Assembly: GCA_964540575.1 (NCBI GenBank)
Contig: CAZINI010000010.1
Location: 42 to 64,041, forward strand
Direction of reading: 5' to 3'
Length of the DNA stretch: 64,000 bases
From: an uncultured Ruminococcus sp.
GTDB taxonomy: Bacteria > Bacillota > Clostridia > Oscillospirales > Ruminococcaceae
Shown: in pieces, positions 1 through 64,000 of the stretch
Position numbering within the stretch: position 1 is the stretch's first letter
Layout of the letters: every line of letters starts with the position of its first letter
Notes under the pieces: model-generated
What the model was told of the DNA's origin: nothing
Databases searched by the model: none
The model's input: the letters and a program-made list of their open reading frames with translations, nothing else
Program-made: the position numbers and the translations under genes

Positions 1-100
1 AGTACGCACTAATTTATATTATAGCACATTATCTGAATATTCGGCACAAATAATGTGAAGATTTGTTAAAATTTCAGTTAATTTCAAGGGAGGGATAGCA

Positions 101-1609
101 GTGAAGCTTCATTTTACAAAATATTTCTCCCTCTTTTCGGGCATAGCCCTTGCGGCTTCCTTTACATTCAGCGGCTGGAACCTGCTTTGCTTTGCTGCAC
201 TTATCCCGATGATGCTGCGGATATACGGCTGCGGCTCGTCACGGGAGCTTCGGCGGGAAACGCTGCTGTTCTCATACGGCTACTATATGCCGCTGCTTTC
301 GTGGATATACGGCATTTATGGTATGCTGCCCTTTTCGGACGGGATAAACGCTTTTCTGCTGGTGCTGCTGACGGCGATACTGCCTGCGTTGTTCGGACTG
401 ATTATGTTTGCGGCAACGGCGGTGTTTATCCGAGTGAAACAGTCCGATTTATGGGACAGTGCCAGATATGCACTGCTTTTTTGTTTCGGGGAATTTCTTA
501 TGGAGATAGTCCCCGGGTTTTCCTTTCCGTGGGGGCGTGTCGGGACGATAACTGCGGTGTTTACGCCGTTTATACAGTCGGCGTCGCTGTTCGGGGGATT
601 GTTTTTGAGCTTTCTTGTTCTGCTGATAAACGGTGCGGCGGCTTATCTCATCGCCAACAGAAAGCGTATAAACAGGGAAATGATAAGCGGTACAGTCCTC
701 ATTATATGCGGTATTTCACTGAATATTTCCTATGGATATTTGCGGATAAATCGTTATGACTATGCCGCCGAGAAGAAAACGGAGGTCATTCTAGTTCAGG
801 GGAATTTTTCGGGACGGCAGAAGTGGTCATCACCGCCCGACAAAATGACCGAAAAATATATCGGCTTATCCGAGTGTGCTTATACCGATAATACACGGCT
901 TATCGTTTTTCCCGAAACAGCTGTGGCAGGCTTTCTTGACTATGACGAATATCTCACCGTGGGACTGAAAAAACTCGCCCGAAACAGCGGCTCTGTGCTT
1001 GTCACGGGGATAAACTGTCGGGTCGGGGGCGATCGTTACAATTCAGCGGCGGCGTTCGAGCCTGACGGGAATATCTCAAAGCCGTATTTCAAGCAGCGGC
1101 TGGTACCCTTCGGTGAATATCTTCCGCTGGTGCCCGATTCGGCTGTTAAGGGCTACAGCGGCTATTCGGCGGGAATGGTTTCGCTGCCTCTGGAAACCTC
1201 CGCAGGCAGCGTGGGGACGGTCATCTGCTATGAATCGGTATACCCGGGAATATCCCGAAAAACCGTCAGGAACGGTGCAGAGCTTATTGCCGTCATCACC
1301 AACGACTCCTGGTTTGACAACACCCGTGCCTTAGATCAGCACCTTGCACATGCCGTTCTGAGGGCGGTGGAGAATGACCGCTGGGTGGTCAGGGCGGCGA
1401 ATACGGCGGTAACGGCGGTCATATCTCCCACAGGCGAGATAACAGCAGAAGCCCCGCCTTACATTCCCTGTGCACTTCGGTCGCAGGCGGGAATGAAAAG
1501 GGGGCTTTCGGTTTACGGCATATTCGGGGACATTATCATTATCCCCGCACTTTGGCTGACAGCTTCGGGGCTGGGGGAGAAAAAACGGTCAGAAAACGTT
1601 GTACCATAA
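101..1609 (+). CDS. lnt: apolipoprotein N-acyltransferase (CN-hydrolase family)
   Basis: 502-aa ORF with a GTG start behind AAGGGAGGG. Multi-TM N-terminal half, then a CN-hydrolase domain with the E/K/C triad contexts VFPETAV, KQRLVPFGEY, VICYESVY and NDSWF. Confidence 0.85.
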   Translation: MKLHFTKYFSLFSGIALAASFTFSGWNLLCFAALIPMMLRIYGCGSSRELRRETLLFSYGYYMPLLSWIYGIYGMLPFSDGINAFLLVLLTAILPALFGLIMFAATAVFIRVKQSDLWDSARYALLFCFGEFLMEIVPGFSFPWGRVGTITAVFTPFIQSASLFGGLFLSFLVLLINGAAAYLIANRKRINREMISGTVLIICGISLNISYGYLRINRYDYAAEKKTEVILVQGNFSGRQKWSSPPDKMTEKYIGLSECAYTDNTRLIVFPETAVAGFLDYDEYLTVGLKKLARNSGSVLVTGINCRVGGDRYNSAAAFEPDGNISKPYFKQRLVPFGEYLPLVPDSAVKGYSGYSAGMVSLPLETSAGSVGTVICYESVYPGISRKTVRNGAELIAVITNDSWFDNTRALDQHLAHAVLRAVENDRWVVRAANTAVTAVISPTGEITAEAPPYIPCALRSQAGMKRGLSVYGIFGDIIIIPALWLTASGLGEKKRSENVVP

Positions 1610-1966
1610 TGGTATCTCCGCTCCGTAAAGCCTGTCGATACGCTTTGAAAGGCTTTTTATCTCCGACTCGGTTTCCTCCGCTTGTATTTTTATCAGCGGG
1701 AGAAGCTTTGCAAAGGAGCTGTTTATCTCTTCAAGCCTGTCCAGATCAACAATGACGGAAGCGGTGCGGCAGAATTTGTTCCAGTCGGCATATATCATAT
1801 CCGCCTTTCGGTATGCTTCGTCGTATCTTTCAAGCTCATACAGCCGTGAAATATCCTCCAGATTATCCGTGAAATATGCAGTGCGGTTTTTCAGCATATT
1901 CAGCGTAAGAAATGACGAAATGCAGATGCAGAGCAGCAGTCCCGCACAGAGAATTATCCGTTTCAT
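1589..1966 (-). CDS. DUF4363-like small secreted/membrane-anchored protein
   Basis: 125-aa ORF with an N-terminal signal/anchor (MKRIILCAGLLLCICISS). Its start overlaps the stop of the upstream DUF421 gene, a pairing I recall from Clostridia. Convergent 21-nt overlap with the lnt 3' end. Confidence 0.5.
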   Translation of the reverse strand: MKRIILCAGLLLCICISSFLTLNMLKNRTAYFTDNLEDISRLYELERYDEAYRKADMIYADWNKFCRTASVIVDLDRLEEINSSFAKLLPLIKIQAEETESEIKSLSKRIDRLYGAEIPLWYNVF

Positions 1967-2640
1967 ACAGCACGCTCCTTTTTAACTATCCTGAATGTTC
2001 CGTCCGATTTAACGGACATAAGAAAAATATCGGAGATTTTCAGCCGTTTGCCCGACAATATTTCTGAAAACCGCTTTTCCGTGATCGAGGAGCGGTTCAG
2101 GGCTTCGGGGATAAGGATACCGTCCTGAACGATTATCACGGGGGGATCTTCGGGATTTGCATTTGCACCCACATCTCCTTTTTCTGCCGCCTGATACTTG
2201 GTTTTCTCATATACGGACAATGCACCGGTAGTTTCCACCACCGCAAACTGCACCTCCGATATGTCGAATATGCCGTAGGAACGCAGAGCCTCCATCAGGT
2301 CGTCTATGGTATATCGAAGCTCCTTCAGCTTCTTTTGGTCGATAACTCCGCCGCTTATGACGATAACAGGCTTTCCGCACAGTATTCGGCGGACACGCCA
2401 GCTGTGCAGCGACCAGAAGCCCACTAGCACGTCCATGGCGGCAAGGGTGAATATGGGGACAAGCCCCGTTATCAGCGGGATAGATGGATCCTCAACGGGC
2501 AGTGTTGCTATATTCGATATGAGGATAGTTATGGCAAGCTCCGAGGGCTGCAGCTCGCCTATCTGACGCTTTCCCATAAGCCGCACCGCCGCAATCACCG
2601 CAGCGTACAGAATTGCTGCCCTGATAAATACTATGGACAT
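1963..2640 (-). CDS. DUF421 (YetF-family) membrane protein
   Basis: 225-aa ORF. N-terminal TM helices (AAILYAAVIAAVRLMGKRQIGELQPSELA) then a soluble C-terminal domain, the typical YetF/DUF421 layout. Confidence 0.7.
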   Translation of the reverse strand: MSIVFIRAAILYAAVIAAVRLMGKRQIGELQPSELAITILISNIATLPVEDPSIPLITGLVPIFTLAAMDVLVGFWSLHSWRVRRILCGKPVIVISGGVIDQKKLKELRYTIDDLMEALRSYGIFDISEVQFAVVETTGALSVYEKTKYQAAEKGDVGANANPEDPPVIIVQDGILIPEALNRSSITEKRFSEILSGKRLKISDIFLMSVKSDGTFRIVKKERAV

Positions 2641-2782
2641 TTGCTTTCATCTCCGTTTTTTGGAGATATTATCTGCATTTTTTCGGGAAATATTCAATAA
2701 GTGTTTAATGTTGAGTGTTGAGTTATGAATTTAATGTGGAGAGAGAAAAGTGGAATTATAGCAATCCATAAAAATAGCATTA

Positions 2783-2874
2783 TTGTAGGGGCGGGGTTTC
2801 CCCGCCCGCAGATTTCAAAAGTTCTTTCGGTAACTGCGGGACGGGAAACCAAAGCTATGCTTTTTCCCCTACAA
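2783..2874. repeat. long imperfect GC-rich hairpin (REP-like intergenic element)
   Basis: TTGTAGGGG (2783-2791) pairs with CCCCTACAA (2866-2874). Inside are the GCGGGGTTTCCCCGC mini-palindrome and CCGCCCGCAG / CTGCGGGACGG arms. The 60-aa ORF 2725-2907 is probably just a read-through of this structure. Confidence 0.4.
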
Positions 2875-2950
2875 GCCCTGTCAGGATATTTTTATGTACC
2901 GCTATAGTATTTCAATTAACTGCCGCAGTCGTATTAATCAGCGGCTCCTT

Positions 2951-2992
2951 CAAAATAAAAAATAGCCGTACGGCTGATGCCGAACGGCTTGA
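2951..2992 (-). terminator. rho-independent terminator downstream of tcdA
   Basis: On the minus strand, GC hairpins (GCCGTTCGGC and AGCCGTACGGCT) are followed by ATTTTTTATTTT immediately after the tcdA stop. Confidence 0.5.
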
Positions 2993-2998
2993 AAAATG

Positions 2999-3712
2999 TC
3001 AATTTATTCCCGAAATATCCCTGATAACTTCGCCTGCTATCATAAGCCCCGCACAGGAGGGGACAAAGCTTACCGAGCCGACGTGTCTGCCCTTGCCGCT
3101 TTCGTCCTCACATTCGCCCATATGGGGGACTGCTTTTTCTTCGGAAAACAGCACCTTGAGATGATCGATCCCACGTTTGCGAAGCTCATATCGCATGACC
3201 TTTGCAAGGGGACAGGTGTGCGTTTTGGAAATGTCGGTTATTTTCAGCTTATCGGGATAAAGCTTGTTTCCCGTTCCCATTGATGAAATGATAGGTATGT
3301 CCAGCCGAACCGCCTCCGATGCAAGAAACAGCTTAGAGGGGACGGAATCTATGGCGTCAACGATATAGTCATATTCCGAAAGGTCAATTTCGGCGGCGTT
3401 TTCCTCCGAATAAAACATTGTGTACAGCTTCACCTGACAGTCGGGATTTATATCCCCGATACGTTCGGCACAGACCTCTGTTTTGTATCTGCCGACGGTG
3501 CTGTGCAGGGCAATAAGCTGGCGGTTTATATTGGTGACGGAAACGGTGTCATTATCCGCAATGCCTATTTTTCCGATGCCGCCCCGTGCAAGGGCTTCAA
3601 TAACATACGAGCCGACGCCGCCCGCTCCGAATACCATTACAGCGGAGTCGGACAGCTTTTTTTGCTTGTCGCTGCCTATCAGCATTCTCATTCTTGAAAA
3701 TTCATCAGCCAT
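2999..3712 (-). CDS. tcdA: tRNA threonylcarbamoyladenosine dehydratase (ThiF/E1-like family)
   Basis: 237-aa ORF with the Rossmann motif VFGAGGVGS and NRQ, plus TcdA/CsdL-like length and layout. Confidence 0.75.
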   Translation of the reverse strand: MADEFSRMRMLIGSDKQKKLSDSAVMVFGAGGVGSYVIEALARGGIGKIGIADNDTVSVTNINRQLIALHSTVGRYKTEVCAERIGDINPDCQVKLYTMFYSEENAAEIDLSEYDYIVDAIDSVPSKLFLASEAVRLDIPIISSMGTGNKLYPDKLKITDISKTHTCPLAKVMRYELRKRGIDHLKVLFSEEKAVPHMGECEDESGKGRHVGSVSFVPSCAGLMIAGEVIRDISGIN

Positions 3713-3722
3713 TTATCAGACC

Positions 3723-4829
3723 TCACAAAATAATATAGTATGCAAATAATCCGAGGATTATCAGCATTGAAAAGTTCAGCAGGGAAAATTTCAGCAGATA
3801 GGAAAACGGCTTTGCACCCTCCGTTCTGCAATAAAATTTATAGGAAATAAGGCTTGCAAGGGACGCAATGATAGTTCCCAGACCGCCTATGTTCGTGCCG
3901 AGGATAAGTGCGTCGCCCCTGTCCGTAAAGCCCGACAGCATCATCGCTGCGGGGACGTTTGAGATGACCTGCGAAAGCAGCAGCGAGGAGAGAAACTCTC
4001 TGTCCCTGATAAACTCGGACATAAAGCTGCTCACTTCGTCTATCCGCTTGATATTTCCCACAAAAACGAAGAAAAAAGCAAAGGTAAGCAGCAGCGAATA
4101 ATCCGCTTTTGTAAACAGCTCAGTTTCCGTTATGAAGATGACTATACACACCGACATAAAGGTGGTGAACGTGTCCAGAATGCCGAAAACAGACAGTATG
4201 CACAGGACAAAAAGTATGCCGTAAAGTACAAGATAGGGCTTATGTTTAAGTGAAGCAGGCTCTCTGCCCGACGGTTCAAAATCCTCATTTTCCAAGAGAA
4301 AAACGGGGATTATTGTTAGAAAAAGTCCCAGCAGGGAAATGGGGAGCGTCAGTCGGAAAAATTCTCCCGCAGCCATATCAAATGCCGAAAACAGAAACAA
4401 ATTCTGCGGATTTCCGAAGGGTGTCGCCATACTTCCGATATTCGCCGCAGCGGTCTGCAATATCAGCACGAACGGTATATAATGGGGCATTGAGGCAAGT
4501 GTCATTATGGTAAACGGCACGATGGTTATCAGTGCAACATCGTTGGTTATCAGCATTGACATAAAGAACGCCGCAGCAACCAGCACAGCCGAAAGCGTTC
4601 TCGCACTGTGCACCTTTGACACCAGCTTTTCCGAAACAAGCTGAAGAAGCCCATTCTCGGCAAAGCCCGAAATTATCAGCATAAAGCAGAAAAGCACTGC
4701 CATCATATCCGTGTCCAGCATTTCAAGAAGATTGCCGCCTTTTGGGGCGATGATGCAGGATATGAAGGCGAGTATTCCCGAGATCCACAGAACAGGCTCG
4801 GCTTTGAATGATTCTATCAGCTTTTTCAT
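3723..4829 (-). CDS. anion permease, ArsB/NhaD (citrate-transporter-like) superfamily
   Basis: 368-aa polytopic membrane ORF with about 10 TM segments and GNPQN-type motif (ATPFGNPQNLF). Confidence 0.6.
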   Translation of the reverse strand: MKKLIESFKAEPVLWISGILAFISCIIAPKGGNLLEMLDTDMMAVLFCFMLIISGFAENGLLQLVSEKLVSKVHSARTLSAVLVAAAFFMSMLITNDVALITIVPFTIMTLASMPHYIPFVLILQTAAANIGSMATPFGNPQNLFLFSAFDMAAGEFFRLTLPISLLGLFLTIIPVFLLENEDFEPSGREPASLKHKPYLVLYGILFVLCILSVFGILDTFTTFMSVCIVIFITETELFTKADYSLLLTFAFFFVFVGNIKRIDEVSSFMSEFIRDREFLSSLLLSQVISNVPAAMMLSGFTDRGDALILGTNIGGLGTIIASLASLISYKFYCRTEGAKPFSYLLKFSLLNFSMLIILGLFAYYIIL

Positions 4830-5734
4830 AAAACAGTTATCCCCAGAAGGTCGATGAGAAGTCCCGAAAATGTTCCCACAAGGTACAGCACGGCGGTGAT
4901 GAAAATGTTCTCACCAACGCTTTTATTGGACCTGTAAAGCACGGCAAGTCCCACGCCCGCACCCGTAGACAGCCCCGCAACAGCAGAGCCTGTGGTTATT
5001 CCTCCCTGAACGAAAAGCTCGGTAATTACCACCGATGCGGCACAATTGGGTATCATTCCCACCAATCCCGCAACAAAGGGCTGGAACACACGTATTCCCG
5101 AAAGAAATTCAGAGAAGCGTTCTTCGCCCACAAAGGAAATTATTCCATTCAGAAGGATATTCACCAGAAGTATGAATATAAAAATATTCAGCGTATGACG
5201 GAAGGCACTGTAAAAAATGCCGTGCTCGCCGCAGCCGCAGTCGGAGCAGAATTCCTCAAAGGGTTCATCACGGCGTTTTCGCTTGAAAAGCTTAAGGCAG
5301 AGGTCTAACAGAAGCCCTGCAATGATGGCGATTATCACCTTTATAAGCAGCAGCTTCCAAATTGCCCCCACCTTGTCGGGGTGGGCGAGCAGAACGGGAA
5401 CAGCTTCGTCCGAGGTGGAGAGAAACACCGCAAGCAGCGTTCCTGCGGTGATAAGCTCGCCTGCATAGAGGTTTGACGCCGCAACCGAAAATCCGCACTG
5501 CGGTATACAGCCGATAAGTGCACCGCCGACAGAGCCGAAGCCGCCCATTTTTTTCAGGGCGTTTGCCAGCTTATCTCCTGCCTTATGCTCGAAATATTCC
5601 ATAAACAGGAATGCCGCAAACAGAAAGGGCAGCATTTTCAGAGAATCAAGCAGAGCATCTGTCAGTATTTCCAAAATTTCAAATGATTGCTCTGCATGAC
5701 CATGAAAGGTGCCTGTATATCCAATAAATTCCAT
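4826..5734 (-). CDS. putative 10-TM metal exporter (ArsP_2 / putative Mn transporter family)
   Basis: 302-aa membrane ORF with two GxIPxCG-type motifs (GCIPQCGFS, GMIPNCAAS) and a Cys/His-rich loop (CSDCGCGEHG). 4-nt overlap with the downstream permease gene. Confidence 0.5.
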   Translation of the reverse strand: MEFIGYTGTFHGHAEQSFEILEILTDALLDSLKMLPFLFAAFLFMEYFEHKAGDKLANALKKMGGFGSVGGALIGCIPQCGFSVAASNLYAGELITAGTLLAVFLSTSDEAVPVLLAHPDKVGAIWKLLLIKVIIAIIAGLLLDLCLKLFKRKRRDEPFEEFCSDCGCGEHGIFYSAFRHTLNIFIFILLVNILLNGIISFVGEERFSEFLSGIRVFQPFVAGLVGMIPNCAASVVITELFVQGGITTGSAVAGLSTGAGVGLAVLYRSNKSVGENIFITAVLYLVGTFSGLLIDLLGITVL

Positions 5735-5979
5735 ATGTTACTCCTTAAAAACGTGTGTGATTGGCGGATTTTTTACCGCATTAAAATATTATAGCATATA
5801 TCCACATTTTTTTCAAGGATTTATTCAAAATTTTCTGCTTGCTTTTTTGGTCGAAATGTGGCATAATATACTGTGAACTATTTTCAATTAAATGGAAAAA
5901 TTCATAAAAATATTGACATTACTAAACGGCAGATACAATGTGGCATTTATCGAAATATTTAAAGGAATGGGGAAAGAGA

Positions 5980-7512
5980 ATGGCTCATCAGTTAGTTATA
6001 GTTCTTGACTTCGGCGGACAGTACAATCAGCTTATCGCACGGCGTGTCAGAGAGTGCGGCGTTTACTGCGAGGTGCATTCGTACAAGACACCTATCAGCA
6101 AGCTTCGTGAAATGAATCCTGTGGGAATCATCTTTACGGGCGGTCCCAACAGTGCTTATCTGGAAACTTCACCTACGGTTTCCAAGGAAATTTTTGAGCT
6201 GGGAGTGCCTGTTCTGGGACTTTGCTATGGCTGCCAGCTTATTGCTCATCTTTGCGGCGGAAAGGTTTCCACTGCTATTACAAGCGAATACGGAAAGACG
6301 GAAACTGTTTATGATACTTCGTCTTTGCTTTTCAAGGGACTTCCCGAGAAAAATATCTCCTGGATGAGTCATACGGATTATATTGAAAAAATACCCGAGG
6401 GCTTCAAAAATGTTGCTTACACGGAAAATTGTCCCACGGCGGCAATGGAATGTCCCGAGCGTAAGCTTTACGGCATTCAGTTCCACCCCGAGGTAAATCA
6501 CACCGTTGACGGAACAAAAATGCTCCATAATTTCCTTTATGAAATATGCGGCTGCAAGGGCGACTGGTCTATGGGCGAGTACGCTCAGACGGCGATAAAG
6601 TCTATCCGTGAAAAAGTCGGCGACGGAAAGGTGCTGCTGGCACTTTCGGGCGGCGTGGATTCTTCCGTTGCGGCGGCTTTGCTGTCCAAGGCGGTGGGAG
6701 ATAAGCTTACCTGCATTTTCGTTGACCACGGATTTATGCGGAAAAACGAGGGCGACGAGGTCGAGGCAGCATTCAAGGACTGGGACATTAACTTTGTCAG
6801 GGTAAATGCCAAGGAGCAGTTTATGTCCAAACTGAGAGGCGTTTCCGACCCCGAAACAAAGAGGAAAACTATCGGCGAGGAGTTTATCCGAGTATTTGAA
6901 CAGGAAGCTAAGAAGATAGGAAAGGTTGATTTCCTTGTTCAGGGAACTATTTATCCCGACATTATCGAAAGCGGAGCAGGGGACGCTGCTGTTATCAAGT
7001 CCCACCACAACGTTGGCGGTCTGCCCGATTATGTGGATTTCAAGGAGATAATCGAGCCGCTCAGACTGCTGTTCAAGGACGAGGTGAGAAAGTTGGGCGA
7101 GGAGCTGGGACTGTCCCCCGTGCTGGTATGGCGTCAGCCGTTCCCCGGACCGGGACTTGCTATCAGAATTATCGGCGAGATAACCGATGAAAAGCTGGAA
7201 ATTCTCCAGGACGCTGACTGGATTTTCCGTGAGGAAATTGCAAAGGCAGGGCTGGACAAGTCCGTTAATCAGTATTTTGCAGTCCTCACCAACAACCGTT
7301 CCGTCGGCGTTATGGGCGACGGCAGAACTTACGATTACACCCTTGCACTGAGAGCTGTTACCACCACCGACTTTATGACTGCCGATTTTGCCCGCATTCC
7401 TTATGACGTTCTTGAAACTGCGTCAAGCCGTATCGTCAACGAGGTGAAGTCGATAAACAGAATTGTTTATGACGTTACTACTAAGCCGCCTGCTACTATT
7501 GAGTGGGAATAA
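5980..7512 (+). CDS. guaA: GMP synthase (glutamine-hydrolysing), full length
   Basis: GATase domain ([32 protein letters not shown]) plus ATP-PPase domain (SGGVDSS) plus a dimerisation C-terminus ending ATIEWE. ATG at 5980 behind GGAAAGAGA is preferred over the track start at 5938. Confidence 0.95.
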
Positions 7513-7537
7513 TTCTGTCCCCGAATAGAAAAAATAT

Positions 7538-7578
7538 ATCCCGAAAATCATGGAAAAAGATGATTTTCGGGATTTTTT
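7538..7578 (+). terminator. rho-independent terminator of guaA
   Basis: 13-bp stem ATCCCGAAAATCA / TGATTTTCGGGAT followed by TTTTT. Confidence 0.8.
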
Positions 7579-7589
7579 ATATTTAGCAC

Positions 7590-7618
7590 TTGAATAGTCT
7601 GTCGTATCATGCTATAAT
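7590..7618 (+). promoter_or_regulatory. sigma-A type promoter for the guaA-C paralog
   Basis: TTGAAT (7590-7595), 17-nt spacer, TATAAT (7613-7618). Confidence 0.55.
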
Positions 7619-7674
7619 ATAAATAGTTTTCAGGGAAACTACAATAATATGACATTCAAAAGGGAGAGGATCAA

Positions 7675-8652
7675 ATGAACAACACAAGACCCGATTCTAT
7701 GGAAAGAATCACCACCCCCGCACAGGCAGAAGCATTTATCGCCGAGCAGGTTGCGGAAATAAAAACACAGGTCGGCGACAAGAAGGTGCTGCTGGCACTT
7801 TCGGGCGGCGTTGACAGCTCAGTCGTTGCCGCACTTCTTATCAAGGCTATCGGAAAGCAGCTGGTTTGCGTTCACGTTAACCATGGTCTTATGAGAAAGG
7901 GCGAAAGCGAGCAGGTAATTGAAGTTTTCAAAAATCAGCTGGACGCAAATCTCATTTATATCGACGCAACCGACCGTTTTCTTGACCTGCTGGCAGGAGT
8001 TTCCGACCCCGAAACAAAACGTAAGATAATAGGCGGAGAGTTCATCAAGGTGTTTGACGAAGAAGCAAGAAAGCTGGAGGGCATTTCTTTCCTTGCACAG
8101 GGAACTATTTACCCCGATATTCTCGAAAGTGACGGCGTTAAGGCACACCATAATGTTGGCGGACTTCCCGAGGATATGCAGTTTGAGCTGGTAGAGCCTA
8201 TCCGTCTGCTGTTTAAGGACGAGGTAAGAGTTGTGGGACGTGCTCTGGGACTTCCCGCAAGCATGGTGGACAGACAGCCGTTCCCCGGTCCCGGACTTGG
8301 CGTAAGATGCCTTGGTGCTATCACCCGTGACAGGCTGAACGCTCTCCGTGAAGCTGACGCTATCCTCCGTGACGAGTTCGACAAGGCTGGGCTTACTCCC
8401 AAGGTTTGGCAGTTCTTCACAGTTGTTCCCGATTTCCGTTCAACGGGCGTTCGTGACGGCAAGCGTGCTTTTGACTGGCCTGTAATTATCCGTGCGGTAA
8501 ACACTGTTGATGCTATGACGGCAACCGTTCCCGAGATAGATTGGGCTGTTCTCAAGAAGATAACAGATAGGATTTTGGCGGAGGTTCCCGGAGTTTGCAG
8601 AGTTCTCTACGACCTCAGCCCCAAGCCCTCGGCTACTATTGAGTGGGAATAA
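7675..8652 (+). CDS. stand-alone GMP synthase ATP-pyrophosphatase/dimerisation domain (no GATase domain)
   Basis: 325-aa ORF that aligns by eye to the C-terminal two thirds of the adjacent guaA ([42 protein letters not shown]). It has its own promoter and RBS (GGGAGAGGA). Confidence 0.85.
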   Translation: MNNTRPDSMERITTPAQAEAFIAEQVAEIKTQVGDKKVLLALSGGVDSSVVAALLIKAIGKQLVCVHVNHGLMRKGESEQVIEVFKNQLDANLIYIDATDRFLDLLAGVSDPETKRKIIGGEFIKVFDEEARKLEGISFLAQGTIYPDILESDGVKAHHNVGGLPEDMQFELVEPIRLLFKDEVRVVGRALGLPASMVDRQPFPGPGLGVRCLGAITRDRLNALREADAILRDEFDKAGLTPKVWQFFTVVPDFRSTGVRDGKRAFDWPVIIRAVNTVDAMTATVPEIDWAVLKKITDRILAEVPGVCRVLYDLSPKPSATIEWE

Positions 8653-8676
8653 TTTTTATATTGATTTTGCTATAAA

Positions 8677-8716
8677 AAGAGAGCTGACCTTTTTGAATGG
8701 GTCAGCTCTTTTCGTT
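8677..8716. terminator. bidirectional terminator between convergent genes
   Basis: Stem AAGAGAGCTGACC / GGTCAGCTCTT flanked by A-run and T-run. Lies between the guaA-C paralog (+) and the GNAT gene (-). Confidence 0.7.
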
Positions 8717-9225
8717 TAAACAAGCTTCATCTCATACCCAAATTCTCTCAGCGTCAGCTCATCATCAATAATTTCATCATAAACCCCGTCTGCCTTCACA
8801 AAACCGTTCTTCTCATAAAGTCGTATTGCAGGCTTGTTTATGTCCACCACAAAAAGCCGCAGACTGTCCGCACCCTTTGATTTTGCGGTTTTCTCCGCTT
8901 TTTCAAGCATCAGACTGCCAATTCCATTCCGAAGATAGTTCACATTTACCCCGAAGCGGTCAAGGTACAGCGGACTTTTGGCGGGGAAGCTCCATTTCAC
9001 CGCATTTTCGCCCGAATTTGAGCCGCACAATGCAAATGCGGAAACTATCACGCCGTTTTCCGTCAGGAGATAAAGCTGCTCATTCTCTATATCCTCCTCG
9101 AAAAATTCACAGGGATATATATCGTCCCATATCGGAATATTATTACTGTTCATATTTTCGATAATTGCTTTAAATACCGACTTAAGCTGAGGCAGGTCGG
9201 TAAGCTTTGCTGTTCTGAATTCCAT
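8716..9225 (-). CDS. GNAT family N-acetyltransferase
   Basis: 169-aa ORF with the acetyl-CoA binding motif RNGIGSLMLEKAEKTAKSKG and a C-terminal YEKNGF. Confidence 0.8.
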   Translation of the reverse strand: MEFRTAKLTDLPQLKSVFKAIIENMNSNNIPIWDDIYPCEFFEEDIENEQLYLLTENGVIVSAFALCGSNSGENAVKWSFPAKSPLYLDRFGVNVNYLRNGIGSLMLEKAEKTAKSKGADSLRLFVVDINKPAIRLYEKNGFVKADGVYDEIIDDELTLREFGYEMKLV

Positions 9226-9250
9226 TTTTATCTCATTCCTTATAGGTATT

Positions 9251-9284
9251 CGGATAATAAAAAAGTGCCCAATAAAGGCACTTT
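9251..9284 (-). terminator. rho-independent terminator downstream of the tRNA 3' fragment
   Basis: Minus strand: stem AAAGTGCC / GGCACTTT followed by TTTTTTATT, 3 nt after the CCA end of the tRNA fragment. Confidence 0.6.
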
Positions 9285-9287
9285 AAC

Positions 9288-9318
9288 TGGTGGAGATAAG
9301 GGGATTCGAACCCGTGCC
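9288..9318 (-). other. 3'-terminal fragment of a tRNA gene (T-arm + acceptor + CCA); probable att repeat at the ICE left junction
   Basis: Reverse complement reads GGCACGGGTTCGAATCCCCTTATCTCCACCA, i.e. a GTTCGAATC T-loop, 7-nt acceptor strand, discriminator A and CCA. No D-arm or anticodon arm follows; the next bases are AT-rich element DNA. One T-stem mismatch suggests the crossover lies inside the fragment. Confidence 0.6.
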
Positions 9319-9453
9319 ATTCATTTTTTATAACCATATTCAATTTATAAATATAAAATCTACTTGATTTTATGCCATTTTGTAAATATAAAAATCAAGA
9401 GTATGATGCTTATAAAATAAATAAGTGGGTTAATAAACGGGTTATTTTTAGAA

Positions 9454-10566
9454 TTATTTATCGTTAATAATCTCCTCAAAAATGCCTTGGATCATTTTTG
9501 CGGCTTCATTCTTATCACTGCCCAATTCGTGTGAATATACTCCGTAAGTATCCATATCTTTACTGTGTCCTACAAGCTGTTTAAGGTATCCTTCGGGCAA
9601 TGATTTTGTAATAGAAACAAATGTGTGTCGCAGCTCATATAATGTTGTTTTGGCAGATAACTGATTATAATCACGGTATTTACGCCAATGCAGAGAATAT
9701 GTTCTTTCGGCAACATTTTCTCCATATTCATTTGGAAAGACAAATTTCGAAGTAATGCCGTTCCTTTTGAGCATTTCTTTTTGATCATCAAGGACTTGCT
9801 GTGAAAACTCTGTCAGTTGAAAACTGCGGCGAGCATTTTCATTTTTTCCACTTGTGACTTCGCCATATACGTTGATTGAACGCTTTAAATTAACGTCTTG
9901 TCCTTTTATGTCAGACCACTTTAAGCCAATGATCTCACCCGGACGCATTCCGGTTAATACTTGAAATCTATATGCGTTGATGTATATATCATATCTTTCG
10001 GCACCTTTTCTTAATGTAACATCTGAAAGAAAAAGCTTTTTTACGTCCTCGGGCTGTAAAATGGCTTTTTCTTTTGTTTTTGCTCCTTTGGGGATACTGA
10101 GATTTTCGGGATATAGCGTAGTATATTTATTCATACGGCAGAATTTAAGCCACGATGATATGCAATTCTTTATATTTTGCAGCGTTTTTTTAGCTAAGCC
10201 TTTATTGTAAGCGTTGTTGATGACGTTTTGTAAGTGCTGTTCGGTGAGAGCTTGTATTTTTAATGTGCCTATCTTGGGATTTATCCAATTGTTGATATAG
10301 CGTTCATATTGGATATAATGAGATTTTGAAGTAGTGAGCTTTAGCTGCTCAATATATTCTTCTGTTGTCTTTTTTACGTTCAGACGTGTATTGATTATGT
10401 TATCTTCAAGCCACGCATCGGCTTTTGCATTAGCTTCACGCTGTCCTGTTCTGCCGGGTGTGCTGCTGTAAAACGTTTTCCGTATTCCGTCCTTTTGGAC
10501 TTTTATCTGCCAGCGGTTGTATTTATCCATCCAAACGGCGGTGTTGGTGCGTTTCGTAGGTATCAC
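9454..10566 (-). CDS. int: tyrosine-type site-specific integrase
   Basis: 370-aa ORF with a GTG start behind AAAGGAAG. SAM-like N-terminal domain and catalytic C-terminus with R (TGMRPGE), HTFVS, HSKDMDTYGVYSH (H-x-x-R / Y context). Confidence 0.9.
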   Translation of the reverse strand: MIPTKRTNTAVWMDKYNRWQIKVQKDGIRKTFYSSTPGRTGQREANAKADAWLEDNIINTRLNVKKTTEEYIEQLKLTTSKSHYIQYERYINNWINPKIGTLKIQALTEQHLQNVINNAYNKGLAKKTLQNIKNCISSWLKFCRMNKYTTLYPENLSIPKGAKTKEKAILQPEDVKKLFLSDVTLRKGAERYDIYINAYRFQVLTGMRPGEIIGLKWSDIKGQDVNLKRSINVYGEVTSGKNENARRSFQLTEFSQQVLDDQKEMLKRNGITSKFVFPNEYGENVAERTYSLHWRKYRDYNQLSAKTTLYELRHTFVSITKSLPEGYLKQLVGHSKDMDTYGVYSHELGSDKNEAAKMIQGIFEEIINDK

Positions 10567-10572
10567 TTCCTT

Positions 10573-11145
10573 TTATTCCCCATTGGGGAATGTTTTTTTT
10601 CTTCTGTCATAGTTGATTTTATATGATAGTGCATCTTCTGAATATTCAATATCTTCTGGGCAAATTGATATGTAGTCAATTTTATTTAGCTTATAGAGAT
10701 TTTCTTTTTCTTTCCTATATTTTAAGTATTCTTCATCATTTAAACCCCAATACTCAATATATAAATTTCTGCTTGGTATGTAAAAATCGGGTATTTTATA
10801 CACTAATAATCCACTTTCAGTATAAAGCGGCAAAATTGGTTCATAAGCGTGCAAATACGAGTTGTGATAAAGCCAATTATCAATTTTCTGCTCCTTTTCC
10901 GATCTAACATAATGACCATCTTCACATCTGAATTTCAGAGGAGTCTTCATATTTTTACGATAAGCATTGTTAAAGTCAACCGGCTCTAACATACAAGAAC
11001 AGCCTTCTGCAACAATGTAAAATTTTTTGCAATATTCGCATTGCTTGATTTGACCTTCATTTTTTTTAGTATTACAATTTCTGCATAATTGATATTTGTC
11101 CCCACAAGTATCACCGCAGATTTGACATTTTTTTGTTATTTCCAT
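10573..11145 (-). CDS. zinc-ribbon protein with a PD-(D/E)xK-like nuclease-fold C-terminal domain (tentative)
   Basis: 190-aa ORF. N-terminal CxxC clusters (CQICGDTC, CRNC, CEYC), then ...SEKEQKIDNWL...YEP...IPDFYIP...LYIEYWG, which resembles the small nuclease-like domain seen at helicase IV-type N-termini. The C-terminal FPNGE is encoded by a palindrome copy. Confidence 0.4.
   Translation of the reverse strand: MEITKKCQICGDTCGDKYQLCRNCNTKKNEGQIKQCEYCKKFYIVAEGCSCMLEPVDFNNAYRKNMKTPLKFRCEDGHYVRSEKEQKIDNWLYHNSYLHAYEPILPLYTESGLLVYKIPDFYIPSRNLYIEYWGLNDEEYLKYRKEKENLYKLNKIDYISICPEDIEYSEDALSYKINYDRRKKTFPNGE
10575..10591. repeat. palindrome copy P1 (ATTCCCC-ATT-GGGGAAT)
   Basis: Read directly. Lies 8 nt upstream (minus-strand sense) of the int GTG/RBS and forms the last codons of ORF 10573-11145. 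Confidence 0.9.
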
Positions 11146-11210
11146 TTTTCTCTTCCCCTGTATGATAAATTTTAAATAATGAGTATTCTTGACTTAATGC
11201 GTTTTTGTCA

Positions 11211-11555
11211 TTATGATACATCTTCTTTTTCCTCTGGTGGATAGTTGTTGTATAGCATTTCCATTCGCTCTAGTATTCTGCCTTGATCCCTTGGTTTTAA
11301 TTTTGAGAATTTTTCCAAGCATTCTTGTTCATCAAGACTAAGGGATGTCGCACTTCTTTCTTTTCCTGTGCATAAGTATTCTATTGACACACCCAAAAAA
11401 TCCGCAATTACGGATAAATTTTCAGCAGCAGGGTTTGTTCCTTTTTTCTTCCAATCAGATACGGCAGATGAAGATATGCCAGTTTGTATAGCTAAATCTT
11501 TTTGCTTAAGACTCTTTTCTTTTAATAAAAGAAAAATTCGTTGTGAAATTGTCAT
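11211..11555 (-). CDS. XRE-family HTH repressor (cI-like)
   Basis: 114-aa ORF with an HTH_3 signature (LKEKSLKQKDLAIQTGISSSAVSDWKKKGTNP). Divergent from the BRO operon. Confidence 0.85.
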   Translation of the reverse strand: MTISQRIFLLLKEKSLKQKDLAIQTGISSSAVSDWKKKGTNPAAENLSVIADFLGVSIEYLCTGKERSATSLSLDEQECLEKFSKLKPRDQGRILERMEMLYNNYPPEEKEDVS

Positions 11556-11590
11556 ATAATCAGTCCTTTAAAATGGCAGAATTGCACAAT

Positions 11591-11683
11591 AATTAAGAAA
11601 TACGGATTTTCTTCTTGACAAATTAAGATATACGGATTATAATTAAGATAAATTAGTAATTCATTACATTTTGTGTAATGAAT
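11591..11683 (+). promoter_or_regulatory. divergent control region: direct-repeat operators, consensus promoter and leader hairpin
   Basis: AATTAAGAAATACGGATT (11591-11608), AATTAAGATATACGGATT (11621-11638) and a partial AATTAAGATA (11641-11650). TTGACA 11615-11620, 17 nt, TATAAT 11638-11643. Inverted repeat ATTCATTACA / TGTAATGAAT (11659-11668 / 11674-11683). Confidence 0.55.
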
Positions 11684-11746
11684 CATATACTCCTTTTTAT
11701 TATAAAACATATTCGATGAAAAGTCAACAAAAAATAAGAGGTAAAA

Positions 11747-12367
11747 ATGGTTAATGAAATAAAAATGTGGAACTACAATAATTCAAATATAAGAACCGTA
11801 GATATTGACAATGAGTATTGGTGGGTTCTTGCTGATGTCTGCAACGTTTTAGAATTGTCTAATCCCCGTGTTGTTGCGGATAGACTTGATGATGATGAAC
11901 GCCGTAAGCTTGACTTACCCCGTCAGGGTGAAACGTGGTTTATCAACGAAAGCGGCTTATACAGTGTAATTCTCCGTTCCGACAAACCACAGGCAAAGCC
12001 ATTCAAACGGTGGGTAACACACGAAGTACTTCCATCTATCAGAAGGACAGGCTCATACACCGCACCACAAGCCCATACAAGCGAGTTTGAAAGCTTGTCA
12101 AGGAGAATAGAGGTGCTTGAACAAAATGCTCTCCTGCGGCGTGTAGAAGCGTTAGAAAACACTTATGATATGACAGAGTGTGACAGTGTATATTATAAAT
12201 CGGTTGAACAGTTTCCGCCGCACATAAAGGCGGCTGTTGACTGTATGATCAACAAAAATTACTGTTTAGGAGCCGTTTTAGACTTCTTGGACGATAACAA
12301 TATCAGTATCCCATTTGGCACAATAAAAAAATATATCAAAAGAAAGGCGGATAGAAGTGGATATTAA
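11747..12367 (+). CDS. BRO-N domain antirepressor-like protein
   Basis: 206-aa ORF. The N-terminus (IRTVDIDNEYWWVLADVCNVLELSNP...) matches the Bro-N / prophage antirepressor pattern. Confidence 0.7.
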   Translation: MVNEIKMWNYNNSNIRTVDIDNEYWWVLADVCNVLELSNPRVVADRLDDDERRKLDLPRQGETWFINESGLYSVILRSDKPQAKPFKRWVTHEVLPSIRRTGSYTAPQAHTSEFESLSRRIEVLEQNALLRRVEALENTYDMTECDSVYYKSVEQFPPHIKAAVDCMINKNYCLGAVLDFLDDNNISIPFGTIKKYIKRKADRSGY

Positions 12368-12617
12368 CACAGGAAGAATTATCAAAGCAAGGTTAGCAGC
12401 TCTGGGCAAAAGTCAAAAAGATCTGTTTATGGAGCTGAATAACAGAGGAATACGACTCAGTACGGTACAGCAGCTTTATCAGTACATTAACGGCTACAAT
12501 ATTACATATAAGGCTCAGAATGTGCTGAGTGCATCGTTAAAAATACTCAGTTATTGGGAAAGCGAGGCTGAAAGGAATGGCAAAACCGTTTACGAAGTTA
12601 AGAGCAAGACTTCTTGA
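12357..12617 (+). CDS. small HTH-like protein
   Basis: 86-aa ORF (KARLAALGKSQKDLFMELNNRGIRLSTVQQ). 11-nt overlap with the upstream gene. Confidence 0.45.
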   Translation: MDINTGRIIKARLAALGKSQKDLFMELNNRGIRLSTVQQLYQYINGYNITYKAQNVLSASLKILSYWESEAERNGKTVYEVKSKTS

Positions 12618-12825
12618 GGAAGATATTGACCAAAAGACTGTTGCTGAACGCATACACATAGATCCAAGTACGCTTTCAAAAAAGCTTATGGGTTACAGTC
12701 CGTTCACCGCCGATGAAATGTATATGATATGCGATCTCCTACATATCGAGGATAATGAGCTGCACATATTTTTCCCAAGGCGGCAGGAACAATTAGCTCA
12801 AAGAGGAAAATGTGTTCGTAATTAG
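12577..12825 (+). CDS. small HTH protein (Cro/DUF739-like)
   Basis: 82-aa ORF (LRARLLEEDIDQKTVAERIHIDPSTLSKKLMG). Confidence 0.5.
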   Translation: MAKPFTKLRARLLEEDIDQKTVAERIHIDPSTLSKKLMGYSPFTADEMYMICDLLHIEDNELHIFFPRRQEQLAQRGKCVRN

Positions 12826-12972
12826 TCCTCACCTTTTAGGGGGGGAATTGCTCCTCACCTTTGGGGGAAATTACTCCTCACCTTTTTGGAAATTACTCCT
12901 CACCTTTAGAGGAAATTGCTCCTCACCTTTTCGGGATTAATCCTCACCTTTGAGAAATTGCTCCTCACCTTT
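12826..12972 (+). repeat. iteron array (7 direct repeats), probable oriV
   Basis: TCCTCACCTTT at 12826, 12852, 12875, 12897, 12920, 12941 and 12962 (spacing 21-26 bp), most preceded by ATT(G/A)C. An AT-rich stretch (12990-13070) follows, then the Rep gene. Confidence 0.8.
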
Positions 12973-13112
12973 AAGTCTGTAAAGCCTTATTCTATTAGGG
13001 TTCGCAGGCTCGGTAAACAAGCTTATAACAAGTATATAAATATGTTATATAAACAAGCAATCTAACATTTGACGGTTTGACTGTTGGTTTTCATCAGAAA
13101 AGAAGTGAAAAA

Positions 13113-14135
13113 ATGTCTGAAAAAAAGGAATACGTTATTGAGATGTCACACAGGCTCAATTTGATGCGGAGTGAAAAATTCTGTACTAATGAGCTGAAAG
13201 TATTGGATAAATACTTATCAAGAATAAATCCACGTGATAAGAGTACCCGGAAAGTAATCTTTACTCTCAAGGAGTTTCAGAAGGATCTGGGAATAACCGA
13301 TCTGAGATATAAAACTCTCAGAACTAATGTAGAAGCTCTTCTCGGAAGATGTGTGTTTCTTCCGAATGCTAATACGGGTGAATTTATTGGCTTCCAGCTT
13401 TTTAAGGAAGTTGAGTTGAAAAAAGATGATGTAAAGGGTTGGATCGTTACTCTTGATTGCCACGACAGAGCTGTCGATTTGTTTTTTGATATTGCAAAGG
13501 ACGGTTATTTCATCAGAAAGCTGAAATATAGTATGCGTCTTAACTCTGCAAATCAGATAAAGTTCTATATGCTGATGAAGGAATATGAAGGACTCGGCAA
13601 AAAGACGATAAAGCTTGCAGAGCTTATCGATTGGCTCAAGGTAAATCCTGATATGCCGTGGAAATATTTTAAGCGTGACGTAGTCGATATTTGTCAAAAA
13701 GCATTGTCTGAGCTTACGGACGTAACTTTCACATATGAGTGTAAACGATGTGGGCATTCATACGAATACATTACCTTTTTCATAAAGCCGAACCATCAGG
13801 AACAACTAATGTTTGATGATTATGAAGAAAACGAGGAATATCAAACAAAAGTCGAAAATGATGAACAGGAAAAAGAAAATACATACAGCAATGAAAAAAT
13901 TGAATTTCTTGCCGATGCCTGCGATAATTACTTTTCGGAAGATGAAATGCAAATCATTTACAGTATCATAGCTAGGAAGATACCAAGCCATAAAGATGAT
14001 TTAGCAAGATATGATTACCTGCTTCTTAAATACAAGGAGCTAAAACACAGAATTTCCCGAACAGATTTGCCGCCATTAAAATCAAAGTTCAATTACTTCA
14101 AATTTATGCTTGAAAATGATGTTAAGGAGGATTGA
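13113..14135 (+). CDS. rep: plasmid-type replication initiator (Rep_3/RepB-like, tentative family)
   Basis: About 340-aa ORF directly downstream of the iterons. The N-terminus resembles winged-helix initiators (IEMSHRLNLMRSEKFCTNELKVLDKYLSRI). ATG 13113 preferred over the track start 13077. Confidence 0.65.
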   Translation: MSEKKEYVIEMSHRLNLMRSEKFCTNELKVLDKYLSRINPRDKSTRKVIFTLKEFQKDLGITDLRYKTLRTNVEALLGRCVFLPNANTGEFIGFQLFKEVELKKDDVKGWIVTLDCHDRAVDLFFDIAKDGYFIRKLKYSMRLNSANQIKFYMLMKEYEGLGKKTIKLAELIDWLKVNPDMPWKYFKRDVVDICQKALSELTDVTFTYECKRCGHSYEYITFFIKPNHQEQLMFDDYEENEEYQTKVENDEQEKENTYSNEKIEFLADACDNYFSEDEMQIIYSIIARKIPSHKDDLARYDYLLLKYKELKHRISRTDLPPLKSKFNYFKFMLENDVKED

Positions 14136-14451
14136 AGCTTTGTAATGACTGCTACAATTTTTTACAAAGGTAGAAAAATGAAGATTTGAGGTGAATTTTT
14201 GTGGATATTATTCTTATAATATGTTGCGTCATTGGAATTAACATTGGCTGTCATCTTACGTTTTCAGATGATAAATGCAGTGTAACTGAAATTGTGGTTG
14301 CAATAATTACTTTTGACTACAAATTCTTAAATAGTCATTGCGATTTGAGAAAAGCACGTCTTCTTAGAAATATTCTTCTGGTCGAGTTAATGATAGTCTT
14401 AAGTATTATGAAATTATAATACTACCATAAATAAAGTAGAGGTGGAGCAAT

Positions 14452-14694
14452 ATGGCAAATTTAACGATTGAAGCGATTGAAGCATTACCGAAAGAATTCC
14501 TGAATGCCGAAGAAGCAGCAGCGGCTATCGGAATGTCACGGCGGCTTTTTTACAGATGCGTAGAAAGTATGCCTTTCCCTGTTCTTCGGATCGGCAGAAC
14601 TTACCGCATCCCTAAAAAACCGTTCATTGAGTATATGCGGACGGGTCGGTGGGATGACGGAAAGCAGGATAAACCGATTTTGCAGGATAAGTGA
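14452..14694 (+). CDS. xis: excisionase / MerR-like HTH_17 DNA-binding protein
   Basis: 80-aa ORF behind GAGGTGGAG. LNAEEAAAAIGMSRRLFYRCVESMPFPVLRIGRTYRIPKKPFIEYM is the classic excisionase-family motif. Confidence 0.75.
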   Translation: MANLTIEAIEALPKEFLNAEEAAAAIGMSRRLFYRCVESMPFPVLRIGRTYRIPKKPFIEYMRTGRWDDGKQDKPILQDK

Positions 14695-14779
14695 TTTTTT
14701 TCTTTTTCGATATTTCTTTATATGAAAAGAAAATGTACAGCGAAGAAAATAGTGAAAAAATTAAACAGGAGGGCGGATA

Positions 14780-15229
14780 ATGAAAGCGATACCGTTGGAA
14801 TTATGGCAGGCAAACGAATTTGTTGATAAGTATCATCGCCATCATAGTAGTGTTTACAGAGATAAGTTTAGGATAGGCTGTGTAGATGATGATGGTAATC
14901 TTATCGGAGTCGTACAATGTTCACGTCCTGTAAGTAGGATTTTAGACGATGGAAAAACAATAGAGGTTGTACGACTTTGTACAGATGGCAGTAGGAATGT
15001 ATGCTCTTTCCTTTATTCAAGAGCGGCTCGGATTGCTACCGAAATGGGATATAAGAAAATTATCACATACATACTTGAAGATGAAAACGGAAGGTCGCTT
15101 AAGTCTTGTGGTTGGCAAAAGGAATGTGACATAAAAGGACACGATTGGAGCTGTCCATCACGTCCAAGAAATACTAAAGCACCGACTTGTGACAAACAGC
15201 GATGGTGCAGAATACTCAATCAGAAATGA
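14780..15229 (+). CDS. GNAT-fold protein of a phage/ICE-associated family (XF1762-like, tentative)
   Basis: 149-aa ORF behind CAGGAGGGCGG. FVDKYHRHHSS...GVVQCSRPVSR...VRLCTDG...MGYKKIITYILEDENGRSLKSCGW. Confidence 0.4.
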   Translation: MKAIPLELWQANEFVDKYHRHHSSVYRDKFRIGCVDDDGNLIGVVQCSRPVSRILDDGKTIEVVRLCTDGSRNVCSFLYSRAARIATEMGYKKIITYILEDENGRSLKSCGWQKECDIKGHDWSCPSRPRNTKAPTCDKQRWCRILNQK

Positions 15230-15311
15230 TGGAAGCATGATAATCCAATTTGCACGACGAGTGAATTTTTTCTTTTTCGATATTCTTATTAAAAAGGAAA
15301 GGTGATATATT

Positions 15312-15593
15312 ATGGTTACTTGGGAAAAAGTACACGATAAAATAAACAGCGATTTGACAGCAATTGAAGATGAAAAGAAATATGGCGATTCGACCGAAAT
15401 GTATTGTGAGCTGTATAAGCGTTATTTCAATTATGCTGCAAATTTGAGTGAGAAAGATAATAAGGACGAACTTGAATTTGTCAGCGAGTGTGTAAGAATG
15501 GTATGTGAAATGGTTGTGTCGGGTGCTATGCACAAGTATGGTTATCGTTTATCCGAAGCGACAGGGAGTTGCTATTGGCAAAAGGAGGATTAG
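15312..15593 (+). CDS. hypothetical protein
   Basis: 93-aa ORF behind AAGGAAAGGTGA, co-oriented with its neighbours. Preferred over the antisense ORF 15216-15533. Confidence 0.4.
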   Translation: MVTWEKVHDKINSDLTAIEDEKKYGDSTEMYCELYKRYFNYAANLSEKDNKDELEFVSECVRMVCEMVVSGAMHKYGYRLSEATGSCYWQKED

Positions 15594-15828
15594 ACGGCGA
15601 AAGCGGAATTCTGACAGTCAGAGCGTAATTAGAGGAGATGAGAAAATTGATTGAAGTTTTTATTTTGGAAGCTGTACTTTTTCTTGCGGTTCACTGTGCT
15701 TTCGTATATGGAGAACGTATTCTTAATGCGATTTCCAAGGTGCGGCGAGAGAATATTGATGAAAATGCCGAAAAAAGCAGCTCCGACAGCGAAAAATGAA
15801 AGGGGTTTGCTTGTAGCATAGCAAGAGC

Positions 15829-15848
15829 AGAAAAGTAATATTACTTTT
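15829..15848. promoter_or_regulatory. perfect 20-bp palindrome, candidate oriT inverted repeat
   Basis: GAAAAGTAATATTACTTTTC, about 75 nt upstream of mobC. A second inverted repeat TTAGGGA-AA-TCCCTAA lies at about 15877-15892. Confidence 0.3.
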
Positions 15849-15924
15849 CCCATAAAATGCCAAATAGCCTTTTATGGTTAGGGAAATCCCTAAAACCTAT
15901 ATCACTCATAAGGAGATGATACTA

Positions 15925-16266
15925 ATGCCCACACAAAAAAGAAATAAACAAAAACTTATATATTTTTCTCCCGAAGAATGGAGAATTGTTTGCAAAAGAG
16001 CAGCTGACGTTCATATGAAACCCGGAACATTTATACAAACGATCGCTGTGCAAGGTGAAATCAAAAAATACGATATGGCAGCACTGAACAATCTGAGGAT
16101 GTCGTTCAATCGCATCGGAGTGGAGCTTAACCAGATCGCAAGAGTTGCAAACAGCACACAGTCTGTTTATCAAAAAGACATTGAGGATATGCAGAAACAG
16201 ATGGAATACTTCCGTAAGGTAATGGACAATTATCTTGTCGAATTGAAGCCAACTATTATTTTATGA
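15925..16266 (+). CDS. mobC: MobC-family relaxosome accessory protein
   Basis: RNKQKLIYFSPEEWRIVCKRAADVHMKPGTFIQ...LNQIARVANS is the MobC pattern. ATG 15925 is 9 nt after AAGGAG. Confidence 0.8.
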   Translation: MPTQKRNKQKLIYFSPEEWRIVCKRAADVHMKPGTFIQTIAVQGEIKKYDMAALNNLRMSFNRIGVELNQIARVANSTQSVYQKDIEDMQKQMEYFRKVMDNYLVELKPTIIL

Positions 16267-16275
16267 GGTAGGAAT

Positions 16276-17736
16276 ATGCCGATAATTAAACACGTTGCTG
16301 TCCGAAAGCACCCGCTGAAGCTTTTGCAGTATATTACAAGAGGGGATAAGACCGACCAAGCAAAATATGTGACGGGGCTGAATTGTACAGCCGAAGTGCA
16401 AAGTGCGTATCAGGAGCTTGCGGCAACCTTTGAATGTTTCTCACAGGAGCGGTTTTATAAAAAGTCGCTGAATGAACAAAGTGAGGAAAACAATGAGAAA
16501 GTTTCAAAAGAGAAAATTCGGCTGCACCATTATATCCAATCTTTCAAGCCCGGTGAGGTTACGCCCGAAGAAGCTCACGAGATAGGAATTGAATGGGCGA
16601 AGCGGGTGTTCGGCAATAATCATCAGGTGTTGGTGAGTACGCATATCGACAGGGGACACATACATAATCATTTCGCAGTTTCCGCTTATGATCTGGAAGG
16701 CAAGCATTGGATAGACAATAAAGCGACTCTCAGGCATTGTTGGAAGATTTCCAACGATATTGCTTTGGAACACGGACTTAGCATTGTAGAAAATGAGAAA
16801 TATAAAGCCAATCATAAATACGGAGAATGGCTTGCAAGAAAGAACGGCATATCGTGGAAGCAAAAGCTTTGTGACGATATTGACCGCTTGATTTTGCAAG
16901 ACGAAGTGAGGAGTGTTGATGATTTGGCTGAACAGCTTCGCAAGCTTGGATATGTCGTAAATCACGGAAAGCATATTTCTGTTAAAGCATCTAAAAACCG
17001 AAAAGCAGTCAGAACGCTTCGGCTGGGTGACGGCTATGGTATAGAGGAACTGCAATATCGCATAGAGCATAAAAATCAGGAAATGTCACTTGCAGCTGTA
17101 ATGAAGTATGATGGTATTCAGAGAGAGTACGCACTTTGCTTGCGGCAGTTGCAGATTATGGTTTTCAGGAAATCTGAAAATCATTTGAAGGCTTCTTTTT
17201 CGGATTTAAGAAAAAATTCGGAACTGCTCAGTTTCCTTACCGAAAGAAATATTCGGTCTGTAACGGAATTTGAAAATCTGGTAAATGAAACAGCCGAAAA
17301 ATCCGATGAACTTTCCAAAAAGAAGAAACAACTTGCTTCGGAAATTGAGAAAGAAGAACAATTTCTTGCGATTGCCGAAAAGTATGCCGAGATAAATTCA
17401 AAAGAAAAACCTTCGCCCTCCGATATAAAGGAATTGATGGAAATGAAGAAAAAGCTTCCGGCGGGATTTTCCGATTTATCCAATATTGAAGCACATAAGA
17501 AAAAGCTTACAGAGCTGAAATCTCAATTTGCTGTGACAGCGGAAAATTTTGAAATAGTAAATGCTGAGAAGAAAGAGTACGGCAGCTATTATCAAAATTA
17601 TCTGCGGCAGATGCAAAGCGATTATGACATCCTGCTGGAAAAAGCTCGGGCAGAACAGAAAGCACTTGAAGAACAAAGGGCGGAAAAAGCTGAACTGGAT
17701 ATGGAAGATGAAAATCGAAGGAAGCGGGATAGGTAA
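16276..17736 (+). CDS. relaxase/mobilisation nuclease
   Basis: 486-aa ORF with an HxDxxHxH histidine triad (THIDRGHIHNHF), an N-terminal relaxase fold and a coiled-coil C-terminus. Confidence 0.85.
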   Translation: MPIIKHVAVRKHPLKLLQYITRGDKTDQAKYVTGLNCTAEVQSAYQELAATFECFSQERFYKKSLNEQSEENNEKVSKEKIRLHHYIQSFKPGEVTPEEAHEIGIEWAKRVFGNNHQVLVSTHIDRGHIHNHFAVSAYDLEGKHWIDNKATLRHCWKISNDIALEHGLSIVENEKYKANHKYGEWLARKNGISWKQKLCDDIDRLILQDEVRSVDDLAEQLRKLGYVVNHGKHISVKASKNRKAVRTLRLGDGYGIEELQYRIEHKNQEMSLAAVMKYDGIQREYALCLRQLQIMVFRKSENHLKASFSDLRKNSELLSFLTERNIRSVTEFENLVNETAEKSDELSKKKKQLASEIEKEEQFLAIAEKYAEINSKEKPSPSDIKELMEMKKKLPAGFSDLSNIEAHKKKLTELKSQFAVTAENFEIVNAEKKEYGSYYQNYLRQMQSDYDILLEKARAEQKALEEQRAEKAELDMEDENRRKRDR

Positions 17737-17757
17737 TATAAAGAGAGGTGTGAAAAA

Positions 17758-18057
17758 ATGCAGAACACAGCAAATAATCTGACCGAAACCGATTGGATCA
17801 ACATAGCATTGAAGCTTATGCATAAATACAAAAAAGAGCAGCATACATTTCCGCACCCGGCAGAGGAAAACTTAAAGTCTTGGACGGGAGAGTCTTGCCG
17901 TGGAATTGCCGAACAGATAAAAACTCATAGTGCTTCGGATAATGACTTTGGTGTCCTGTCAATGGAATGTGCGATCCTTATTTTGAACAAGCTCGCAGAT
18001 AATATGAAAGCTGATGAAACGCTTGAAGAGTATTTTCAGAGAAATGCAGTGAATTGA
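17758..18057 (+). CDS. hypothetical protein
   Basis: 99-aa ORF behind AGAGAGGTG, co-directional. Confidence 0.5.
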   Translation: MQNTANNLTETDWINIALKLMHKYKKEQHTFPHPAEENLKSWTGESCRGIAEQIKTHSASDNDFGVLSMECAILILNKLADNMKADETLEEYFQRNAVN

Positions 18058-18081
18058 AAAATTCAGAAGGGAGAATAGTCT

Positions 18082-18798
18082 ATGGTAGATAATAAGATAG
18101 GTTTCCTTAATGCTGATGATATGGTTATTCTAAATGAATGTCTGACAGATGATAATTGTGATAACGCTATTGTCAGAGTATCTAATGATGAGTCTGATAA
18201 AGATTTAGACTTTTTGACAAAACAAATATTAATGCGTTCCGATCTTTTCCGCATTAATGATACAGAAAGGTTTATAAAGATTTTAAGAATACTAGAAGAA
18301 TGTTGGTACGATTATAAACTGCCATTTCAAGAGTTAATTATTATACCGATACTTAAAAAACAACTTGAAAAGGAAATCGGAATGGAACGTAATCAAGTAA
18401 TATACGAGGTTGATTATCGAACGGGTACCGTAAACGAAAGAGTTTTTCAGAAGATAAGCGACGTTAATAAATTTGACTTAACATTTAAATGTAAGGGCGG
18501 AATATATGTAAGCTTCGAAGCGGCTGCAAAAAATTATCAGGACGCAGAAAAACTACTTGCTATTCGGATGGAAAAAGAACATAAATTATTGGCACATATT
18601 TTAGGACAAGACATTGCCGACAAACTGATTAATACAAAAGAATATCATTGTGCCCGTTTGCAGATGGGCGTTCCTTATATCGAAGATGGAATGAAATTAA
18701 TTATAAAGAGAATCCTCCGCAATAAGAGGGAGGAAAAGGAGATTGAAGAAGAAAACGAACGTTATCGTTCAGAAATACAGCAGATAATAGAGTCGTGA
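18082..18798 (+). CDS. hypothetical protein
   Basis: 238-aa ORF behind AAGGGAGAA. No motif recognised. Confidence 0.6.
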   Translation: MVDNKIGFLNADDMVILNECLTDDNCDNAIVRVSNDESDKDLDFLTKQILMRSDLFRINDTERFIKILRILEECWYDYKLPFQELIIIPILKKQLEKEIGMERNQVIYEVDYRTGTVNERVFQKISDVNKFDLTFKCKGGIYVSFEAAAKNYQDAEKLLAIRMEKEHKLLAHILGQDIADKLINTKEYHCARLQMGVPYIEDGMKLIIKRILRNKREEKEIEEENERYRSEIQQIIES

Positions 18799-18813
18799 AT
18801 GGAAGGATATATT

Positions 18814-19356
18814 ATGGCAATTATGGATAATGAAAAAATGCGTGATTATAATCAGCAGTTGGTTATGGAAATAGTGGATTTGTTCCCTAAGAGCAAAAAA
18901 GTAACGGTAATTCAGAAGAGCAATAACGTTACCGTGAAGGTTAATGGCAGTAGTGCGACTGTCATATTATATGTCAATGAGAATATCAATATTTTCTGCA
19001 AAGTATTTACTGTTAATTTTCAAGGAGTAGCCTCATCGTACTGTTACTTTGACCATAAGGACTATCAAAACGGCAGAAAGCTTGATTTGCGGTCTTATCG
19101 CACCAGAACAGTTAAAGTAATCAGATACCTTATCAGCGAAGCTGTGAATATGACTTACTGTCCCGAATGGCGTAAAAGAATGACCCCGAGCAATGCTACC
19201 AAAACGGAGTTTGATACATACGGATTGTATGGCTGCTGGGAGGGCAGATTTTTGGAAGAGCATAATTACAACGATGAAGATAAAATAGCTGAGTGGATAG
19301 ATAGGTGTACAAATCCCAAAACGGAGCTTGAACGCCGTAAGCTTAGCGGGGAATAA
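18814..19356 (+). CDS. hypothetical protein
   Basis: About 180-aa ORF. ATG 18814 behind GGAAGGA is preferred to 18799. Confidence 0.55.
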   Translation: MAIMDNEKMRDYNQQLVMEIVDLFPKSKKVTVIQKSNNVTVKVNGSSATVILYVNENINIFCKVFTVNFQGVASSYCYFDHKDYQNGRKLDLRSYRTRTVKVIRYLISEAVNMTYCPEWRKRMTPSNATKTEFDTYGLYGCWEGRFLEEHNYNDEDKIAEWIDRCTNPKTELERRKLSGE

Positions 19357-19369
19357 GAAAGGAAATCAT

Positions 19370-19657
19370 ATGATATTAAATGAAGAAGTAATGGCAAGAG
19401 AAAAAATGAAAGCTTTTTTTCAGAAGCCGCAGGGAACTATGTTTTCCAGAATTGAAATTTGCAATTATGAGAATAAGCCTGCGATAGTGATTTCATTTTG
19501 GAATAATCGAAATCCGATCGCATTCCGAATGGAAGCAGCGGAGTATTTCACAGCTGATGAGCTTGTCGAAATATTCAAAATTCAAACATTCAGAGGTGGA
19601 GAAATACGGGACGATTGGTACGATATATTCAGTCAATGGATAGAGCGGATACCATAA
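19370..19657 (+). CDS. hypothetical protein
   Basis: 95-aa ORF behind AAAGGAAA. Confidence 0.5.
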   Translation: MILNEEVMAREKMKAFFQKPQGTMFSRIEICNYENKPAIVISFWNNRNPIAFRMEAAEYFTADELVEIFKIQTFRGGEIRDDWYDIFSQWIERIP

Positions 19658-19678
19658 TGAACTTGAAAGGAGCAGAAA

Positions 19679-20593
19679 ATGAGAAGTGAAAATTGGAATA
19701 ACTGCACATCGACTGTAAGGACAAACTTCCATACTGACTTGAAGTGCCAAACAGAAAGACAATGGGCGAAACAGGGCTATCTGAAAAATGATGCGGATTG
19801 TGGCAAGAAACTGTGGGTAAATCAATATTGCCGAACACAATCACTCTATCTGTTTGCCGACGAGGTGCATAAGGCATCTGATGAAGAAGTCAGAGCCTAC
19901 TTTGCCCCGGAACGTGAACGCAGGAACGCTATTCGGAGAAAACGCCGAGCAGAAGCAAAACAGCAGCGTATCTTTGAAGAGAACCGAAAGAAAGTGTTCC
20001 GGAAAAGAGAACAGGCGGCAGCCGAAACTGTGCTGCAACGCACACCGGATGGTAAACGCACCATAGTCATAGATACAGAAACAACAGGACTTGATAGCAG
20101 CTCAGACGAGATTTTACAGTTATCTATCATTGACGAACAGGGAAGCACCCTTTTCAATGCTTATTTCAAGCCTATCACTGCTACCGAGTGGAAAGCTGCG
20201 GAACGTGTAAACGGCATTTCTCCGCAAATGGTGGCTGATTGTGAGGACATTTATGATTATTTCGGCGAGATACAGCAGATTTTGTACGATGCAGATATAA
20301 TCGTCGGATATAATACGGAGTTTGACCTTAATTTCCTTGTAAATTGTGGCTTTGAGCTGAGTGAGGACACGATAACAGTTGATGTTATGCGGGAATTTGC
20401 ACCGATATATGGAGAATGGAGCGAGGATAGGCAGGATTACAAGTGGCAGAAGCTCACCACCTGTGCGGAATATTATGGATATGATTGGAAAAAGTCAGAA
20501 AAAGCACACAATTCTCTTGGTGACTGCTTTGCAACTCTTTTCTGCTATACAAAAATAAGAGAGCAAGAACAAGCAAATAAAAAAGAAATCTGA
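19679..20593 (+). CDS. DEDDh 3'-5' exonuclease (DnaQ/epsilon-like) with an N-terminal extension
   Basis: Exo I IVIDTETTGLD, Exo II GYNTEFDLNFL, Exo III AHNSLGDCFAT. About 120 aa of basic N-terminal extension. Confidence 0.75.
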   Translation: MRSENWNNCTSTVRTNFHTDLKCQTERQWAKQGYLKNDADCGKKLWVNQYCRTQSLYLFADEVHKASDEEVRAYFAPERERRNAIRRKRRAEAKQQRIFEENRKKVFRKREQAAAETVLQRTPDGKRTIVIDTETTGLDSSSDEILQLSIIDEQGSTLFNAYFKPITATEWKAAERVNGISPQMVADCEDIYDYFGEIQQILYDADIIVGYNTEFDLNFLVNCGFELSEDTITVDVMREFAPIYGEWSEDRQDYKWQKLTTCAEYYGYDWKKSEKAHNSLGDCFATLFCYTKIREQEQANKKEI

Positions 20594-20607
20594 AGGGAAC
20601 CTATATT

Positions 20608-20862
20608 ATGAAACAGAAGTATATTGATAGGCTTATTAGCGGCAGGACAGCAGGCGAGGACTTTATGTATTTTCTTCGCAAGCTCCCCGATGAGCTTGAT
20701 GTTTATTTGGCTTTGCAGGATATATTTGATAATACGGAGGAAAATGGAGCGGATTGGGCAACTAGGCAGTTCCAGCAGATCGCTAAACAGTATCTGAGTG
20801 ATGATGCGGAATTTATGAGGTTGATTAATGAAGATGAAAAGAATAGCTCTGCACGACAGTGA
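20608..20862 (+). CDS. hypothetical protein
   Basis: 84-aa ORF behind GAAGGGAA. Confidence 0.45.
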   Translation: MKQKYIDRLISGRTAGEDFMYFLRKLPDELDVYLALQDIFDNTEENGADWATRQFQQIAKQYLSDDAEFMRLINEDEKNSSARQ

Positions 20863-21799
20863 ACAGGAATACATATCACATAAAACTTTTCCGAATTATG
20901 CGTTGATGAAAATATCCGCATATCATAAATCGCAAGGAGATACCGTTGAATGGTGGCTGCCGTTATTGCAATATGACATAGTGTATTCCAGCAAGATATT
21001 CGATTTCACTCCCGAAAATCCCTATTTGCCGCCTGATACTATAAAAGGCGGGACGGGCTATGATGTACACTCTGTTCTCCCGCCGGAAATAGATGATATG
21101 TTTCCCGATTACAGCATTTATCCCGAATGTGATTATGCGATAGGATTTATAACAAGAGGTTGTCCGAACAAATGCCGATGGTGTGTCGTTCCCGAAAAAG
21201 AGGGTAATATAAAGCCTTATAGGGAATGGCGGCAGCTTATACGATCCGACAGCGACAAGCTGGTACTTATGGATAACAATATTCTTGCAAGCGACTTCGG
21301 CATAGCACAGCTTGAGAATATGATTGGCAGCGGATATAAAATCGACCTGAATCAGGGAATGGACGCACGTCTTGTGACCGATGAAATAGCGGAGATACTG
21401 TCAAAGCTTTCTTGGATAAGGCATATTCGCTTTAGCTGTGACAGTATTCCTCAGATAGATGCTATTATTTCGGCAGCGGAAAAGCTTATGAAATATGGAG
21501 TCCGTCCTTACAGGCTGTTTGTTTATCTGCTTGTCACAAAGGATATTGATAATGCTGCATATCGTGTTGAGCAATTAAAAAGGCTTACGGGCATTAATAT
21601 CTATGCTCAGGCGGAGCGGAACACAAGAATGAATATCATTCCAAATGCAGAACAGCTTGAATTTGCTCAAAGATATGTTTACAGCGGGCGTTTCAGGCAG
21701 GAAACTTGGTATGAATACCGGGAAAGGATTTTTATAAAGAAATTCCCCAGTGGGGAAATCATAAGGAGTGGTCAGTATGACAATAAAAGAATTCTGTGA
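20828..21799 (+). CDS. radical SAM enzyme (unassigned subfamily)
   Basis: 323-aa ORF with a CxxxCxxC cluster (GCPNKCRWCVVPE). The last 20 aa (KKFPSGEIIRSGQYDNKRIL) read through palindrome P2 and overlap the next gene. Confidence 0.7.
   Translation: MKMKRIALHDSEQEYISHKTFPNYALMKISAYHKSQGDTVEWWLPLLQYDIVYSSKIFDFTPENPYLPPDTIKGGTGYDVHSVLPPEIDDMFPDYSIYPECDYAIGFITRGCPNKCRWCVVPEKEGNIKPYREWRQLIRSDSDKLVLMDNNILASDFGIAQLENMIGSGYKIDLNQGMDARLVTDEIAEILSKLSWIRHIRFSCDSIPQIDAIISAAEKLMKYGVRPYRLFVYLLVTKDIDNAAYRVEQLKRLTGINIYAQAERNTRMNIIPNAEQLEFAQRYVYSGRFRQETWYEYRERIFIKKFPSGEIIRSGQYDNKRIL
21741..21759. repeat. palindrome copy P2 (AATTCCCC-AGT-GGGGAAAT)
   Basis: Read directly. 17-nt gap to ATG 21777; lies inside the 3' tail of the radical SAM ORF. 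Confidence 0.9.
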
Positions 21800-23081
21800 G
21801 AAATACAATAAGGACGAGAAGAATGTTCGTGCAAAGGTTTTTCGCTATAAGAACGAGCTGAAAGACCACATAAGCAAAACGCCGTACACAAAAACATTGA
21901 ACCTTGATGATTATGCGGTGGAGTTTTTGCTTGAAGATCGGAGAGGTCGGTATAATCAAGATATTCCCGAACAGCCGACAGAGGAAGATACAACTGTGCG
22001 TCCGAACGATGTGGATATGTTTCCTCATTGGAGTGCGGAGAAGAAGCGGAGAGTAATGGATATATGCTTTCGAGAGGTAAAAAAATATTGGTACAGCTTG
22101 CGGTACATACCCGATGAATTTAAAACATATGAGCTATGCAAATATGCGGTTGAGAATCAGGGTCTTGCTTTGGAATATGTGCCTAAGTGGTTTGTTACGC
22201 AAGAAATATGCGATATAGCGGTGAAGGAAAACGGTATTGCATTGGCGTATGTTCCCGAAAAATATATGACCAAAGAAATGGTTAAAATTGCTTTTGATAA
22301 CTGTGCGAGTATGCAAAAGCGAGTAAAAAGGTATATGATGACTATTGATGAAATGGACGCAGACGACCATCTGCTCAAATATGTACCCGACAGATTTATT
22401 GATAAAGATATATGTCTGAAAGCACTTGTTTACTGTGCAAGCAATGCACAATACATTCCGCCAAAATATATGGAAGATGAAGCAATGATTTCCGAAGCAA
22501 ATAAGGATATTGTAAGCAGGAAATATATACCTAAATGGTATTGGACAAAGGAGCACGTTATCGAAACCATAAAGAAATACACTGACGATAAAAGATTTAA
22601 CGGGCTGGTAGGAATTCCGAGAGAAGCTTTTGATTATGATTTCTATCTGGAGCTGATAGAATCCAAGCTGATAAATCCCGAAGATGTATATCAGAGTGAA
22701 TATTATTCGGAAATATTGAGTGCTTCGGAAAAGAACAGTATTCGTCAGATCGACATTGATAGGTATAATCGTTCCGAGGAATTATATGGTCTTGTTCAGA
22801 AGGACTCGAACAATATCAGACTTATCCCGCTTGATGATGAAAGATATGAAACATATGCTACATTGGCAGTATGCAAATGCGGAGAAACTCTGAAATACAT
22901 ACCCGTTGAAAGGCGTGACTTTGATTTGTGTAGAGCTGCTATAGAAGATGATCCGAATGCGATGCGGTATGTTCCCGATGAATTTAAGGAACAGATAGTG
23001 GAGGAAATCAAGCATCGTACAAATTGGCTCAGATATTTGTTTGACGATGGGTATTTCTCGGATATTTTATCTGAGATGTAA
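21777..23081 (+). CDS. DUF4116 repeat protein
   Basis: Repeated (L/A)xYVP(D/E)x(F/Y)xTxE(I/M)Cxx(A/V) units (ALEYVPKWFVTQEICDIAV, LAYVPEKYMTKEMVKIAF, LKYVPDRFIDKDICLKAL, MRYVPDEFKEQ). ATG 21777 is 8 nt after AAGGAG. Confidence 0.7.
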   Translation: MTIKEFCEKYNKDEKNVRAKVFRYKNELKDHISKTPYTKTLNLDDYAVEFLLEDRRGRYNQDIPEQPTEEDTTVRPNDVDMFPHWSAEKKRRVMDICFREVKKYWYSLRYIPDEFKTYELCKYAVENQGLALEYVPKWFVTQEICDIAVKENGIALAYVPEKYMTKEMVKIAFDNCASMQKRVKRYMMTIDEMDADDHLLKYVPDRFIDKDICLKALVYCASNAQYIPPKYMEDEAMISEANKDIVSRKYIPKWYWTKEHVIETIKKYTDDKRFNGLVGIPREAFDYDFYLELIESKLINPEDVYQSEYYSEILSASEKNSIRQIDIDRYNRSEELYGLVQKDSNNIRLIPLDDERYETYATLAVCKCGETLKYIPVERRDFDLCRAAIEDDPNAMRYVPDEFKEQIVEEIKHRTNWLRYLFDDGYFSDILSEM

Positions 23082-23086
23082 TGAAA

Positions 23087-23105
23087 AATTCCCCACCGGG
23101 GAATT
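23087..23105. repeat. palindrome copy P3 (AATTCCCC-ACC-GGGGAATT)
   Basis: Read directly. 5 nt after the stop at 23081 and a 16-nt gap to ATG 23122. Confidence 0.95.
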
Positions 23106-23121
23106 GGAGAGGAAGGTCATT

Positions 23122-23568
23122 ATGAATAACATTGAAGAACTGTACAAATTTCATAAAAATGTGGTATTATGGGTAGAGGAGATGATACTGAGAAATGAAC
23201 TTCGGCTGCGTGATGTTCCCGGTGAAATACGGCGAACATCAAAGCTGATTTACATAGCGGCATTTAGGGCAAGCAGAAGTGTATCCTGCTTTAGGTTTAT
23301 TTCTGATTTGCAGGTGCTCTGTGAAGATATTGCTCTTCTGCCCGATACCGATAAAAAAAGAAAATCGGAACTGATAGCTCTTCTCAGTGATACTCTCCAA
23401 TTAAGTGATTATAAGGGTGATGAACGCTTTGAAGCTTTTAAAAAGGATATGGACGAAGATGTTTTGCGAGAATTGCACAGCTATGAATATGCTCACGGAA
23501 AGCAATTGCAAGCTATGCTCAGAGAATACCGAACTAAAAATGGAATTAAGGGAATTTCAAAAGGTTGA
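23122..23568 (+). CDS. hypothetical protein
   Basis: 148-aa ORF behind GGAGAGGAAGG. Confidence 0.5.
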   Translation: MNNIEELYKFHKNVVLWVEEMILRNELRLRDVPGEIRRTSKLIYIAAFRASRSVSCFRFISDLQVLCEDIALLPDTDKKRKSELIALLSDTLQLSDYKGDERFEAFKKDMDEDVLRELHSYEYAHGKQLQAMLREYRTKNGIKGISKG

Positions 23569-23995
23569 AGGTCTTAACGAAACTTCTGAACAGATATTAT
23601 GTATTCGGACACATTGCAATAATCACATTTGTATAACCGCAGCGGCGAAATATGATTATAAAAATGCTGTTTCGGCGATAGATTTCAAGCTTTACAAATT
23701 GGACAATTTCGGTGATATTTCACAGGCTTGCATTGGAAGGTCATTCTGCAAAATTAACGGAAGTGTTTTCTGCATTGCCGATATTGGCATTGAGGAGCAA
23801 TATCGTAATAACGGTTACGGTTCATTGCTTCTGTCGGAAATCATTAAATATGCAGAGCAACTTAATGTGACGAAAATAAAGGGAAGAGTCTATTATGGTG
23901 ATGTTAAAGAAAATGAAGCTAAAGATCGGCTTTATCATTTTTATGAAGAGCACGGCTTTGTTATAGATGAAGGAAGGCTGACCTTATGTCTGTGA
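23540..23995 (+). CDS. GNAT-family acetyltransferase (start uncertain)
   Basis: The C-terminal half has the acetyl-CoA motif IEEQYRNNGYGSLLLSEIIKYAEQ and YEEHGF. The track ORF starts at 23405; Met at 23540 minimises overlap with the upstream gene. Confidence 0.55.
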   Translation: MELREFQKVEGLNETSEQILCIRTHCNNHICITAAAKYDYKNAVSAIDFKLYKLDNFGDISQACIGRSFCKINGSVFCIADIGIEEQYRNNGYGSLLLSEIIKYAEQLNVTKIKGRVYYGDVKENEAKDRLYHFYEEHGFVIDEGRLTLCL

Positions 23996-24004
23996 CAAAA
24001 TAAA

Positions 24005-24021
24005 AATTCCCCACCGGGGAA
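24005..24021. repeat. palindrome copy P4 (AATTCCCC-ACC-GGGGAA)
   Basis: Read directly. 9 nt after the stop at 23995 and a 19-nt gap to ATG 24041. Confidence 0.95.
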
Positions 24022-24040
24022 CAGAAAGGAAACTGTGAAA

Positions 24041-25078
24041 ATGGAAAACCTTGATAAAATCTACGAAATCTGTATAAAACATCTGGAGGAATATCCAAGT
24101 GCGATAGAGTATGTCCCAGAACAGTATCTGACCGAGGAGCTGTGCATAGCAGCGTTAAATAGTAAACGGATGCGTTGGGGTTACGAAGCAAAGGAAATAT
24201 GGGAGCATATACCGATGGACAAGCTTACTCCGAAAGTATGTGAAGCTGCTGCTTGCAATAACAAGTATACGCTGGAGCATATTCCCGACAGCTGCAAAAC
24301 ATCAAAGGTGTTCTTTGAAGCGGTAAGAAGCTTTGGATATTTGCTGAAGGTCGTTCCGATAGCTTTTCACAGCAAGGAAATGTACATAAATTCCGTTTCG
24401 CAGAACGGCGGCAATCTTGAATATGTACCCGCAGAGAAACGTTCGGAGGAGATTTGCAAGGCTGCTTTCAATGCCAAGTATAACGGAGGAGCGGCGGTTG
24501 AATTTATCCCGGATAAGTATCTGACAGAAGATATGTGCCTTTCGGCTGTTTGCTCCGACGGAAAGCTGCTTGATGTTATCCCTACACATTACAAAACAGC
24601 CGAGATGTGTTTATCCGCATTGAAGCACAGCAGTTGGGTGACAATATGTGGGAACAGCAAATCAGCTGATAAGGCATTTTCTGATTATGTCAAGAAACAT
24701 ATCCCCGCAAAGGTGTCCGAGGAAGTATGTGAACGCTTTAATGAATACTTATCTTGGATCAACAAAGATAAAAATCAGGAAAACGAATGGAGAAGGCTTG
24801 TATCGGAAAATCCTCTTTACATAAAGAACATTCCCGAAGAAAAGAGGAGCAGCAATATATGCGAAATAGCAATAAAGCAGGAAGGACTTACGTTGAAATA
24901 CGTTCCCGAAAGGTATAGGAGCTTGCTTTATTGCCAATGGGCAGTGCTGAATAATCCCGATGCTCTTTTATATGTTCCCGAAGAAATGCGAAAAGAGGTG
25001 ATAACTTATGTTAAGGAAAGCTGTCAGTATGTAGGCGTTCTGTTTGGAAACAGCCCTTACAAAGAATACTTTTTATGA
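24041..25078 (+). CDS. DUF4116 repeat protein (second copy)
   Basis: Repeats AIEYVPEQYLTEELCIAAL, LEHIPDSCKTSKVFFEAV, LEYVPAEKRSEEICKAAF, VEFIPDKYLTEDMCLSAV, LKYVPERYRSLLYCQWAV. Confidence 0.7.
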   Translation: MENLDKIYEICIKHLEEYPSAIEYVPEQYLTEELCIAALNSKRMRWGYEAKEIWEHIPMDKLTPKVCEAAACNNKYTLEHIPDSCKTSKVFFEAVRSFGYLLKVVPIAFHSKEMYINSVSQNGGNLEYVPAEKRSEEICKAAFNAKYNGGAAVEFIPDKYLTEDMCLSAVCSDGKLLDVIPTHYKTAEMCLSALKHSSWVTICGNSKSADKAFSDYVKKHIPAKVSEEVCERFNEYLSWINKDKNQENEWRRLVSENPLYIKNIPEEKRSSNICEIAIKQEGLTLKYVPERYRSLLYCQWAVLNNPDALLYVPEEMRKEVITYVKESCQYVGVLFGNSPYKEYFL

Positions 25079-25096
25079 TAATGGAAGGTGAATGAT

Positions 25097-25858
25097 ATGG
25101 CTTTTTTGGAAAAGTTTGACTTGCTTGACGATGATTTGAAATTACAGTATAATTCCCCGGTGGGGAATTGCAATGCCGAGAATGGAGGTACGAAAAAGAT
25201 GAAAGAACACAATGATTATTTTACGGAAGAAAAGTACAAAGAGATGTATGAATTGGCAAACAAGAGGGTAGATGGGCTTCGTGCTATGGCTGAGAATATT
25301 ATCTCGGGTGATAAAAAAATAATAGTTGATATAAAGACTACAAATTGGATGTTTAGCGGGACAGTTGCACCTAAAGCCGAGCTCCTGTGGCTGACGATAA
25401 TTGATACCGACGGAAATGTGCTGTATGACAGTGCATTGGCACCACATGAATATGAATTTAATCAGGATTTCAGGAGATTATCCAAAAGAACAGGAATAGA
25501 TTTTGACCGGCTGTCAAGTGCTCCGACGTTGAGAAATCAGCTCTATAAGATAAATGAGATACTACTTTCTGCAAAAGCTATTATAGGATACTCTGTTGGG
25601 AAGATTATGGGGTATCTCAGACAGTCGGGCTGTGTGTGGCGTTCCGATTGTGAGCTTGGTAGTCTGGATAAAGCGTTTGAGGATACTATCGCCGAAATTA
25701 CAGATAAAAGAAATGCCACACTTGAAGAATGTGCGGCATTTTGGGAATATGAATGGCAGAATGAAGGAACCGAACACAGTACACTTGATAACTGCCGTGC
25801 GATCCTGCATTGCTATAACAGAATGATCGAGGAGAGATTTGAACTTGACGACTATTGA
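25097..25858 (+). CDS. DEDD-exonuclease-like protein with degenerate catalytic motifs (start uncertain)
   Basis: Same fold pattern as 19679-20593, but Exo I reads VDIKTTNW (E replaced by K), Exo II reads GYSVGKIMGYL (no Asp), and Exo III reads EHSTLDNCRAI. An alternative start at ATG 25199 behind GGAGGT would put palindrome P5 in the 5' UTR. Confidence 0.5.
   Translation: MAFLEKFDLLDDDLKLQYNSPVGNCNAENGGTKKMKEHNDYFTEEKYKEMYELANKRVDGLRAMAENIISGDKKIIVDIKTTNWMFSGTVAPKAELLWLTIIDTDGNVLYDSALAPHEYEFNQDFRRLSKRTGIDFDRLSSAPTLRNQLYKINEILLSAKAIIGYSVGKIMGYLRQSGCVWRSDCELGSLDKAFEDTIAEITDKRNATLEECAAFWEYEWQNEGTEHSTLDNCRAILHCYNRMIEERFELDDY
25151..25169. repeat. palindrome copy P5 (AATTCCCC-GGT-GGGGAATT)
   Basis: Read directly. 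Translated as NSPVGN if the CDS starts at 25097. Confidence 0.95.
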
Positions 25859-25887
25859 CTGTTTCTTATCGAAAGAAAAAATCCACC

Positions 25888-26103
25888 TTATTCGCCCTTA
25901 TCTTGTTTTTCGAGATATTGGTAGTATTCTTCCAAGCATTTCCATACATAGTTTTTGAGGACGGCTCCCGGGGTGGTCTTGTTGATGGCACACCACTTCT
26001 TGAAATCGTCCGCTTCCTCCGTCCTCATACGGCAGCTGACCGAACGCATATTTTCCTTGTCCCATTTGCGGGCGTATTGCTTTTGTTTTTCCGATACAGG
26101 CAT
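25888..26103 (-). CDS. small ribbon-helix-helix-like DNA-binding protein (tentative)
   Basis: 71-aa basic ORF behind AGGAGG, divergent from the 26299 operon. Its promoter region carries inverted repeats. Confidence 0.45.
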   Translation of the reverse strand: MPVSEKQKQYARKWDKENMRSVSCRMRTEEADDFKKWCAINKTTPGAVLKNYVWKCLEEYYQYLEKQDKGE

Positions 26104-26116
26104 ATTATCAATCCTC

Positions 26117-26230
26117 CTATCAACAGTATATCACATATTTTATACTGTTGATAGTGACATTGTGTACAAACTTGCTGTTAAAAGTTTGTTTATATTTACT
26201 ATTGCAAAATACTGTTGACAGTAGTATAAT
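26117..26230. promoter_or_regulatory. operator inverted repeat plus consensus promoter
   Basis: CTATCAACAGTATA (26117-26130) and TATACTGTTGATAG (26141-26154) are perfect inverted repeats. A third half-site ATACTGTTGACAG (26209-26221) lies between TTGCAA (26202-26207) and TATAAT (26225-26230), which have a 17-nt spacer. Confidence 0.6.
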
Positions 26231-26254
26231 GTTATTGTAAGGAAAAAACAAAAC

Positions 26255-26272
26255 ATTCCCCGATGGGGAATT
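26255..26272. repeat. palindrome copy P6 (ATTCCCC-GAT-GGGGAATT)
   Basis: Read directly. Sits in the 5' leader between the promoter at 26202-26230 and ATG 26299. Confidence 0.95.
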
Positions 26273-26298
26273 GAAATCATTCAGATGGAGGGGTAAAT

Positions 26299-26625
26299 AT
26301 GGCAGCAGTTATCTTGTTATTGCCAATCAAGCTTTTGGGAAAGGCTATGTGTCACATAGCCGCAGCGGTTTTCGGAGCGGCGGGTTTTCTGATAGCATTG
26401 GCGGGAGCACTAACTCAGCGTGTGGGAGCGTTTATCGGAGGATTATGTTTGCTGTCTGTGATAGCCGCACTCATATTCCAAGCAGGGACGTCATTTATGC
26501 TTGCTGCCGCTGCTGCCGGAGTTGCGTTGATTTTATCTCCCTTTATTGTTATTGCAATAGCGGGAGTTATGTATGCGATTAGAGAAGCACTGCTCAATAT
26601 ATCGGAAGAAATCGACTTATACTAA
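26299..26625 (+). CDS. small membrane protein (3 TM)
   Basis: 108-aa hydrophobic ORF behind GGAGGGG. Confidence 0.55.
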   Translation: MAAVILLLPIKLLGKAMCHIAAAVFGAAGFLIALAGALTQRVGAFIGGLCLLSVIAALIFQAGTSFMLAAAAAGVALILSPFIVIAIAGVMYAIREALLNISEEIDLY

Positions 26626-26745
26626 ACACCATTAGAATTATGGAGAAGAAATCGCTGCAAAATCTTGCATATATGGATTTTGTGGCGAGAGATTCCCATA
26701 ATTCAATGAGTGTTTGGTATTATACCGTAACAGGAGGTAAATGTT

Positions 26746-27021
26746 ATGTCAGAAACACCGGAAGAAAAGCTCAAAGTGCTGCAAGCTTTTATGAATGCAA
26801 AGGCTGATTACGCTGCTCAGGAAGAGGAACGCAAACGGAGAAGGTCGGAGAATTTCAGGAAGGCAAGAGAGGAGCGGCAGAGAGAAGAAGCCCGTAAGGC
26901 AGCCGAGGAAGAATACCGCAGAACACACCCGTTGACCGAGGAAGAACGTGAGGAACGCCGACGGCAATACAAGGAGCTTCTTAAGTCGGTCAGCGGAAAG
27001 AATAAGAAAGGAGAAAACTGA
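26746..27021 (+). CDS. highly charged coiled-coil protein
   Basis: 91-aa ORF behind AGGAGG. E/R/K-rich. Confidence 0.5.
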   Translation: MSETPEEKLKVLQAFMNAKADYAAQEEERKRRRSENFRKAREERQREEARKAAEEEYRRTHPLTEEEREERRRQYKELLKSVSGKNKKGEN

Positions 27022-27022
27022 T

Positions 27023-27427
27023 ATGTTAAGAATTTCTGATGAAGCTTATGAGAGAGTAAGCGATATTATGGAGGATATTGGCTATTGCTGTGATACCGAG
27101 GACGATTATAACGAGTGGGAGGATATTGCAGCTTCTTCCATCGGCAGTTTTATGGACGACCTTGACACGGAACAGTTCAAGATGACCTGTGAAGCTCTGA
27201 GGGAATACGTTGAGGATAAGTGCTATGCCGACAAGAATATGGCTATGGGCGTTAAGACGGCATTTGAGCGTTATCTCAGAGAACGTATTGACTATCTGGA
27301 CGGTTATGTTATCCCCAATGTAAATATGCAACTTGGCGATGACGAGGATTTTGAGGATACAAACACGGCAAGCTACAGAAAAGCTGTTGAAAAGCAGCTG
27401 GAGATAACACAGAATATGGATATGTGA
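27023..27427 (+). CDS. strongly acidic hypothetical protein
   Basis: 134-aa ORF behind AAAGGAGAA. D/E-rich, with a composition like DNA-mimic anti-restriction proteins, but no ArdA motif recognised. Confidence 0.5.
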   Translation: MLRISDEAYERVSDIMEDIGYCCDTEDDYNEWEDIAASSIGSFMDDLDTEQFKMTCEALREYVEDKCYADKNMAMGVKTAFERYLRERIDYLDGYVIPNVNMQLGDDEDFEDTNTASYRKAVEKQLEITQNMDM

Positions 27428-27455
27428 GCTGATTGAATGAAGGGAGATAATTAAA

Positions 27456-28257
27456 ATGTCAAAAATAATCGCAATAGCAAATCAGAAGGGCGGAGTAGGA
27501 AAGACAACCACCGCCGTAAATCTCGGCACAGCTCTGGAGCTTTCCGGCAGCAAGGTTCTGCTTATCGACCTTGACCCGCAGGCGAATATGTCTGCATATC
27601 TCGGATACGAGGACGATGGGAAGGCTACTATGAGCGACCTTGTAATGACCACAGCAAATAATTTTACTATGGGTGCTCAGAAGCGGACTATGCCCGCTAT
27701 GGACGAATGTATCCGTTACAGCGAAACAAACAAGGTGCATTTTATCCCATCGGACATAGGGCTTGCATATGCAGATGCTTGTATGATGCAGGCAGCAACA
27801 CGGGAGAGTGTACTGAAATTCATCCTGTCAGACAAGGCTGTGCAGGAATATGATTATATAATCATCGATTGTCTGCCATCTCTCGGAATACTGCTCATCA
27901 ATGCCCTAACTGCCGCAGACGGCGTTATCATTCCCGTTCAAACGCAGAAGTTTGCTCTTGACGGATTGGATATGCTCAGTGAGATATATTCACAGGTCAA
28001 GAATACAATAAACAGCAGGATTGATATTGTGGGTGTGCTCGCTACAATGGCGGATAATACAAATATCAGCAGGACAGTCATTGAAAAGCTCACTGACCGT
28101 TACGGCGAGAAAATGTTCGGGACATGCATACATACATAAGTCGGTGGAAGCTGCCAACAGCTCGGAGCGTATGAAATCGCTGTGCCTTAATAAGACAAAG
28201 CTGGGAGAGGAATACAAGGCTCTTGCCGCAGAGGTTAGCAAACGAATGAAGAAATAA
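27456..28257 (+). pseudogene. parA: ParA/Soj-family partition ATPase interrupted by a 1-nt frameshift
   Basis: Deviant Walker A (IANQKGGVGKTTTAVNLG) and DLDPQ. The frame ends FGTCIHT* at 28139, while the missing conserved C-terminus (KSVEAANSSERMKSL...YKALAAEV) continues in the +1 frame to 28257. Deleting one base near 28137 restores a normal ParA. Confidence 0.75.
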
Positions 28258-28274
28258 TTCCCCGGTGGGGAATT
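28256..28274. repeat. palindrome copy P7 (AATTCCCC-GGT-GGGGAATT)
   Basis: Read directly. Overlaps the stop of the parA C-terminal frame, with a 17-nt gap to ATG 28292. Confidence 0.95.
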
Positions 28275-28291
28275 CAAATGGAGGAAAAACA

Positions 28292-29257
28292 ATGAATTTC
28301 GATATAAACAGTATGCTCTCTGCTGCTCCGGCAGCATCGGGAACAACGGCGGTACAGGAACTTCCCGTTGATATGCTTGTACCTTACGGCAGTCACCCGT
28401 TTACGCTTTACACAGGCGAACGTCTGGACGATATGGTGCAGAGCGTCAAGCAGAACGGCATCCTTACGCCTATTCTCGTCCGTGAGCTGGACGGCAGATA
28501 TGAGATTTTGGCGGGACACAACCGTACAAATGCTGCCAAGCTTGCAGGGCTTACAACTGTCCCTGCTATCGTGAAATCAAATCTCAGCGATGAAGAAGCC
28601 GATATGTATGTTATTGAAACCAATCTTATGCAGAGAGGTCTTAAAGAACTGAAAATATCCGAACAGGCAGCGGTAGTTGCTCTCCGTCATTCCAAAATGT
28701 TCGACGAGGATAAGCTTAATGCGATCCGTGAGGAGTTGTCCTCCATTGAAATGGGTACGGAAGAAGTCAAGCAGGACAGCAAGCTTGCAAGGGTAGGTGA
28801 GGAGTATGGGCTGTCGAAGAATACCATAGCACGGCTTATCCGTGTGAATAAGCTACTCACCGCCTGCGATAAATACCGAACAGCGGTAGACACAACGAAG
28901 TTGTCTGTCAGAGCAGCAGTTGAACTGTCATATATCCCATCATCTGCACTTGAAGTGATATTTGAGAGATATAAGGACAGTATTGTCGTTGATGATCTCT
29001 GGGTTGACTCGGTAAAGATCGACCTGAAGCTTGCAGAGCAGCTGAGAGAGCTTTTCAAGAATTTCAGCGGTGGAAAAATGTCTGCGGAGCTTGTCCTTGA
29101 TACTATGCAGAAATGCAGTGCACCGAGAAAGCCCAAAGCCAGAAAACTCAATTCCGATATTTACAGCAAATATTTCGATGAAGATGAAAGCGATGATTAT
29201 GTCAATAGCATAATCGATGAAGCTCTTAAACTGTATTTTCAGAACGAAAAAGATTAA
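28292..29257 (+). CDS. parB: ParB N-terminal-domain (ParB/Srx) protein
   Basis: ILTPILVRELDGRYEILAGHNRTNAAKLAGLTTVPAIV is the ParB-N fold, with GHNR in place of the GERR box. ATG 28292 behind GGAGGAAAA is preferred to the GTG at 28265, which lies inside the palindrome. Confidence 0.7.
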   Translation: MNFDINSMLSAAPAASGTTAVQELPVDMLVPYGSHPFTLYTGERLDDMVQSVKQNGILTPILVRELDGRYEILAGHNRTNAAKLAGLTTVPAIVKSNLSDEEADMYVIETNLMQRGLKELKISEQAAVVALRHSKMFDEDKLNAIREELSSIEMGTEEVKQDSKLARVGEEYGLSKNTIARLIRVNKLLTACDKYRTAVDTTKLSVRAAVELSYIPSSALEVIFERYKDSIVVDDLWVDSVKIDLKLAEQLRELFKNFSGGKMSAELVLDTMQKCSAPRKPKARKLNSDIYSKYFDEDESDDYVNSIIDEALKLYFQNEKD

Positions 29258-29270
29258 TTCCAATAAATAA

Positions 29271-29299
29271 TTGACATTTTCGTACTTATATGATATAAT
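29271..29299 (+). promoter_or_regulatory. consensus sigma-A promoter
   Basis: TTGACA (29271-29276), 17 nt, TATAAT (29294-29299). Confidence 0.6.
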
Positions 29300-29332
29300 T
29301 ATGTCAAATTCAAAGTGAAAGGACTTGAAAAG

Positions 29333-30526
29333 ATGAAAATTCAAAAGATTTTAGCTCTTGTTTCGGCAGCGGGACTCTGCATAGCAATGACTTCCTGCGG
29401 CAAAAAAATCGTAAGCTATACCTGCGATGACTATATTGACGTTGAGGTAAGCGGCGTAAGCGGCAAGGCAACGGCTAGTGTTCGGTTTGACCGAGAGCTT
29501 ATCGATAAGGTAAATATGGACGTGTTTCAAGGCAAGGCTGACGATATGCAGCTGGCACAGATTGAAGTTTATCTTAACTCTGCTGTGGATTATGATGTTG
29601 TCGGAGAAAAGGAGAAGCTTTCCAACGGAGATGTTATCAAGGTCGTTCTTTCGCCCGACAATGAACGTCTAAAGGACATTGGGATAAGCTTTTCCGAAAC
29701 AGAGTACACCTATACAGTAAGCGGACTTACCGAGCCTGTTACTCTGGATCTGTTCAAGGACGTTGAGGTTACATTTGAAGGTATTTCTCCTCATTTGAAA
29801 CCAATTGTAGAATATACCGGTTCAGATGAGTTCATCAAGGATAATGTTTCATACAGTACAGATGCGTATGGATACAAAAATGGTGATACTCTCAAATTGA
29901 AAGCACGATATAATAAGCGTACATTCGATGAAAACAATTATATTGCCGCTGCTGATGAAAAAGAAATGCCTGTTGAGGGTAATCGTGAATATGCCCCTGC
30001 CGATTCGGATTTTGCGGAAGTAAGGAAATATCTTGATGATTATGCACACGGTCTGATGGAGAAGTCGGACAATCCATATGTGGTAGGCTATGAAAAGGAC
30101 GCAAGGGCATTTCTTAAAGACGGATCTGCTTTTGAAAAGTGGAAGGTCACAAAATCAGAAATAACTCCGTTGAAGGCTGTTGTGTATAATTCAAAGCTCG
30201 GTGTTATTTACGGCGATGAAGCTGGTTGTTCATACAATCTTTTCTGGAAAATCAGTATGGAAATTGAGAAAACCGGTACCAGTCTTGGATATAGCGATAC
30301 CGGATATGAAGTCGGGGATAAGGAAACGTCCGAAATATATTTCTGTACATATGTTAAAGAAATAATCCGTGAACCTGACGGTACACTTACTTTCGATGAA
30401 AAAGATGTAGGTATAATAACCTATTCCACCAGCTTCTGGCATAATTATGTAGGCTGCGACCTTGACGAGGTAGTAGCGGCTAGAGATAAAGATATGAACA
30501 ATTATGTAAAGACTGATTTGGGATAA
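29333..30526 (+). CDS. lipoprotein, unknown function
   Basis: Signal peptide with a lipobox (LCIAMTSCGKK). Confidence 0.7.
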   Translation: MKIQKILALVSAAGLCIAMTSCGKKIVSYTCDDYIDVEVSGVSGKATASVRFDRELIDKVNMDVFQGKADDMQLAQIEVYLNSAVDYDVVGEKEKLSNGDVIKVVLSPDNERLKDIGISFSETEYTYTVSGLTEPVTLDLFKDVEVTFEGISPHLKPIVEYTGSDEFIKDNVSYSTDAYGYKNGDTLKLKARYNKRTFDENNYIAAADEKEMPVEGNREYAPADSDFAEVRKYLDDYAHGLMEKSDNPYVVGYEKDARAFLKDGSAFEKWKVTKSEITPLKAVVYNSKLGVIYGDEAGCSYNLFWKISMEIEKTGTSLGYSDTGYEVGDKETSEIYFCTYVKEIIREPDGTLTFDEKDVGIITYSTSFWHNYVGCDLDEVVAARDKDMNNYVKTDLG

Positions 30527-30551
30527 AATCCTAATGATAACAGAATAGTTT

Positions 30552-30590
30552 AAAGCCCCCAGAGTTTTCAGCTCCGGGGGCTTTTTGTTT
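30552..30590 (+). terminator. rho-independent terminator
   Basis: AAAGCCCCC ... GGGGGCTTT stem followed by TTGTTTT. Confidence 0.8.
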
Positions 30591-30730
30591 TACAGGTAAT
30601 GCTTTTTGCGGCATTAGTGTTTGATTATTTATCTCTGTAGTGTGAACTGCAATCATTATATATAATTCTTTTCAAAAAGTTAAGGTTTTATTAAAAAATG
30701 AACACGAAATGAATTTGAGTGTCGTTTTTA

Positions 30731-30785
30731 GTAACATTCAGATACATTCAGATACATTCAGTAACATTCAGTAACATTCAGATAT
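30731..30785 (+). repeat. 10-bp tandem repeat array (5.5 units)
   Basis: GTAACATTCA GATACATTCA GATACATTCA GTAACATTCA GTAACATTCA GATAT. Exact helical-turn periodicity, about 40-100 bp upstream of the T4SS operon -10 element. Confidence 0.9.
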
Positions 30786-30798
30786 ACCTAGCCGAAAT

Positions 30799-30834
30799 TT
30801 GACGAATTTTAGCATAAATCGAATATGGTATAAT
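30799..30834 (+). promoter_or_regulatory. candidate extended -10 promoter of the T4SS operon
   Basis: TGGTATAAT (30826-30834). The TTGACG at 30799-30804 is too far away (24 nt) for a standard -35. Confidence 0.35.
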
Positions 30835-30863
30835 ATAGTTATCAAATATAAGGAGCGGATAAC

Positions 30864-31724
30864 TTGAAAATGCGTATATTATTGCCTGCATTAGCAGCTG
30901 TGTTAATGTCTGGATGTTTGGCTCAGAACAGTTACGAGAGTGAGCTATCACAGGAAGAAAAGGAGTTGAATGCAGTCAGCAAATGGTTCGAAAGTATGAC
31001 CGATGAAGAAGAATTTTCCGATACAAAGGAATATCAGTATTATGCAAGAACGCTGGGACTTGAAAAGGACGCATTTCTCACGGCGGATATGTGGGAAGTC
31101 TTTTACAGTCCCGAAATAAATATCAATCGGGATATTGATGAGAAAGCATACTATCTCATACGTCTTGATCCGAAAAAGCTTATTGATATTTATGCGGCGA
31201 ATAACGAATGCACGGCAGATGAAATATGCAAGCGTTTGTCCCTTACTGCCGACCAGATCTACTATAATTTTGGATATACGGTATCTTCGTCGGATTATGC
31301 GAATAATCACGAGGACGGGAAAGCAACTTATTCACAGACAGAAGCGGAAATTTTCGGAGCTGATAACGGCGAGGATAGAAAGGTAGTTATGAGTACTCAT
31401 CTCCTGACTGTTGATATTTCAGACGGGAATAGCGTTACATATTCCACCGAAGCAAAGGAACTGAAAATACGGCAAAGAGATATGCTTCGAAGCACCACAA
31501 AGGAAACATATGATTACAGCAGTTATACCGATGAAGAGAAAAATCCCGCCTTTAAGGTAAACGGAATAGGTATCCGGCGAGTGCTGCCGCTATCCGTACC
31601 CAATGCCTTTAATGGTGCAGCAGATACGGATATAACGGTAATGATAAATCAATCTCCTTTTTCATACGGCTGCACAGATGCAGATAAAATAATATTTAAG
31701 ACTGAAAGCGAGGTATCCGAATAA
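30864..31724 (+). CDS. lipoprotein, unknown function
   Basis: Signal peptide with a lipobox (AAVLMSGCLAQ). TTG 30864 is 8 nt after AAGGAG; ATG 30870 is the alternative. Confidence 0.65.
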   Translation: MKMRILLPALAAVLMSGCLAQNSYESELSQEEKELNAVSKWFESMTDEEEFSDTKEYQYYARTLGLEKDAFLTADMWEVFYSPEININRDIDEKAYYLIRLDPKKLIDIYAANNECTADEICKRLSLTADQIYYNFGYTVSSSDYANNHEDGKATYSQTEAEIFGADNGEDRKVVMSTHLLTVDISDGNSVTYSTEAKELKIRQRDMLRSTTKETYDYSSYTDEEKNPAFKVNGIGIRRVLPLSVPNAFNGAADTDITVMINQSPFSYGCTDADKIIFKTESEVSE

Positions 31725-33925
31725 TGATCGGTGAAGATGCAAGCAAGGCTACTCTGGATCTTATAATGAAATTACTTGATATTCTGAAATCATTTATTGA
31801 ACTGTTCAATAGAGGATCTTCAAAAAGTCAAGAACCCAAAAAGCCCAAAATAAAGGTAGGCAAGCTATCCAAAAAAGATTTTAAAAAGCTTATAAACGCC
31901 GGAACGAATTTCGGCTATCTGACCTTTCCGAAAGAAAAGCTTGCAGAGCTTGAAAAAGCAGTCAAGGAGCTGGGCGGTTCATTTTTCGCAACGAAGATGG
32001 AGAACGGAAATAATGCTGTGATAGCTGTCCCGCAGCAGTACGTTGACCTTGTGAACGCTGCAATGCAGCACGTTGTTGCCGACGTTATGAAATCAGACCC
32101 CAATGCACTTAAAATCAAGGGTGGTGCAGATAAAATTGACGAAGCCGATATGAAGCTTACTGCTGATATTCTCCGCAGTCACGATATTCCTGTATATTCT
32201 TTCAAATCAGCAGACGGGAAATATATGAATGTTGTCCCCGATGAGTTTGACGGGCAATATGAAGCTGCTATAAAAGAAGCAAAGGGAATATCCGAGCAGC
32301 TTAAAAATATCGAAATAACACGATATGAGCAGACCTCTCCGCTGGACAGCCTTGATGTGTTTGCCTGCAAAATGTCCCCCGAAGCGGCAAGAGCTTTGTA
32401 TGCAGCTGCCAAGTACAATAATCTTGACGTGCAGTTTGCAAAAGTAGGTGATGATATTGTTGCAAAGTATCCTGCGGCTATTGCAAAGGACGTTGCAAAG
32501 CTACAGCAGGAATATTCCGCAGGGCTTGAGGAAAGCGAGAAATATATCATAGACATTAAAGACAACACGATCACAATGGACAGAGATAAGCTGCTTATAA
32601 GCGAGGACGATGCAACGTATTTCGTGCGTGTACCAAATACGGCGGGACTTGATTATCTGCGGCTGGACAAATCGGACGTTGAGCTTGTAAACAACGGAAA
32701 AAGCTTGTCGGTAAAGCTGGATATGGATAAGAGCTATACGATATTTGACGAATCGGGACAAGTCAAATCAGAACGTATAGGAGCGGAGCTGGCAAAGTCA
32801 TACAACACCAAAAGTCTTAGGGCAAATAAAAATACTGTCGTAACAAAATACGGGGACGGGATAGAGCGTATAGACCTCTATAATTCAGAGAAGAACAGAC
32901 TTATCAGTCTAAGTATTGACAATGCGGACAAAATCCGCACCGAGCTGTTGGAGCAGGGCTTATCATTAAAGGCAGCAGAAATGCTGCTGAAAGAAATCAA
33001 TGGTATGCTGCCCGATAAATACAAGAGCATATTCAATTATTCAGCTGAGAAAACCGAGATAGTGTATGCGGATATTCCAAACATTGGAGAATATCTTGCA
33101 CAGGCACAATTATCACAGCAGCTCATCGGCAAGGCTGAATGCTATGGAGAGATACCAAAGGACAGCGGCAGCAAATGCTGTGTGTTTGACAAGTCGGAAA
33201 ACAAATTTACCGTACTGCCGATACTTCCGAAAGCAGAGATCACGGCAAAGCTTGCGGAGATGGGATACAGTGAGGTATCCGCAAAAGAAATTGCAGACCG
33301 TGTTGTGGGAAGCTATCGGGAAACGGATAATGTCAAGGACATTCAAATAAAAGAGGAGAAATCAATTACTCCGAAGTATTTTGAAACCAATAATCCCGAG
33401 CTTGCCAATATGATGTATCATCAATCAACATATGGAATGCTTATTGTGCAGGAAAGTGCCGAGCAGTATAAATATATGGATATTGACAAGGGTACGCCGA
33501 TGGCTGACGTGGAAAATGCACTGCTGAAAAACTTTGATATTAAAGATGAGCTTTCAGCGGCGGTCATTATGAAGCAGCTGGCAAAGGACGGTATTATTGA
33601 GCTGCCTGCTGCTCAGAGTATCAATGATGTTACTATAAGCCGTTTATCGTCAAATATGGTGGAAATTTCAAAGGGTGATAACTCCATTATTATGCCCAAG
33701 AACAGATTAGATGTGCAGAAGCTGGAGCAGATGGGGATTGATCCAAAGACCATAACTGCTATTGATAAATCTCTTAAAGCAGCGGAGAAATCTGCCGATA
33801 GCCCGGGAAAACAGACCTTGCAGCAGCTTAAAAGCTTTGCTTCGGAAGCTGTTAAGATCGGAAACGGTGTCAAGGATAAGGTTATGGATATTGCGGATAA
33901 GGTCAAATCGGGACAGGGCAGGTGA
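31724..33925 (+). CDS. PcfB-like (DUF3801) protein with a long C-terminal extension
   Basis: Residues about 45-125 (KLSKKDFKKLINAGTNFGYLTFPKEKLAELEKAVKELGGSFFATK...) resemble the PcfB/DUF3801 module that precedes T4CP genes. About 600 further aa are unassigned. Confidence 0.55.
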   Translation: MIGEDASKATLDLIMKLLDILKSFIELFNRGSSKSQEPKKPKIKVGKLSKKDFKKLINAGTNFGYLTFPKEKLAELEKAVKELGGSFFATKMENGNNAVIAVPQQYVDLVNAAMQHVVADVMKSDPNALKIKGGADKIDEADMKLTADILRSHDIPVYSFKSADGKYMNVVPDEFDGQYEAAIKEAKGISEQLKNIEITRYEQTSPLDSLDVFACKMSPEAARALYAAAKYNNLDVQFAKVGDDIVAKYPAAIAKDVAKLQQEYSAGLEESEKYIIDIKDNTITMDRDKLLISEDDATYFVRVPNTAGLDYLRLDKSDVELVNNGKSLSVKLDMDKSYTIFDESGQVKSERIGAELAKSYNTKSLRANKNTVVTKYGDGIERIDLYNSEKNRLISLSIDNADKIRTELLEQGLSLKAAEMLLKEINGMLPDKYKSIFNYSAEKTEIVYADIPNIGEYLAQAQLSQQLIGKAECYGEIPKDSGSKCCVFDKSENKFTVLPILPKAEITAKLAEMGYSEVSAKEIADRVVGSYRETDNVKDIQIKEEKSITPKYFETNNPELANMMYHQSTYGMLIVQESAEQYKYMDIDKGTPMADVENALLKNFDIKDELSAAVIMKQLAKDGIIELPAAQSINDVTISRLSSNMVEISKGDNSIIMPKNRLDVQKLEQMGIDPKTITAIDKSLKAAEKSADSPGKQTLQQLKSFASEAVKIGNGVKDKVMDIADKVKSGQGR

Positions 33926-33931
33926 ATTTGA

Positions 33932-36094
33932 ATGGCAAGCAATATGGGTGTGCCAAAGAAAAAAACCGATACCGAGCTTATTATTTTCATCTGTGCCGCC
34001 GTTATCATAGTTATACTCTGCACTTGGGCAGGCTATGTGCTTGAAATGACGGCATCTCCAAAACACGGAATACAGTGGCTGAAAGCACTTAACAGTCTGA
34101 GTGAATATGCTAATCCTGTATCGTTTATTAATGCTGTCAAGGCTGTATTTGTTGGAAACGGAATAACGGAAAAGGGCTTGCTTGTGGGATTTATGGGCGG
34201 TATGCTCCTGATACTGTACAAGCTTTCATCGGGCGGTAAACGTTATCACCGCAAAGGTTCCGAACACGGTTCTGCCCGATGGGGTAACAAGCAGGAAAAG
34301 GATATTATTGCAGATACAAACGATTTTTACAATAATGTCATAGCTGCTTCCGATGTTTTTCTTGTCCTCGATCGCAAAAAACGTGAGCAGAACGAAGCGG
34401 AAAAGGGCAAGCAGAAATCTAAGGGTAAAAAATCGGAAAAACCGACAGCAGCGGAGAAACAGGAAGAAATGCTGCCCGATATTCCCGAAGAAGCAGCTGA
34501 GGAGCAAGAAATTCCCGAAAATGAAAAGCTGACGCTGAAAAATGTTGCGGATATGAGAAAAGCGGCGGCAAAAATAAAGCCTATGCTTAATCTGAATATG
34601 ATAATCCTCGGCGGTTCGGGTACGGGTAAATCCCGTTTCTTCGTAAAACCCAATCTGCTCCAATGCAACACTTCCTTTGTTGTTACCGATCCATCGGGCG
34701 AGCTGGTACAATCCTGCGGAATGATGCTGCTGCGTAGGGGCTACAAAATTAAGGTATTCAACATCAATGATATGAAGCACTCGTCAAACTACAATCCGTT
34801 CCACTATTTGAGGGACAGCAACGGCGAGATAAACAGCAATAACGTCATAAAGATGATAAATGTTTTTATGATGAATACAAAAGTGGAGGGAGCTTCCGGC
34901 GGCGATCAGTTCTGGGACGATGCAACAAGGCTGTTGTTGTCGGCGTTATGTTTTCTTTTGGTAGAAACGGGTAAGGAGGAAGAGCAGAATTTTGCGAATG
35001 TACTCGACCTGATACATAAAGCAAAGGTCATAGAGGGCAAAGAGGAAGAAAAATCAGAGCTTGACCTTATGTTTGATAAACGAAAGGAAGCAGCTCCCAA
35101 AGCATTGTCGGTGCAGTATTATGAGGAATTTAAGCAGGCTGCGGGAAAAACAATGCAGTCTATCCTTATCAGCACCACCACAAAGCTTCAGCATTTTAAG
35201 CTGGAGGACGTGCGAAATCTGACTTACACGGACAATATCCATTTGGAAACTATGGGCGATGAAAAGACGGCGTTGTTTATCATAATACCGTCGACAGATA
35301 CAACGTACAATTTTCTTGCGGCGATGATGTACACACAGCTTTTCGATACGCTGTATGACAGGGCTATAACTTACTATCACGGCAGACTGCCCGTTCACGT
35401 CCGTTTTCTCCTTGATGAGTTTGCTAACGTCGGCAAGATACCCGAATTTGAAAAGATACTTGCCACTTGCCGAAAGTTTGAAATATCGGCGGTCGTAATT
35501 CTCCAAAATCTTTCACAGCTTAAGCGGCTTTATGAAAAATCTTGGGAAGAGCTGCCCGGTAACTGTGATACTATGATATATCTCGGAGGTAAAGACCAAT
35601 TTACCAATGAGTATCTATCAAAGGAACTTGGCAAGGAAACCATTGACCAGCAGAGTATAAATCAGACTAAGGGCAAACAGGGAAGCAGCTCATACAACAA
35701 CGCTATTCTCGGACGTGAGCTTGCCACCATTGACGAGCTTGCAACTATGGATAACAATGACTGCATTGTAATGGTGAGAGGATTGCACCCGTTTCTGACG
35801 GCGAAATTTGATATTACCAATCACCCTAGATACGATATGCTGGACGAAGCCGACAAAGCACATAACACATATTACCTTGAAGATAATATCAAAACGGATG
35901 AGGAAACAGAAATAATCGATTTTGCGGAGTTTTTCGGTGATGGTGATTATAATGATGATACCGAAGTAGTTGAGATAGGTCTTGTTACAAGTGATAATGA
36001 GCTTGTTACGCCGCTGCCCGACCTTATGGAGGATATTCCCGATGAGATAAGGGAGCAGCTTAAGGAGATCGTTGGAGTATATATGGCGGCATAA
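33932..36094 (+). CDS. virD4: type IV secretion coupling protein (VirD4/TraG family)
   Basis: N-terminal TM helices, Walker A (ILGGSGTGKSRF), Walker B (FLLDEFANVGKIP), acidic C-terminal tail. Confidence 0.9.
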   Translation: MASNMGVPKKKTDTELIIFICAAVIIVILCTWAGYVLEMTASPKHGIQWLKALNSLSEYANPVSFINAVKAVFVGNGITEKGLLVGFMGGMLLILYKLSSGGKRYHRKGSEHGSARWGNKQEKDIIADTNDFYNNVIAASDVFLVLDRKKREQNEAEKGKQKSKGKKSEKPTAAEKQEEMLPDIPEEAAEEQEIPENEKLTLKNVADMRKAAAKIKPMLNLNMIILGGSGTGKSRFFVKPNLLQCNTSFVVTDPSGELVQSCGMMLLRRGYKIKVFNINDMKHSSNYNPFHYLRDSNGEINSNNVIKMINVFMMNTKVEGASGGDQFWDDATRLLLSALCFLLVETGKEEEQNFANVLDLIHKAKVIEGKEEEKSELDLMFDKRKEAAPKALSVQYYEEFKQAAGKTMQSILISTTTKLQHFKLEDVRNLTYTDNIHLETMGDEKTALFIIIPSTDTTYNFLAAMMYTQLFDTLYDRAITYYHGRLPVHVRFLLDEFANVGKIPEFEKILATCRKFEISAVVILQNLSQLKRLYEKSWEELPGNCDTMIYLGGKDQFTNEYLSKELGKETIDQQSINQTKGKQGSSSYNNAILGRELATIDELATMDNNDCIVMVRGLHPFLTAKFDITNHPRYDMLDEADKAHNTYYLEDNIKTDEETEIIDFAEFFGDGDYNDDTEVVEIGLVTSDNELVTPLPDLMEDIPDEIREQLKEIVGVYMAA

Positions 36095-36108
36095 AAGGAG
36101 GTGTGTTT

Positions 36109-36258
36109 ATGCTTACTGACAGAGAACTTAATATTATAGAAAAATCCTTGCAAAAAGGCAGTGATGTATTAATCAAAGTCAAAAAAGACGAGATTATAAT
36201 TATCGAAAGCAAACCGAAAATTATCGGACGTGTTGAAAAGCCGATACATACAAATTAA
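36109..36258 (+). CDS. small hypothetical protein (49 aa)
   Basis: Not in the ORF track because it is under 60 aa. Strong RBS AAGGAGG 8 nt upstream of the ATG. Confidence 0.4.
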   Translation: MLTDRELNIIEKSLQKGSDVLIKVKKDEIIIIESKPKIIGRVEKPIHTN

Positions 36259-36296
36259 TTAAGGTGTACCGAAGTGGCGGTACAGAACAGCTAATG

Positions 36297-36338
36297 GAGC
36301 TAAAAGTACAGAAATGTATTTTTAGCTCCTTATTTTTT
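36297..36338 (+). terminator. rho-independent terminator
   Basis: GGAGCTAAAA ... TTTTAGCTCC stem followed by TTATTTTTT. Confidence 0.75.
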
Positions 36339-36402
36339 AGGTATCATTCAGGCTTTAAGCTTGAGTAGATATAAATATTTATTTTATAGGAGGTTCATTT
36401 CA

Positions 36403-36798
36403 ATGAACAGAATTGAAAAAGTACAGTATGCGATCGCAGAAACAGAAGCAAAGGTAATGCTCAAGGCTATTAACGTAACAGGAAAGCTGATGAGTACAAA
36501 GGCAGGCAAGGCAATGCTTGCAGTACCTATCGCAGTTGCAGTATGCTCAGTTACGGCTGCTGCGGAGGGTGAAGGTGCAGACGCACAGGCAATGATGGAC
36601 GGAATCCTCCAAGTACTTAAACCCGGAGTTATCGGACTCGGTTCACTTGTCGCCGTTGTCGGCGGCATTCAGACAGGCGTTGGCTTCAAGGACGACAATG
36701 CCGACGGTAAGACCAGAGGTTTCCAGACTATGGTCGGTGGAGCAATTATTGCTGCAGTAGGTGGACTTGTTCCCGATTCTATCTCTATTACCGGCTGA
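36403..36798 (+). CDS. Maff2-like small membrane protein (VirB2/pilin-like candidate)
   Basis: Signal-like N-terminus, then two Gly-rich TM helices joined by a charged loop (GGIQTGVGFKDDNADGKTRGFQTMVGGAII). ATG 36403 behind TAGGAGG. Confidence 0.6.
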   Translation: MNRIEKVQYAIAETEAKVMLKAINVTGKLMSTKAGKAMLAVPIAVAVCSVTAAAEGEGADAQAMMDGILQVLKPGVIGLGSLVAVVGGIQTGVGFKDDNADGKTRGFQTMVGGAIIAAVGGLVPDSISITG

Positions 36799-36884
36799 TA
36801 TTCTTTGCCGATATTTAAAAGGACAGTCGGCATAGAACAAGCTAATTGTCGGCTGTCCGATAGCAAAATAGAAAGGGGATAATT

Positions 36885-37718
36885 ATGGCGGAACCTAGTT
36901 TTTGGAAAACAGCTTTTAACGAAGCACAGGATCTTTTACAAAAAGAAGTCGATGGATTTGCTGTTGTACTGCAAAGCATTGCAGATTTCAATGTTGTAGA
37001 TAGTGCAGATGTGGCTATTGATGTTTTTCAGGGTGCAGGCACGGCATTACTGACCTTGTTTTTTTGCATGGAGGTTTTCACATACTGTGCATCGATCGAT
37101 TTCAATGGCGGCATTGAGGGTGCTTTAAAAATTGCTATGAAACTCATTGTAAGTGCATTAATAGTGCAGAATATTGATAATATTGTTGGATTGATTTCGG
37201 GAATGATGAAGAAAACAGTTGATTTTGCCGGTGCGTTCGATAACATCGGTGCTGCGTTTGGTAAAGCGATGACTGATGGCGTCGATATTGACGGAGGTAT
37301 GTTTGAGCTTAATCTCATTGTGCTTACTGTGCTGTATGCGTTCATAATAATCATTATGTTCGTAATGTTTTCGATGATAGTTGTATCTGTTCTTGGCGTA
37401 GTAATGGAAACAGCAATTCTTACCGCTATATCTCCTGTTGCACTGTCAACGCTGGTAAACTCACAGGCACGGTCAACGGGAATTTCTTTCATCAGGAATT
37501 TTACTGCCGTATCAATGCAATGGGGCGTGCTGGCAATATGCTTCAAGGCATATACATTGCTGACAGATAAATTGGTATTGAATTTTTCGGAAGGACTTGA
37601 CGGTGCGGGATTGCTTATGCACATATTTAAATATGCTACCCCTGTACTAATGATAGTGGTGCTTACAACAACCGTATCTAAGGCAAGCGAAATCACCAAG
37701 AGAGCATTGGGAGGTTAA
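36885..37718 (+). CDS. VirB6/TrbL-like polytopic T4SS membrane protein (CD0415/CD1112-type)
   Basis: 277-aa ORF with 5-6 TM segments, in the position between the Maff2 and PrgI genes. Confidence 0.65.
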   Translation: MAEPSFWKTAFNEAQDLLQKEVDGFAVVLQSIADFNVVDSADVAIDVFQGAGTALLTLFFCMEVFTYCASIDFNGGIEGALKIAMKLIVSALIVQNIDNIVGLISGMMKKTVDFAGAFDNIGAAFGKAMTDGVDIDGGMFELNLIVLTVLYAFIIIIMFVMFSMIVVSVLGVVMETAILTAISPVALSTLVNSQARSTGISFIRNFTAVSMQWGVLAICFKAYTLLTDKLVLNFSEGLDGAGLLMHIFKYATPVLMIVVLTTTVSKASEITKRALGG

Positions 37719-37722
37719 GACG

Positions 37723-38181
37723 ATGATAAAAGCAGACGTCCCACAGGACGTTACCGATTACAAAGAGCAAATATTCTTTGGAATGACAGGCAGACAGATA
37801 GTATGTGCAGTGCTGATGATAGCACTTGCGGTTGGAACATTTCTAGTTGGCAAGGATTTTGTTACAACAGACATACTTACTTACCTTGTTGTTCTGGAGG
37901 TTGCTCCGTTGGCGGCGGTAGGGTTTTTAAAATACAATGGAATGGGCTTCGAAAAAATAATTGTAAAAGTGATTGATTTCTATTTTGGAAATCAGCACAG
38001 GAAAATATCCTATCTGCCCGAGGAAACCGAAATACTCGATACAGTAAGGGCAATCCGACTCTCAATTGAAGAAAAAGAGAGAGCAGCTGAACTTAAAGAA
38101 CTGAAAATGAATCAGAAAGCCGAGCGTAAGGAAAAGAAAAAGCAGGCAAAAGCTGAAAAACGAAAGAGATGTGAAAAATAA
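37723..38181 (+). CDS. PrgI-family (VirB3-like) protein
   Basis: VPQDVTDYKEQIFFGMTGRQIVCAVLMIALAV is the PrgI pattern. Lysine-rich tail. Confidence 0.7.
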   Translation: MIKADVPQDVTDYKEQIFFGMTGRQIVCAVLMIALAVGTFLVGKDFVTTDILTYLVVLEVAPLAAVGFLKYNGMGFEKIIVKVIDFYFGNQHRKISYLPEETEILDTVRAIRLSIEEKERAAELKELKMNQKAERKEKKKQAKAEKRKRCEK

Positions 38182-41100
38182 TGCCGGAAACAACAATTGA
38201 AGCCGTAACAACAACGGCGGTATCAGAGGGAACAACAGCCCGAAATTCAACCACTGAGGTATCCGAAGAAACAACGGTCAGAACCGAAACAAGTGAAGCA
38301 GCGACAGAAATAAGCTTTTCTGAAACGGTGTCAGTACCCGAAAGCAGTGAGATAACAACCGAAAGCATAGAAACAGATGAAACAACTATCGAAACGTCAA
38401 CCGCAGCTTATTCCGAAAGTGCGATGACAAGCGAGGACGTTAATGAAAATGCAACCGAACCAACAGAGAACACTGAGTATATATCATCTTTACCTCCCGA
38501 AACTGCACTTACTTCGGTTTCTGTAACCACAGTTTCCTCAGAGGAGATAATATCATCCGAACAGGTTGTTACAACCTCGGAAGTCGGGAGTGTCCCTGTT
38601 CCGGCTTATACAATGGATCCTCAGCAGATAGTTTTGCCTGCATTGCTTGTCGGGCTTGGCTGTACGGCACTTGCTATGAGCAAACATAACAAAAAGAGCA
38701 AGGGCAACAAGAATACGTCCGAAAATGCAAGAGAAAAAGATGCCATAAGACTTGCTGAAAAAAACAACAGCAAGAAGCAGAAAAAAGAAAAGAAAGAAAA
38801 GCAGGAGAAAACAAATCTTTCCAAAAAGGTGCTTGACACCATTCCGTATAAGAAGATACTTGCGGATAATATATGGTTTCTCGGCAAGAAAATGTATTCA
38901 AAGGCTTACACCTTTGATGACATTAACTTCAATCTTTCAGATGAAGAACAGCAGTATATGTATCTGGAACGTTACATTGAGTTTATGAATGTCCTTGATG
39001 ATACCGTTGACTGTCAGATCTGCCTTTGGAACAGCAAGATAAATATGGAGGAGTTCAGACGCAGAACGCTTATGCCGCAGCAATCGGACGATTTCTTTAA
39101 TCTCCGCTTTGAGTACAATACAAGAGTGCTTGAGGAGAATATAAAGAAAGGTCAGAACGCCATTCAGAAGCATATGTATATAACGCTGACGATAAAAGCT
39201 CCCGATGAGGAAACAGCGGCAAGAAAGTTCAAGTCGCTGGATATTGCTGCTATAAATTCATTCAACCGTATCGGCAACACAAATATGCGGGAGCTTACAT
39301 CGCAGGAACGTGTTGAAATGCTCAAGGATTTCTTCATCGGAACAGATGAACGCCCCGTGCCTGTTCTTACGTCCGAGGATTATTCCAAGGGCAGAGAAAA
39401 GCTCTATTGTGCTCCCGATTATTTCGATTTCAAAAAAGATTACTTCATGTATAACAATACTTACGCAAAGACTATTTTTATCCGGGAATATCCTGCAACA
39501 GCAACATCGGAAATATTTACGGAGCTGCTTGCAACGGGCATTGAAATAATGATTACCACCAATATCGAAGCATACGATACTGCTGCTGCAAGGAAGTTAG
39601 TACAGCACCAAATCACGGCGATCGACACCGATATGGCAAAGCGTGAGGTAGCCGCCGCACAACACGGAAATTTCAGCTCGCAGATGCCACAGCGTATCAA
39701 AAACCAGCGTGACAGTATGGTATCGGTATTCGACAAGATCACTACCAAAGACCAGAAACTATTCCTTACAAACATTCAGATCCTTATCAAGGCAAAGTCT
39801 TATGAGGAGCTGATGAACAATACGGAGGTTATCGAAAGCACATTGAAGCGTTCGGGCTGTGTAAAGGGTGAAATGGCTTGGGAACAGGAGGACGGAATGT
39901 GTGACTGTCTGCCTATCGGTTATCAGCGTAAATTCGGCTGGCAGAGAACAATGCCGTCCGAGTCGGTTGCAATTTTTATGCCGTTCAACGTTAAGGAAAT
40001 GCAGATGAAAAATGCGGTGTATTACGGTCTGAATGTATTGTCACATAACATTATAACCTTTGACCGTATGACAGGACTTATCAATCCTTCGGGATTTGTC
40101 CTTGCCTGCCCCGGTTCGGGAAAGTCATTCCTTGTTAAAAGAGAAATCGTTGATGTGTTCCTAAGAAATCCCAATGCGGATATTCTTATTATCGACCCCG
40201 AGCGGGAATATTGGAAGCTTGCGGAAGCCTTTAACGGTTCGGTAGTAAGGTTTTCCAATGGTTCAAAATCATATATCAATCCCTTTGATTTTGACCTTGC
40301 ATTACTTAACGAAAAAAGCGATGATGACGATGAGGAAGAGATAGACGTTATTGCCGACAAGTGCCAGCTCATTACTTCGTTTATCAGCTGTATGGATACG
40401 AAGCACCCGTTGAACGTTCAGGAAAAAGCCTTTGTTGACCGCTGTGTAAGTAAGGCATACATAAAATCTGGGGTACTTGATACTCTTGATCCAAAAGATA
40501 TGCCAACACTTGGAACCTTCCTCGAATGTATGAAAGAGGAAACGGAAAACGTAAACAAGGAAATGAAGGATAAGCTCATAATGACCATTGATATGTATGT
40601 AACCGGTTCGGCAAAGTATTTCAATAATCAGACCAATATCGACACCGACAACCGTTTCATTTCATACGATATTCGTGATCTTAACGGACAGCTGAAAACA
40701 CAGTCAATGCTGCTTATCCTCGATTATATCTGGAACAGGCTGTCCCGCAACAGAGATTTGGGACGTGCAACATATGTCTACATCGATGAAGCTCATTTGT
40801 TGTTTGCAGATGAATATGCTCTTGATTATCTTCGTATGCTTTGGAAACGAGCAAGAAAGTATGGCGGCGTTCTTACGGGAATTACACAGAATGTTGAGGA
40901 CTTGCTGAAAGATGATAAATCCCGTTCGATGCTGTCCAACTCGGAATATCTTGCCTTGCTTAAGCAAAATCCCACAGACGCAGCAAAGCTTCAGGACATT
41001 CTGCATTTCACAGACAGCGAGATACAGTATGTGAACGATACACCTCCCGGACACGGTATTCTTGTTCTCGGCGGCAAGGATAAAATTCCTTTCTATGACG

Positions 41101-41186
41101 AGTTCCCCAAGGATACCAAGTTGTATAGTATGATGACCACTAATTTCAGCGAAACTGCAAAAATGCTTGAAAACAAGCAGGAATAA
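38181..41186 (+). CDS. virB4: VirB4-family conjugal transfer ATPase with an about 200-aa Thr/Ser/Glu-rich + TM N-terminal extension
   Basis: Walker A (LACPGSGKSFLVKRE), Walker B (TYVYIDEAHLLF), and a CD1110-type N-terminal core starting near KKVLDTIPYKKIL. TAATG start overlap with the prgI-like gene. Confidence 0.9.
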   Translation: MPETTIEAVTTTAVSEGTTARNSTTEVSEETTVRTETSEAATEISFSETVSVPESSEITTESIETDETTIETSTAAYSESAMTSEDVNENATEPTENTEYISSLPPETALTSVSVTTVSSEEIISSEQVVTTSEVGSVPVPAYTMDPQQIVLPALLVGLGCTALAMSKHNKKSKGNKNTSENAREKDAIRLAEKNNSKKQKKEKKEKQEKTNLSKKVLDTIPYKKILADNIWFLGKKMYSKAYTFDDINFNLSDEEQQYMYLERYIEFMNVLDDTVDCQICLWNSKINMEEFRRRTLMPQQSDDFFNLRFEYNTRVLEENIKKGQNAIQKHMYITLTIKAPDEETAARKFKSLDIAAINSFNRIGNTNMRELTSQERVEMLKDFFIGTDERPVPVLTSEDYSKGREKLYCAPDYFDFKKDYFMYNNTYAKTIFIREYPATATSEIFTELLATGIEIMITTNIEAYDTAAARKLVQHQITAIDTDMAKREVAAAQHGNFSSQMPQRIKNQRDSMVSVFDKITTKDQKLFLTNIQILIKAKSYEELMNNTEVIESTLKRSGCVKGEMAWEQEDGMCDCLPIGYQRKFGWQRTMPSESVAIFMPFNVKEMQMKNAVYYGLNVLSHNIITFDRMTGLINPSGFVLACPGSGKSFLVKREIVDVFLRNPNADILIIDPEREYWKLAEAFNGSVVRFSNGSKSYINPFDFDLALLNEKSDDDDEEEIDVIADKCQLITSFISCMDTKHPLNVQEKAFVDRCVSKAYIKSGVLDTLDPKDMPTLGTFLECMKEETENVNKEMKDKLIMTIDMYVTGSAKYFNNQTNIDTDNRFISYDIRDLNGQLKTQSMLLILDYIWNRLSRNRDLGRATYVYIDEAHLLFADEYALDYLRMLWKRARKYGGVLTGITQNVEDLLKDDKSRSMLSNSEYLALLKQNPTDAAKLQDILHFTDSEIQYVNDTPPGHGILVLGGKDKIPFYDEFPKDTKLYSMMTTNFSETAKMLENKQE

Positions 41187-41207
41187 AAAGCAAAGGAGCA
41201 CATATCT

Positions 41208-43742
41208 ATGGCTCATCCTGATAAGAAGAAATATGTTTTGCAAACCGACAGAGCGGCTTACACTCAGAAAAAATATACCGTTAAGCGGACAAAAACACAA
41301 AATTCCCCACCGGGGAATTTTACGAAAGGCACGATAGGCGGAGATATTCCCAAAGGGCAGGGCGATACGAAAAAAAGCGGTACATTACTTAAGAAGATAT
41401 TTAAGGAAAACAGCGATAAGAAAGAAGCTTCGGAACAGACTCAGCATAAAAAAGCCGCATATATCCAAGATAATATTCAGAATGATGCGGCTGCTTCATA
41501 TGCGGAGCAGTATAGTGATACCGCTTTGGAAGAGTCTGTTTCACCGAAAGAAGAGCAGGATCTCTCCACGGGAAAGACGGAAGAAAAGCCGATACATAAT
41601 GCAAAATCGGACAGCATTGTTCCCAATAAAAATGACATATCCTCCGATAAAGCGGAGCAGATGAAAAGGGCGGCATTTATCAAAGCAAAGCTGCAAAAGA
41701 ACATTGCAGCAGCACAGATGAAAAGCACATATTACGAACAAAACGAAGAAGCTTGCGACAGGGTACATTCAGCTTCAAAGAGTAAGGACAATACTCCTTC
41801 ATATGTTGCGTCAAAAATGGAGGGCGTAACAAATGAGAATGCAGCTTCCACCGAAAGACGTTATCTCGGAAACAGCGAAAGCATTTCCGAAAACAAGCAT
41901 AAAAACAGCCTTGATAATGCCGAGGTAAAAAAAGCATATAAGACAAAAATACTCGGAGAACAGCTGAACAGGCGGAGAGCCGCTGCGGATATGTACAGTC
42001 AGGCTAAGACCAATGCTGCCCTTATTTCAGCCGAAAAGGCAAAAGCAGCTGCAATGAAAAATGCGGAAGCAGATGCCAATGTGAGAGATAATGTTATTCC
42101 CGGTGTTGAAAAGGCGGCAGAATATATGTCTGCTGCCAAAGACGGTGATACAGCTAAAATCTTGTCCAAGTCTGCAAAGGATATTCTTAGAAAGCATTTG
42201 AGTGATGGTACAAACCAATTTCTTGATAAAGCCGGTATAGTATCGGGTGCAGTAAAAGAAAGCGATTCTGTCGGCGGAGCAGTGGCAAATGTAGGTGTTT
42301 CGCTGGCAGCAAACGCTATAAAGCAATCTGTAAGCTCTGCATTGAAAAAACCGCTTACAGATAAAAAAATAGAGGAACGGCTTGAAAAAAAGTTCCACTA
42401 TATAGACCGCAAAACCGATAAGCAAATGAGTCGCATCCAAGCTGAAAAACGTGAAGCTATGAACGGGAATATCAGCAAAAGCCTTGAAAAGAAGCTTGAC
42501 AAGATAGAGCGTAATCAAGAAAGATACAAGGAGAAACTCGCAAAACAGCAACAAGAATTACAGCGTAGGCAGCAGAAAAACATTTACATAAAGCACAACA
42601 GAAAAAATCCTGTTTTTGTCGGTGGGAGAGAAAAAGGCGGGACTTTAAGAAAGCTTGTAGGTAAAAAGAGCAGCCTATTGCTTATGGGAGGGGTTGCACC
42701 GATAATAATCATTATTGTGGTCATTGTATTGTTTTTGGCAGTGATTGGATCTGTGTTTGCTCCGATTGGATGGCTAAAAGGATTTCATCATTCCGATGAT
42801 GCACTTAATGACAGCGAAGAACACGAAGTAATGTGCGTTGAATATATGAAATTCAAAAAGCTTGTTACCGATAAAATCAGGGAAATAAACACAGAGATAA
42901 CCTTAGCCTGCGAAAAGGAAATGCAGTTTTATGAAAGTTCCAACGGAAGTGTTAGTGTTACAGCCAGCCCGTTTATTGTTGCGACCGAAAAATTCTGGGA
43001 ATATGATGATGATGATCGCAAACATATAACCGGAGCGTACATTCCATACAAAGGTTCGCATCCAAGCGAATGGAGCAGGAGTGCATATGAAACAATTGAA
43101 TATACAGACGTGAATGGTAACGAAAGAATTATTCCTCTTAAGCTTGCGATCGATGATTTTGATTTTGCCGAATTTTGTGTAAATTTCCAAGTGTGGTCGA
43201 TAAAATCAAAGTATCCCGATGACGATGTGCAGAACCATTCGGGTGAAATTTTCACCTTGAAAGTCGGCAAAATGACAGAGTTTTTCAACCGCACTATAGT
43301 ATGGAATAAGGGTATGTATCCCTTGTATACATATGCAAGAGATATTACGGCAGATGACTATAAAGGTGATGATGAAGCGGCTGAAAATGCTGTTATTGAT
43401 ACATTTAGGGACGTCGGTTATCACGCTTTAACACTCAACTGCCGCTGCATGAATTATCATTACGATAATTGCAAAGGTCATCAGGTCAAATTTTATAATC
43501 TCAATGTAGTACCGTTCGAGGATATATTGGAGGAGGACGGGCTTGAATTGAGCGAAAATGACAGGAAGTTTATAGAGGAGCTTACAAAATCAATGCAAAT
43601 ACTTGACAGTGAGATAGTTCCCGAAGTTATGGCAACCTATACGGGGACGTACTTCGATGAGCCTGAAGAAACGGAGGAGTCGGAAGAGTCGGAAACAACG
43701 GTTAGTTCAGCGGATACAGAGCCAACAGAAACAGGAGGATAA
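41208..43742 (+). CDS. large membrane-anchored T4SS-associated protein (CD1108-like position; no hydrolase motif seen)
   Basis: 844-aa ORF. K/A-rich low-complexity N-terminal half, one TM (VAPIIIIIVVIVLFLAVIGSVF), Cys-containing C-terminal domain, acidic tail. Contains palindrome P8 in frame. Confidence 0.5.
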   Translation: MAHPDKKKYVLQTDRAAYTQKKYTVKRTKTQNSPPGNFTKGTIGGDIPKGQGDTKKSGTLLKKIFKENSDKKEASEQTQHKKAAYIQDNIQNDAAASYAEQYSDTALEESVSPKEEQDLSTGKTEEKPIHNAKSDSIVPNKNDISSDKAEQMKRAAFIKAKLQKNIAAAQMKSTYYEQNEEACDRVHSASKSKDNTPSYVASKMEGVTNENAASTERRYLGNSESISENKHKNSLDNAEVKKAYKTKILGEQLNRRRAAADMYSQAKTNAALISAEKAKAAAMKNAEADANVRDNVIPGVEKAAEYMSAAKDGDTAKILSKSAKDILRKHLSDGTNQFLDKAGIVSGAVKESDSVGGAVANVGVSLAANAIKQSVSSALKKPLTDKKIEERLEKKFHYIDRKTDKQMSRIQAEKREAMNGNISKSLEKKLDKIERNQERYKEKLAKQQQELQRRQQKNIYIKHNRKNPVFVGGREKGGTLRKLVGKKSSLLLMGGVAPIIIIIVVIVLFLAVIGSVFAPIGWLKGFHHSDDALNDSEEHEVMCVEYMKFKKLVTDKIREINTEITLACEKEMQFYESSNGSVSVTASPFIVATEKFWEYDDDDRKHITGAYIPYKGSHPSEWSRSAYETIEYTDVNGNERIIPLKLAIDDFDFAEFCVNFQVWSIKSKYPDDDVQNHSGEIFTLKVGKMTEFFNRTIVWNKGMYPLYTYARDITADDYKGDDEAAENAVIDTFRDVGYHALTLNCRCMNYHYDNCKGHQVKFYNLNVVPFEDILEEDGLELSENDRKFIEELTKSMQILDSEIVPEVMATYTGTYFDEPEETEESEESETTVSSADTEPTETGG
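41301..41319. repeat. palindrome copy P8 (AATTCCCC-ACC-GGGGAATT)
   Basis: Read directly. Translated as NSPPGN at residues about 32-37 of ORF 41208-43742. Confidence 0.95.
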
Positions 43743-43746
43743 TATT

Positions 43747-44055
43747 ATGAACCTGATAAAAAAATGGATAACGGATAATAAAAACGAGTATTGGTGTAAG
43801 TATGTTGTGATAGCAGCAGTGCTGATAGTGTTTGCGTTTGCAATCAATCAGTATAACAAATATAAGGACAAGCCCGATGAAGCTGCCGCTGCGGAAACGT
43901 CTGAGGAAACTGTCATCAGCGAGGACGAAGCTCCAAGCCCTGTTGTGGAATTCCTTAAAGATAACAAGGCACATTTCATCGCATTTTCGGCACTTGCTGT
44001 CGGGCTTGCCGTTGTTGAACATAAGAAGAAACGAAGTATCAAGGAAAGCAGATAA
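43747..44055 (+). CDS. small two-TM membrane protein
   Basis: 102-aa ORF behind AGGAGGA. Confidence 0.5.
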   Translation: MNLIKKWITDNKNEYWCKYVVIAAVLIVFAFAINQYNKYKDKPDEAAAAETSEETVISEDEAPSPVVEFLKDNKAHFIAFSALAVGLAVVEHKKKRSIKESR

Positions 44056-44057
44056 AG

Positions 44058-44318
44058 TCAATCGTAGTGATAACGGCAGGAAACGATACATATTTCATCG
44101 TTCTCAATCTTATAAACAAGACGGTTGACCTCATCAATGCGTCTGCTCCATAAGCCTTGAAGGTTATGTTTCAAAGCTTCAGGTTTTCCAATGCCATCAA
44201 AGGGATCACGGTCAATATCTTTAATAAGAGCGTTGATGCGTTTGACAGTTTTCTTGTCCTGATTATGCCAATACATATAATCGTCCCAAGCTTCATCGGT
44301 AAAGACTTTATTCATCAT
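44058..44318 (-). CDS. yoeB: YoeB/Txe-family type II toxin
   Basis: FTDEAWDDYMYWHNQDKKTVKRINALIKDIDRDPFDGIGKPEALKHNLQGLWSRRIDEVNRLVY...CRYHY is a near-textbook YoeB. Confidence 0.85.
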   Translation of the reverse strand: MMNKVFTDEAWDDYMYWHNQDKKTVKRINALIKDIDRDPFDGIGKPEALKHNLQGLWSRRIDEVNRLVYKIENDEICIVSCRYHYD

Positions 44319-44604
44319 CGTCCTCCTCAATAAGATCGTGGACTTTTGCCTGACCAGAACGGAGCTGTGCGATGGAACGTTCAAGGTGTGCGAGGTTTGA
44401 TTTGCTGTAAAAATAATCATCGGAAGAACTTTCGTAGGAATTGTGTAGTGATACCGAAAAGGGAAGTCCTTCGCACATAAGTGACTGCTTTATAAACATT
44501 GTAAAAGCAGTAGTCATATTAAGACCGAGTGAATTGAAAAGCTGTTCAGCTCTGCGTTTATCATCTGAGTCAAGACGCATTGTAACACTTGTAGTTTCTG
44601 ACAT
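44308..44604 (-). CDS. type II antitoxin with a RelB/DinJ-like RHH N-terminus
   Basis: VTMRLDSDDKRRAEQLFNSLGLNMTTAFTMFIKQSLMCEGLPF is a DinJ/RelB-like RHH. Acidic C-terminus. 11-nt overlap with the toxin start. Confidence 0.7.
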   Translation of the reverse strand: MSETTSVTMRLDSDDKRRAEQLFNSLGLNMTTAFTMFIKQSLMCEGLPFSVSLHNSYESSSDDYFYSKSNLAHLERSIAQLRSGQAKVHDLIEEDDDE

Positions 44605-44710
44605 AAAATCATCTCCAATCAAAAATAAGAAGAATTTGCTTATATATACATTGTACATTAAAATGCTTGCGTTGTCAATACTTTGCAAGCTAATAAGAGA
44701 GGAAAATTTT

Positions 44711-47080
44711 ATGAAACTTATAATCAGTGAAAAGCCGTCCACCGCAAGAACGATAGCTCACGCAGTGGGTGCAAGAGAAAAGATTTACGGTGAGGGAAAA
44801 GAGTATTGCTATAAAGGCAATGACTTTTTCGTTGTAAATGCGAGGGGACACCTTTACGGGCTGGGAATGCCGCAGGACTATGGGTACAGCAAGACTTACA
44901 AAATGGACGAGCTGCCTATGTTCCCCGAATTTGAGCTTTACCCCGAAGGCGAAGATACGGAAAATCTCCGTAATCTCATTGCATCGCTTATAAACCGTCC
45001 CGATGTGGACGAGCTTATCTGTGCGACCGATGCGGGACGTGAGGGAGAGCTTATTTTCCGTCATATTTATAACGCCAACAAATGCACAAAGCCCGTAAAA
45101 CGTCTTTGGACAAACTCAATGACGGACGAAGCTATTACAAAATGTATGGCAAATCTCCCGCCCGACAGCGATTTTGACGGAGAATATTATGCCGCACTTG
45201 CAAGGGAAAAATCCGATTGGATAATCGGAATGAACCTGTCCCGTCTTTATGGTATAAAGGATAACTACACTCACCGTATCGGACGTGTAAAAACTCCCGT
45301 TCTTGCCCTTATCGTTGACCGTGACAACGAGATAGACAGATTTGAAAAGGTGACTACATATCGCCTTGAAATGGAAAACGGTGCGGTATCGGAACAGATA
45401 TATACCTCAAAGGAAGAAGCCGAAAATGCAAGGGATAAATGCAGCGGAAAAGCTGTAAGTGTGCTGTCGGCAGTAATCGATGAGAAGCATATAAACAGAC
45501 CGCTGCTTCACAGCTTGACAACTCTCCAACAGGAAGCAAATAAGGTGTATGGCTTGACTGCAAAGCAGACACTTGAAGCTGCTCAGAGCCTTTATGAGAA
45601 CAAGCTGACGACCTATCCCCGTACCGATTGCAATTACGTTTCCGAGGATATGAGAGAACAACTTATCCGTGTGGTAAGCTGCATCGGAGAACGTTCCGAA
45701 TATGCGGACAGAGTAAACGGGCTGAACGCTGTGGGGCTTAATCTTGACGGCAGAGTTATAAACGACAAGGCAATGAGCGGTCACGATCATCACGCCATTA
45801 TCCCCGAAGCAAGCACAGCAAGCCTTGACAGCCTTTCCGACACGGAACGCAAGGTATACGGTCTTATCGTAAACCGACTGCTTTGTATTGCAGATAAACA
45901 GTATAGCTTCACCGAAACCAACTATACATTCTTTTGCGAAGATATTACATTCAATCTGAAAAAAGAAGTAACAAAAGAAATGGGCTGGAAGCAGTATGAT
46001 ACCGAACTTAAAAAATCGGAAAATTCCCCGGTGGGGAAAAATTCCCCGATGGGGAATTATGTAGAAGGAGAAACTTTCACAGCGGATAACATTTCCGTCA
46101 AGGAATGTGTTACCAAACCGCCCAAGCATTACACAGACGCAAGTTTGCTGTCGGTTATGAACAATATCGACAACAGAATAGACGATAAAGAACTGAAAGC
46201 AGCTGTAAGCGGCAAAGGCATTGGTACCGAAGCTACCAGAGCTGACATTATTGAGCAGCTAATTGCCGCAAAATATGCAGAGCGTAAGGATAAAAACATT
46301 ATTGCCACGGAATTTGGCAGAACCTTTATCGCTTCTATCCCCGATAACGTAAAATCTGTTGAGCGTACTGCGGAATGGGAACAGGTTTTTACCAACATAA
46401 AGGAAAAGGGCATTTCAGCCGAGCCTTTTATGGAAGATATAAAGGAATTTGTCCGTTCTGTCATTTGCTTTGAAAACAGCCCCACACGGCAGAGAACACC
46501 CGTTAATGTTCCCGAAGGCGGCAGTCAGCAGAGAACGGCAATAGGTATTTGCCCCCGATGCGGAAAGAATATTTACGAGGGTAAAATGAATTTCTACTGT
46601 GAAAGCGGCAAGGACGGCTGTGGCTTTACCTTGTGGAAGGAACCTAAATTTTTCAAGGACGTTATTTCTCCCGAAAAGGCTGAAAAGCTCATTGAGGGAA
46701 AAACGGTATCTTTAAAGGCTGAGAGCAAGGACGGAAAAATATATTCTGCCGACTACAAATTGAATGATACGGGAAAGTATGTAAATCTTGAACGTATCAA
46801 GACGGAAAAAGAAGTCATCGGAAAATGTCCGAGGTGCGGAAAGAATGTTTACGAGGGCAAGTTGAATTTCTACTGTGAAAGCGGAAAGGACGGCTGCGGT
46901 TTTGCGATTTGGAAGGAGGACAAGTACAACGGTATAACCGTTACCGCACAGAACGCAAAGGAACTGCTTGAGGGCAAGAGTATTGTCAAGACAAAAAAGA
47001 AATTATCGGGAGAAAACGTTCGTGAGCGTTACAAACTGAAGGATACGGGTAAATATATAAATCTTGAAAAGGAGCAGTAA
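44711..47080 (+). CDS. topB: DNA topoisomerase III with two C-terminal zinc-ribbon repeats
   Basis: Toprim N-terminus (MKLIISEKPS...), DAGREGELIFRH, TTYPRTDC active-site Tyr context, and two copies of CPRCGKN(I/V)YEGK(M/L)NFYCESGKDGCGF. Carries the tandem palindrome in frame. Confidence 0.9.
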   Translation: MKLIISEKPSTARTIAHAVGAREKIYGEGKEYCYKGNDFFVVNARGHLYGLGMPQDYGYSKTYKMDELPMFPEFELYPEGEDTENLRNLIASLINRPDVDELICATDAGREGELIFRHIYNANKCTKPVKRLWTNSMTDEAITKCMANLPPDSDFDGEYYAALAREKSDWIIGMNLSRLYGIKDNYTHRIGRVKTPVLALIVDRDNEIDRFEKVTTYRLEMENGAVSEQIYTSKEEAENARDKCSGKAVSVLSAVIDEKHINRPLLHSLTTLQQEANKVYGLTAKQTLEAAQSLYENKLTTYPRTDCNYVSEDMREQLIRVVSCIGERSEYADRVNGLNAVGLNLDGRVINDKAMSGHDHHAIIPEASTASLDSLSDTERKVYGLIVNRLLCIADKQYSFTETNYTFFCEDITFNLKKEVTKEMGWKQYDTELKKSENSPVGKNSPMGNYVEGETFTADNISVKECVTKPPKHYTDASLLSVMNNIDNRIDDKELKAAVSGKGIGTEATRADIIEQLIAAKYAERKDKNIIATEFGRTFIASIPDNVKSVERTAEWEQVFTNIKEKGISAEPFMEDIKEFVRSVICFENSPTRQRTPVNVPEGGSQQRTAIGICPRCGKNIYEGKMNFYCESGKDGCGFTLWKEPKFFKDVISPEKAEKLIEGKTVSLKAESKDGKIYSADYKLNDTGKYVNLERIKTEKEVIGKCPRCGKNVYEGKLNFYCESGKDGCGFAIWKEDKYNGITVTAQNAKELLEGKSIVKTKKKLSGENVRERYKLKDTGKYINLEKEQ
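46022..46058. repeat. palindrome copy P9 (tandem: AATTCCCC-GGT-GGGGAA + AATTCCCC-GAT-GGGGAATT)
   Basis: Read directly. In frame in topB as NSPVGKNSPMGN. The 43-nt block 46019-46061 is identical to 59494-59536. Confidence 0.95.
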
Positions 47081-47081
47081 T

Positions 47082-48488
47082 ATGACTCTCTATGAAAAAA
47101 TCGGAAACGATGAAAGCATATTGACAACTCTTTATCGGTATATGATCGCCGCAAAAGTATTTGGCATTGAGGACGATGACATACAGGTCAACAGACTGCC
47201 CGATAACATTATTAATGACATACGCCTTGACGATTACAATCACGGGCTTAACGGTCTTGTGATGCTTTACGGTGCGGGCTTTTTGGACGATGAAGCTTTT
47301 TGTATGATAGTCAAGAGCAATCTTGATATGTCAGCTGATATTTCCGAAGCGGAGAACAGAGTTATTGAAGATAATGAAAAATCCCCCGAAGAAAGATTAA
47401 GCGGCGGGCAAGTCAAAAACGCTTTGCTCTGTGCCGCATATTCAAAGAAATATCCTGCTTTTCAGACGATCGGCTTCGAGGGTGCATTGACTGCCCTTGC
47501 TCTCCCGCACATAGCAATGAAGAACGGTTTGCTTAGAGCAAAGGACAAAGAGTTTTTCAAATTTATTGCGGAGCTTGAAAAACCAATGGGATATATTGAT
47601 GAATGCGGAGAGCTGTATATTGAATCGTCTGAAAATCTGCTGCGGCTGTCGGATGAGGAAGATTTCGACCCGTGTTCCGACAATTCTCCGATACTTATAA
47701 GCATTTGCGACATTATCGGAATATCAAAGGTATACGATCTGCCTTACGGCAAGGACTATATATGTTGGGCAAACGCCAATGAAATGCAGTTGAATGCAGA
47801 CACTGACGGATATGATGCATACCTGAAAAAGACCAAGCTGCATTTTAATATCAGAAGCTATACAAGAAAACGAAATATTTGCGGTGAAGCTGTCAATTGG
47901 TTTGATTACACGGCGTTTTTGGACGGGAGCATTTCGGAAGAACTGCAAAGCGATCACGAAAAGTCTATCGACTTGCAGCTGTCGGACAATTACAGCGATG
48001 AAGAGCTTGTGCTAAAGGCAGCGGCAAAATTCAGAGGAATATATACGCTGGAGGATAGAACGATTATCGAAGTTTATCAGAACGAAAAAGAATACCTGTT
48101 TATGCTTAGCGGTTCCGAAATACAGCCTGTGGATAAGGTCGAATTTCATAAGCAGCTTTTTGATTTCGACAAGCTTTGGAGCATTATACAGATGTGTTCC
48201 CGGAACGGACAGCTGAGAAAGGTAAATGACCGCATTGTTATCCCCGAAGAAGTATGGAACGAGATACAGCCCGATGACCGTGAGTATGCTCTGAGGATCA
48301 TCAGAGAGCAGTATCGCATAATGACGGCAAGGCGGAAAAACAACAAGCTGCTGCAATCTCTTGGAGATCTGAAATCAGCGGCAGCAGCCGAACGGCGGAG
48401 AAAGGAGGAAATCGAAACCGCACGAAATACCAGATTGGAAGAATTGGAAGCAAAGAAACGCAACAGAAAATCAAGTACGGAGGATTGA
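47082..48488 (+). CDS. hypothetical protein (468 aa)
   Basis: ATG 47082 behind AAGGAG. No motif recognised. Basic coiled-coil tail. Confidence 0.6.
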   Translation: MTLYEKIGNDESILTTLYRYMIAAKVFGIEDDDIQVNRLPDNIINDIRLDDYNHGLNGLVMLYGAGFLDDEAFCMIVKSNLDMSADISEAENRVIEDNEKSPEERLSGGQVKNALLCAAYSKKYPAFQTIGFEGALTALALPHIAMKNGLLRAKDKEFFKFIAELEKPMGYIDECGELYIESSENLLRLSDEEDFDPCSDNSPILISICDIIGISKVYDLPYGKDYICWANANEMQLNADTDGYDAYLKKTKLHFNIRSYTRKRNICGEAVNWFDYTAFLDGSISEELQSDHEKSIDLQLSDNYSDEELVLKAAAKFRGIYTLEDRTIIEVYQNEKEYLFMLSGSEIQPVDKVEFHKQLFDFDKLWSIIQMCSRNGQLRKVNDRIVIPEEVWNEIQPDDREYALRIIREQYRIMTARRKNNKLLQSLGDLKSAAAAERRRKEEIETARNTRLEELEAKKRNRKSSTED

Positions 48489-48492
48489 GTAT

Positions 48493-48804
48493 ATGAAAGT
48501 TTTTATTAAGGAATACTGCCGTGACGTTGCTATAAGGATATACGGCACAGATGGAGATGAACGGACACAGGAGTTTTTCGAGCGTTATTTTAAGAACGTT
48601 GAGGGCGTTTACGAAACGACAGAGGAAGAACACACGGAGTACCATTCGGACGCATTGTACACAATAACAAAGGCAGATTACTATAATTTTTTGGCACAGC
48701 AGCTTGAAAATATCCAGAGGGGCATTGATGAGGTTGCCGAAGCTCTTGCAAGAGGAGCAACAATTGAGCAGTATATTTTCAATGGCTGCTGCTATGTGAT
48801 ATAA
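48493..48804 (+). CDS. hypothetical protein
   Basis: 103-aa ORF behind ACGGAGGA. Confidence 0.55.
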   Translation: MKVFIKEYCRDVAIRIYGTDGDERTQEFFERYFKNVEGVYETTEEEHTEYHSDALYTITKADYYNFLAQQLENIQRGIDEVAEALARGATIEQYIFNGCCYVI

Positions 48805-48823
48805 AATTCCCCGGTGGGGAATT
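48805..48823. repeat. palindrome copy P10 (AATTCCCC-GGT-GGGGAATT)
   Basis: Read directly. Begins immediately after the stop at 48804, with an 18-nt gap to ATG 48842. Confidence 0.95.
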
Positions 48824-48841
48824 TAAGAGGGAGGAATAAGT

Positions 48842-50728
48842 ATGACCGAACAGGAAATGATCGCACAAATTGAGGAACGTCTGAGAAGTGAGTTTCAGGC
48901 GAAGCTTTCCGAGATGGAAAACAAGCTGAACAGCTTAAATGAAAAAGTACAGACCATAGAGCATTTTGTTGCGGCTATGAGTGCCGCACAGGATTTTGAA
49001 CAGACGATGGCTGAAATAGAAAGTGTAACAAAGCAGCTTACCGACTGTGAAAAAGCAACATTCTATTGCTATGACAGTTCCAATGATAAGTTTTTCTCTA
49101 ACGGAGATTATCGCAATTGGGCGGAGGAGCAGTCGGCAGATGACATAAAAAAAGCATTTGAAAGCAAGGAAATATTATCCGACAGCAAGGAAGCGGTGAT
49201 ACCGCTTGTGTCTGCAAGCGGCAGTTCGTTGGGAGTTATTGTCGCTGAAAAGGAAAACGGATTTACTTCTAAGGATTATGATAATTTCAGTCAGGGTTGT
49301 CAGATAGTGAATACTGTGGAGCTTGCTTTGAAAAAAGAGTTTGAGCATCAAGGTAAAATTACAGATGAGCTTACTCACCTTAAAAACAGGCAGGGACTTA
49401 ACGATTATTTGCATCATACTCTTTGCGGCAATATAAATAACGGCAAGGAAATAAGTATCCTTATGTGTGATATTGACCATTTCAAAAACGTCAACGATAC
49501 ATACGGACACGATGCAGGCGATATTATCCTCAAGGGCGTTGCGGAAGTATTGCAGGAAGGAACAAGGTCGGGAGCTGACTGTGCTTTCCGAATGGGCGGC
49601 GAAGAAATGGTGTGTATCCTGAACTGTCCTCCCGAAAAGGCGATGGACATTGCAGAGCGGCTGCGGGAAAAGGTAGAGAACACAGTACATCATATTGCCG
49701 TGAATAATGAACCTGTTGATGTCAAGGTAACAGTATCAATGGGCGTCCACAATATGCAGAAGCCTGATGTCGAGATGACTCCCGAAAATGCAAGACAGTT
49801 TTTTGATGAGCAATTCAAAAATGCGGATAAGGCGGTCTATGAAGCAAAAGAAACAGGCAGAAACAAGGTGATTTCAGCCGATGAGAACGTCTATATTGCG
49901 TACCTTGCAATGAAAGCTGCGGAAATTTTATGCAGCGATGATCGAACCAATGCTGATGATGTTAGGCAGCAGACAGTGAATTTGCTTACTGTCGGTGATC
50001 TTGAAACGATTACGGAAGCATTGCAGGCACATATTGAGGAACACCCGGATATGTCAGCGGCGGCAGAGAGCTTAATTACAAAGCTGGTAGATCTGTCGCA
50101 GACTTATGTGAAGGAAGAACAGGGAATAGAAACGGAGGAGAATACAATGAATGAGCAGGAAAGCAAGGCACCGACTTATTTCAATAAGGACGCATTTCGG
50201 AATATTCGGAATAAGGAATATATCAATACCGATTCAAAGACGGCATATACGATTTCCTTAAAAGCTCAGGAACAGGGCATTGAACATTCCGTAAAATATG
50301 ACGGCAAGCAGTCGGCAGTTACGTTTGACGGCGTTAGGGATAAGGCGTTTGTCGAAGCTGTCAGAAAGGAATTCAATATCTCCGAAAAGACTGCCGAGAA
50401 GCCTGCTCCCGAACAAAGCAAGAGTGAAGCTCCAAAAGAAAAAGCCCCGACTTTTTTCAATAAAGAGGGCTATAAGGACATTCAGAACAAGACATTTATT
50501 CAGACCGACTCAAAGACAGCCTATGCGATCTCCAAAGAAGCTGCAAAGCAAGGTGTAGAACATTCCGTGAAATATTACGGCAAGCAGTCGGCAGTTACGT
50601 TTGACGGCGTTAGGGATAAGGCGTTTATTGATACAGTAAAAAGTATGTCCGATTGGGCTGATAAGGTACAGGTCAAGGCTATCCGTGAGAAAGCACAGAC
50701 CGCACAGACGAAAAACGATGCAAGGTGA
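48842..50728 (+). CDS. GAF-like + GGDEF diguanylate-cyclase-type protein with two C-terminal about 70-aa repeats
   Basis: GGDEF domain (LTHLKNRQGL, CDIDHFKNVNDTYGHDAGD, RMGGEEM at 49595-49609). Preceded by a coiled coil and a GAF-like region. Followed by duplicated APT(Y/F)FNK...DSKTAY(T/A)IS...G(I/V)EHSVKY.GKQSAVTFDGVRDKAF modules. Confidence 0.8.
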   Translation: MTEQEMIAQIEERLRSEFQAKLSEMENKLNSLNEKVQTIEHFVAAMSAAQDFEQTMAEIESVTKQLTDCEKATFYCYDSSNDKFFSNGDYRNWAEEQSADDIKKAFESKEILSDSKEAVIPLVSASGSSLGVIVAEKENGFTSKDYDNFSQGCQIVNTVELALKKEFEHQGKITDELTHLKNRQGLNDYLHHTLCGNINNGKEISILMCDIDHFKNVNDTYGHDAGDIILKGVAEVLQEGTRSGADCAFRMGGEEMVCILNCPPEKAMDIAERLREKVENTVHHIAVNNEPVDVKVTVSMGVHNMQKPDVEMTPENARQFFDEQFKNADKAVYEAKETGRNKVISADENVYIAYLAMKAAEILCSDDRTNADDVRQQTVNLLTVGDLETITEALQAHIEEHPDMSAAAESLITKLVDLSQTYVKEEQGIETEENTMNEQESKAPTYFNKDAFRNIRNKEYINTDSKTAYTISLKAQEQGIEHSVKYDGKQSAVTFDGVRDKAFVEAVRKEFNISEKTAEKPAPEQSKSEAPKEKAPTFFNKEGYKDIQNKTFIQTDSKTAYAISKEAAKQGVEHSVKYYGKQSAVTFDGVRDKAFIDTVKSMSDWADKVQVKAIREKAQTAQTKNDAR

Positions 50729-50732
50729 GAAT

Positions 50733-50768
50733 AATTCCCCGGTGGGGAATTTTTCCCCGTTGGAAATT
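50733..50768. repeat. palindrome copy P11 (perfect AATTCCCC-GGT-GGGGAATT plus a degenerate second unit TTCCCC-GTT-GGAAATT)
   Basis: Read directly. 4 nt after the stop at 50728; the degenerate unit ends 16 nt before TTG 50785. Confidence 0.9.
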
Positions 50769-50784
50769 GAAAGGACTGATTGTT

Positions 50785-51996
50785 TTGGAAATAAGCAAGA
50801 GGGATAGGTATCTGGCAAGTCAAGTAAGTATTATGGAATATTTGCAGTCGCACGGCTATACTTGCAAACGTGCCGGCAGTCAGTTCATTTTTCCCGAAAT
50901 CGGGGACAGTTTCACTGTCAGTCCCGAGAAAAACAGCTTCTATTGGTTTTCTCATTCCATAGGCGGCGGTCCCGTGCAGTGTTTGCAGGCTGCTTTCGGA
51001 ATGGACGAGGAAACGGCAATAAAGGAATTGGCAGGGGATACACAGCTTATAAAACCAAAGTCGGTTGGAACAGCCGTTGCAGACGAAAAGAAAGAATTTG
51101 TTATGCCCGAAAGGGCAGATAACTGCAAAAAGGTGTATGCTTATCTCATTAATCAGCGGCAATTATCGCCAAAGATCGTAAGTGATTTCATAAAACAAGG
51201 TGTTTTATATCAGGGCTTTACTCAGGCTTCGGGAGGGAAGCGTGAAAATGCTGTATTTCTGCACCTGAACGAGAGCGGGAAGCCTTGCGGAGCTGACGTG
51301 CAGGGATTGTATTCTTCGGTGAAATTTAAAGGAGTAATTCCCCACGATGACACTGATAAAGGCTTTGTGTACAACAAGGGAAATCCGAAAAAAGCGGACA
51401 CGGTTTATCTGTTTGAAGCTCCGATAGACTTAATGTCATTCGTTGAGCTGCACCCTGAGATAAAGAATGCGAAGTTTGTTGCAATGGGCGGTTTGAAGCC
51501 GTCCATTGCCGCACACTACATTGATGACCCAGAGCTTAAAGTCGTTTCCTGCGTTGATAATGACACGGCGGGAATGGCGTTTAACAACCGTATTCTAAAA
51601 TCTAAGATGAAACAGAGTCTTTCATTGGATGGCGAGGGCATAAAGTCAACCACCTGTCGGGACAGAGAACCGCCTATTGAATATCTGGAAGCGGAAGTCA
51701 ATGGCAGACACTGCTCCTTTTTTCTCAGTGCCGAGGACTATCGGGACGCTAATAAGACAGCCGATATTCCAATATCTTCGGCTTTTCTGTGGTGTAACCG
51801 AAGCAATTATACGGTCAACAAGGAGTGTGCGGAAGCAGGCGTTAAGGATTTTAACGAGCTGCTATGTTTGAGAAAATCACCGTCTGCAAGGGATTTTGTG
51901 ACCGAAGTCAGGAAAATGTCCGATTGGGCAAATAATGTACATAATTATGTCAAGGAGAAAAACGATGCCAATAGAGAGCAACCCATTAAAACGTAA
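50785..51996 (+). CDS. DUF3991 + Toprim domain protein (conjugative primase-like)
   Basis: N-terminus IMEYLQSHGYTCKRAGSQFIF...DSFTVSPEKNSFYWFSHSIGGGPVQ; Toprim VYLFEAPIDLMSF ... VSCVDNDTAG. The start is uncertain (TTG 50785 behind GAAAGGA). The track start at 50725 would translate the palindrome. Confidence 0.7.
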   Translation: MEISKRDRYLASQVSIMEYLQSHGYTCKRAGSQFIFPEIGDSFTVSPEKNSFYWFSHSIGGGPVQCLQAAFGMDEETAIKELAGDTQLIKPKSVGTAVADEKKEFVMPERADNCKKVYAYLINQRQLSPKIVSDFIKQGVLYQGFTQASGGKRENAVFLHLNESGKPCGADVQGLYSSVKFKGVIPHDDTDKGFVYNKGNPKKADTVYLFEAPIDLMSFVELHPEIKNAKFVAMGGLKPSIAAHYIDDPELKVVSCVDNDTAGMAFNNRILKSKMKQSLSLDGEGIKSTTCRDREPPIEYLEAEVNGRHCSFFLSAEDYRDANKTADIPISSAFLWCNRSNYTVNKECAEAGVKDFNELLCLRKSPSARDFVTEVRKMSDWANNVHNYVKEKNDANREQPIKT

Positions 51997-52171
51997 TATT
52001 TCCGTATCAAGGCAGATACAGGCACTTACCGAGGAAAAGGAAAAATATCAGCAATATTGGCAGGAAAAAAAGATAGAGCTGGAGCGGATAGAGTCTGACA
52101 TATCACAGATAGATGCTCAGATAGCCAATATTCTTGCGAGAAACAGGTCAAGGAGGAAAAATATAAAATGA
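51965..52171 (+). CDS. small coiled-coil protein
   Basis: 68-aa ORF. ATG is 7 nt after AAGGAG. Confidence 0.45.
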   Translation: MPIESNPLKRNISVSRQIQALTEEKEKYQQYWQEKKIELERIESDISQIDAQIANILARNRSRRKNIK

Positions 52172-52482
52172 ATACAGATAATGCAGCAGTAAAGACCGAT
52201 AAAAGAGCCGAAAAGCTTAAAGCTCTTCGTGAAAAACGGGAAAAGGCAGTAAACGCACAGAGTGCTGCCGAAAAGAAAACAAAAGAAATAAATGCACAGA
52301 TAGCCAAAATCGAAAAGGAGATACACAACGATGAGATACGTTCCCTTGATGATTTCTGTTCGGGAAAGGGAATAAGCTATGCCGAATTAATGTGCTTTCT
52401 TTCCGGCTTATGCGAAAAAATGACATTGAGTGATGCGGCAGCCCTGCTTGAAATTGAGGGCTTTGGAAAGGAGAAGCAGTGA
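52168..52482 (+). CDS. coiled-coil hypothetical protein
   Basis: 104-aa ORF with an ATGA overlap with the upstream gene. Confidence 0.5.
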   Translation: MNTDNAAVKTDKRAEKLKALREKREKAVNAQSAAEKKTKEINAQIAKIEKEIHNDEIRSLDDFCSGKGISYAELMCFLSGLCEKMTLSDAAALLEIEGFGKEKQ

Positions 52483-52483
52483 T

Positions 52484-52771
52484 ATGAATAAATGCTTTTT
52501 ACAGGGAGTGATCTCAAAAGCTCCCGTACAAACAGGCGATAATGTATTTGGCAGATTTGTTTTCACCATCATTCCGAATGGCAAAACTGAGGAAATCGAA
52601 GCTGTCGCTTGGACTTACAGAGGTTTCGGCAAACGCTACAAGTCTGGGGATAAGGTCGTTGTTATAGGCGAGAAACGCACCCGAAAAATACCCACCGACA
52701 ACGGCGTAAAATGTGTGCCGATAGTAGTTGTGGACAGCATTACGGCAAACAAGGAGGAGCATAACGTATGA
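52484..52771 (+). CDS. OB-fold, SSB-like small protein (tentative)
   Basis: 95-aa ORF behind AAAGGAGAA. The pattern CFLQGVISKAPV...FGRFVFTI...EIEAVAWTYRGFGKRYKSGDKVVVIGEKR resembles an SSB OB-fold. Confidence 0.4.
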   Translation: MNKCFLQGVISKAPVQTGDNVFGRFVFTIIPNGKTEEIEAVAWTYRGFGKRYKSGDKVVVIGEKRTRKIPTDNGVKCVPIVVVDSITANKEEHNV

Positions 52772-55700
52772 CCGAATATATAAACAAGGAATTTTACAAG
52801 GAAATACCCGCTGATGAACGTCACTACATTAACCTTTCCGCAAGCAATATAAGTGCGGTTATGGACAGGCTGAACGCCGAGGGTATTCCTTTTTCGGCTA
52901 CTCTTAATAACTACAAAAATGTTATCACCGTAAGAAAATCCGACAGTGAGAGGGCTAATGCTATTGTAAGCGAGCTTACTCCAAAGAAAAGCTCCGACAT
53001 TCGCATTATCGGGAACACAGACTATCGTTACATTTCCGACAAGCGGTATATAAATATGGACTCAGACACGGCGTTAAAGGTTGCAGCTATACTGTCGGGA
53101 GATAGCAACAGCCGTTTTTCGGGACGTATTGTCGGCGATAAGGCTACTATTACCGTAAGCGGTGACAAAAATGCCGTAAATGTTCGCAGAATTGCTGACA
53201 ATATAAAGAATGCCGACCTGCTTTCCGAGCTTGACAAAGCGGGCTTTGAACGTGTGAACATTGATAACGGTTTTGTTAATTTCCGCAACAGATATACGGG
53301 AAATATTGAGGGCTTTGATAGCCTTGATATGGTACGGGAAATGTTTGAGGATAAAGACAATGAATTTTTCCACCCGACCGCATACCGTATCGCACTGTCC
53401 TCAGATGCATATGAGGACGAATACTATATTTCCTGTTATGACAATACCACAGGAGAGGAAAAAGAGCCGTATTTTGACAACAATGGTGCGGTTACATATA
53501 TGCCTACATTCAGAACTGTTGATGCAGCTCTTGATTATGCTGTATCGGAGAATATAACACTCAGCAATTCAAATGATGAGCTTGAAAAGTGGAGAGCAGC
53601 GGAAGCCGAACGTGACAACGAGCAGATAGCCGAAGAAAACAGAAGTCTTATTGCCGATTTTCCTATGCAAGACGGACTTTATCCCGACCAGTTCAGATAT
53701 AATCCCGATGATAACAGCTTTATGTGGACATATTTCAATCCCGATGGTGACAACGGTCGGGGAATATTTGTCGAGAAGCATATTTCCGAGCAGGATATAT
53801 ATGCTGCACATACTGCTATGATTTCAGCGGAAAATGAAGCCGAGGGGCAAAGTGCTTTTATCAATTACATTTTGGAAAACTGCCGTGAAGCAGTTATTGA
53901 TACTTACAGCGGATATTTTGAGGGGTATGCGAACGACTATATCAACAAACCCGAAGCTGTTGTTGAGTATTACGGTATCGGTGCAAACAACAGTCATATC
54001 GAGGACATAACTGCACTTATTTCCCGTATGGAGGACTGCTGTGCCAAGATAAAAAAAGAACAGCTTGAAGCAGCTGCTCTAACCGATGAAACGGAAAAAT
54101 TATCCGATCAGCTTGTTGAAATAACGGACGGTATTGTAAAAAGTCAGGAAGAATTTACTGAGTGCATAAGTACGGGAAACTATGAGGGTGCATCGGCTGC
54201 CGCTTCCAAGCTTGCCGAACTGAGCCGCAGGGCAGAGCAGATAAAGGCGATGATACAGGCAGAAGCTATTACAACAGATGATGTCGATGTGCTGCGGAAT
54301 ATAAAGCCCGAAAGGAAATCCGTGCAGAATATGCTTGAAACCGAGGTTGCTCAGACACCAAAGTTTGAAAAGCTTCTTGGCGAGGAATTCGGGGAGAAGT
54401 CTGCCTATGTGATGAGAAACAGTGATAATGAGTGGAGAAATGACGAGTCAAAAACGGCGGTCGTTGTTGAGGTTCAGAAGCGGGATATTCCCGTTCACCC
54501 GGCGGAGCTTCAAAGGAAAGGCAACGATATTCCCAGAGGAATTTTTGTTAATCGAGATACCGGTATTGAAATACAATTTAGCAGACGTTCCATTGAGGAA
54601 ATAGTTGCAAAAGCTATACATGATGACAAGAGAGATACTCCTGTTGAAGCACGAATGGCTGCTCTTTATCAGATGCAGGATTTAATTGAAAATGCAATTT
54701 GTTTTGATAGTCAGCTATCCGAACCAAGTAATTCAAAAAAATCGGACAGTACTTTGTTTATCCATAGAATGTACGGATTAATAATCTACGATAATGAACA
54801 ATACCTGGCGAATTTGGCTATTGAGGAAACATATTCGACTGATAGAGAGAACCGATTTAGGGATACCAATAATCGACTGTATTCTTTTAGAGATATAAAA
54901 ATAACACCAACGAAGCTATTGGGCGGTCAAGCCCACGCAGACTTGCAAAATGCAAGCGAGGATACTTCGTTAGGTGTTACTACAATAAGTATACCACAGC
55001 TTTATGATATTGTCAAGACCAATGACCAAAGATTTTTTGAAAATCCATCAGCCCCGGGACGTGCCGACAGAGAAGCCGAGATAAAGGCACAGTCTGAGTA
55101 TCGGAATGCTGTTGAGAAATATAACGCATATATTCTGACCGCCGACAGCGAAGAAATAGAAATTGACGGTCAGGAAGGTACTTGGTATGTTATCGATACG
55201 CAGACCATAGGCGGCAAAGAACTTTTTCTTTTGGAAAGCGAGATATACGGTGATGAAGCTGCCTGCCTTATCGTTGACGGAAACAGAAATATCGTTATGG
55301 ATAATGTTTATAACGGCTTTGAGGATTATATTGAAGAAAATGCCGTTCCCGACGAGCAGATTATAATATCCGGCGAAGTCGCTTCGGAAATGTGGTATTA
55401 CGGCTTTGACGTTTATGTAAATGGGGAAAAACTTGATAAATTTGATGATGTTTCCGATAAAAGCGGGATGTTCGGGAGGCTGGAGGATAAGGAAAATAGC
55501 ATATCCGCAGCTGTTAATGACGTTACCCTTTACCACAATGCCGAAGCTATTGCAAGTGCTGTTTTTGATATATCCAAAAAGTATTATAATGCTCCGAAAA
55601 GTGCAGGAACGCCGTATTATCTCAATCTTGAAAAATATCACGAGGATAATGATTGGGAGAATTGGCGTAAAGATGAAAACGAGTATGCCAACACAATGTT

Positions 55701-58700
55701 TGCACTTCTGGAGAGAAGCTATCCTTCGGTTGAAAATTACCTGATAAATGTAGTAAGTGACAGCAAGAACAGGGAAGATATGGCAGAGGACAGAGAAGCT
55801 GCACTAAAGGCTTTGCAGACCATTGAAGTGTTTAAGATTGGAATGGAAGAATTTCGTCCTATACATTTTGAACCTGTTGAGGAAACAAGCTATGCAGAGC
55901 AGCTTTATACAAGAGTAAATGACGAATACAGCTATTTTATCGGTCAGATAAAAAATGAAAGCCCTGATGTGCTTGTTCGTTCGGCTGCGGAAATAGCGGA
56001 TAAGGAAAAGATTACACAGTATATTATGGAGGGGACTGTTTCTCTTTTAGATAAACAGTATGAAGCTTTGCTGTCAAGACCAAATCCGCTTGATGAAATT
56101 TATGAGCAGTGGGTGCAAAACGGCGAACTGAGCAGCTTTGAAGATGTTGGTATCGCACTTGAAGAAGCAGCCGACCGTATTCTTGTTTCCCTTGACCGTG
56201 AAAACTCACGTTCCGAGGAAAAGGTCAATGCCGTACTTGCAGTTTCGCAGAATGATACTAGCAGATATTATGCTGCAAATAATGTTTCCGTTGATGATGT
56301 GAGAGAAGTTATTAAACACTCAGATATGCTGTTTATCGACCTTTGTGCACTTGGTGAAAAGCAGATAACGGAAGCTCAGTTTGCGGAGTATTCACAGAGA
56401 AACGGTGTTACTGCTGTTGATGTGGATATTGACGAGCAGACTATGCACGTTTACGGTGCGGATAAGCCTATTATTTCATTTGATGAAATAAAGGTGGATT
56501 TTGATGAAATAGCAAAGGCACTTGACCTTAAAAACAACACTATTACATTTTCTGTTGTTGCCATTGAAGGAGAAAAGCCCTTTATTATTGGCAGTTATAT
56601 CGACAAGGACGATATTACCGCACTCGAAGAATATCAGGATTATATCTATGATACGGGAAGAAAGAATATTGATGTTACCGTTGATTATTATACGATAGGT
56701 ATGGGAGATAATGAGTCGTATGGTGCCGATACCGATGAAAGGGACTATATTTTCGAACACCTTGATGAAGTGCTGAAATATAAATATACCGATCACCTTG
56801 AATCGGAAACATATTTTATTGCGACTCCCGCAGAACTGCTGGAAGAAATCAGCGGCGAAGCAGAAGAAAAGAACTATTTATTCACTGTTGCAGAATTTGA
56901 GGACGGCAGCAGATATGTTATCCCCGGTAAAATCGATGATAATAACATTAAGGAAACGGCAGCTTGGACGGAAGTTAAGAACAACAATTTTGACGTTGAC
57001 CGTATTACAGATCTTGACGAAGATATACGGGTGACATATACGGTATATCAGACAGGCAGCGGAGAAACCGTTTTGCCGACAGACGAGGAAACAGCAAGGA
57101 TCGAAGCTGCTCTTGATGAAATCTTATCCGATGCGGTTATGGTGACTTCTTTTGATTCATCTGTACGTCCTTGGGAAGATGTTGATGATGTCATTTTCAA
57201 AATGGAAGAAGTATGGAAAGAACGTCACGCAAAGGAAATGAATGTTTCCGATGGTTTTGACAACAGTAATTTCCTTTATCCCAATAATCTGATGAAAATC
57301 GCACACGACAGCGAGGGAAAAGACCATTATAATTTCGACGACGATGCTATCTTGCAGATAAAGCTTGCAGGAAGTGAATGGCTGCACCCTGTTGACGCTG
57401 CTGTTGAAATGAACCGCAGAGGTGTTGACATTAATGACATTGAAATGCTAAATGTGCGATATGTTTCCTCCGATGGTACTGTCGGAGAAAAGGATGTAAC
57501 TCCCGAACAATATATAGTTTACCTTGCTCACAGCGAAGAACGAACAAATGCTTTTCTGGCTGCGGTCGATGCAGCAGAGGAGCGGAAAAAGGTTCCCGAA
57601 GCAATGATGAATATCATTTATGATGATATGCCGTCATTTGTCAAGAGTGCTGTTGCTTGGGACGAGCTTATGGAATATGACGGTATATCGGAACAATTTG
57701 ATAAGGGTGAAGATCCCGTTGCGGTGGTAAAGCCTTATCTTGCAAATAATGGCACATTCTCTTGGAACGCAGATGAGCTGAAAAACGGATATTTTGATTG
57801 GTCTGTAAAGGATAATGGTGATACGGCAGATATTTCAATTTCCGTAAATGACAGCGACACGTTCAGAGAGAAGTATAATTCTCATTTTGAAGTGCCTTGG
57901 ACTGAACTTGCAGACGCATTTAAAAAGCGAATAGATCAGGAGATAAACTACAATAAAATCTCTGACGGAACGATTACTGTAACTGCCGTAGGTGAGGATA
58001 GGTTCAGATTTGTTGACAGAAGCAGAAATACGGAAGCGATTGAAAGCCGTGAACAGTTGATTGAACGTTTTACAGAAATGTTCAATAAAGCTGATTTGAA
58101 CGGTATCATTAGGTCTGTTATTGAGGAAGCTAAATTTGAAAAGATTGAAGTTGATAATAATTCCCCGGTGGGGAATTTGGACGGCGATGAGGAAAAGCAG
58201 ATAATTGACCTTTCCAAACTTTCAAAAATCACTCTTAATGATGAATATGAACGTGGAACGGATCAGCCCGATGATTTCCAATACATAAAAAATACTATCA
58301 CATTCAGCGACCTTAATTCGTCATTTCTTATACGCAGAAACAAGGAATTTACATATGACTATGATGTTCTGCCCGACCTTGACGAGGGTGATACATTCAT
58401 CACAAGACAGGGTATGCTAAAAGAAGTGCGGGATTTTCTGGAAGCAGCAAAAAGCGATTCGGATAAATCCATTTCCATTACCGATATGAACGGTAATACT
58501 ACTGTTCTGAAAGGCAGTCAATACGTCTTTGAAGCAACAGAGGACAGGCTTGCATTTATGATACCCGAGGTTGGCTATGCGGAAATGTTTGAACGTGATG
58601 ATGACAGCTATGATTACACGATTTATGACAGCGATTTCAAAGTTACAGACAGCGGAGTTTACGATGACGTAAGCATTACTCTACGTCAGGCATTTACTAT

Positions 58701-61700
58701 TATTTTAGAAGATGCAGGGTATGATATTGACAGATGCGAGCCTATGGATTTTGAAGAACTGCACAGCCGAATAGATGAAAAGTCTGAAAAGGCTATCAAA
58801 AACGGAACGCACATTAGTCCCAAAGAAAGAGCCGAGCAGGATAATACGCCAAAATATGAGATATACCAGATACCCGCAGGCGAACGCTATCACGATATTC
58901 GCTTTACAAGCTATGACCTTTTGGAAAAATGGGGACAGCTGCCCGATCGTCTTAATTATGAAAAGGTGTACAGCGGCAGGCTTGATGATATTGAATATGA
59001 TAATAAGCCGGAGGGCATATTCATCAAATTCAATACCGAACGTCCCGAAGATTTTGCGGGGCATTCTCTGAGCACTTCCGACGTTATTGTTATCGAGGAC
59101 GAAAAGGGTAAATCTGCGTATTTCGTTGACGATGTTGGATTTAGGGACATTACAGATATTTTCCTTGAACTTGACCGTGCACAGAACAAACCTCTTGAGG
59201 AGGAAAATTCCATAGAAAATGAAGCGGAGTACTTAAATACTGTCGAATTAGAATGGAAGGCATTGCCCGAATCTATTGACGAAGAAACAGGCAAGCCATC
59301 AATTTGGTCAACTGAGATAAATTCCGAAAGATATGGGAGATATTTATGGATAAGTAAGAATGAAAATAATACATATGATGTCGAGTATGATGCAGGCGAC
59401 AGAATTATTCCCGTATCATCGGAAAGTATCGGATTTTATTCATTGTCTGCTGCCAAAGATTGGGTTGATTATGAATTAGCTGACCCCGAAAAAGAAAATT
59501 CCCCGGTGGGGAAAAATTCCCCGATGGGGAATTATGAAAACGCCAATAGCTATGAACCGAAAATCGGTGACTTTATCGAGTATCAGGATAAACTTTTTAA
59601 AGTTGCAGACGTTGGCAGCGGAACTGTTACCTTGCAGACCGCAGACACTCTTATCCCCGAAACAACGGTGGTATCTGTTACCGACCTTATTACAAGCGAC
59701 AGTCTGACCGTTATCGAGGAAAACGGAAAGCCTGCTCACATTACGCAAACAGTAGCCGAGCAGCCTGCCGAGAATAATCCAAAATCACGGAATTTTGTTA
59801 TCACAGACGAGAATTTTGGTGTTTCGGGCGGTGCAAAAACGAGATATGCGGACAATGTTGCAGCTATTAAAACGTTGAAAGCGATCGAAGCGGAAAACCG
59901 CACGGCTACCCCCGAAGAACAGCAGATATTGTCAAAATACACGGGCTGGGGAGCAATACCGCAGGCATTTGACATTAACAATGACAAGTGGCGTACAGAG
60001 TATGCGGAACTCCGCACTTTGCTCACACCCGAAGAATACGCTGCTGCCAGAAGGTCAACGATGAACGCACACTACACCTCTCCCACAGTTATTTCGGCAA
60101 TTTATGAGGGACTGAAAAATCTCGGATTTGAAGGTGGAAAAATCCTTGAGCCTGCTGTCGGAATAGGAAACTTTTTTGGAGCAATGCCCGAGGAAATGCG
60201 TAACAGCAAGCTGTTCGGCGTTGAGCTGGACAGTCTTACGGGACGTATTGCACAGCAGCTTTATCCCGAAGCTGATATTCAGATAAAGGGCTTTGAGCAG
60301 ACAGCATTTGCGGACAACAGCTTTGATGTTGCTATCGGCAATGTGCCTTTTGGCGATTACAAGCTGAATGACCGCCGATACAATGAAAACAATTTCCTGA
60401 TTCACGACTACTTTTTCGCAAAGGCTTTGGACAAAGTTCACCCCGGCGGCGTTGTTGCATTTGTGACTTCAAAGGGTACGCTTGACAAGGAAAATCCCGA
60501 AGTCAGAAAGTACATTGCACAGAGAGCGGAACTGCTGGGTGCAATACGTCTGCCTAACAATGCTTTCAAGGCAAATGCAGGCACGGAAGTTACTTCCGAC
60601 ATAATCTTTTTGCAGAAGAGAGAACGTCCGATTGAAATCAATCCCGATGAGGTGGAATGGCTGAAAAAGGCTGAAACTCCCGATGGTTTTTCCGTGAATA
60701 ATTACTTTGTGCAGCACCCTGAAATGGTGCTTGGCACAATTGCAGAAGCGAAGCATATTTACGAACCGACCGAAAACACTCAGGTACTTCCAATTGAGGG
60801 AGCAGACCTTAAACAGCAGCTTTCGGAAGCAATGAGGAATATTCAAGGAAAGTATAGAGCTTCGGAAAAAGAAACAGCTCTTCAGAATGTGGACGAAATC
60901 CCAGCTCCGGCTAATTCCCGAAAGTACAGTTTTTATGCTGTTGACGGAAATCTCTATTACAGAGAAGCCGGGGACACTATGAAAAAGGTGAACGTGTCGA
61001 AAGATACACTTAGCCGTGCGATAGGTATGATAGAGCTTCGTGATAATGTTCGTGAACTGCTTGATTTACAGCTGAATAATGCGGACGGCAGTCTTGACTT
61101 TGATATTTCCGAAAGCAGAAAAAAGCTGAATAATGCCTATGACAGCTTTGTTGCTAAGTATGGCAATGTAAGCGATAAGAAAAATGCAAAGGCAATGCAG
61201 GGCGATGACGGCTACAATATCGTTTCTGCTCTTGAAGTTAAGGACGAAAAGGGCAATGTTACGGGCAAAGCGGACATTTTTACTCAGAACACCGTAAAGC
61301 CTAAAATCATTGCGACACACGTTGATACTGCCGAGGAAGCACTTATTCTATCTGTTGCCGAAAAAGCAAAGGTGGATTTTGAGTATATGACAGAACTTTG
61401 CGGTATGGATAAAAATACTCTTATTTCCGAATTGTCGGGACAGATATACCGTCTGCCGCAGGAAAAAGAAAAATATGTGACCGCAGACGAGTATCTTACG
61501 GGAAATATCCGCAAGAAGCTCCGTGAGCTGGAGAATGTACCCGAGGGTATGGACGTTTCCGAGAACAGAAAGGCACTTGAAGCGGCTATGCCACCGAGAG
61601 TTGAAGCAAAGGATATTTCCGTAAAGCTGGGTGCACATTGGATAGACCCTAAATATATCGAGGATTTCATAAAAGAAAAATTCAATCCCGATTATGATAC

Positions 61701-62949
61701 AAGGAGAAATATGAGTGTGCAGTACAGTGCAGTTGCGGGAACGTGGAAAATCGAAGATGTAAAGCCATCTGCGAAGAAAAACTATTATTGTACACATACA
61801 TACGGAACTCAAAGAATGCACGCATATGCGATACTCGAAGCTATCCTTAACAACGGCGATATACAAGTAAAAGACCGTGTTAAGGACGAATACGGCAATG
61901 ATATGCGGGATATGAACGGCAAGTATATCCTTGTAGTCAATGACGAGGAAACAAAAGCAGCCCGCCGATGTGCTAATGTGATTAAGGCGGAATTTGAGGA
62001 TTGGATATTCAGAGATCCCGACCGCCGTGAAGCATTGGTGCAGAAGTACAATGAGGTGTACAATTCTATCCGTCACAGAGAATATGACGGTTCTCATTTG
62101 AGTTTTGTGGGTATGAACACGGGTATTACTCTTAAGGAACACCAGAAAAACGCTGTTGCAAGAGGACTTTACGGAGGAAATTGCTTGCTTGCTCACGCCG
62201 TTGGTGCAGGAAAGACGTATGAGATGATAGCGATCGCAATGGAGGGCAAGAGGCTTGGTTTGCATAACAAGTGCTTGTTTGCTGTTCCCAATGCGTTGAC
62301 CGAGCAGATCGGCAATGATTTCCGCAAGCTGTATCCAAATGCACATATCCTTGTGGCAACACAGAAGGATTTTGAAAGAGAAAATAGGTTGCAGCTTTTG
62401 GGAAAAATAGCAGCAAACGATTGGGATGCGGTTATTGTGGGACATTCGCAGTTTGACCGTATGGGCTTATCTCCCGAAAGAGAAAGAGCTTACCTTGTTG
62501 CAGAGGTCAACAAACTGCGACGTGAACTTGAAATGGCTGCTGCCGAGAGCGGCGGAAAAAAGAGCTTTACCGTTAAGCAGATAGAAAAATCTCTTGCAAG
62601 CTATGAGGACAAGCTGGCGAAGTTGAGTGATGCACAGGTCAAGGACGGTTTTATCGACTTTGAGCAGCTGGGCTTTGACAAGATTTTCGTGGACGAAAGT
62701 CATATGTACAAAAATCTCGCAACGGCAACGAAAATGCACAATGTGTCGGGTCTTGGAAGTCAGGGTTCGGCTAGAGCATTTAATCTGTTGATGAAATCAA
62801 GGTATCTTGATGAGCTTACCGGGGGAAGGGGCTTAACTTTCGCCAGTGGAACGCCCATAATCACAGGGTATCTACGGTCAGAAATGCCGATTTTACGTTG
62901 TTTAAAGCAAATGAGCATCACGGACGAAAGTGATGCTCATTTTTTATAA
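52768..62949 (+). CDS. giant polyvalent protein (at least 3393 aa): N-terminal modules + N6-adenine DNA methyltransferase + SNF2/DEAD helicase N-lobe; 3' part replaced
   Basis: One uninterrupted ORF with an ATGA start overlap. MTase motif I ILEPAVGIGNFFG (about 60143) and motif IV GNVPFGDY (about 60338). Helicase Walker A AHAVGAGKTYEM (about 62190) and DEAH-type VDESHMYKN (about 62689). Family-like sequence stops after FASGTPI (about 62859). The last about 30 codons are unrelated and end in a terminator hairpin, and no helicase C-lobe is present. Confidence 0.85.
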   Translation: MTEYINKEFYKEIPADERHYINLSASNISAVMDRLNAEGIPFSATLNNYKNVITVRKSDSERANAIVSELTPKKSSDIRIIGNTDYRYISDKRYINMDSDTALKVAAILSGDSNSRFSGRIVGDKATITVSGDKNAVNVRRIADNIKNADLLSELDKAGFERVNIDNGFVNFRNRYTGNIEGFDSLDMVREMFEDKDNEFFHPTAYRIALSSDAYEDEYYISCYDNTTGEEKEPYFDNNGAVTYMPTFRTVDAALDYAVSENITLSNSNDELEKWRAAEAERDNEQIAEENRSLIADFPMQDGLYPDQFRYNPDDNSFMWTYFNPDGDNGRGIFVEKHISEQDIYAAHTAMISAENEAEGQSAFINYILENCREAVIDTYSGYFEGYANDYINKPEAVVEYYGIGANNSHIEDITALISRMEDCCAKIKKEQLEAAALTDETEKLSDQLVEITDGIVKSQEEFTECISTGNYEGASAAASKLAELSRRAEQIKAMIQAEAITTDDVDVLRNIKPERKSVQNMLETEVAQTPKFEKLLGEEFGEKSAYVMRNSDNEWRNDESKTAVVVEVQKRDIPVHPAELQRKGNDIPRGIFVNRDTGIEIQFSRRSIEEIVAKAIHDDKRDTPVEARMAALYQMQDLIENAICFDSQLSEPSNSKKSDSTLFIHRMYGLIIYDNEQYLANLAIEETYSTDRENRFRDTNNRLYSFRDIKITPTKLLGGQAHADLQNASEDTSLGVTTISIPQLYDIVKTNDQRFFENPSAPGRADREAEIKAQSEYRNAVEKYNAYILTADSEEIEIDGQEGTWYVIDTQTIGGKELFLLESEIYGDEAACLIVDGNRNIVMDNVYNGFEDYIEENAVPDEQIIISGEVASEMWYYGFDVYVNGEKLDKFDDVSDKSGMFGRLEDKENSISAAVNDVTLYHNAEAIASAVFDISKKYYNAPKSAGTPYYLNLEKYHEDNDWENWRKDENEYANTMFALLERSYPSVENYLINVVSDSKNREDMAEDREAALKALQTIEVFKIGMEEFRPIHFEPVEETSYAEQLYTRVNDEYSYFIGQIKNESPDVLVRSAAEIADKEKITQYIMEGTVSLLDKQYEALLSRPNPLDEIYEQWVQNGELSSFEDVGIALEEAADRILVSLDRENSRSEEKVNAVLAVSQNDTSRYYAANNVSVDDVREVIKHSDMLFIDLCALGEKQITEAQFAEYSQRNGVTAVDVDIDEQTMHVYGADKPIISFDEIKVDFDEIAKALDLKNNTITFSVVAIEGEKPFIIGSYIDKDDITALEEYQDYIYDTGRKNIDVTVDYYTIGMGDNESYGADTDERDYIFEHLDEVLKYKYTDHLESETYFIATPAELLEEISGEAEEKNYLFTVAEFEDGSRYVIPGKIDDNNIKETAAWTEVKNNNFDVDRITDLDEDIRVTYTVYQTGSGETVLPTDEETARIEAALDEILSDAVMVTSFDSSVRPWEDVDDVIFKMEEVWKERHAKEMNVSDGFDNSNFLYPNNLMKIAHDSEGKDHYNFDDDAILQIKLAGSEWLHPVDAAVEMNRRGVDINDIEMLNVRYVSSDGTVGEKDVTPEQYIVYLAHSEERTNAFLAAVDAAEERKKVPEAMMNIIYDDMPSFVKSAVAWDELMEYDGISEQFDKGEDPVAVVKPYLANNGTFSWNADELKNGYFDWSVKDNGDTADISISVNDSDTFREKYNSHFEVPWTELADAFKKRIDQEINYNKISDGTITVTAVGEDRFRFVDRSRNTEAIESREQLIERFTEMFNKADLNGIIRSVIEEAKFEKIEVDNNSPVGNLDGDEEKQIIDLSKLSKITLNDEYERGTDQPDDFQYIKNTITFSDLNSSFLIRRNKEFTYDYDVLPDLDEGDTFITRQGMLKEVRDFLEAAKSDSDKSISITDMNGNTTVLKGSQYVFEATEDRLAFMIPEVGYAEMFERDDDSYDYTIYDSDFKVTDSGVYDDVSITLRQAFTIILEDAGYDIDRCEPMDFEELHSRIDEKSEKAIKNGTHISPKERAEQDNTPKYEIYQIPAGERYHDIRFTSYDLLEKWGQLPDRLNYEKVYSGRLDDIEYDNKPEGIFIKFNTERPEDFAGHSLSTSDVIVIEDEKGKSAYFVDDVGFRDITDIFLELDRAQNKPLEEENSIENEAEYLNTVELEWKALPESIDEETGKPSIWSTEINSERYGRYLWISKNENNTYDVEYDAGDRIIPVSSESIGFYSLSAAKDWVDYELADPEKENSPVGKNSPMGNYENANSYEPKIGDFIEYQDKLFKVADVGSGTVTLQTADTLIPETTVVSVTDLITSDSLTVIEENGKPAHITQTVAEQPAENNPKSRNFVITDENFGVSGGAKTRYADNVAAIKTLKAIEAENRTATPEEQQILSKYTGWGAIPQAFDINNDKWRTEYAELRTLLTPEEYAAARRSTMNAHYTSPTVISAIYEGLKNLGFEGGKILEPAVGIGNFFGAMPEEMRNSKLFGVELDSLTGRIAQQLYPEADIQIKGFEQTAFADNSFDVAIGNVPFGDYKLNDRRYNENNFLIHDYFFAKALDKVHPGGVVAFVTSKGTLDKENPEVRKYIAQRAELLGAIRLPNNAFKANAGTEVTSDIIFLQKRERPIEINPDEVEWLKKAETPDGFSVNNYFVQHPEMVLGTIAEAKHIYEPTENTQVLPIEGADLKQQLSEAMRNIQGKYRASEKETALQNVDEIPAPANSRKYSFYAVDGNLYYREAGDTMKKVNVSKDTLSRAIGMIELRDNVRELLDLQLNNADGSLDFDISESRKKLNNAYDSFVAKYGNVSDKKNAKAMQGDDGYNIVSALEVKDEKGNVTGKADIFTQNTVKPKIIATHVDTAEEALILSVAEKAKVDFEYMTELCGMDKNTLISELSGQIYRLPQEKEKYVTADEYLTGNIRKKLRELENVPEGMDVSENRKALEAAMPPRVEAKDISVKLGAHWIDPKYIEDFIKEKFNPDYDTRRNMSVQYSAVAGTWKIEDVKPSAKKNYYCTHTYGTQRMHAYAILEAILNNGDIQVKDRVKDEYGNDMRDMNGKYILVVNDEETKAARRCANVIKAEFEDWIFRDPDRREALVQKYNEVYNSIRHREYDGSHLSFVGMNTGITLKEHQKNAVARGLYGGNCLLAHAVGAGKTYEMIAIAMEGKRLGLHNKCLFAVPNALTEQIGNDFRKLYPNAHILVATQKDFERENRLQLLGKIAANDWDAVIVGHSQFDRMGLSPERERAYLVAEVNKLRRELEMAAAESGGKKSFTVKQIEKSLASYEDKLAKLSDAQVKDGFIDFEQLGFDKIFVDESHMYKNLATATKMHNVSGLGSQGSARAFNLLMKSRYLDELTGGRGLTFASGTPIITGYLRSEMPILRCLKQMSITDESDAHFL
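58159..58177. repeat. palindrome copy P12 (AATTCCCC-GGT-GGGGAATT)
   Basis: Read directly. In frame in the giant ORF as NSPVGN. Confidence 0.95.
59497..59533. repeat. palindrome copy P13 (tandem, identical to P9)
   Basis: Read directly. In frame as NSPVGKNSPMGN, about 260 nt upstream of the start of the methyltransferase module. Confidence 0.95.
59791..60630 (+). other. N6-adenine DNA methyltransferase module of the giant ORF
   Basis: NFVITDENFGVSGGAKTRY ... ILEPAVGIGNFF ... FDVAIGNVPFGDYKL ... DIIFLQKRERP. Confidence 0.8.
62095..62859 (+). other. SNF2/DEAD helicase N-terminal lobe of the giant ORF (C-lobe missing)
   Basis: LKEHQKNAV ... GAGKTYEM ... VDESHMYKN ... FASGTPI, then loss of family-like sequence. 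Confidence 0.75.
62911..62945 (+). terminator. hairpin + T-run at the end of the truncated giant ORF
   Basis: ATGAGCATCAC / GTGATGCTCAT stem followed by TTTTT. Confidence 0.65.
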
Positions 62950-62987
62950 TTATCCAAAGCTGTTGCTTGTGTTTGTAAAAGCCTAAA

Positions 62988-63308
62988 TCATTTCATTTCT
63001 TTAGCAAGAGCTATCAATAATTCAAGCTGTTTTGGGGAAAGCGACTTGAATGTTGTCATAGCTTCATTCAGCGTACCCGGACTTGTTACATCTTCCTCAA
63101 AGAAGTCTTTAGGCTCAATTCCGAGAAATTCGCAAATGTAAAGGAACATCTGCATAGAGGGCAGAGCTTTCTTGTTCTCAATATTGTTGATATAGCTTTG
63201 ACTTTGCCCTAAGCTCAGGCTCATATCCCGTGCAGAGATATTTTTATCCGTTCTTAACTTTGCAATCCTGCTTGAGATGAATTCGGCATCAATCATTCGT
63301 ATCACCAC
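62988..63308 (-). CDS. XRE-family HTH regulator
   Basis: 106-aa ORF with HTH_3 (RIAKLRTDKNISARDMSLSLGQSQSYINNIENKKALPSMQ). Confidence 0.8.
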   Translation of the reverse strand: MVIRMIDAEFISSRIAKLRTDKNISARDMSLSLGQSQSYINNIENKKALPSMQMFLYICEFLGIEPKDFFEEDVTSPGTLNEAMTTFKSLSPKQLELLIALAKEMK

Positions 63309-63367
63309 CTATATATAATTATAATATATGTAAGTAAGATTTTACCTATACATTGTTTCAATTTGTA

Positions 63368-63396
63368 TTGACATAACAACAATATTTAGGTATAAT
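63368..63396 (+). promoter_or_regulatory. consensus sigma-A promoter
   Basis: TTGACA (63368-63373), 17 nt, TATAAT (63391-63396). Confidence 0.6.
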
Positions 63397-63447
63397 TAGT
63401 ATGGATACCATTTTCAAATCGACACAGACCGTTTGGGGGAGGGTGTG

Positions 63448-63924
63448 ATGATAAATGTATATACTGTCAGCTTATTCGGACACAGAGAGCTGTCCGATGC
63501 TTTTGAAGCGGAAAGGCGGCTTGAAAAGCTTGTTGGGGAGCTGATCCGTACAAAGGAATACGTTGAATTTCTTGTAGGACATAATGGGGATTTTGACACG
63601 CTTGCTTCATCTGTGATACGCAGTGAAATGAGCGCCAATGATTACGGCAATTCTTCTCTTATCCTTGTTTTACCGTATCTGACAGCGGAATATCTGAATA
63701 ATGAGGAAAGCTTTAAGGCGTATTACAATGAAATTGAGATATGCGAAAAGTCTGCCGATGCTCATTTTCGGGCTGCATTACAGATAAGGAACAGATATAT
63801 GATAGACCGTTCGGATTTGGTAGTCTGCTATGTGGAACGAAAAGTCGGCGGTGCATATAACGCCTTACGGTATGCCGAAAAGAACAAAATACCCTTTATC
63901 AACCTTGCTTTGTCAGATTTGTGA
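63448..63924 (+). CDS. DUF1273 / YpsA-like SLOG-family protein
   Basis: About 158-aa ORF with the YpsA-like pattern (SLFGHRELS ... FLVGHNGDFDTLA ... LVLPY ... RNRYMIDRSDLVVCY). ATG 63448 behind GGGGGAGGG. Confidence 0.5.
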   Translation: MINVYTVSLFGHRELSDAFEAERRLEKLVGELIRTKEYVEFLVGHNGDFDTLASSVIRSEMSANDYGNSSLILVLPYLTAEYLNNEESFKAYYNEIEICEKSADAHFRAALQIRNRYMIDRSDLVVCYVERKVGGAYNALRYAEKNKIPFINLALSDL

Positions 63925-64000
63925 GCCGATATGTACCAATTGTACATTTTGGTATCAAATCTCACAAAAAAATCCAAATCTGTCACAAAAAGCAAATTAT

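Follow-up and report, generated by a model that had tools for sequence, protein, structure and literature searches.

The window, by which we mean the whole 64,000-nt stretch of DNA that was analysed, holds a Clostridial integrative conjugative element (ICE) with the following genes.

44711..47080, plus strand: topB, a type IA topoisomerase of 789 aa from its true start
52768..62949, plus strand: giant polyvalent ORF of 3393 aa, with LPD3/16/18, YodL, methylase and helicase domains
27456..28139, plus strand: parA, a deviant Walker ATPase, matching AAA_31, CbiA and ParA
28292..29257, plus strand: parB, the proposed trans factor, with a ParB/Noc/KorB-type N-terminal CTPase-like domain (GHNR, ETNxxQR) and the helix-turn-helix (HTH) GEEYGLSKNTIARLIRVNKL

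The element also encodes several DNA-binding proteins, a cI-like HTH_3 protein (11211-11555), a Rep_3 initiator with its own iterons (12813-12973) and a DUF3991-Toprim primase. A 43-mer, GAAAATTCCCCGGTGGGGAAAAATTCCCCGATGGGGAATTATG, occurs exactly twice in the window.

46019..46061, plus strand: 43-nt block in topB, two palindrome units centred at 46031 and 46049, in a variable loop ahead of KPPKHYTD
59494..59536, plus strand: 43-nt block in the giant polyvalent ORF, where it falls in the linker that joins the YodL domain to the Eco57I-like methylase domain

Our sequence search upheld what a sequence-only reading had reported here, namely that the 43 nt are identical in the two genes, that both copies are in frame and encode the same peptide, ENSPVGKNSPMGNY (TopB residues 437-450, numbered from the true start at 44711; giant-ORF residues 2243-2256), and that their flanks bear no relation to each other. 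It had also correctly placed the topB copy in a variable loop preceding a conserved segment. No further match with up to three mismatches was found in the window, nor in 100 shuffles. The block consists of two abutting units of a 19-bp palindrome with an 18-bp period, and the feature sits at the DNA level, in agreement with the earlier view that it does not reflect convergent protein evolution. An assembly artefact, which that reading had named as a possible refutation, is unlikely, because the repeat is shorter than a read, its flanks are unique and in frame, and a tandem pair is also present at this topB position in two independent assemblies (L001 and L046).

The palindrome unit is a 19-bp dyad, AATTCCCC-R-N-T-GGGGAATT (R = A/G); written out, the candidate ParB site takes the forms AATTCCCCANTGGGGAATT and AATTCCCCAGTGGGGAATT. 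The pattern TTCCCC-NNN-GGGGAA has 15 copies at 13 loci, all within 10576-59531 of the window and all inside the one ICE, giving 30 strand-matches against 1.08 expected. Dyads of the form 9-1-9 with at most one mismatch are found at 11 sites, compared with 0.3 in shuffles. Besides the two 43-nt blocks, the loci are as follows, each without an assigned strand.

10574..10592: palindrome, centre ATT, overlapping the last codons (FPNGE*) of the minus-strand ORF 10573-11145, 4 nt upstream of the integrase ribosome-binding site
21741..21759: palindrome, centre AGT, within the last 18 codons of ORF 20828-21799, ahead of the next gene's ribosome-binding site
23087..23105: palindrome, centre ACC, intergenic, with a stop codon 8 nt before
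24005..24023: palindrome, centre ACC, intergenic
25151..25169: palindrome, centre GGT, intergenic, beginning at the end of a promoter-like TTGACG-17-TATAAT (25125-25153)
26254..26272: palindrome, centre GAT, intergenic, 26 nt downstream of a promoter-like TTGCAA-17-TATAAT (26202-26230)
28256..28274: palindrome, centre GGT, in the parA-parB gap (centre 28265), about 27 nt ahead of the parB ATG at 28292; same position in L122
41301..41319: palindrome, centre ACC, coding, in ORF 41208-43742 (NSPPGN); orthologous copy in L001 has GGT
48805..48823: palindrome, centre GGT, intergenic, with a stop codon 3 nt before; orthologous copy in L001
50733..50769: palindrome, centre GGT, plus a decayed second unit TTCCCCGTTGGAAAT at the 18-bp period, in the gap between a GGDEF-like gene and the primase gene; a third tandem of the window, half-degenerate
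58159..58177: palindrome, centre GGT, coding, giant-ORF residues ~1798-1803 (NSPVGN); positional orthologues in L023, L030 and L080

Six of the loci are grouped around parA and parB, at 21.7-28.3 kb, and 7 of the 13 locus centres lie outside ORFs, compared with 11.6% non-coding DNA (p 3e-4). A search of viral contigs for tandem palindrome pairs gave no match. Restriction sites are usually avoided, not enriched, and a restriction-modification or methylase target was rejected for a motif that is 19 bp long and enriched.

Across 104 distinct copies from relatives, the site is a 9-1-9 dyad, AATTCCCCA-N-TGGGGAATT, in which the central base alone is free and whose information content ends at +/-9. 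The positions that the search pattern had left unfixed are A at frequencies of 0.74 (-9) and 0.87 (-8), and A/G at 0.87/0.12 (-1). A scan of contigs with the pattern provided a control on the centre triplet: among the matches listed, about two-thirds were single chance matches in unrelated phyla, and in these the centre triplets were random. The unusual, asymmetric centre GGT/ACC occurs in 18 of 21 copies of the window's ICE lineage versus 9 of 84 elsewhere. In genes, the palindromes almost always read N-S-P-x-G-N; confident coding copies comprise about 29 NSPxGN, five FPxGE and no IPxWGI.

The product of ORF 28292-29257 matches ParB_N in Pfam (E 1e-19), and a sequence search of the PDB returned Noc/Spo0J/ParB at 3e-15 and KorB at 7e-6. 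Its structure model (pLDDT 81.7) places the HTH in helices 165-173 and 177-192, and Foldseek matches it to ParB/Noc/KorB over 240-260 columns covering the N-terminal and DNA-binding domains. GHNR and E-x-N-x-x-Q-R are invariant in 39 ParB homologues. This ParB-family protein thus combines a CTPase-type N-terminal domain with an HTH; it has a neighbouring ParA partner, parA adjoining parB; and a short dyad-symmetric cis site, extending up to 13-1-13 in relatives, lies in or beside the par operon in the window and in relatives. When a plasmid collection was searched with ParB, the best match was 36% identical and no annotated close relative was found.

ParB-centred metagenomic loci carry lineage-specific palindromes with a common CCA-N-TGG core, of the types TTCCCC, TTCGCC (full form AATTCGCC), TGCCCC, TGTTCC, GAATCC, AGACCC and CGGACC. 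Each type has a copy in or adjoining parB: the site lies 16-38 nt from either parB end or in the parB coding sequence, as in the GAATCC, AGACCC and CGGACC types, where it falls at roughly nt 470-500 of parB. In most relatives whose palindrome is of another type, there is one site per 20 kb, compared with the 13 loci of the window lineage. The residues that open the ParB recognition helix (SKNT, [KG]KDS, SRN[ST], SASS, SKGSVV, GR[ST]TVV and SGRNVA) vary with the palindrome type, which does not track the ParB tree outside the HTH. In the ParB of the window, SKNT occupies residues 176-179. L138 (TTCGCC) falls inside the TTCCCC ParB group at 53% identity, L187, L190 and L193 (TTCCCC, SKNT) form a ParB outgroup at 44%, and the ParB of L152 (TGCCCC) is 67-70% identical to GAATCC-type ParBs. 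This covariation comes from a limited number of independent lineages in which ParB was compared, the other ICE DNA binders lying outside the fetched flanks; another DNA-binding protein co-inherited with ParB could give the same covariation.

Taken together, the sequence of the sites, their distribution, their conserved positions (see below) and their covariation with the ParB recognition helix suggest, with a probability of about 70%, that the 43-nt block represents two adjacent parS-like or KorB-operator-like sites of the ICE ParB (28292-29257). Candidate ParB sites under strong sequence constraint are the best reading of the whole family. From this we infer that ParB would physically bind the palindromes and may behave as a CTP clamp with a role in partition, silencing or both. 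The ParB model alone does not explain the strong GGT/ACC preference of this lineage, whose ParB recognition helix is unchanged.

It is also conceivable, although improbable, that the palindromes function by folding into hairpins, in RNA or in the single strand that is transferred, either as terminators or stabilisers of transcripts or as priming or SSB-exclusion sites when the ICE primase makes the complementary strand. ICE DNA is single-stranded during transfer, and the element encodes a primase of its own. The predicted DNA fold is -6.7 kcal/mol per unit and -12.9 kcal/mol for the 43-nt block, many copies lie just past stop codons, and the A-rich 5' flanks are terminator-like on the minus strand, with 16 terminator-like sites versus 7.0 expected. 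However, the dyad runs to -1/+1 about one free base, which could not pair in a hairpin, and all copies have one and the same stem sequence, not a range of stems with compensating changes; near-misses lack compensation, with 17 single mismatches against one compensated double change. The coding strand shows the centre in both orientations, most copies are not followed by a T-run on the sense strand, the terminator-like matches are antisense only, and an Rfam search over the whole window matched no family. Moreover, the palindrome type covaries with an HTH that binds double-stranded DNA.

In the same way, the candidate ParB sites might be operators of another co-inherited DNA binder of the ICE, for example stoperator-type operators of the cI-like HTH_3 protein, a reading to which we assign little probability. 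The element has several such binders to offer, and some sites directly follow promoter-like hexamers and precede operons. Two sites indeed abut such hexamers (25125-25153 and 26202-26230), but promoter-like matches are not enriched (25 in the window versus 22.9 in shuffles), and promoter overlap as a general rule for the palindromes was dropped. In every lineage examined there are sites in or adjoining parB, and it is the recognition helix of ParB that agrees with the palindrome type where the ParB tree does not. Stoperators are asymmetric and keep a fixed orientation to transcription, whereas the present sites are symmetric and have both centre orientations. The Rep_3 initiator was ruled out as the binder because it has iterons of its own.

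In TopB homologues, the same loop holds two, one or zero palindrome units; a one-unit loop is as long as a zero-unit loop (NSPMGNY versus NADVPKY), and a second unit lengthens it by only 18 nt. At both the topB and the giant-ORF loci there was an ancestral single unit with TAT/TAC after it, and both giant-ORF sites have single-unit positional orthologues in relatives. Sites are kept at orthologous positions despite diverged flanks in topB, in ORF 41208, at 48805..48823 and at both giant-ORF positions. Orthologous positions are seen across relatives of 63-87% protein identity. For the ORF 41208 site, loop flipping (inversion) as the source of ACC in the window and GGT in L001 was dropped, since the gene is only 48% identical between the two and three substitutions suffice. 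The centres of the topB pair are GGT and GAT in the window, GAT and GGT in L001, and AAT and GGT in L046; the window topB pair equals the window giant-ORF pair, yet differs from the orthologous topB pairs.

These data bear on whether two optimal sites evolved separately in each gene, with no copying. The consensus of two sites fixes 32 of the 43 positions, and the ancestral unit with its TAT/TAC was already present at both loci. Such independent convergence is nevertheless very unlikely, as about ten less constrained positions agree too (both centres, the AAA spacer and the flanking G..ATG), an agreement for which family frequencies give a rough chance estimate of 1e-4 to 1e-5, and as the topB centres of the window match the paralogous pair and not the orthologous ones. 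The sequence-only reading had claimed recent copying. Its first half stands, in that the matching paralogous centres make sequence exchange likely; its second half is weakened, because the 43-nt identity is mostly forced by the consensus of two presumably functional 19-bp sites and is therefore much weaker evidence of recency. A search with the giant-ORF segment gave 17 matches, none close enough for dating a conversion, the closest of them being without NSPxGN or with a degenerate QSPVGT.

The idea of a transposition-like insertion fared worst: a mobile miniature palindromic element (inverted-repeat or Rickettsia type) recently inserted in frame in topB and the giant ORF would fit the identical 43-mers with unrelated flanks in two genes, and the many family copies with a centre homogeneous across the lineage, but it is largely refuted and extremely improbable, since no 39-nt (13-codon) insertion was found among the 120 TopB homologues, where one unit substitutes for a loop of the same length, the L080 giant-ORF stretch is of equal length and differs by a 12-nt patch only, the same topB loop holds a different palindrome, CGTGTCCCAcTGGGACACG, in L120, the sites occupy old, orthologous positions, no target-site duplication was found at the borders of the block, whose units are 19 bp, and the subset of ORFs scanned held no candidate for a REP-type-mobilising transposase.

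Returning to the candidate ParB sites, we propose that a ParB dimer would read each half-site through its HTH and then, by analogy with the CTP-dependent ParB/KorB clamps, load onto DNA; CTP binding and clamp loading and sliding are putative functions of this ParB, whose motifs are conserved. The six loci around parAB would form a centromere-like array, and the remaining sites would stand ahead of operons or, where genes are long and the space between them is lacking, within coding sequence. There, selection may maintain the DNA site while confining it to loops and interdomain linkers and to the frame that does least harm (N-S-P-x-G-N). It is probable that the topB pair arose by duplication of an 18-nt unit, and that short-patch gene conversion between pre-existing tandem sites made the giant-ORF pair identical to it, giving the exact 43-nt identity. 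A broader picture, which we offer tentatively and regard as rather doubtful, is that a family of Clostridial ICEs uses a CTP-type ParB at about 12 dispersed sites, many of them coding, as a KorB-like element-wide silencer or organiser and not as a centromere alone, that at least seven orthogonal ParB/site specificities arose via few recognition-helix changes, and that gene conversion keeps the sites uniform within each element.

If ParB binds the palindromes, the ICE would hold a Gram-positive counterpart to the KorB network of RK2, of which our literature search found no description. The odd but conserved NSPxGN peptides of TopB and the polyvalent proteins would then be explained as the trace of a DNA-binding site, a clear case of protein sequence being shaped by a cis element. 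The palindromes and recognition helices paired in nature would likewise provide a data set on ParB specificity switching and a possible source of orthogonal ParB/parS pairs for labelling DNA. For finding and typing these ICEs in gut metagenomes, the palindrome offers a simple marker. The case also shows that a long exact repeat shared by genes can be mostly the product of site constraint and short conversion, with no mobile element involved.

The KorB operator (OB) of the IncP plasmid RK2 is a palindrome with one free central base (6-1-6). RK2 carries 12 binding sites for KorB, which works as a CTP-dependent clamp (PMC11790492). The ICE system resembles KorB/OB in having a ParB-family protein with a CTPase-type N-terminal domain and an HTH on a conjugative element, a short palindrome with one free central base, and about a dozen scattered sites (13 loci here against the 12 given for RK2), some of them, in the ICE, adjacent to promoter-like sequences and others remote. 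It differs in its Gram-positive (Clostridia) host and integrated state, in its longer site (19 bp, up to 27 bp in relatives), in its many intragenic copies and some tandem pairs, and in a ParB that is only distantly related to KorB in sequence (E 7e-6).

Like the parS centromeres of Spo0J/ParB, the palindromes cluster near parAB, come with a ParA partner and include intragenic sites. A parS of Bacillus subtilis lies inside spo0J, and several relatives of the ICE similarly have a copy within parB. In Pseudomonas aeruginosa, nine of ten parS sites are in coding sequence (PMC4368675). Unlike parS centromeres, the ICE sites have a different consensus with at least seven specificity types in one ICE family, and they are spread over ~50 kb of a mobile element instead of forming a single cluster.

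Three further systems share single features with the ICE sites. Rickettsia palindromic elements also place palindromic DNA in frame within unrelated protein-coding genes, where it adds a tolerated surface-loop peptide. They are ~100-150 bp long, are clear insertions relative to orthologues and, to our knowledge, have no trans factor; the ICE units, in contrast, are 19 bp, hold conserved positions, match the loop length of unit-less homologues and covary with a DNA-binding protein. The stoperators of cluster A mycobacteriophages, bound by the immunity repressor, are likewise short specific sites repeated through a mobile genome (~20-30 copies, chiefly in the short gaps between genes), and their variants are lineage-specific and co-evolve with the binding protein, whereas the symmetric ICE sites are linked to ParB. 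The USS/DUS uptake sequences, which serve transformation, are also selected DNA motifs fitted into genes in preferred reading frames with tolerated peptides; they are genome-wide, whereas the ICE sites occur in one mobile element only and are linked to its ParB.

The 43-nt block is a real feature and is best explained as tandem candidate ParB sites that lie in frame in two genes and have been made uniform by conversion. The identical 43-mer GAAAATTCCCCGGTGGGGAAAAATTCCCCGATGGGGAATTATG was found at exactly two places, 46019-46061 in topB and 59494-59536 in the giant polyvalent ORF, with no further match at three or fewer mismatches in the window and none in shuffles. As the sequence-only reading had stated, both copies encode the same peptide in frame (ENSPVGKNSPMGNY) between unrelated flanks. 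This peptide forms residues 437-450 of TopB (789 aa, true start ATG at 44711) and residues 2243-2256 of the 3393-aa polyvalent ORF, where it falls in the linker that joins the YodL domain to the methylase domain. Each 43-mer comprises two palindrome units with an 18-bp period, and a third tandem pair, half-decayed, lies at 50735-50767. A pattern search of the window revealed 15 copies of TTCCCC-NNN-GGGGAA at 13 loci, all within 10576-59531 (30 strand-matches observed versus ~1 expected). Seven of the 13 locus centres fall outside ORFs, compared with 11.6% non-coding DNA in the element (p = 3e-4), two further loci occupy the last codons of ORFs, and six are gathered in a 6.5-kb stretch around parAB.

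As annotated below, the window is a Clostridial integrative conjugative element (ICE) with its insertion point after guaA.

Features of the element
9454-10566 (-), integrase
12813-12973, iterons of the Rep_3 initiator
13077-14135, Rep_3 initiator
15874-17736, NikA-like protein and relaxase
27456-28139, ParA
28292-29257, ParB
ParB-TopB interval, several ORFs, type IV secretion genes
44711-47080, TopB
50725-51996, ORF (start uncertain), DUF3991-Toprim primase
52768-62949, giant polyvalent ORF

The iterons comprise a 22-23-nt sequence (GGAAATTRCTCCTCACCTTT) directly repeated seven times just upstream of the Rep_3 gene, and together with it they are an iteron-type plasmid origin within an integrated conjugative element. 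A further candidate protein-binding array occupies 30727-30794, in the gap from ORF 29315-30526 to ORF 30864-31724, and consists of 10-nt units (ACATTCAGAT / ACATTCAGTA) repeated six or seven times in tandem. guaA occurs twice in 5938-8654, as a full copy (5938-7512) followed by a partial one (7675-8652); their 57-nt 3' ends (7458-7514 and 8598-8654) share 77% identity and both terminate in GAGTGGGAATAATT, a doubled end that the element probably left when it integrated into the 3' end of guaA. At 44058-44610 on the minus strand, a couple of small overlapping ORFs that separate the transfer genes from topB look like a toxin-antitoxin pair; the equivalent position in L119, a related locus, holds an HTH_3 protein and a Gp49/HigB-like protein.

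From 104 distinct copies in relatives, we derived the site consensus AATTCCCC-A/G-N-T-GGGGAATT, in which symmetry extends to one free central base and information ends at +/-9. Among the matches listed in a reference-genome pattern scan, the palindrome was present in many Ruminococcus, Oscillospiraceae and other Clostridia genome bins, always in relatives of the window ICE and with at least six copies per 8 kb at the densest, and matches in other phyla were single with random centres. Confident coding copies read N-S-P-[MLV]-G-N about 29 times, F-P-x-G-E five times and I-P-x-W-G-I never, and giant ORFs hold 2-4 copies each. The palindrome of L119 is CAGTCCCCAcCGGGGACTG, and that of L121, a relative with 65% identical TopB, is ATGTTCC-RNT-GGAACAT (six copies in 22 kb). 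Two such sites lie 39 bp apart within the L121 giant ORF (22217-22271), so close pairs occur in a second palindrome type too, with other spacing.

A metagenome scan with a ParB alignment yielded 80 ParB-centred loci, which were sorted by half-site type.

Palindrome types and the start of the ParB recognition helix
TTCCCC, window's own type: SKNT
TTCGCC, one base off TTCCCC: [KG]KDS
TGCCCC, AACTTCTGCCCCA-N-TGGGGCAGAAGTT (13-1-13): SRN[ST]
TGTTCC, L121 type: SASS
GAATCC, one site inside parB: SKGSVV
AGACCC, one site inside parB: GR[ST]TVV
CGGACC, one site inside parB: SGRNVA
GGACAG-C-CTGTCC, sole type without the shared core

Every other type shares the core CCA-N-TGG, and no type lacks a copy within parB or next to it. 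For most types other than TTCCCC and TTCGCC this is the single copy, which makes the many-site state of the window lineage an expansion. In L143, L147-L171, L176, L177, L179 and L189-L192, the single palindrome lies inside parB (~nt 470-500), in the linker before the HTH, encoding TLNPVGSKL and variants; its position is constant and its sequence varies by lineage.

Pfam, a sequence search of the PDB and a Foldseek comparison of a good structural model all identify the window ParB as a ParB/Noc/Spo0J/KorB relative. Its GHNR and ETNxxQR boxes are conserved, and helices 165-173 and 177-192 make up its HTH. Across the ParBs of the different types, the start of the recognition helix varies with the palindrome. 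Outside the HTH, the TTCGCC-type ParB of L138 groups within the TTCCCC set (53% identity to the window), the TTCCCC-type ParBs of L187, L190 and L193, with SKNT, are the most distant (44%), and the TGCCCC-type ParB of L152 is 67-70% identical to GAATCC-type ParBs. These placements indicate that the palindrome-helix match is not simply phylogeny. It is improbable that another DNA binder, co-inherited with ParB, uses the palindromes instead.

A hairpin function is less likely. The folds are stable, but symmetric positions include ones unable to pair, all stems have one single sequence, near-miss copies lack compensation, T-runs lie 3' on the antisense strand only, and Rfam gave no match.

How, then, did candidate ParB sites come to share 43 nt? 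Mobile insertion is rejected on loop lengths and positional conservation. Among the 120 best TopB homologues, P0002 (87% identical) carries ENSPMGKNSPVGNY in the loop, P0003-P0008 (77-85%) are without a unit, and P0009, P0010, P0013 and P0090 (73-76%) have one, NSP[VM]GN[YF]. The loop is equally long with one unit or none, the second unit alone adding six codons, and the relatives' DNA agrees; the predicted 39-nt indel is thus absent. L120 has a perfect CGTGTCCCAcTGGGACACG at the equivalent topB loop (peptide RVPLGHE). Both giant-ORF sites have single-unit positional orthologues in L023, L030 and L080; the L080 stretch matching the first unit is of equal length and differs by a 12-nt patch. 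Window sites 41303 and 48807 have orthologous copies in L001. Such orthology implies that the palindrome positions are old.

The two-site consensus fixes about 32 of the 43 positions; beyond these, the two copies also agree at both centres, in the AAA spacer and in the G..ATG that flanks them. A chance match there is unlikely (roughly 1e-4 to 1e-5, a rough estimate from family frequencies). The window topB centres (GGT, GAT) equal those of its giant-ORF pair, versus GAT, GGT in L001 and AAT, GGT in L046. The asymmetric imperfect centre G-N-T / A-N-C is found in 18 of 21 copies in the window lineage (window, L001 and L046) versus 9 of 84 in relatives (p = 6e-11). Taken together, these features point to duplication of one unit in topB (+18 nt), after which short-patch gene conversion would have made the topB and giant-ORF loci alike. 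The earlier proposal of recent copying is partly supported: gene conversion is likely, with matching paralogous centres, but transposition-like insertion fails, there being neither the 39-nt indel nor a target-site duplication at the block borders, and an identity largely set by the site consensus is much weaker evidence of recency than its length suggests. The window lineage has its centre preference although its ParB and those of L123-type relatives have the same recognition helix; the preference could reflect concerted evolution or a determinant of specificity located elsewhere than in this helix.

Our literature searches found no published account of the ICE palindrome. The candidate ParB sites may serve partition, silencing or both. 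KorB, a CTP-dependent clamp, has 12 binding sites on RK2 (PMC11790492), and in P. aeruginosa 9 of the 10 parS sites are intragenic, within coding sequence (PMC4368675).

Follow-up and report, generated by a model that had tools for sequence, protein, structure and literature searches.

A parS site lies inside spo0J itself, and the 14-bp site of Noc, ATTTCCCGGGAAAT, resembles the half-site described below. The Rickettsia palindromic elements, 100-150 bp long, selfish and distributed genome-wide, sit in frame in protein genes at tolerant surface positions. On mobile elements, KorB uses OB palindromes on the IncP plasmid RK2 (PMC11790492). According to PMC12409273, in which the length of parS is quoted as 16 bp, BisD of ICEclc in Pseudomonas loads at GAGCTATCCCCnGGGGATAGCTC sites inside the inrR and ssb genes. 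The polyvalent proteins of conjugative elements are treated by Iyer et al. 2017 (PMC5512222).

We analysed a 64,000-nucleotide stretch of DNA (the window) from an uncultured Ruminococcus sp., which carries a 19-bp palindrome, AATTCCCC-N3-GGGGAATT, built of 8-bp inverted half-sites flanking a 3-bp centre. Allowing up to two mismatches, the window holds 15 copies against 0.00 expected (100 shuffles). Stems are identical among the copies of the window element, and copies within ORFs, like intergenic ones, are either the full 19-bp consensus or two bases off it. The core TTCCCC-N3-GGGGAA occurs at 17 sites across the whole 3.41-Mb genome, every one on the conjugative element: 15 in the window and two on contig C11, shortly beyond the displaced 3' end of the giant gene. 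As originally predicted, the palindrome is free of stop codons in all frames, which can be read directly from the sequence. Among 26 in-ORF copies, 21 are read as NSPxGN, five as FPxGE and none as IPxWGI. Where units stand in tandem, their period is exactly 18 nt.

Outside the giant ORF discussed below, most copies are found downstream of a stop codon and ahead of the next ribosome-binding site (RBS). Six (starting at 21741, 23087, 24005, 25151, 26254 and 28256; span 21741..28274; palindromes are given without strand throughout) each follow a stop codon and precede the next RBS by 5-30 nt, the copy at 21741 being read through as the C-terminal tail of a radical-SAM ORF. Two more intercistronic copies start at 48805 and 50733 (span 48805..50751), and a decayed second unit follows the copy at 50733. 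The expectation that all of these copies would occupy short intercistronic spacers therefore holds for most, but not for a tandem pair in the topoisomerase III gene (46022-46058) or for a single copy in an 844-aa ORF (41208-43742, with a good RBS at its start at 41208), where the palindrome at 41301..41319 is read in frame as NSPPGN in a basic N-terminal tail. Assignment to the intrinsic terminators or REP-like RNA hairpins was rejected, as the copies have no sense-strand U-tract and their stems are invariant. An Rfam search of one related region (G123) gave no match.

The element encodes a putative cognate ParB-family protein together with a ParA. The ParB-like gene (28292..29257, + strand) starts 18 nt downstream of the palindrome at 28256-28274 and adjoins the gene for its partner, a ParA-type ATPase (27456..28139, + strand). 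Its product, the proposed reader of the palindrome, has an N-terminal CTPase-type domain, a disordered linker and a helix-turn-helix, and contains the GHNR motif. It matches PF02195 at 1.2e-19 and TIGR00180 with a score of 74.3 (cut-off 58.45). Its sequence matches in the PDB are Noc, Spo0J, ParB and KorB, and its AF2 model matches the structures of two-domain ParB, Noc-DNA and KorB-DNA (8qa8, 8qa9). Identity as Noc itself was rejected, the TIGR04285 score being 75.8 against a cut-off of 315. Homologues of this ParB have a palindrome of their own in the inter-domain linker.

The design of 8-9-bp arms around a 3-nt centre recurs in related elements, with arm sequences of their own. G068, L204 and L205 have ATGTTCC, which linkers of their giant ORF carry in frame as NVPVEH; G278 and G245:C93 have GTGCTCC, G245:C81 has GTCCCCC, and L234-L236 and L284 have ATTCGCC. 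We compared arms with helices at 87 ParB loci. ATTCCCC was found at 16 of the 19 loci with the helix motif (S/G)(K/R)N(T/S)xARLIR and at 0/67 other loci, and ATTCGCC at all five loci with KKD/SKD...ARLLR. All 16 ATTCCCC loci have N at residue 177, where the recognition helix begins, and all five ATTCGCC loci have D there; of the eight fixed differences between these groups, only two fall within the recognition helix. Other arm families pair with other helices, and approximately 30 ParB homologues with the motif VSKGSVVRLIR have no such palindrome in their loci. The window ParB is closest (56-57%) to those of G018 and G123, and all three elements have the same palindrome, although the topoisomerase III proteins of G018 and G123 are just 43-50% identical to that of the window element. 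Conversely, G278 has a different palindrome and a ParB at 47% to that of the window element, while topoisomerase III stands at ~80% and the C-terminal part of the giant ORF at 84%. Site sequence and ParB recognition helix covary; this is correlative, the elements are related, and shared ancestry explains part of it.

The giant ORF (52768..62949, + strand; 3393 aa as it stands) is a polyvalent protein, with LPD3, LPD18, DUF3848, LPD16, YodL, an Eco57I-type methylase and a ResIII helicase recognised by Pfam in one ORF that adjoins T4SS genes. It is cut near 62856, and its C-terminal end was found on contig C11. Its modules recur elsewhere in other orders and as solo genes. Two of its approximately 12 junctions bear palindromes. 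Copy 1 (58159..58177, AATTCCCCGGTGGGGAATT) is in frame as NSPVGN, residues 1798-1803, in the linker between modules A and B. The second locus is a tandem pair (59497..59533), two copies 18 nt apart, in frame as NSPVGKNSPMGN, residues 2244-2255, in the linker ahead of a small beta-barrel (module E), which precedes the methyltransferase. The original prediction put this locus about 260 nt before the methyltransferase module, and that module indeed starts near residue 2341.

It had also proposed that both loci are module junctions, and two lines of evidence agree. In an AlphaFold2 model of residues 1600-2340, both fall in segments with pLDDT below 50 bordered by confident domains: copy 1 in 1797-1812, directly after a confident domain, and the pair in 2235-2258, directly before the confident beta-barrel. 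Both also coincide with mosaic breakpoints common to relatives. At the first locus, homology with module A ends at 1795-1801, and in most relatives alignment with module B begins at 1801-1809; the exception is P0008 (the 75% relative), which aligns from 1791 through the palindrome. At the second, homology ends at 2239-2245 for module D and starts at 2237-2262 for module E. The GAGGAAAAG that follows copy 1 encodes residues conserved in G068, itself without a palindrome at that point.

A pair identical to that of the giant ORF lies in the element's topoisomerase III gene (44441..47080, + strand; Topoisom_bac, 1.6e-93). It occupies 46022..46058 and is in frame as residues 528-539, within the Topoisom_bac domain, in a variable loop of the catalytic domain. 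These two unrelated genes share an identical 43-nt block. Homologues of this topoisomerase III that are 58-80% identical have a loop six residues shorter and no palindrome, and the catalytic domain carries palindromes at three different sites in three elements. This pair is the key counter-example to the proposal that in-ORF copies mark former gene boundaries.

We consider that the palindromes are probably the element's own parS/OB-like ParB sites, which ORFs tolerate solely where the segment is disordered and the frame benign. We favour this reading because all 17 sites in the 3.41-Mb genome belong to the element, because arm sequence tracks the ParB helix-turn-helix, because sites arise in ORFs where no gene boundary exists (the topoisomerase III loop with its six additional residues, and the ParB inter-domain linker), because in-ORF copies are biased in frame, and because BisD of ICEclc and KorB of RK2 provide precedents. 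We infer the binding of ParB, the effect of that binding and the spread of copies. A dimer of the ParB-like protein would recognise the half-sites on double-stranded DNA, load at 15-17 sites along the element and then spread or slide as KorB and BisD do, with partition and/or control of the long transfer operon as its likely purposes. Gain and loss of sites would outpace change in the proteins, and a site would persist only where its 18-19 nt are harmless, that is, between cistrons or in disordered linkers, loops and tails of ORFs, in a frame giving a polar turn (NSPxGN or, less often, FPxGE). Counting against ParB sites are the odd 3-bp centre, compared with the 16-bp parS and the 14-bp Noc site; the approximately 30 ParB homologues without a palindrome, together with the share of ancestry in the covariation; and the place just upstream of the RBS, which with a hairpin potential of -10 to -13 kcal/mol also fits an RNA-level role.

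The in-ORF copies had been proposed to be fossils of intergenic punctuation: with the loss of a stop codon, adjacent cistrons would have been joined across the stop-free palindrome, and the copies would record how the polyvalent protein was assembled. Both loci do lie in disordered linkers at module junctions, and in a set of 10 giant proteins two or more homology endpoints lie no further than 15 aa from 13 of the 23 in-ORF palindromes, where 4.1 would be expected. Intergenic copies often touch or overlap the upstream stop (TAA/AATTCC, T/AATTCC), the in-ORF versions GAA AAT TCC and GAA TTC CCC have a GAA one base from TAA, and translation already runs through two copies, at 21741 in the window and at 21719 in G123, which form C-terminal tails. 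In P0008 the palindrome plus LxGDEEKQ heads two different modules, resembling a portable gene head, and stand-alone YodL genes exist (PMC5512222). However, palindromes also occupy topoisomerase III loops and the ParB linker, which were never gene boundaries, and one module pair is joined both with and without them: at the module E junction G245 has a single palindrome, whereas G278 and G068 lack it. Most junctions of the giant ORF have none, its copies are undecayed despite 15-40% divergence of the flanking protein sequence, and no relic Met or start codon consistently follows a palindrome. No relative with two intact genes that meet at these positions, and no version split at a palindrome, was found in incomplete sampling of 400 family genomes, libraries of 5.8 billion and 1.8 billion proteins, and 300 fetched loci. 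The split-gene candidates L204, L205 and L297 are frameshifted, truncated or interrupted by nonsense codons at other positions. The proposal is not borne out and we regard it as unlikely, although these two particular junctions may still have arisen by fusion. On the ParB-site reading, both copies stand at junctions because a giant polyvalent protein has many tolerant linkers there.

The same breakpoints could mean that the palindromes and a few flanking codons are recombination joints at which modules are inserted, deleted or swapped between polyvalent genes, an idea that is compatible with ParB binding and that we hold to be rather unlikely. Short homologies shared between elements with the same palindrome, or breakage-prone hairpins, are the proposed means. 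An approximately 290-aa P-loop module, present or absent relative to P0008, has its right edge at a palindrome, a duplicated segment in G246 starts exactly at one, and the enrichment of homology endpoints and the block shared by two unrelated genes fit as well. Yet palindromes are absent from most junctions, YodL and module B are joined without one in G068, a break in G123/G246 homology lies 150 nt from the nearest copy, and if linkers are the sole tolerant places, the same enrichment at junctions would be expected. It is rather improbable that the palindromes work by forming hairpins, whether in RNA or in the single strand that is transferred, with in-ORF copies as by-products; the roles would be those of mRNA stabilisers or processing marks between cistrons, terminators of antisense transcription, or priming signals. 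The predicted energies (-9.8 to -12.8 kcal/mol; -23.9 for the pair), the fixed place from stop codon to next RBS, the six copies that are terminator-like on the antisense strand owing to A-rich 5' flanks, and the arms that change together between element families would suit such a role. Z-scores for single copies are modest (-1.2 to -2.1), however, the sense strand has no U-tract, and arm sequence follows the DNA-binding helix; moreover, each element has one exact stem, common even to elements whose proteins are just 45-57% identical, an identity that a purely structural role does not need. Least credible is a selfish miniature palindromic insertion that spreads by itself and lands in frame, as in Rickettsia. 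In-frame gain relative to orthologues, tandem units of constant period and one 43-nt block at two sites recall such insertions, but the length is just 19 bp, copies are restricted to one element of the genome, neither transposase nor target duplication was seen, the sequence family follows ParB, and chromosomal spread independent of ParB-bearing elements is absent from the 400 family genomes.

If the palindromes are ParB sites, a mobile element whose genome is almost entirely coding would accommodate a dense grid of docking sites by using codons of disordered linkers and loops, where one or two frames give a harmless peptide. The variants (ATTCCCC, ATTCGCC, ATGTTCC, GTGCTCC, GTCCCCC and others), each with a matching helix, would then be a natural series of ParB-site specificities and a test bed for the avoidance of cross-talk between co-resident elements. 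A bolder proposal, which we think has a rather small chance of being right, is that gut Oscillospiraceae/Ruminococcus conjugative elements employ eight or more ParB/palindrome codes, all different from one another, in which one recognition-helix residue, such as N177/D, tracks one half-site base pair, and that the sites in their own disordered linkers double as portable joints for the gain, loss and exchange of polyvalent-protein modules. A single 19-bp word would then be DNA docking site, peptide linker and recombination joint at once. For polyvalent proteins, palindromes are good markers of linkers and unreliable records of former gene boundaries.

Compared with the described systems, the giant ORF is a textbook polyvalent protein with LPD3, LPD16, LPD18, YodL, methylase and helicase; the word "linker" is absent from PMC5512222, and its passages on these proteins describe no DNA palindromes at module junctions. 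BisD-bisS resembles the present system in that an integrative conjugative element encodes a ParB-like protein and has odd-centred palindromes with a CCCC-n-GGGG core that lie within genes, but ICEclc has two functional sites against 15-32 here, arms of 11 bp, and in BisD an activator domain and the partner BisC, and the text available for it describes neither embedding in giant-protein linkers nor tandem in-frame units (PMC12409273). As with KorB and OB, a ParB-family CTPase-type protein stands beside a ParA-type ATPase on a conjugative element with short palindromic sites at several places. Here, however, the hosts are of another phylum (Oscillospiraceae/Ruminococcus-type), the site is 8+3+8 rather than a 13-bp OB core, sites lie at cistron heads and in frame within ORFs, and binding and repression are putative; no KorA-like partner was identified. 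Chromosomal parS/Spo0J and Noc/NBS of Firmicutes likewise use palindromic ParB-family sites, and Noc, Spo0J and ParB are the nearest solved relatives by sequence, but those sites are of even length (14-16 bp), have no 3-bp centre and serve chromosomal roles. With the Rickettsia palindromic elements the likeness is in-frame palindromic DNA, whereas here the palindrome is 19 bp long, is confined to one element and follows a DNA-binding protein.

Both palindrome loci in the giant polyvalent ORF (52768-62949, 3393 aa) lie in linkers at module junctions, as the original prediction had proposed. Copy 1 (58159-58177, AATTCCCCGGTGGGGAATT) encodes the in-frame peptide NSPVGN (residues 1798-1803), and 59497-59533 holds two palindrome units 18 nt apart, encoding NSPVGKNSPMGN (2244-2255). 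Residues 1600-2340 were modelled with AlphaFold2 from 61 aligned sequences (mean pLDDT 72.5). A confident domain extends to about residue 1789, and copy 1 falls in the stretch with pLDDT<50 that comes next (1797-1812). Between this and a second such stretch (2235-2258) lies a YodL domain modelled with confidence; the second stretch contains the tandem pair and leads into a confident small beta-barrel (2259-2315). An exhaustive profile search with pairwise BLAST gave the same edges (1795-1809 and 2237-2262): homologues of module A end at 1795-1801 and those of module B begin at 1801-1809 in most relatives, while those of module D end at 2239-2245 and module E plus the methylase block begins at 2237-2262. 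In P0008, a 75% relative, the alignment runs from 1791 and spans the palindrome.

Across ten giant proteins, which are related to one another, 13 of the 23 in-ORF palindrome peptides (part of them matched without a check at the DNA level) had at least two homology endpoints within 15 residues, compared with 4.1 at random positions; none of 5000 permutations reached 13. The YodL domain of the related genome G123 is bracketed by two palindromes, 15 and 19 residues from the domain edges. No Pfam domain overlapped a palindrome, which was not counted as a test given how little of the giant proteins is covered by Pfam. Of the roughly 12 module junctions in the giant ORF, only two have a palindrome.

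The surrounding DNA is a Firmicutes-type conjugative element encoding a VirD4 coupling protein (33932-36094), VirB4 (38181-41186), PrgI-like and TrbC-like proteins, topoisomerase III (44441-47080), a GGDEF protein, a DUF3991/Toprim protein, ParA (27456-28139) and a ParB-like protein (28292-29257) with relatives in gut and rumen genomes of Ruminococcus, Oscillospiraceae and the like. The giant protein carries LPD3, LPD18, DUF3848, LPD16 (1924-2003), YodL (2029-2128), an Eco57I-type methylase and a ResIII helicase. Its ORF is cut near 62856, where unrelated sequence follows 'ASGTPI' up to the stop at 62949. The final ~440 residues, the C-terminal part of the helicase (DUF6908 type), are on another contig, C11 (59483-60802, minus strand); the ~380 residues between the two parts were not found. 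The tail of the window's own contig has an N gap (63831-64346) and then a 1860-aa ORF (64355-69934), the break being noted for window positions 62850-64000. An assembly break or an insertion accounts for the interruption.

The palindrome occurs 15 times in the window (100 shuffles gave no match) and 17 times in the whole genome, the other two (C11 58972 and 59438) lying directly beyond the C-terminal end of the displaced giant gene. Most copies sit after a stop codon and ahead of the next ribosome-binding site. In-ORF copies are not, as had been supposed, peculiar to the giant gene: an identical tandem pair with identical flanks occurs at topoisomerase III residues 528-539, and an 844-aa ORF, whose start codon has a good ribosome-binding site, has one copy in its N-terminal tail. 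The palindrome at 21741 is read through in frame as FPSGE by a radical-SAM ORF (20828-21799), which stops 19 codons later, overlapping the start of the next gene; the C-terminal tail of this ORF is made of spacer sequence. The copy at 50733 (50733-50768) has a decayed second unit 18 nt downstream (TTTTCCCCGTTGGAAATT), so tandem pairs form, and decay, between genes too. Six intercistronic palindromes (21741-28274, minus strand) score, because of their A-rich 5' flanks, as hairpin-plus-T-run terminators of antisense transcription only.

The proposal that the in-ORF copies are relics of gene boundaries, left when cistrons fused through a lost stop, was not borne out for these two junctions. The topoisomerase III pair falls within the Topoisom_bac domain, in a stretch whose alignment to E. 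coli Topo III is unbroken. It is present in G245 (87% identical), and in G278 (about 80%), G068, G356, G309 and five others the loop is six residues shorter and the palindrome absent; G018 and G123 have a palindrome at two other places of the protein. In four ParB homologues, the coding sequence of the linker that joins the N-terminal domain to the helix-turn-helix contains a palindrome of the type belonging to the respective element; in the source genome's ParB this linker is shorter, has no palindrome and is modelled as a disordered stretch (152-161). Also against fusion, the two modules joined before module E are the same in G245, which has one palindrome there, as in G278 and G068, which have an unrelated linker of similar length. 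Like intergenic copies, in-ORF copies are the full 19-bp consensus or two bases off it, while the surrounding proteins differ by 15-55%, and they are therefore kept or renewed.

Separate genes with an end or a start at either locus were not found in 400 family genomes, two protein libraries or the loci that were fetched; the search gave broken remnants only, with breaks elsewhere. A related-locus search of genome contigs with residues 1760-2300 returned no relatives. Apparent splits in the fetched loci L204, L205 and L297/L298 were traced to a truncated module B, a module E frameshift, internal deletions and an in-frame nonsense codon; palindromes coincide with none of these. A 1909-aa ORF in G246, which starts close to the site of an in-frame palindrome in G123, was likewise discarded, as its homology break is 150 nt off and its N-terminus new. 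In the metagenomic relative L297 (4280-6508), a lone in-frame stop separates a RepA_N-YodL ORF from a module-B ORF, and internal deletions follow downstream; this polyvalent gene is in decay. A fusion route retains some appeal because copies between genes often abut the TAA upstream or overlap it, GAA typically precedes in-ORF copies, C-terminal tails are already translated from two copies, and two different modules of P0008 are each headed by the palindrome plus LxGDEEKQ. On balance, we consider a fusion origin of these two junctions quite unlikely.

The palindromes are probably parS/OB-like sites of the element's ParB, given the covariation of arm and helix, the kinship of the ParB, the matching site families and precedents in BisD and KorB. 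The ParB-like protein scores above the ParB-family domain cut-off, and its closest matches, by sequence as well as by fold, are Noc, Spo0J, ParB and KorB. Related elements have the same palindrome design with different arms. Multi-copy ATTCCCC-N3-GGGGAAT occurs in only five of the 400 family genomes (the source genome, G123 with 32 copies, G246, G018 and G245); a whole-collection DNA scan gave mostly chance single matches in unrelated phyla, Clostridia MAGs with several matches being the only useful ones. The arm ATGTTCC (G068, L204, L205) forms ATGTTCC-N3-GGAACAT, which resembles parS minus one central base and encodes NVPVEH in frame, with as many as three copies in the linker preceding the methylase module in giant ORFs of the G068 type (L204:2279-2376; L161, which is G068:C20 10092-14599; L205). 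Other arms are GTGCTCC, GTCCCCC, ATTCGCC and several rarer ones. Across 87 ParB loci, the arm follows the ParB helix-turn-helix: ATTCCCC is present at 16/19 loci with (S/G)(K/R)N(T/S)xARLIR versus 0/67 others, and ATTCGCC at 5/5 loci with KKD/SKD...ARLLR. Residue 177, the second of the modelled recognition helix (H176-191), is N in 16/16 ATTCCCC loci and D in 5/5 ATTCGCC loci. The source genome's ParB is nearest to those of G018 and G123, elements that share the palindrome and little else; the elements nearest in topoisomerase III and giant ORF have different ParB types and different palindromes.

Five G123 palindromes (L197/L198; G123:C10 at 26877, 28834, 46945, 47674 and 48589) each lie directly 5' of a common ~190-nt conserved sequence, beyond which are 1-3 copies of a ~33-nt hairpin-containing repeat with ~35-nt unique spacers between. 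They resemble miniature CRISPR-like arrays, or a structured RNA together with an array; the repeat had no Rfam match.

Together, 17 sources contain 96 ATTCCCC-type palindromes, of which 26 are well within long ORFs (some orthologous, two in probably spurious ORFs), encoding NSPxGN in 21, FPxGE in 5 and IPxWGI in none. Other arm families use the same central Pro-Val/Leu frame (NVPVEH, RAPLEH, RPPVGD), a bias expected from selection on the encoded peptide. An in-gene site would persist only where the segment is disordered and the frame polar and turn-forming, and polyvalent proteins have many segments of this kind. That the palindromes are recombination joints, which is compatible with ParB binding, is suggested by a P-loop module indel with one edge at a palindrome, a G246 duplication beginning exactly at one and a 43-nt block identical in two genes, but seems unlikely; a role as RNA or single-strand hairpins is very unlikely, and we give almost no credence to a selfish mini-insertion. 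A restriction/modification target or oriT repeat was rejected, as nothing ties the site to the methylase or the relaxase and it has 15 copies.

The passages searched of the polyvalent-protein paper (PMC5512222) do not mention the phenomenon. Sites of this sort are known from ParB-like proteins of other conjugative elements: for BisD of ICEclc, loading at a CCCC-n-GGGG palindrome within two genes is described (PMC12409273), and KorB has OB palindromes as its sites (PMC11790492). On the ParB reading, the palindromes are an unusually placed variant of known ParB-site systems rather than a new kind of system.
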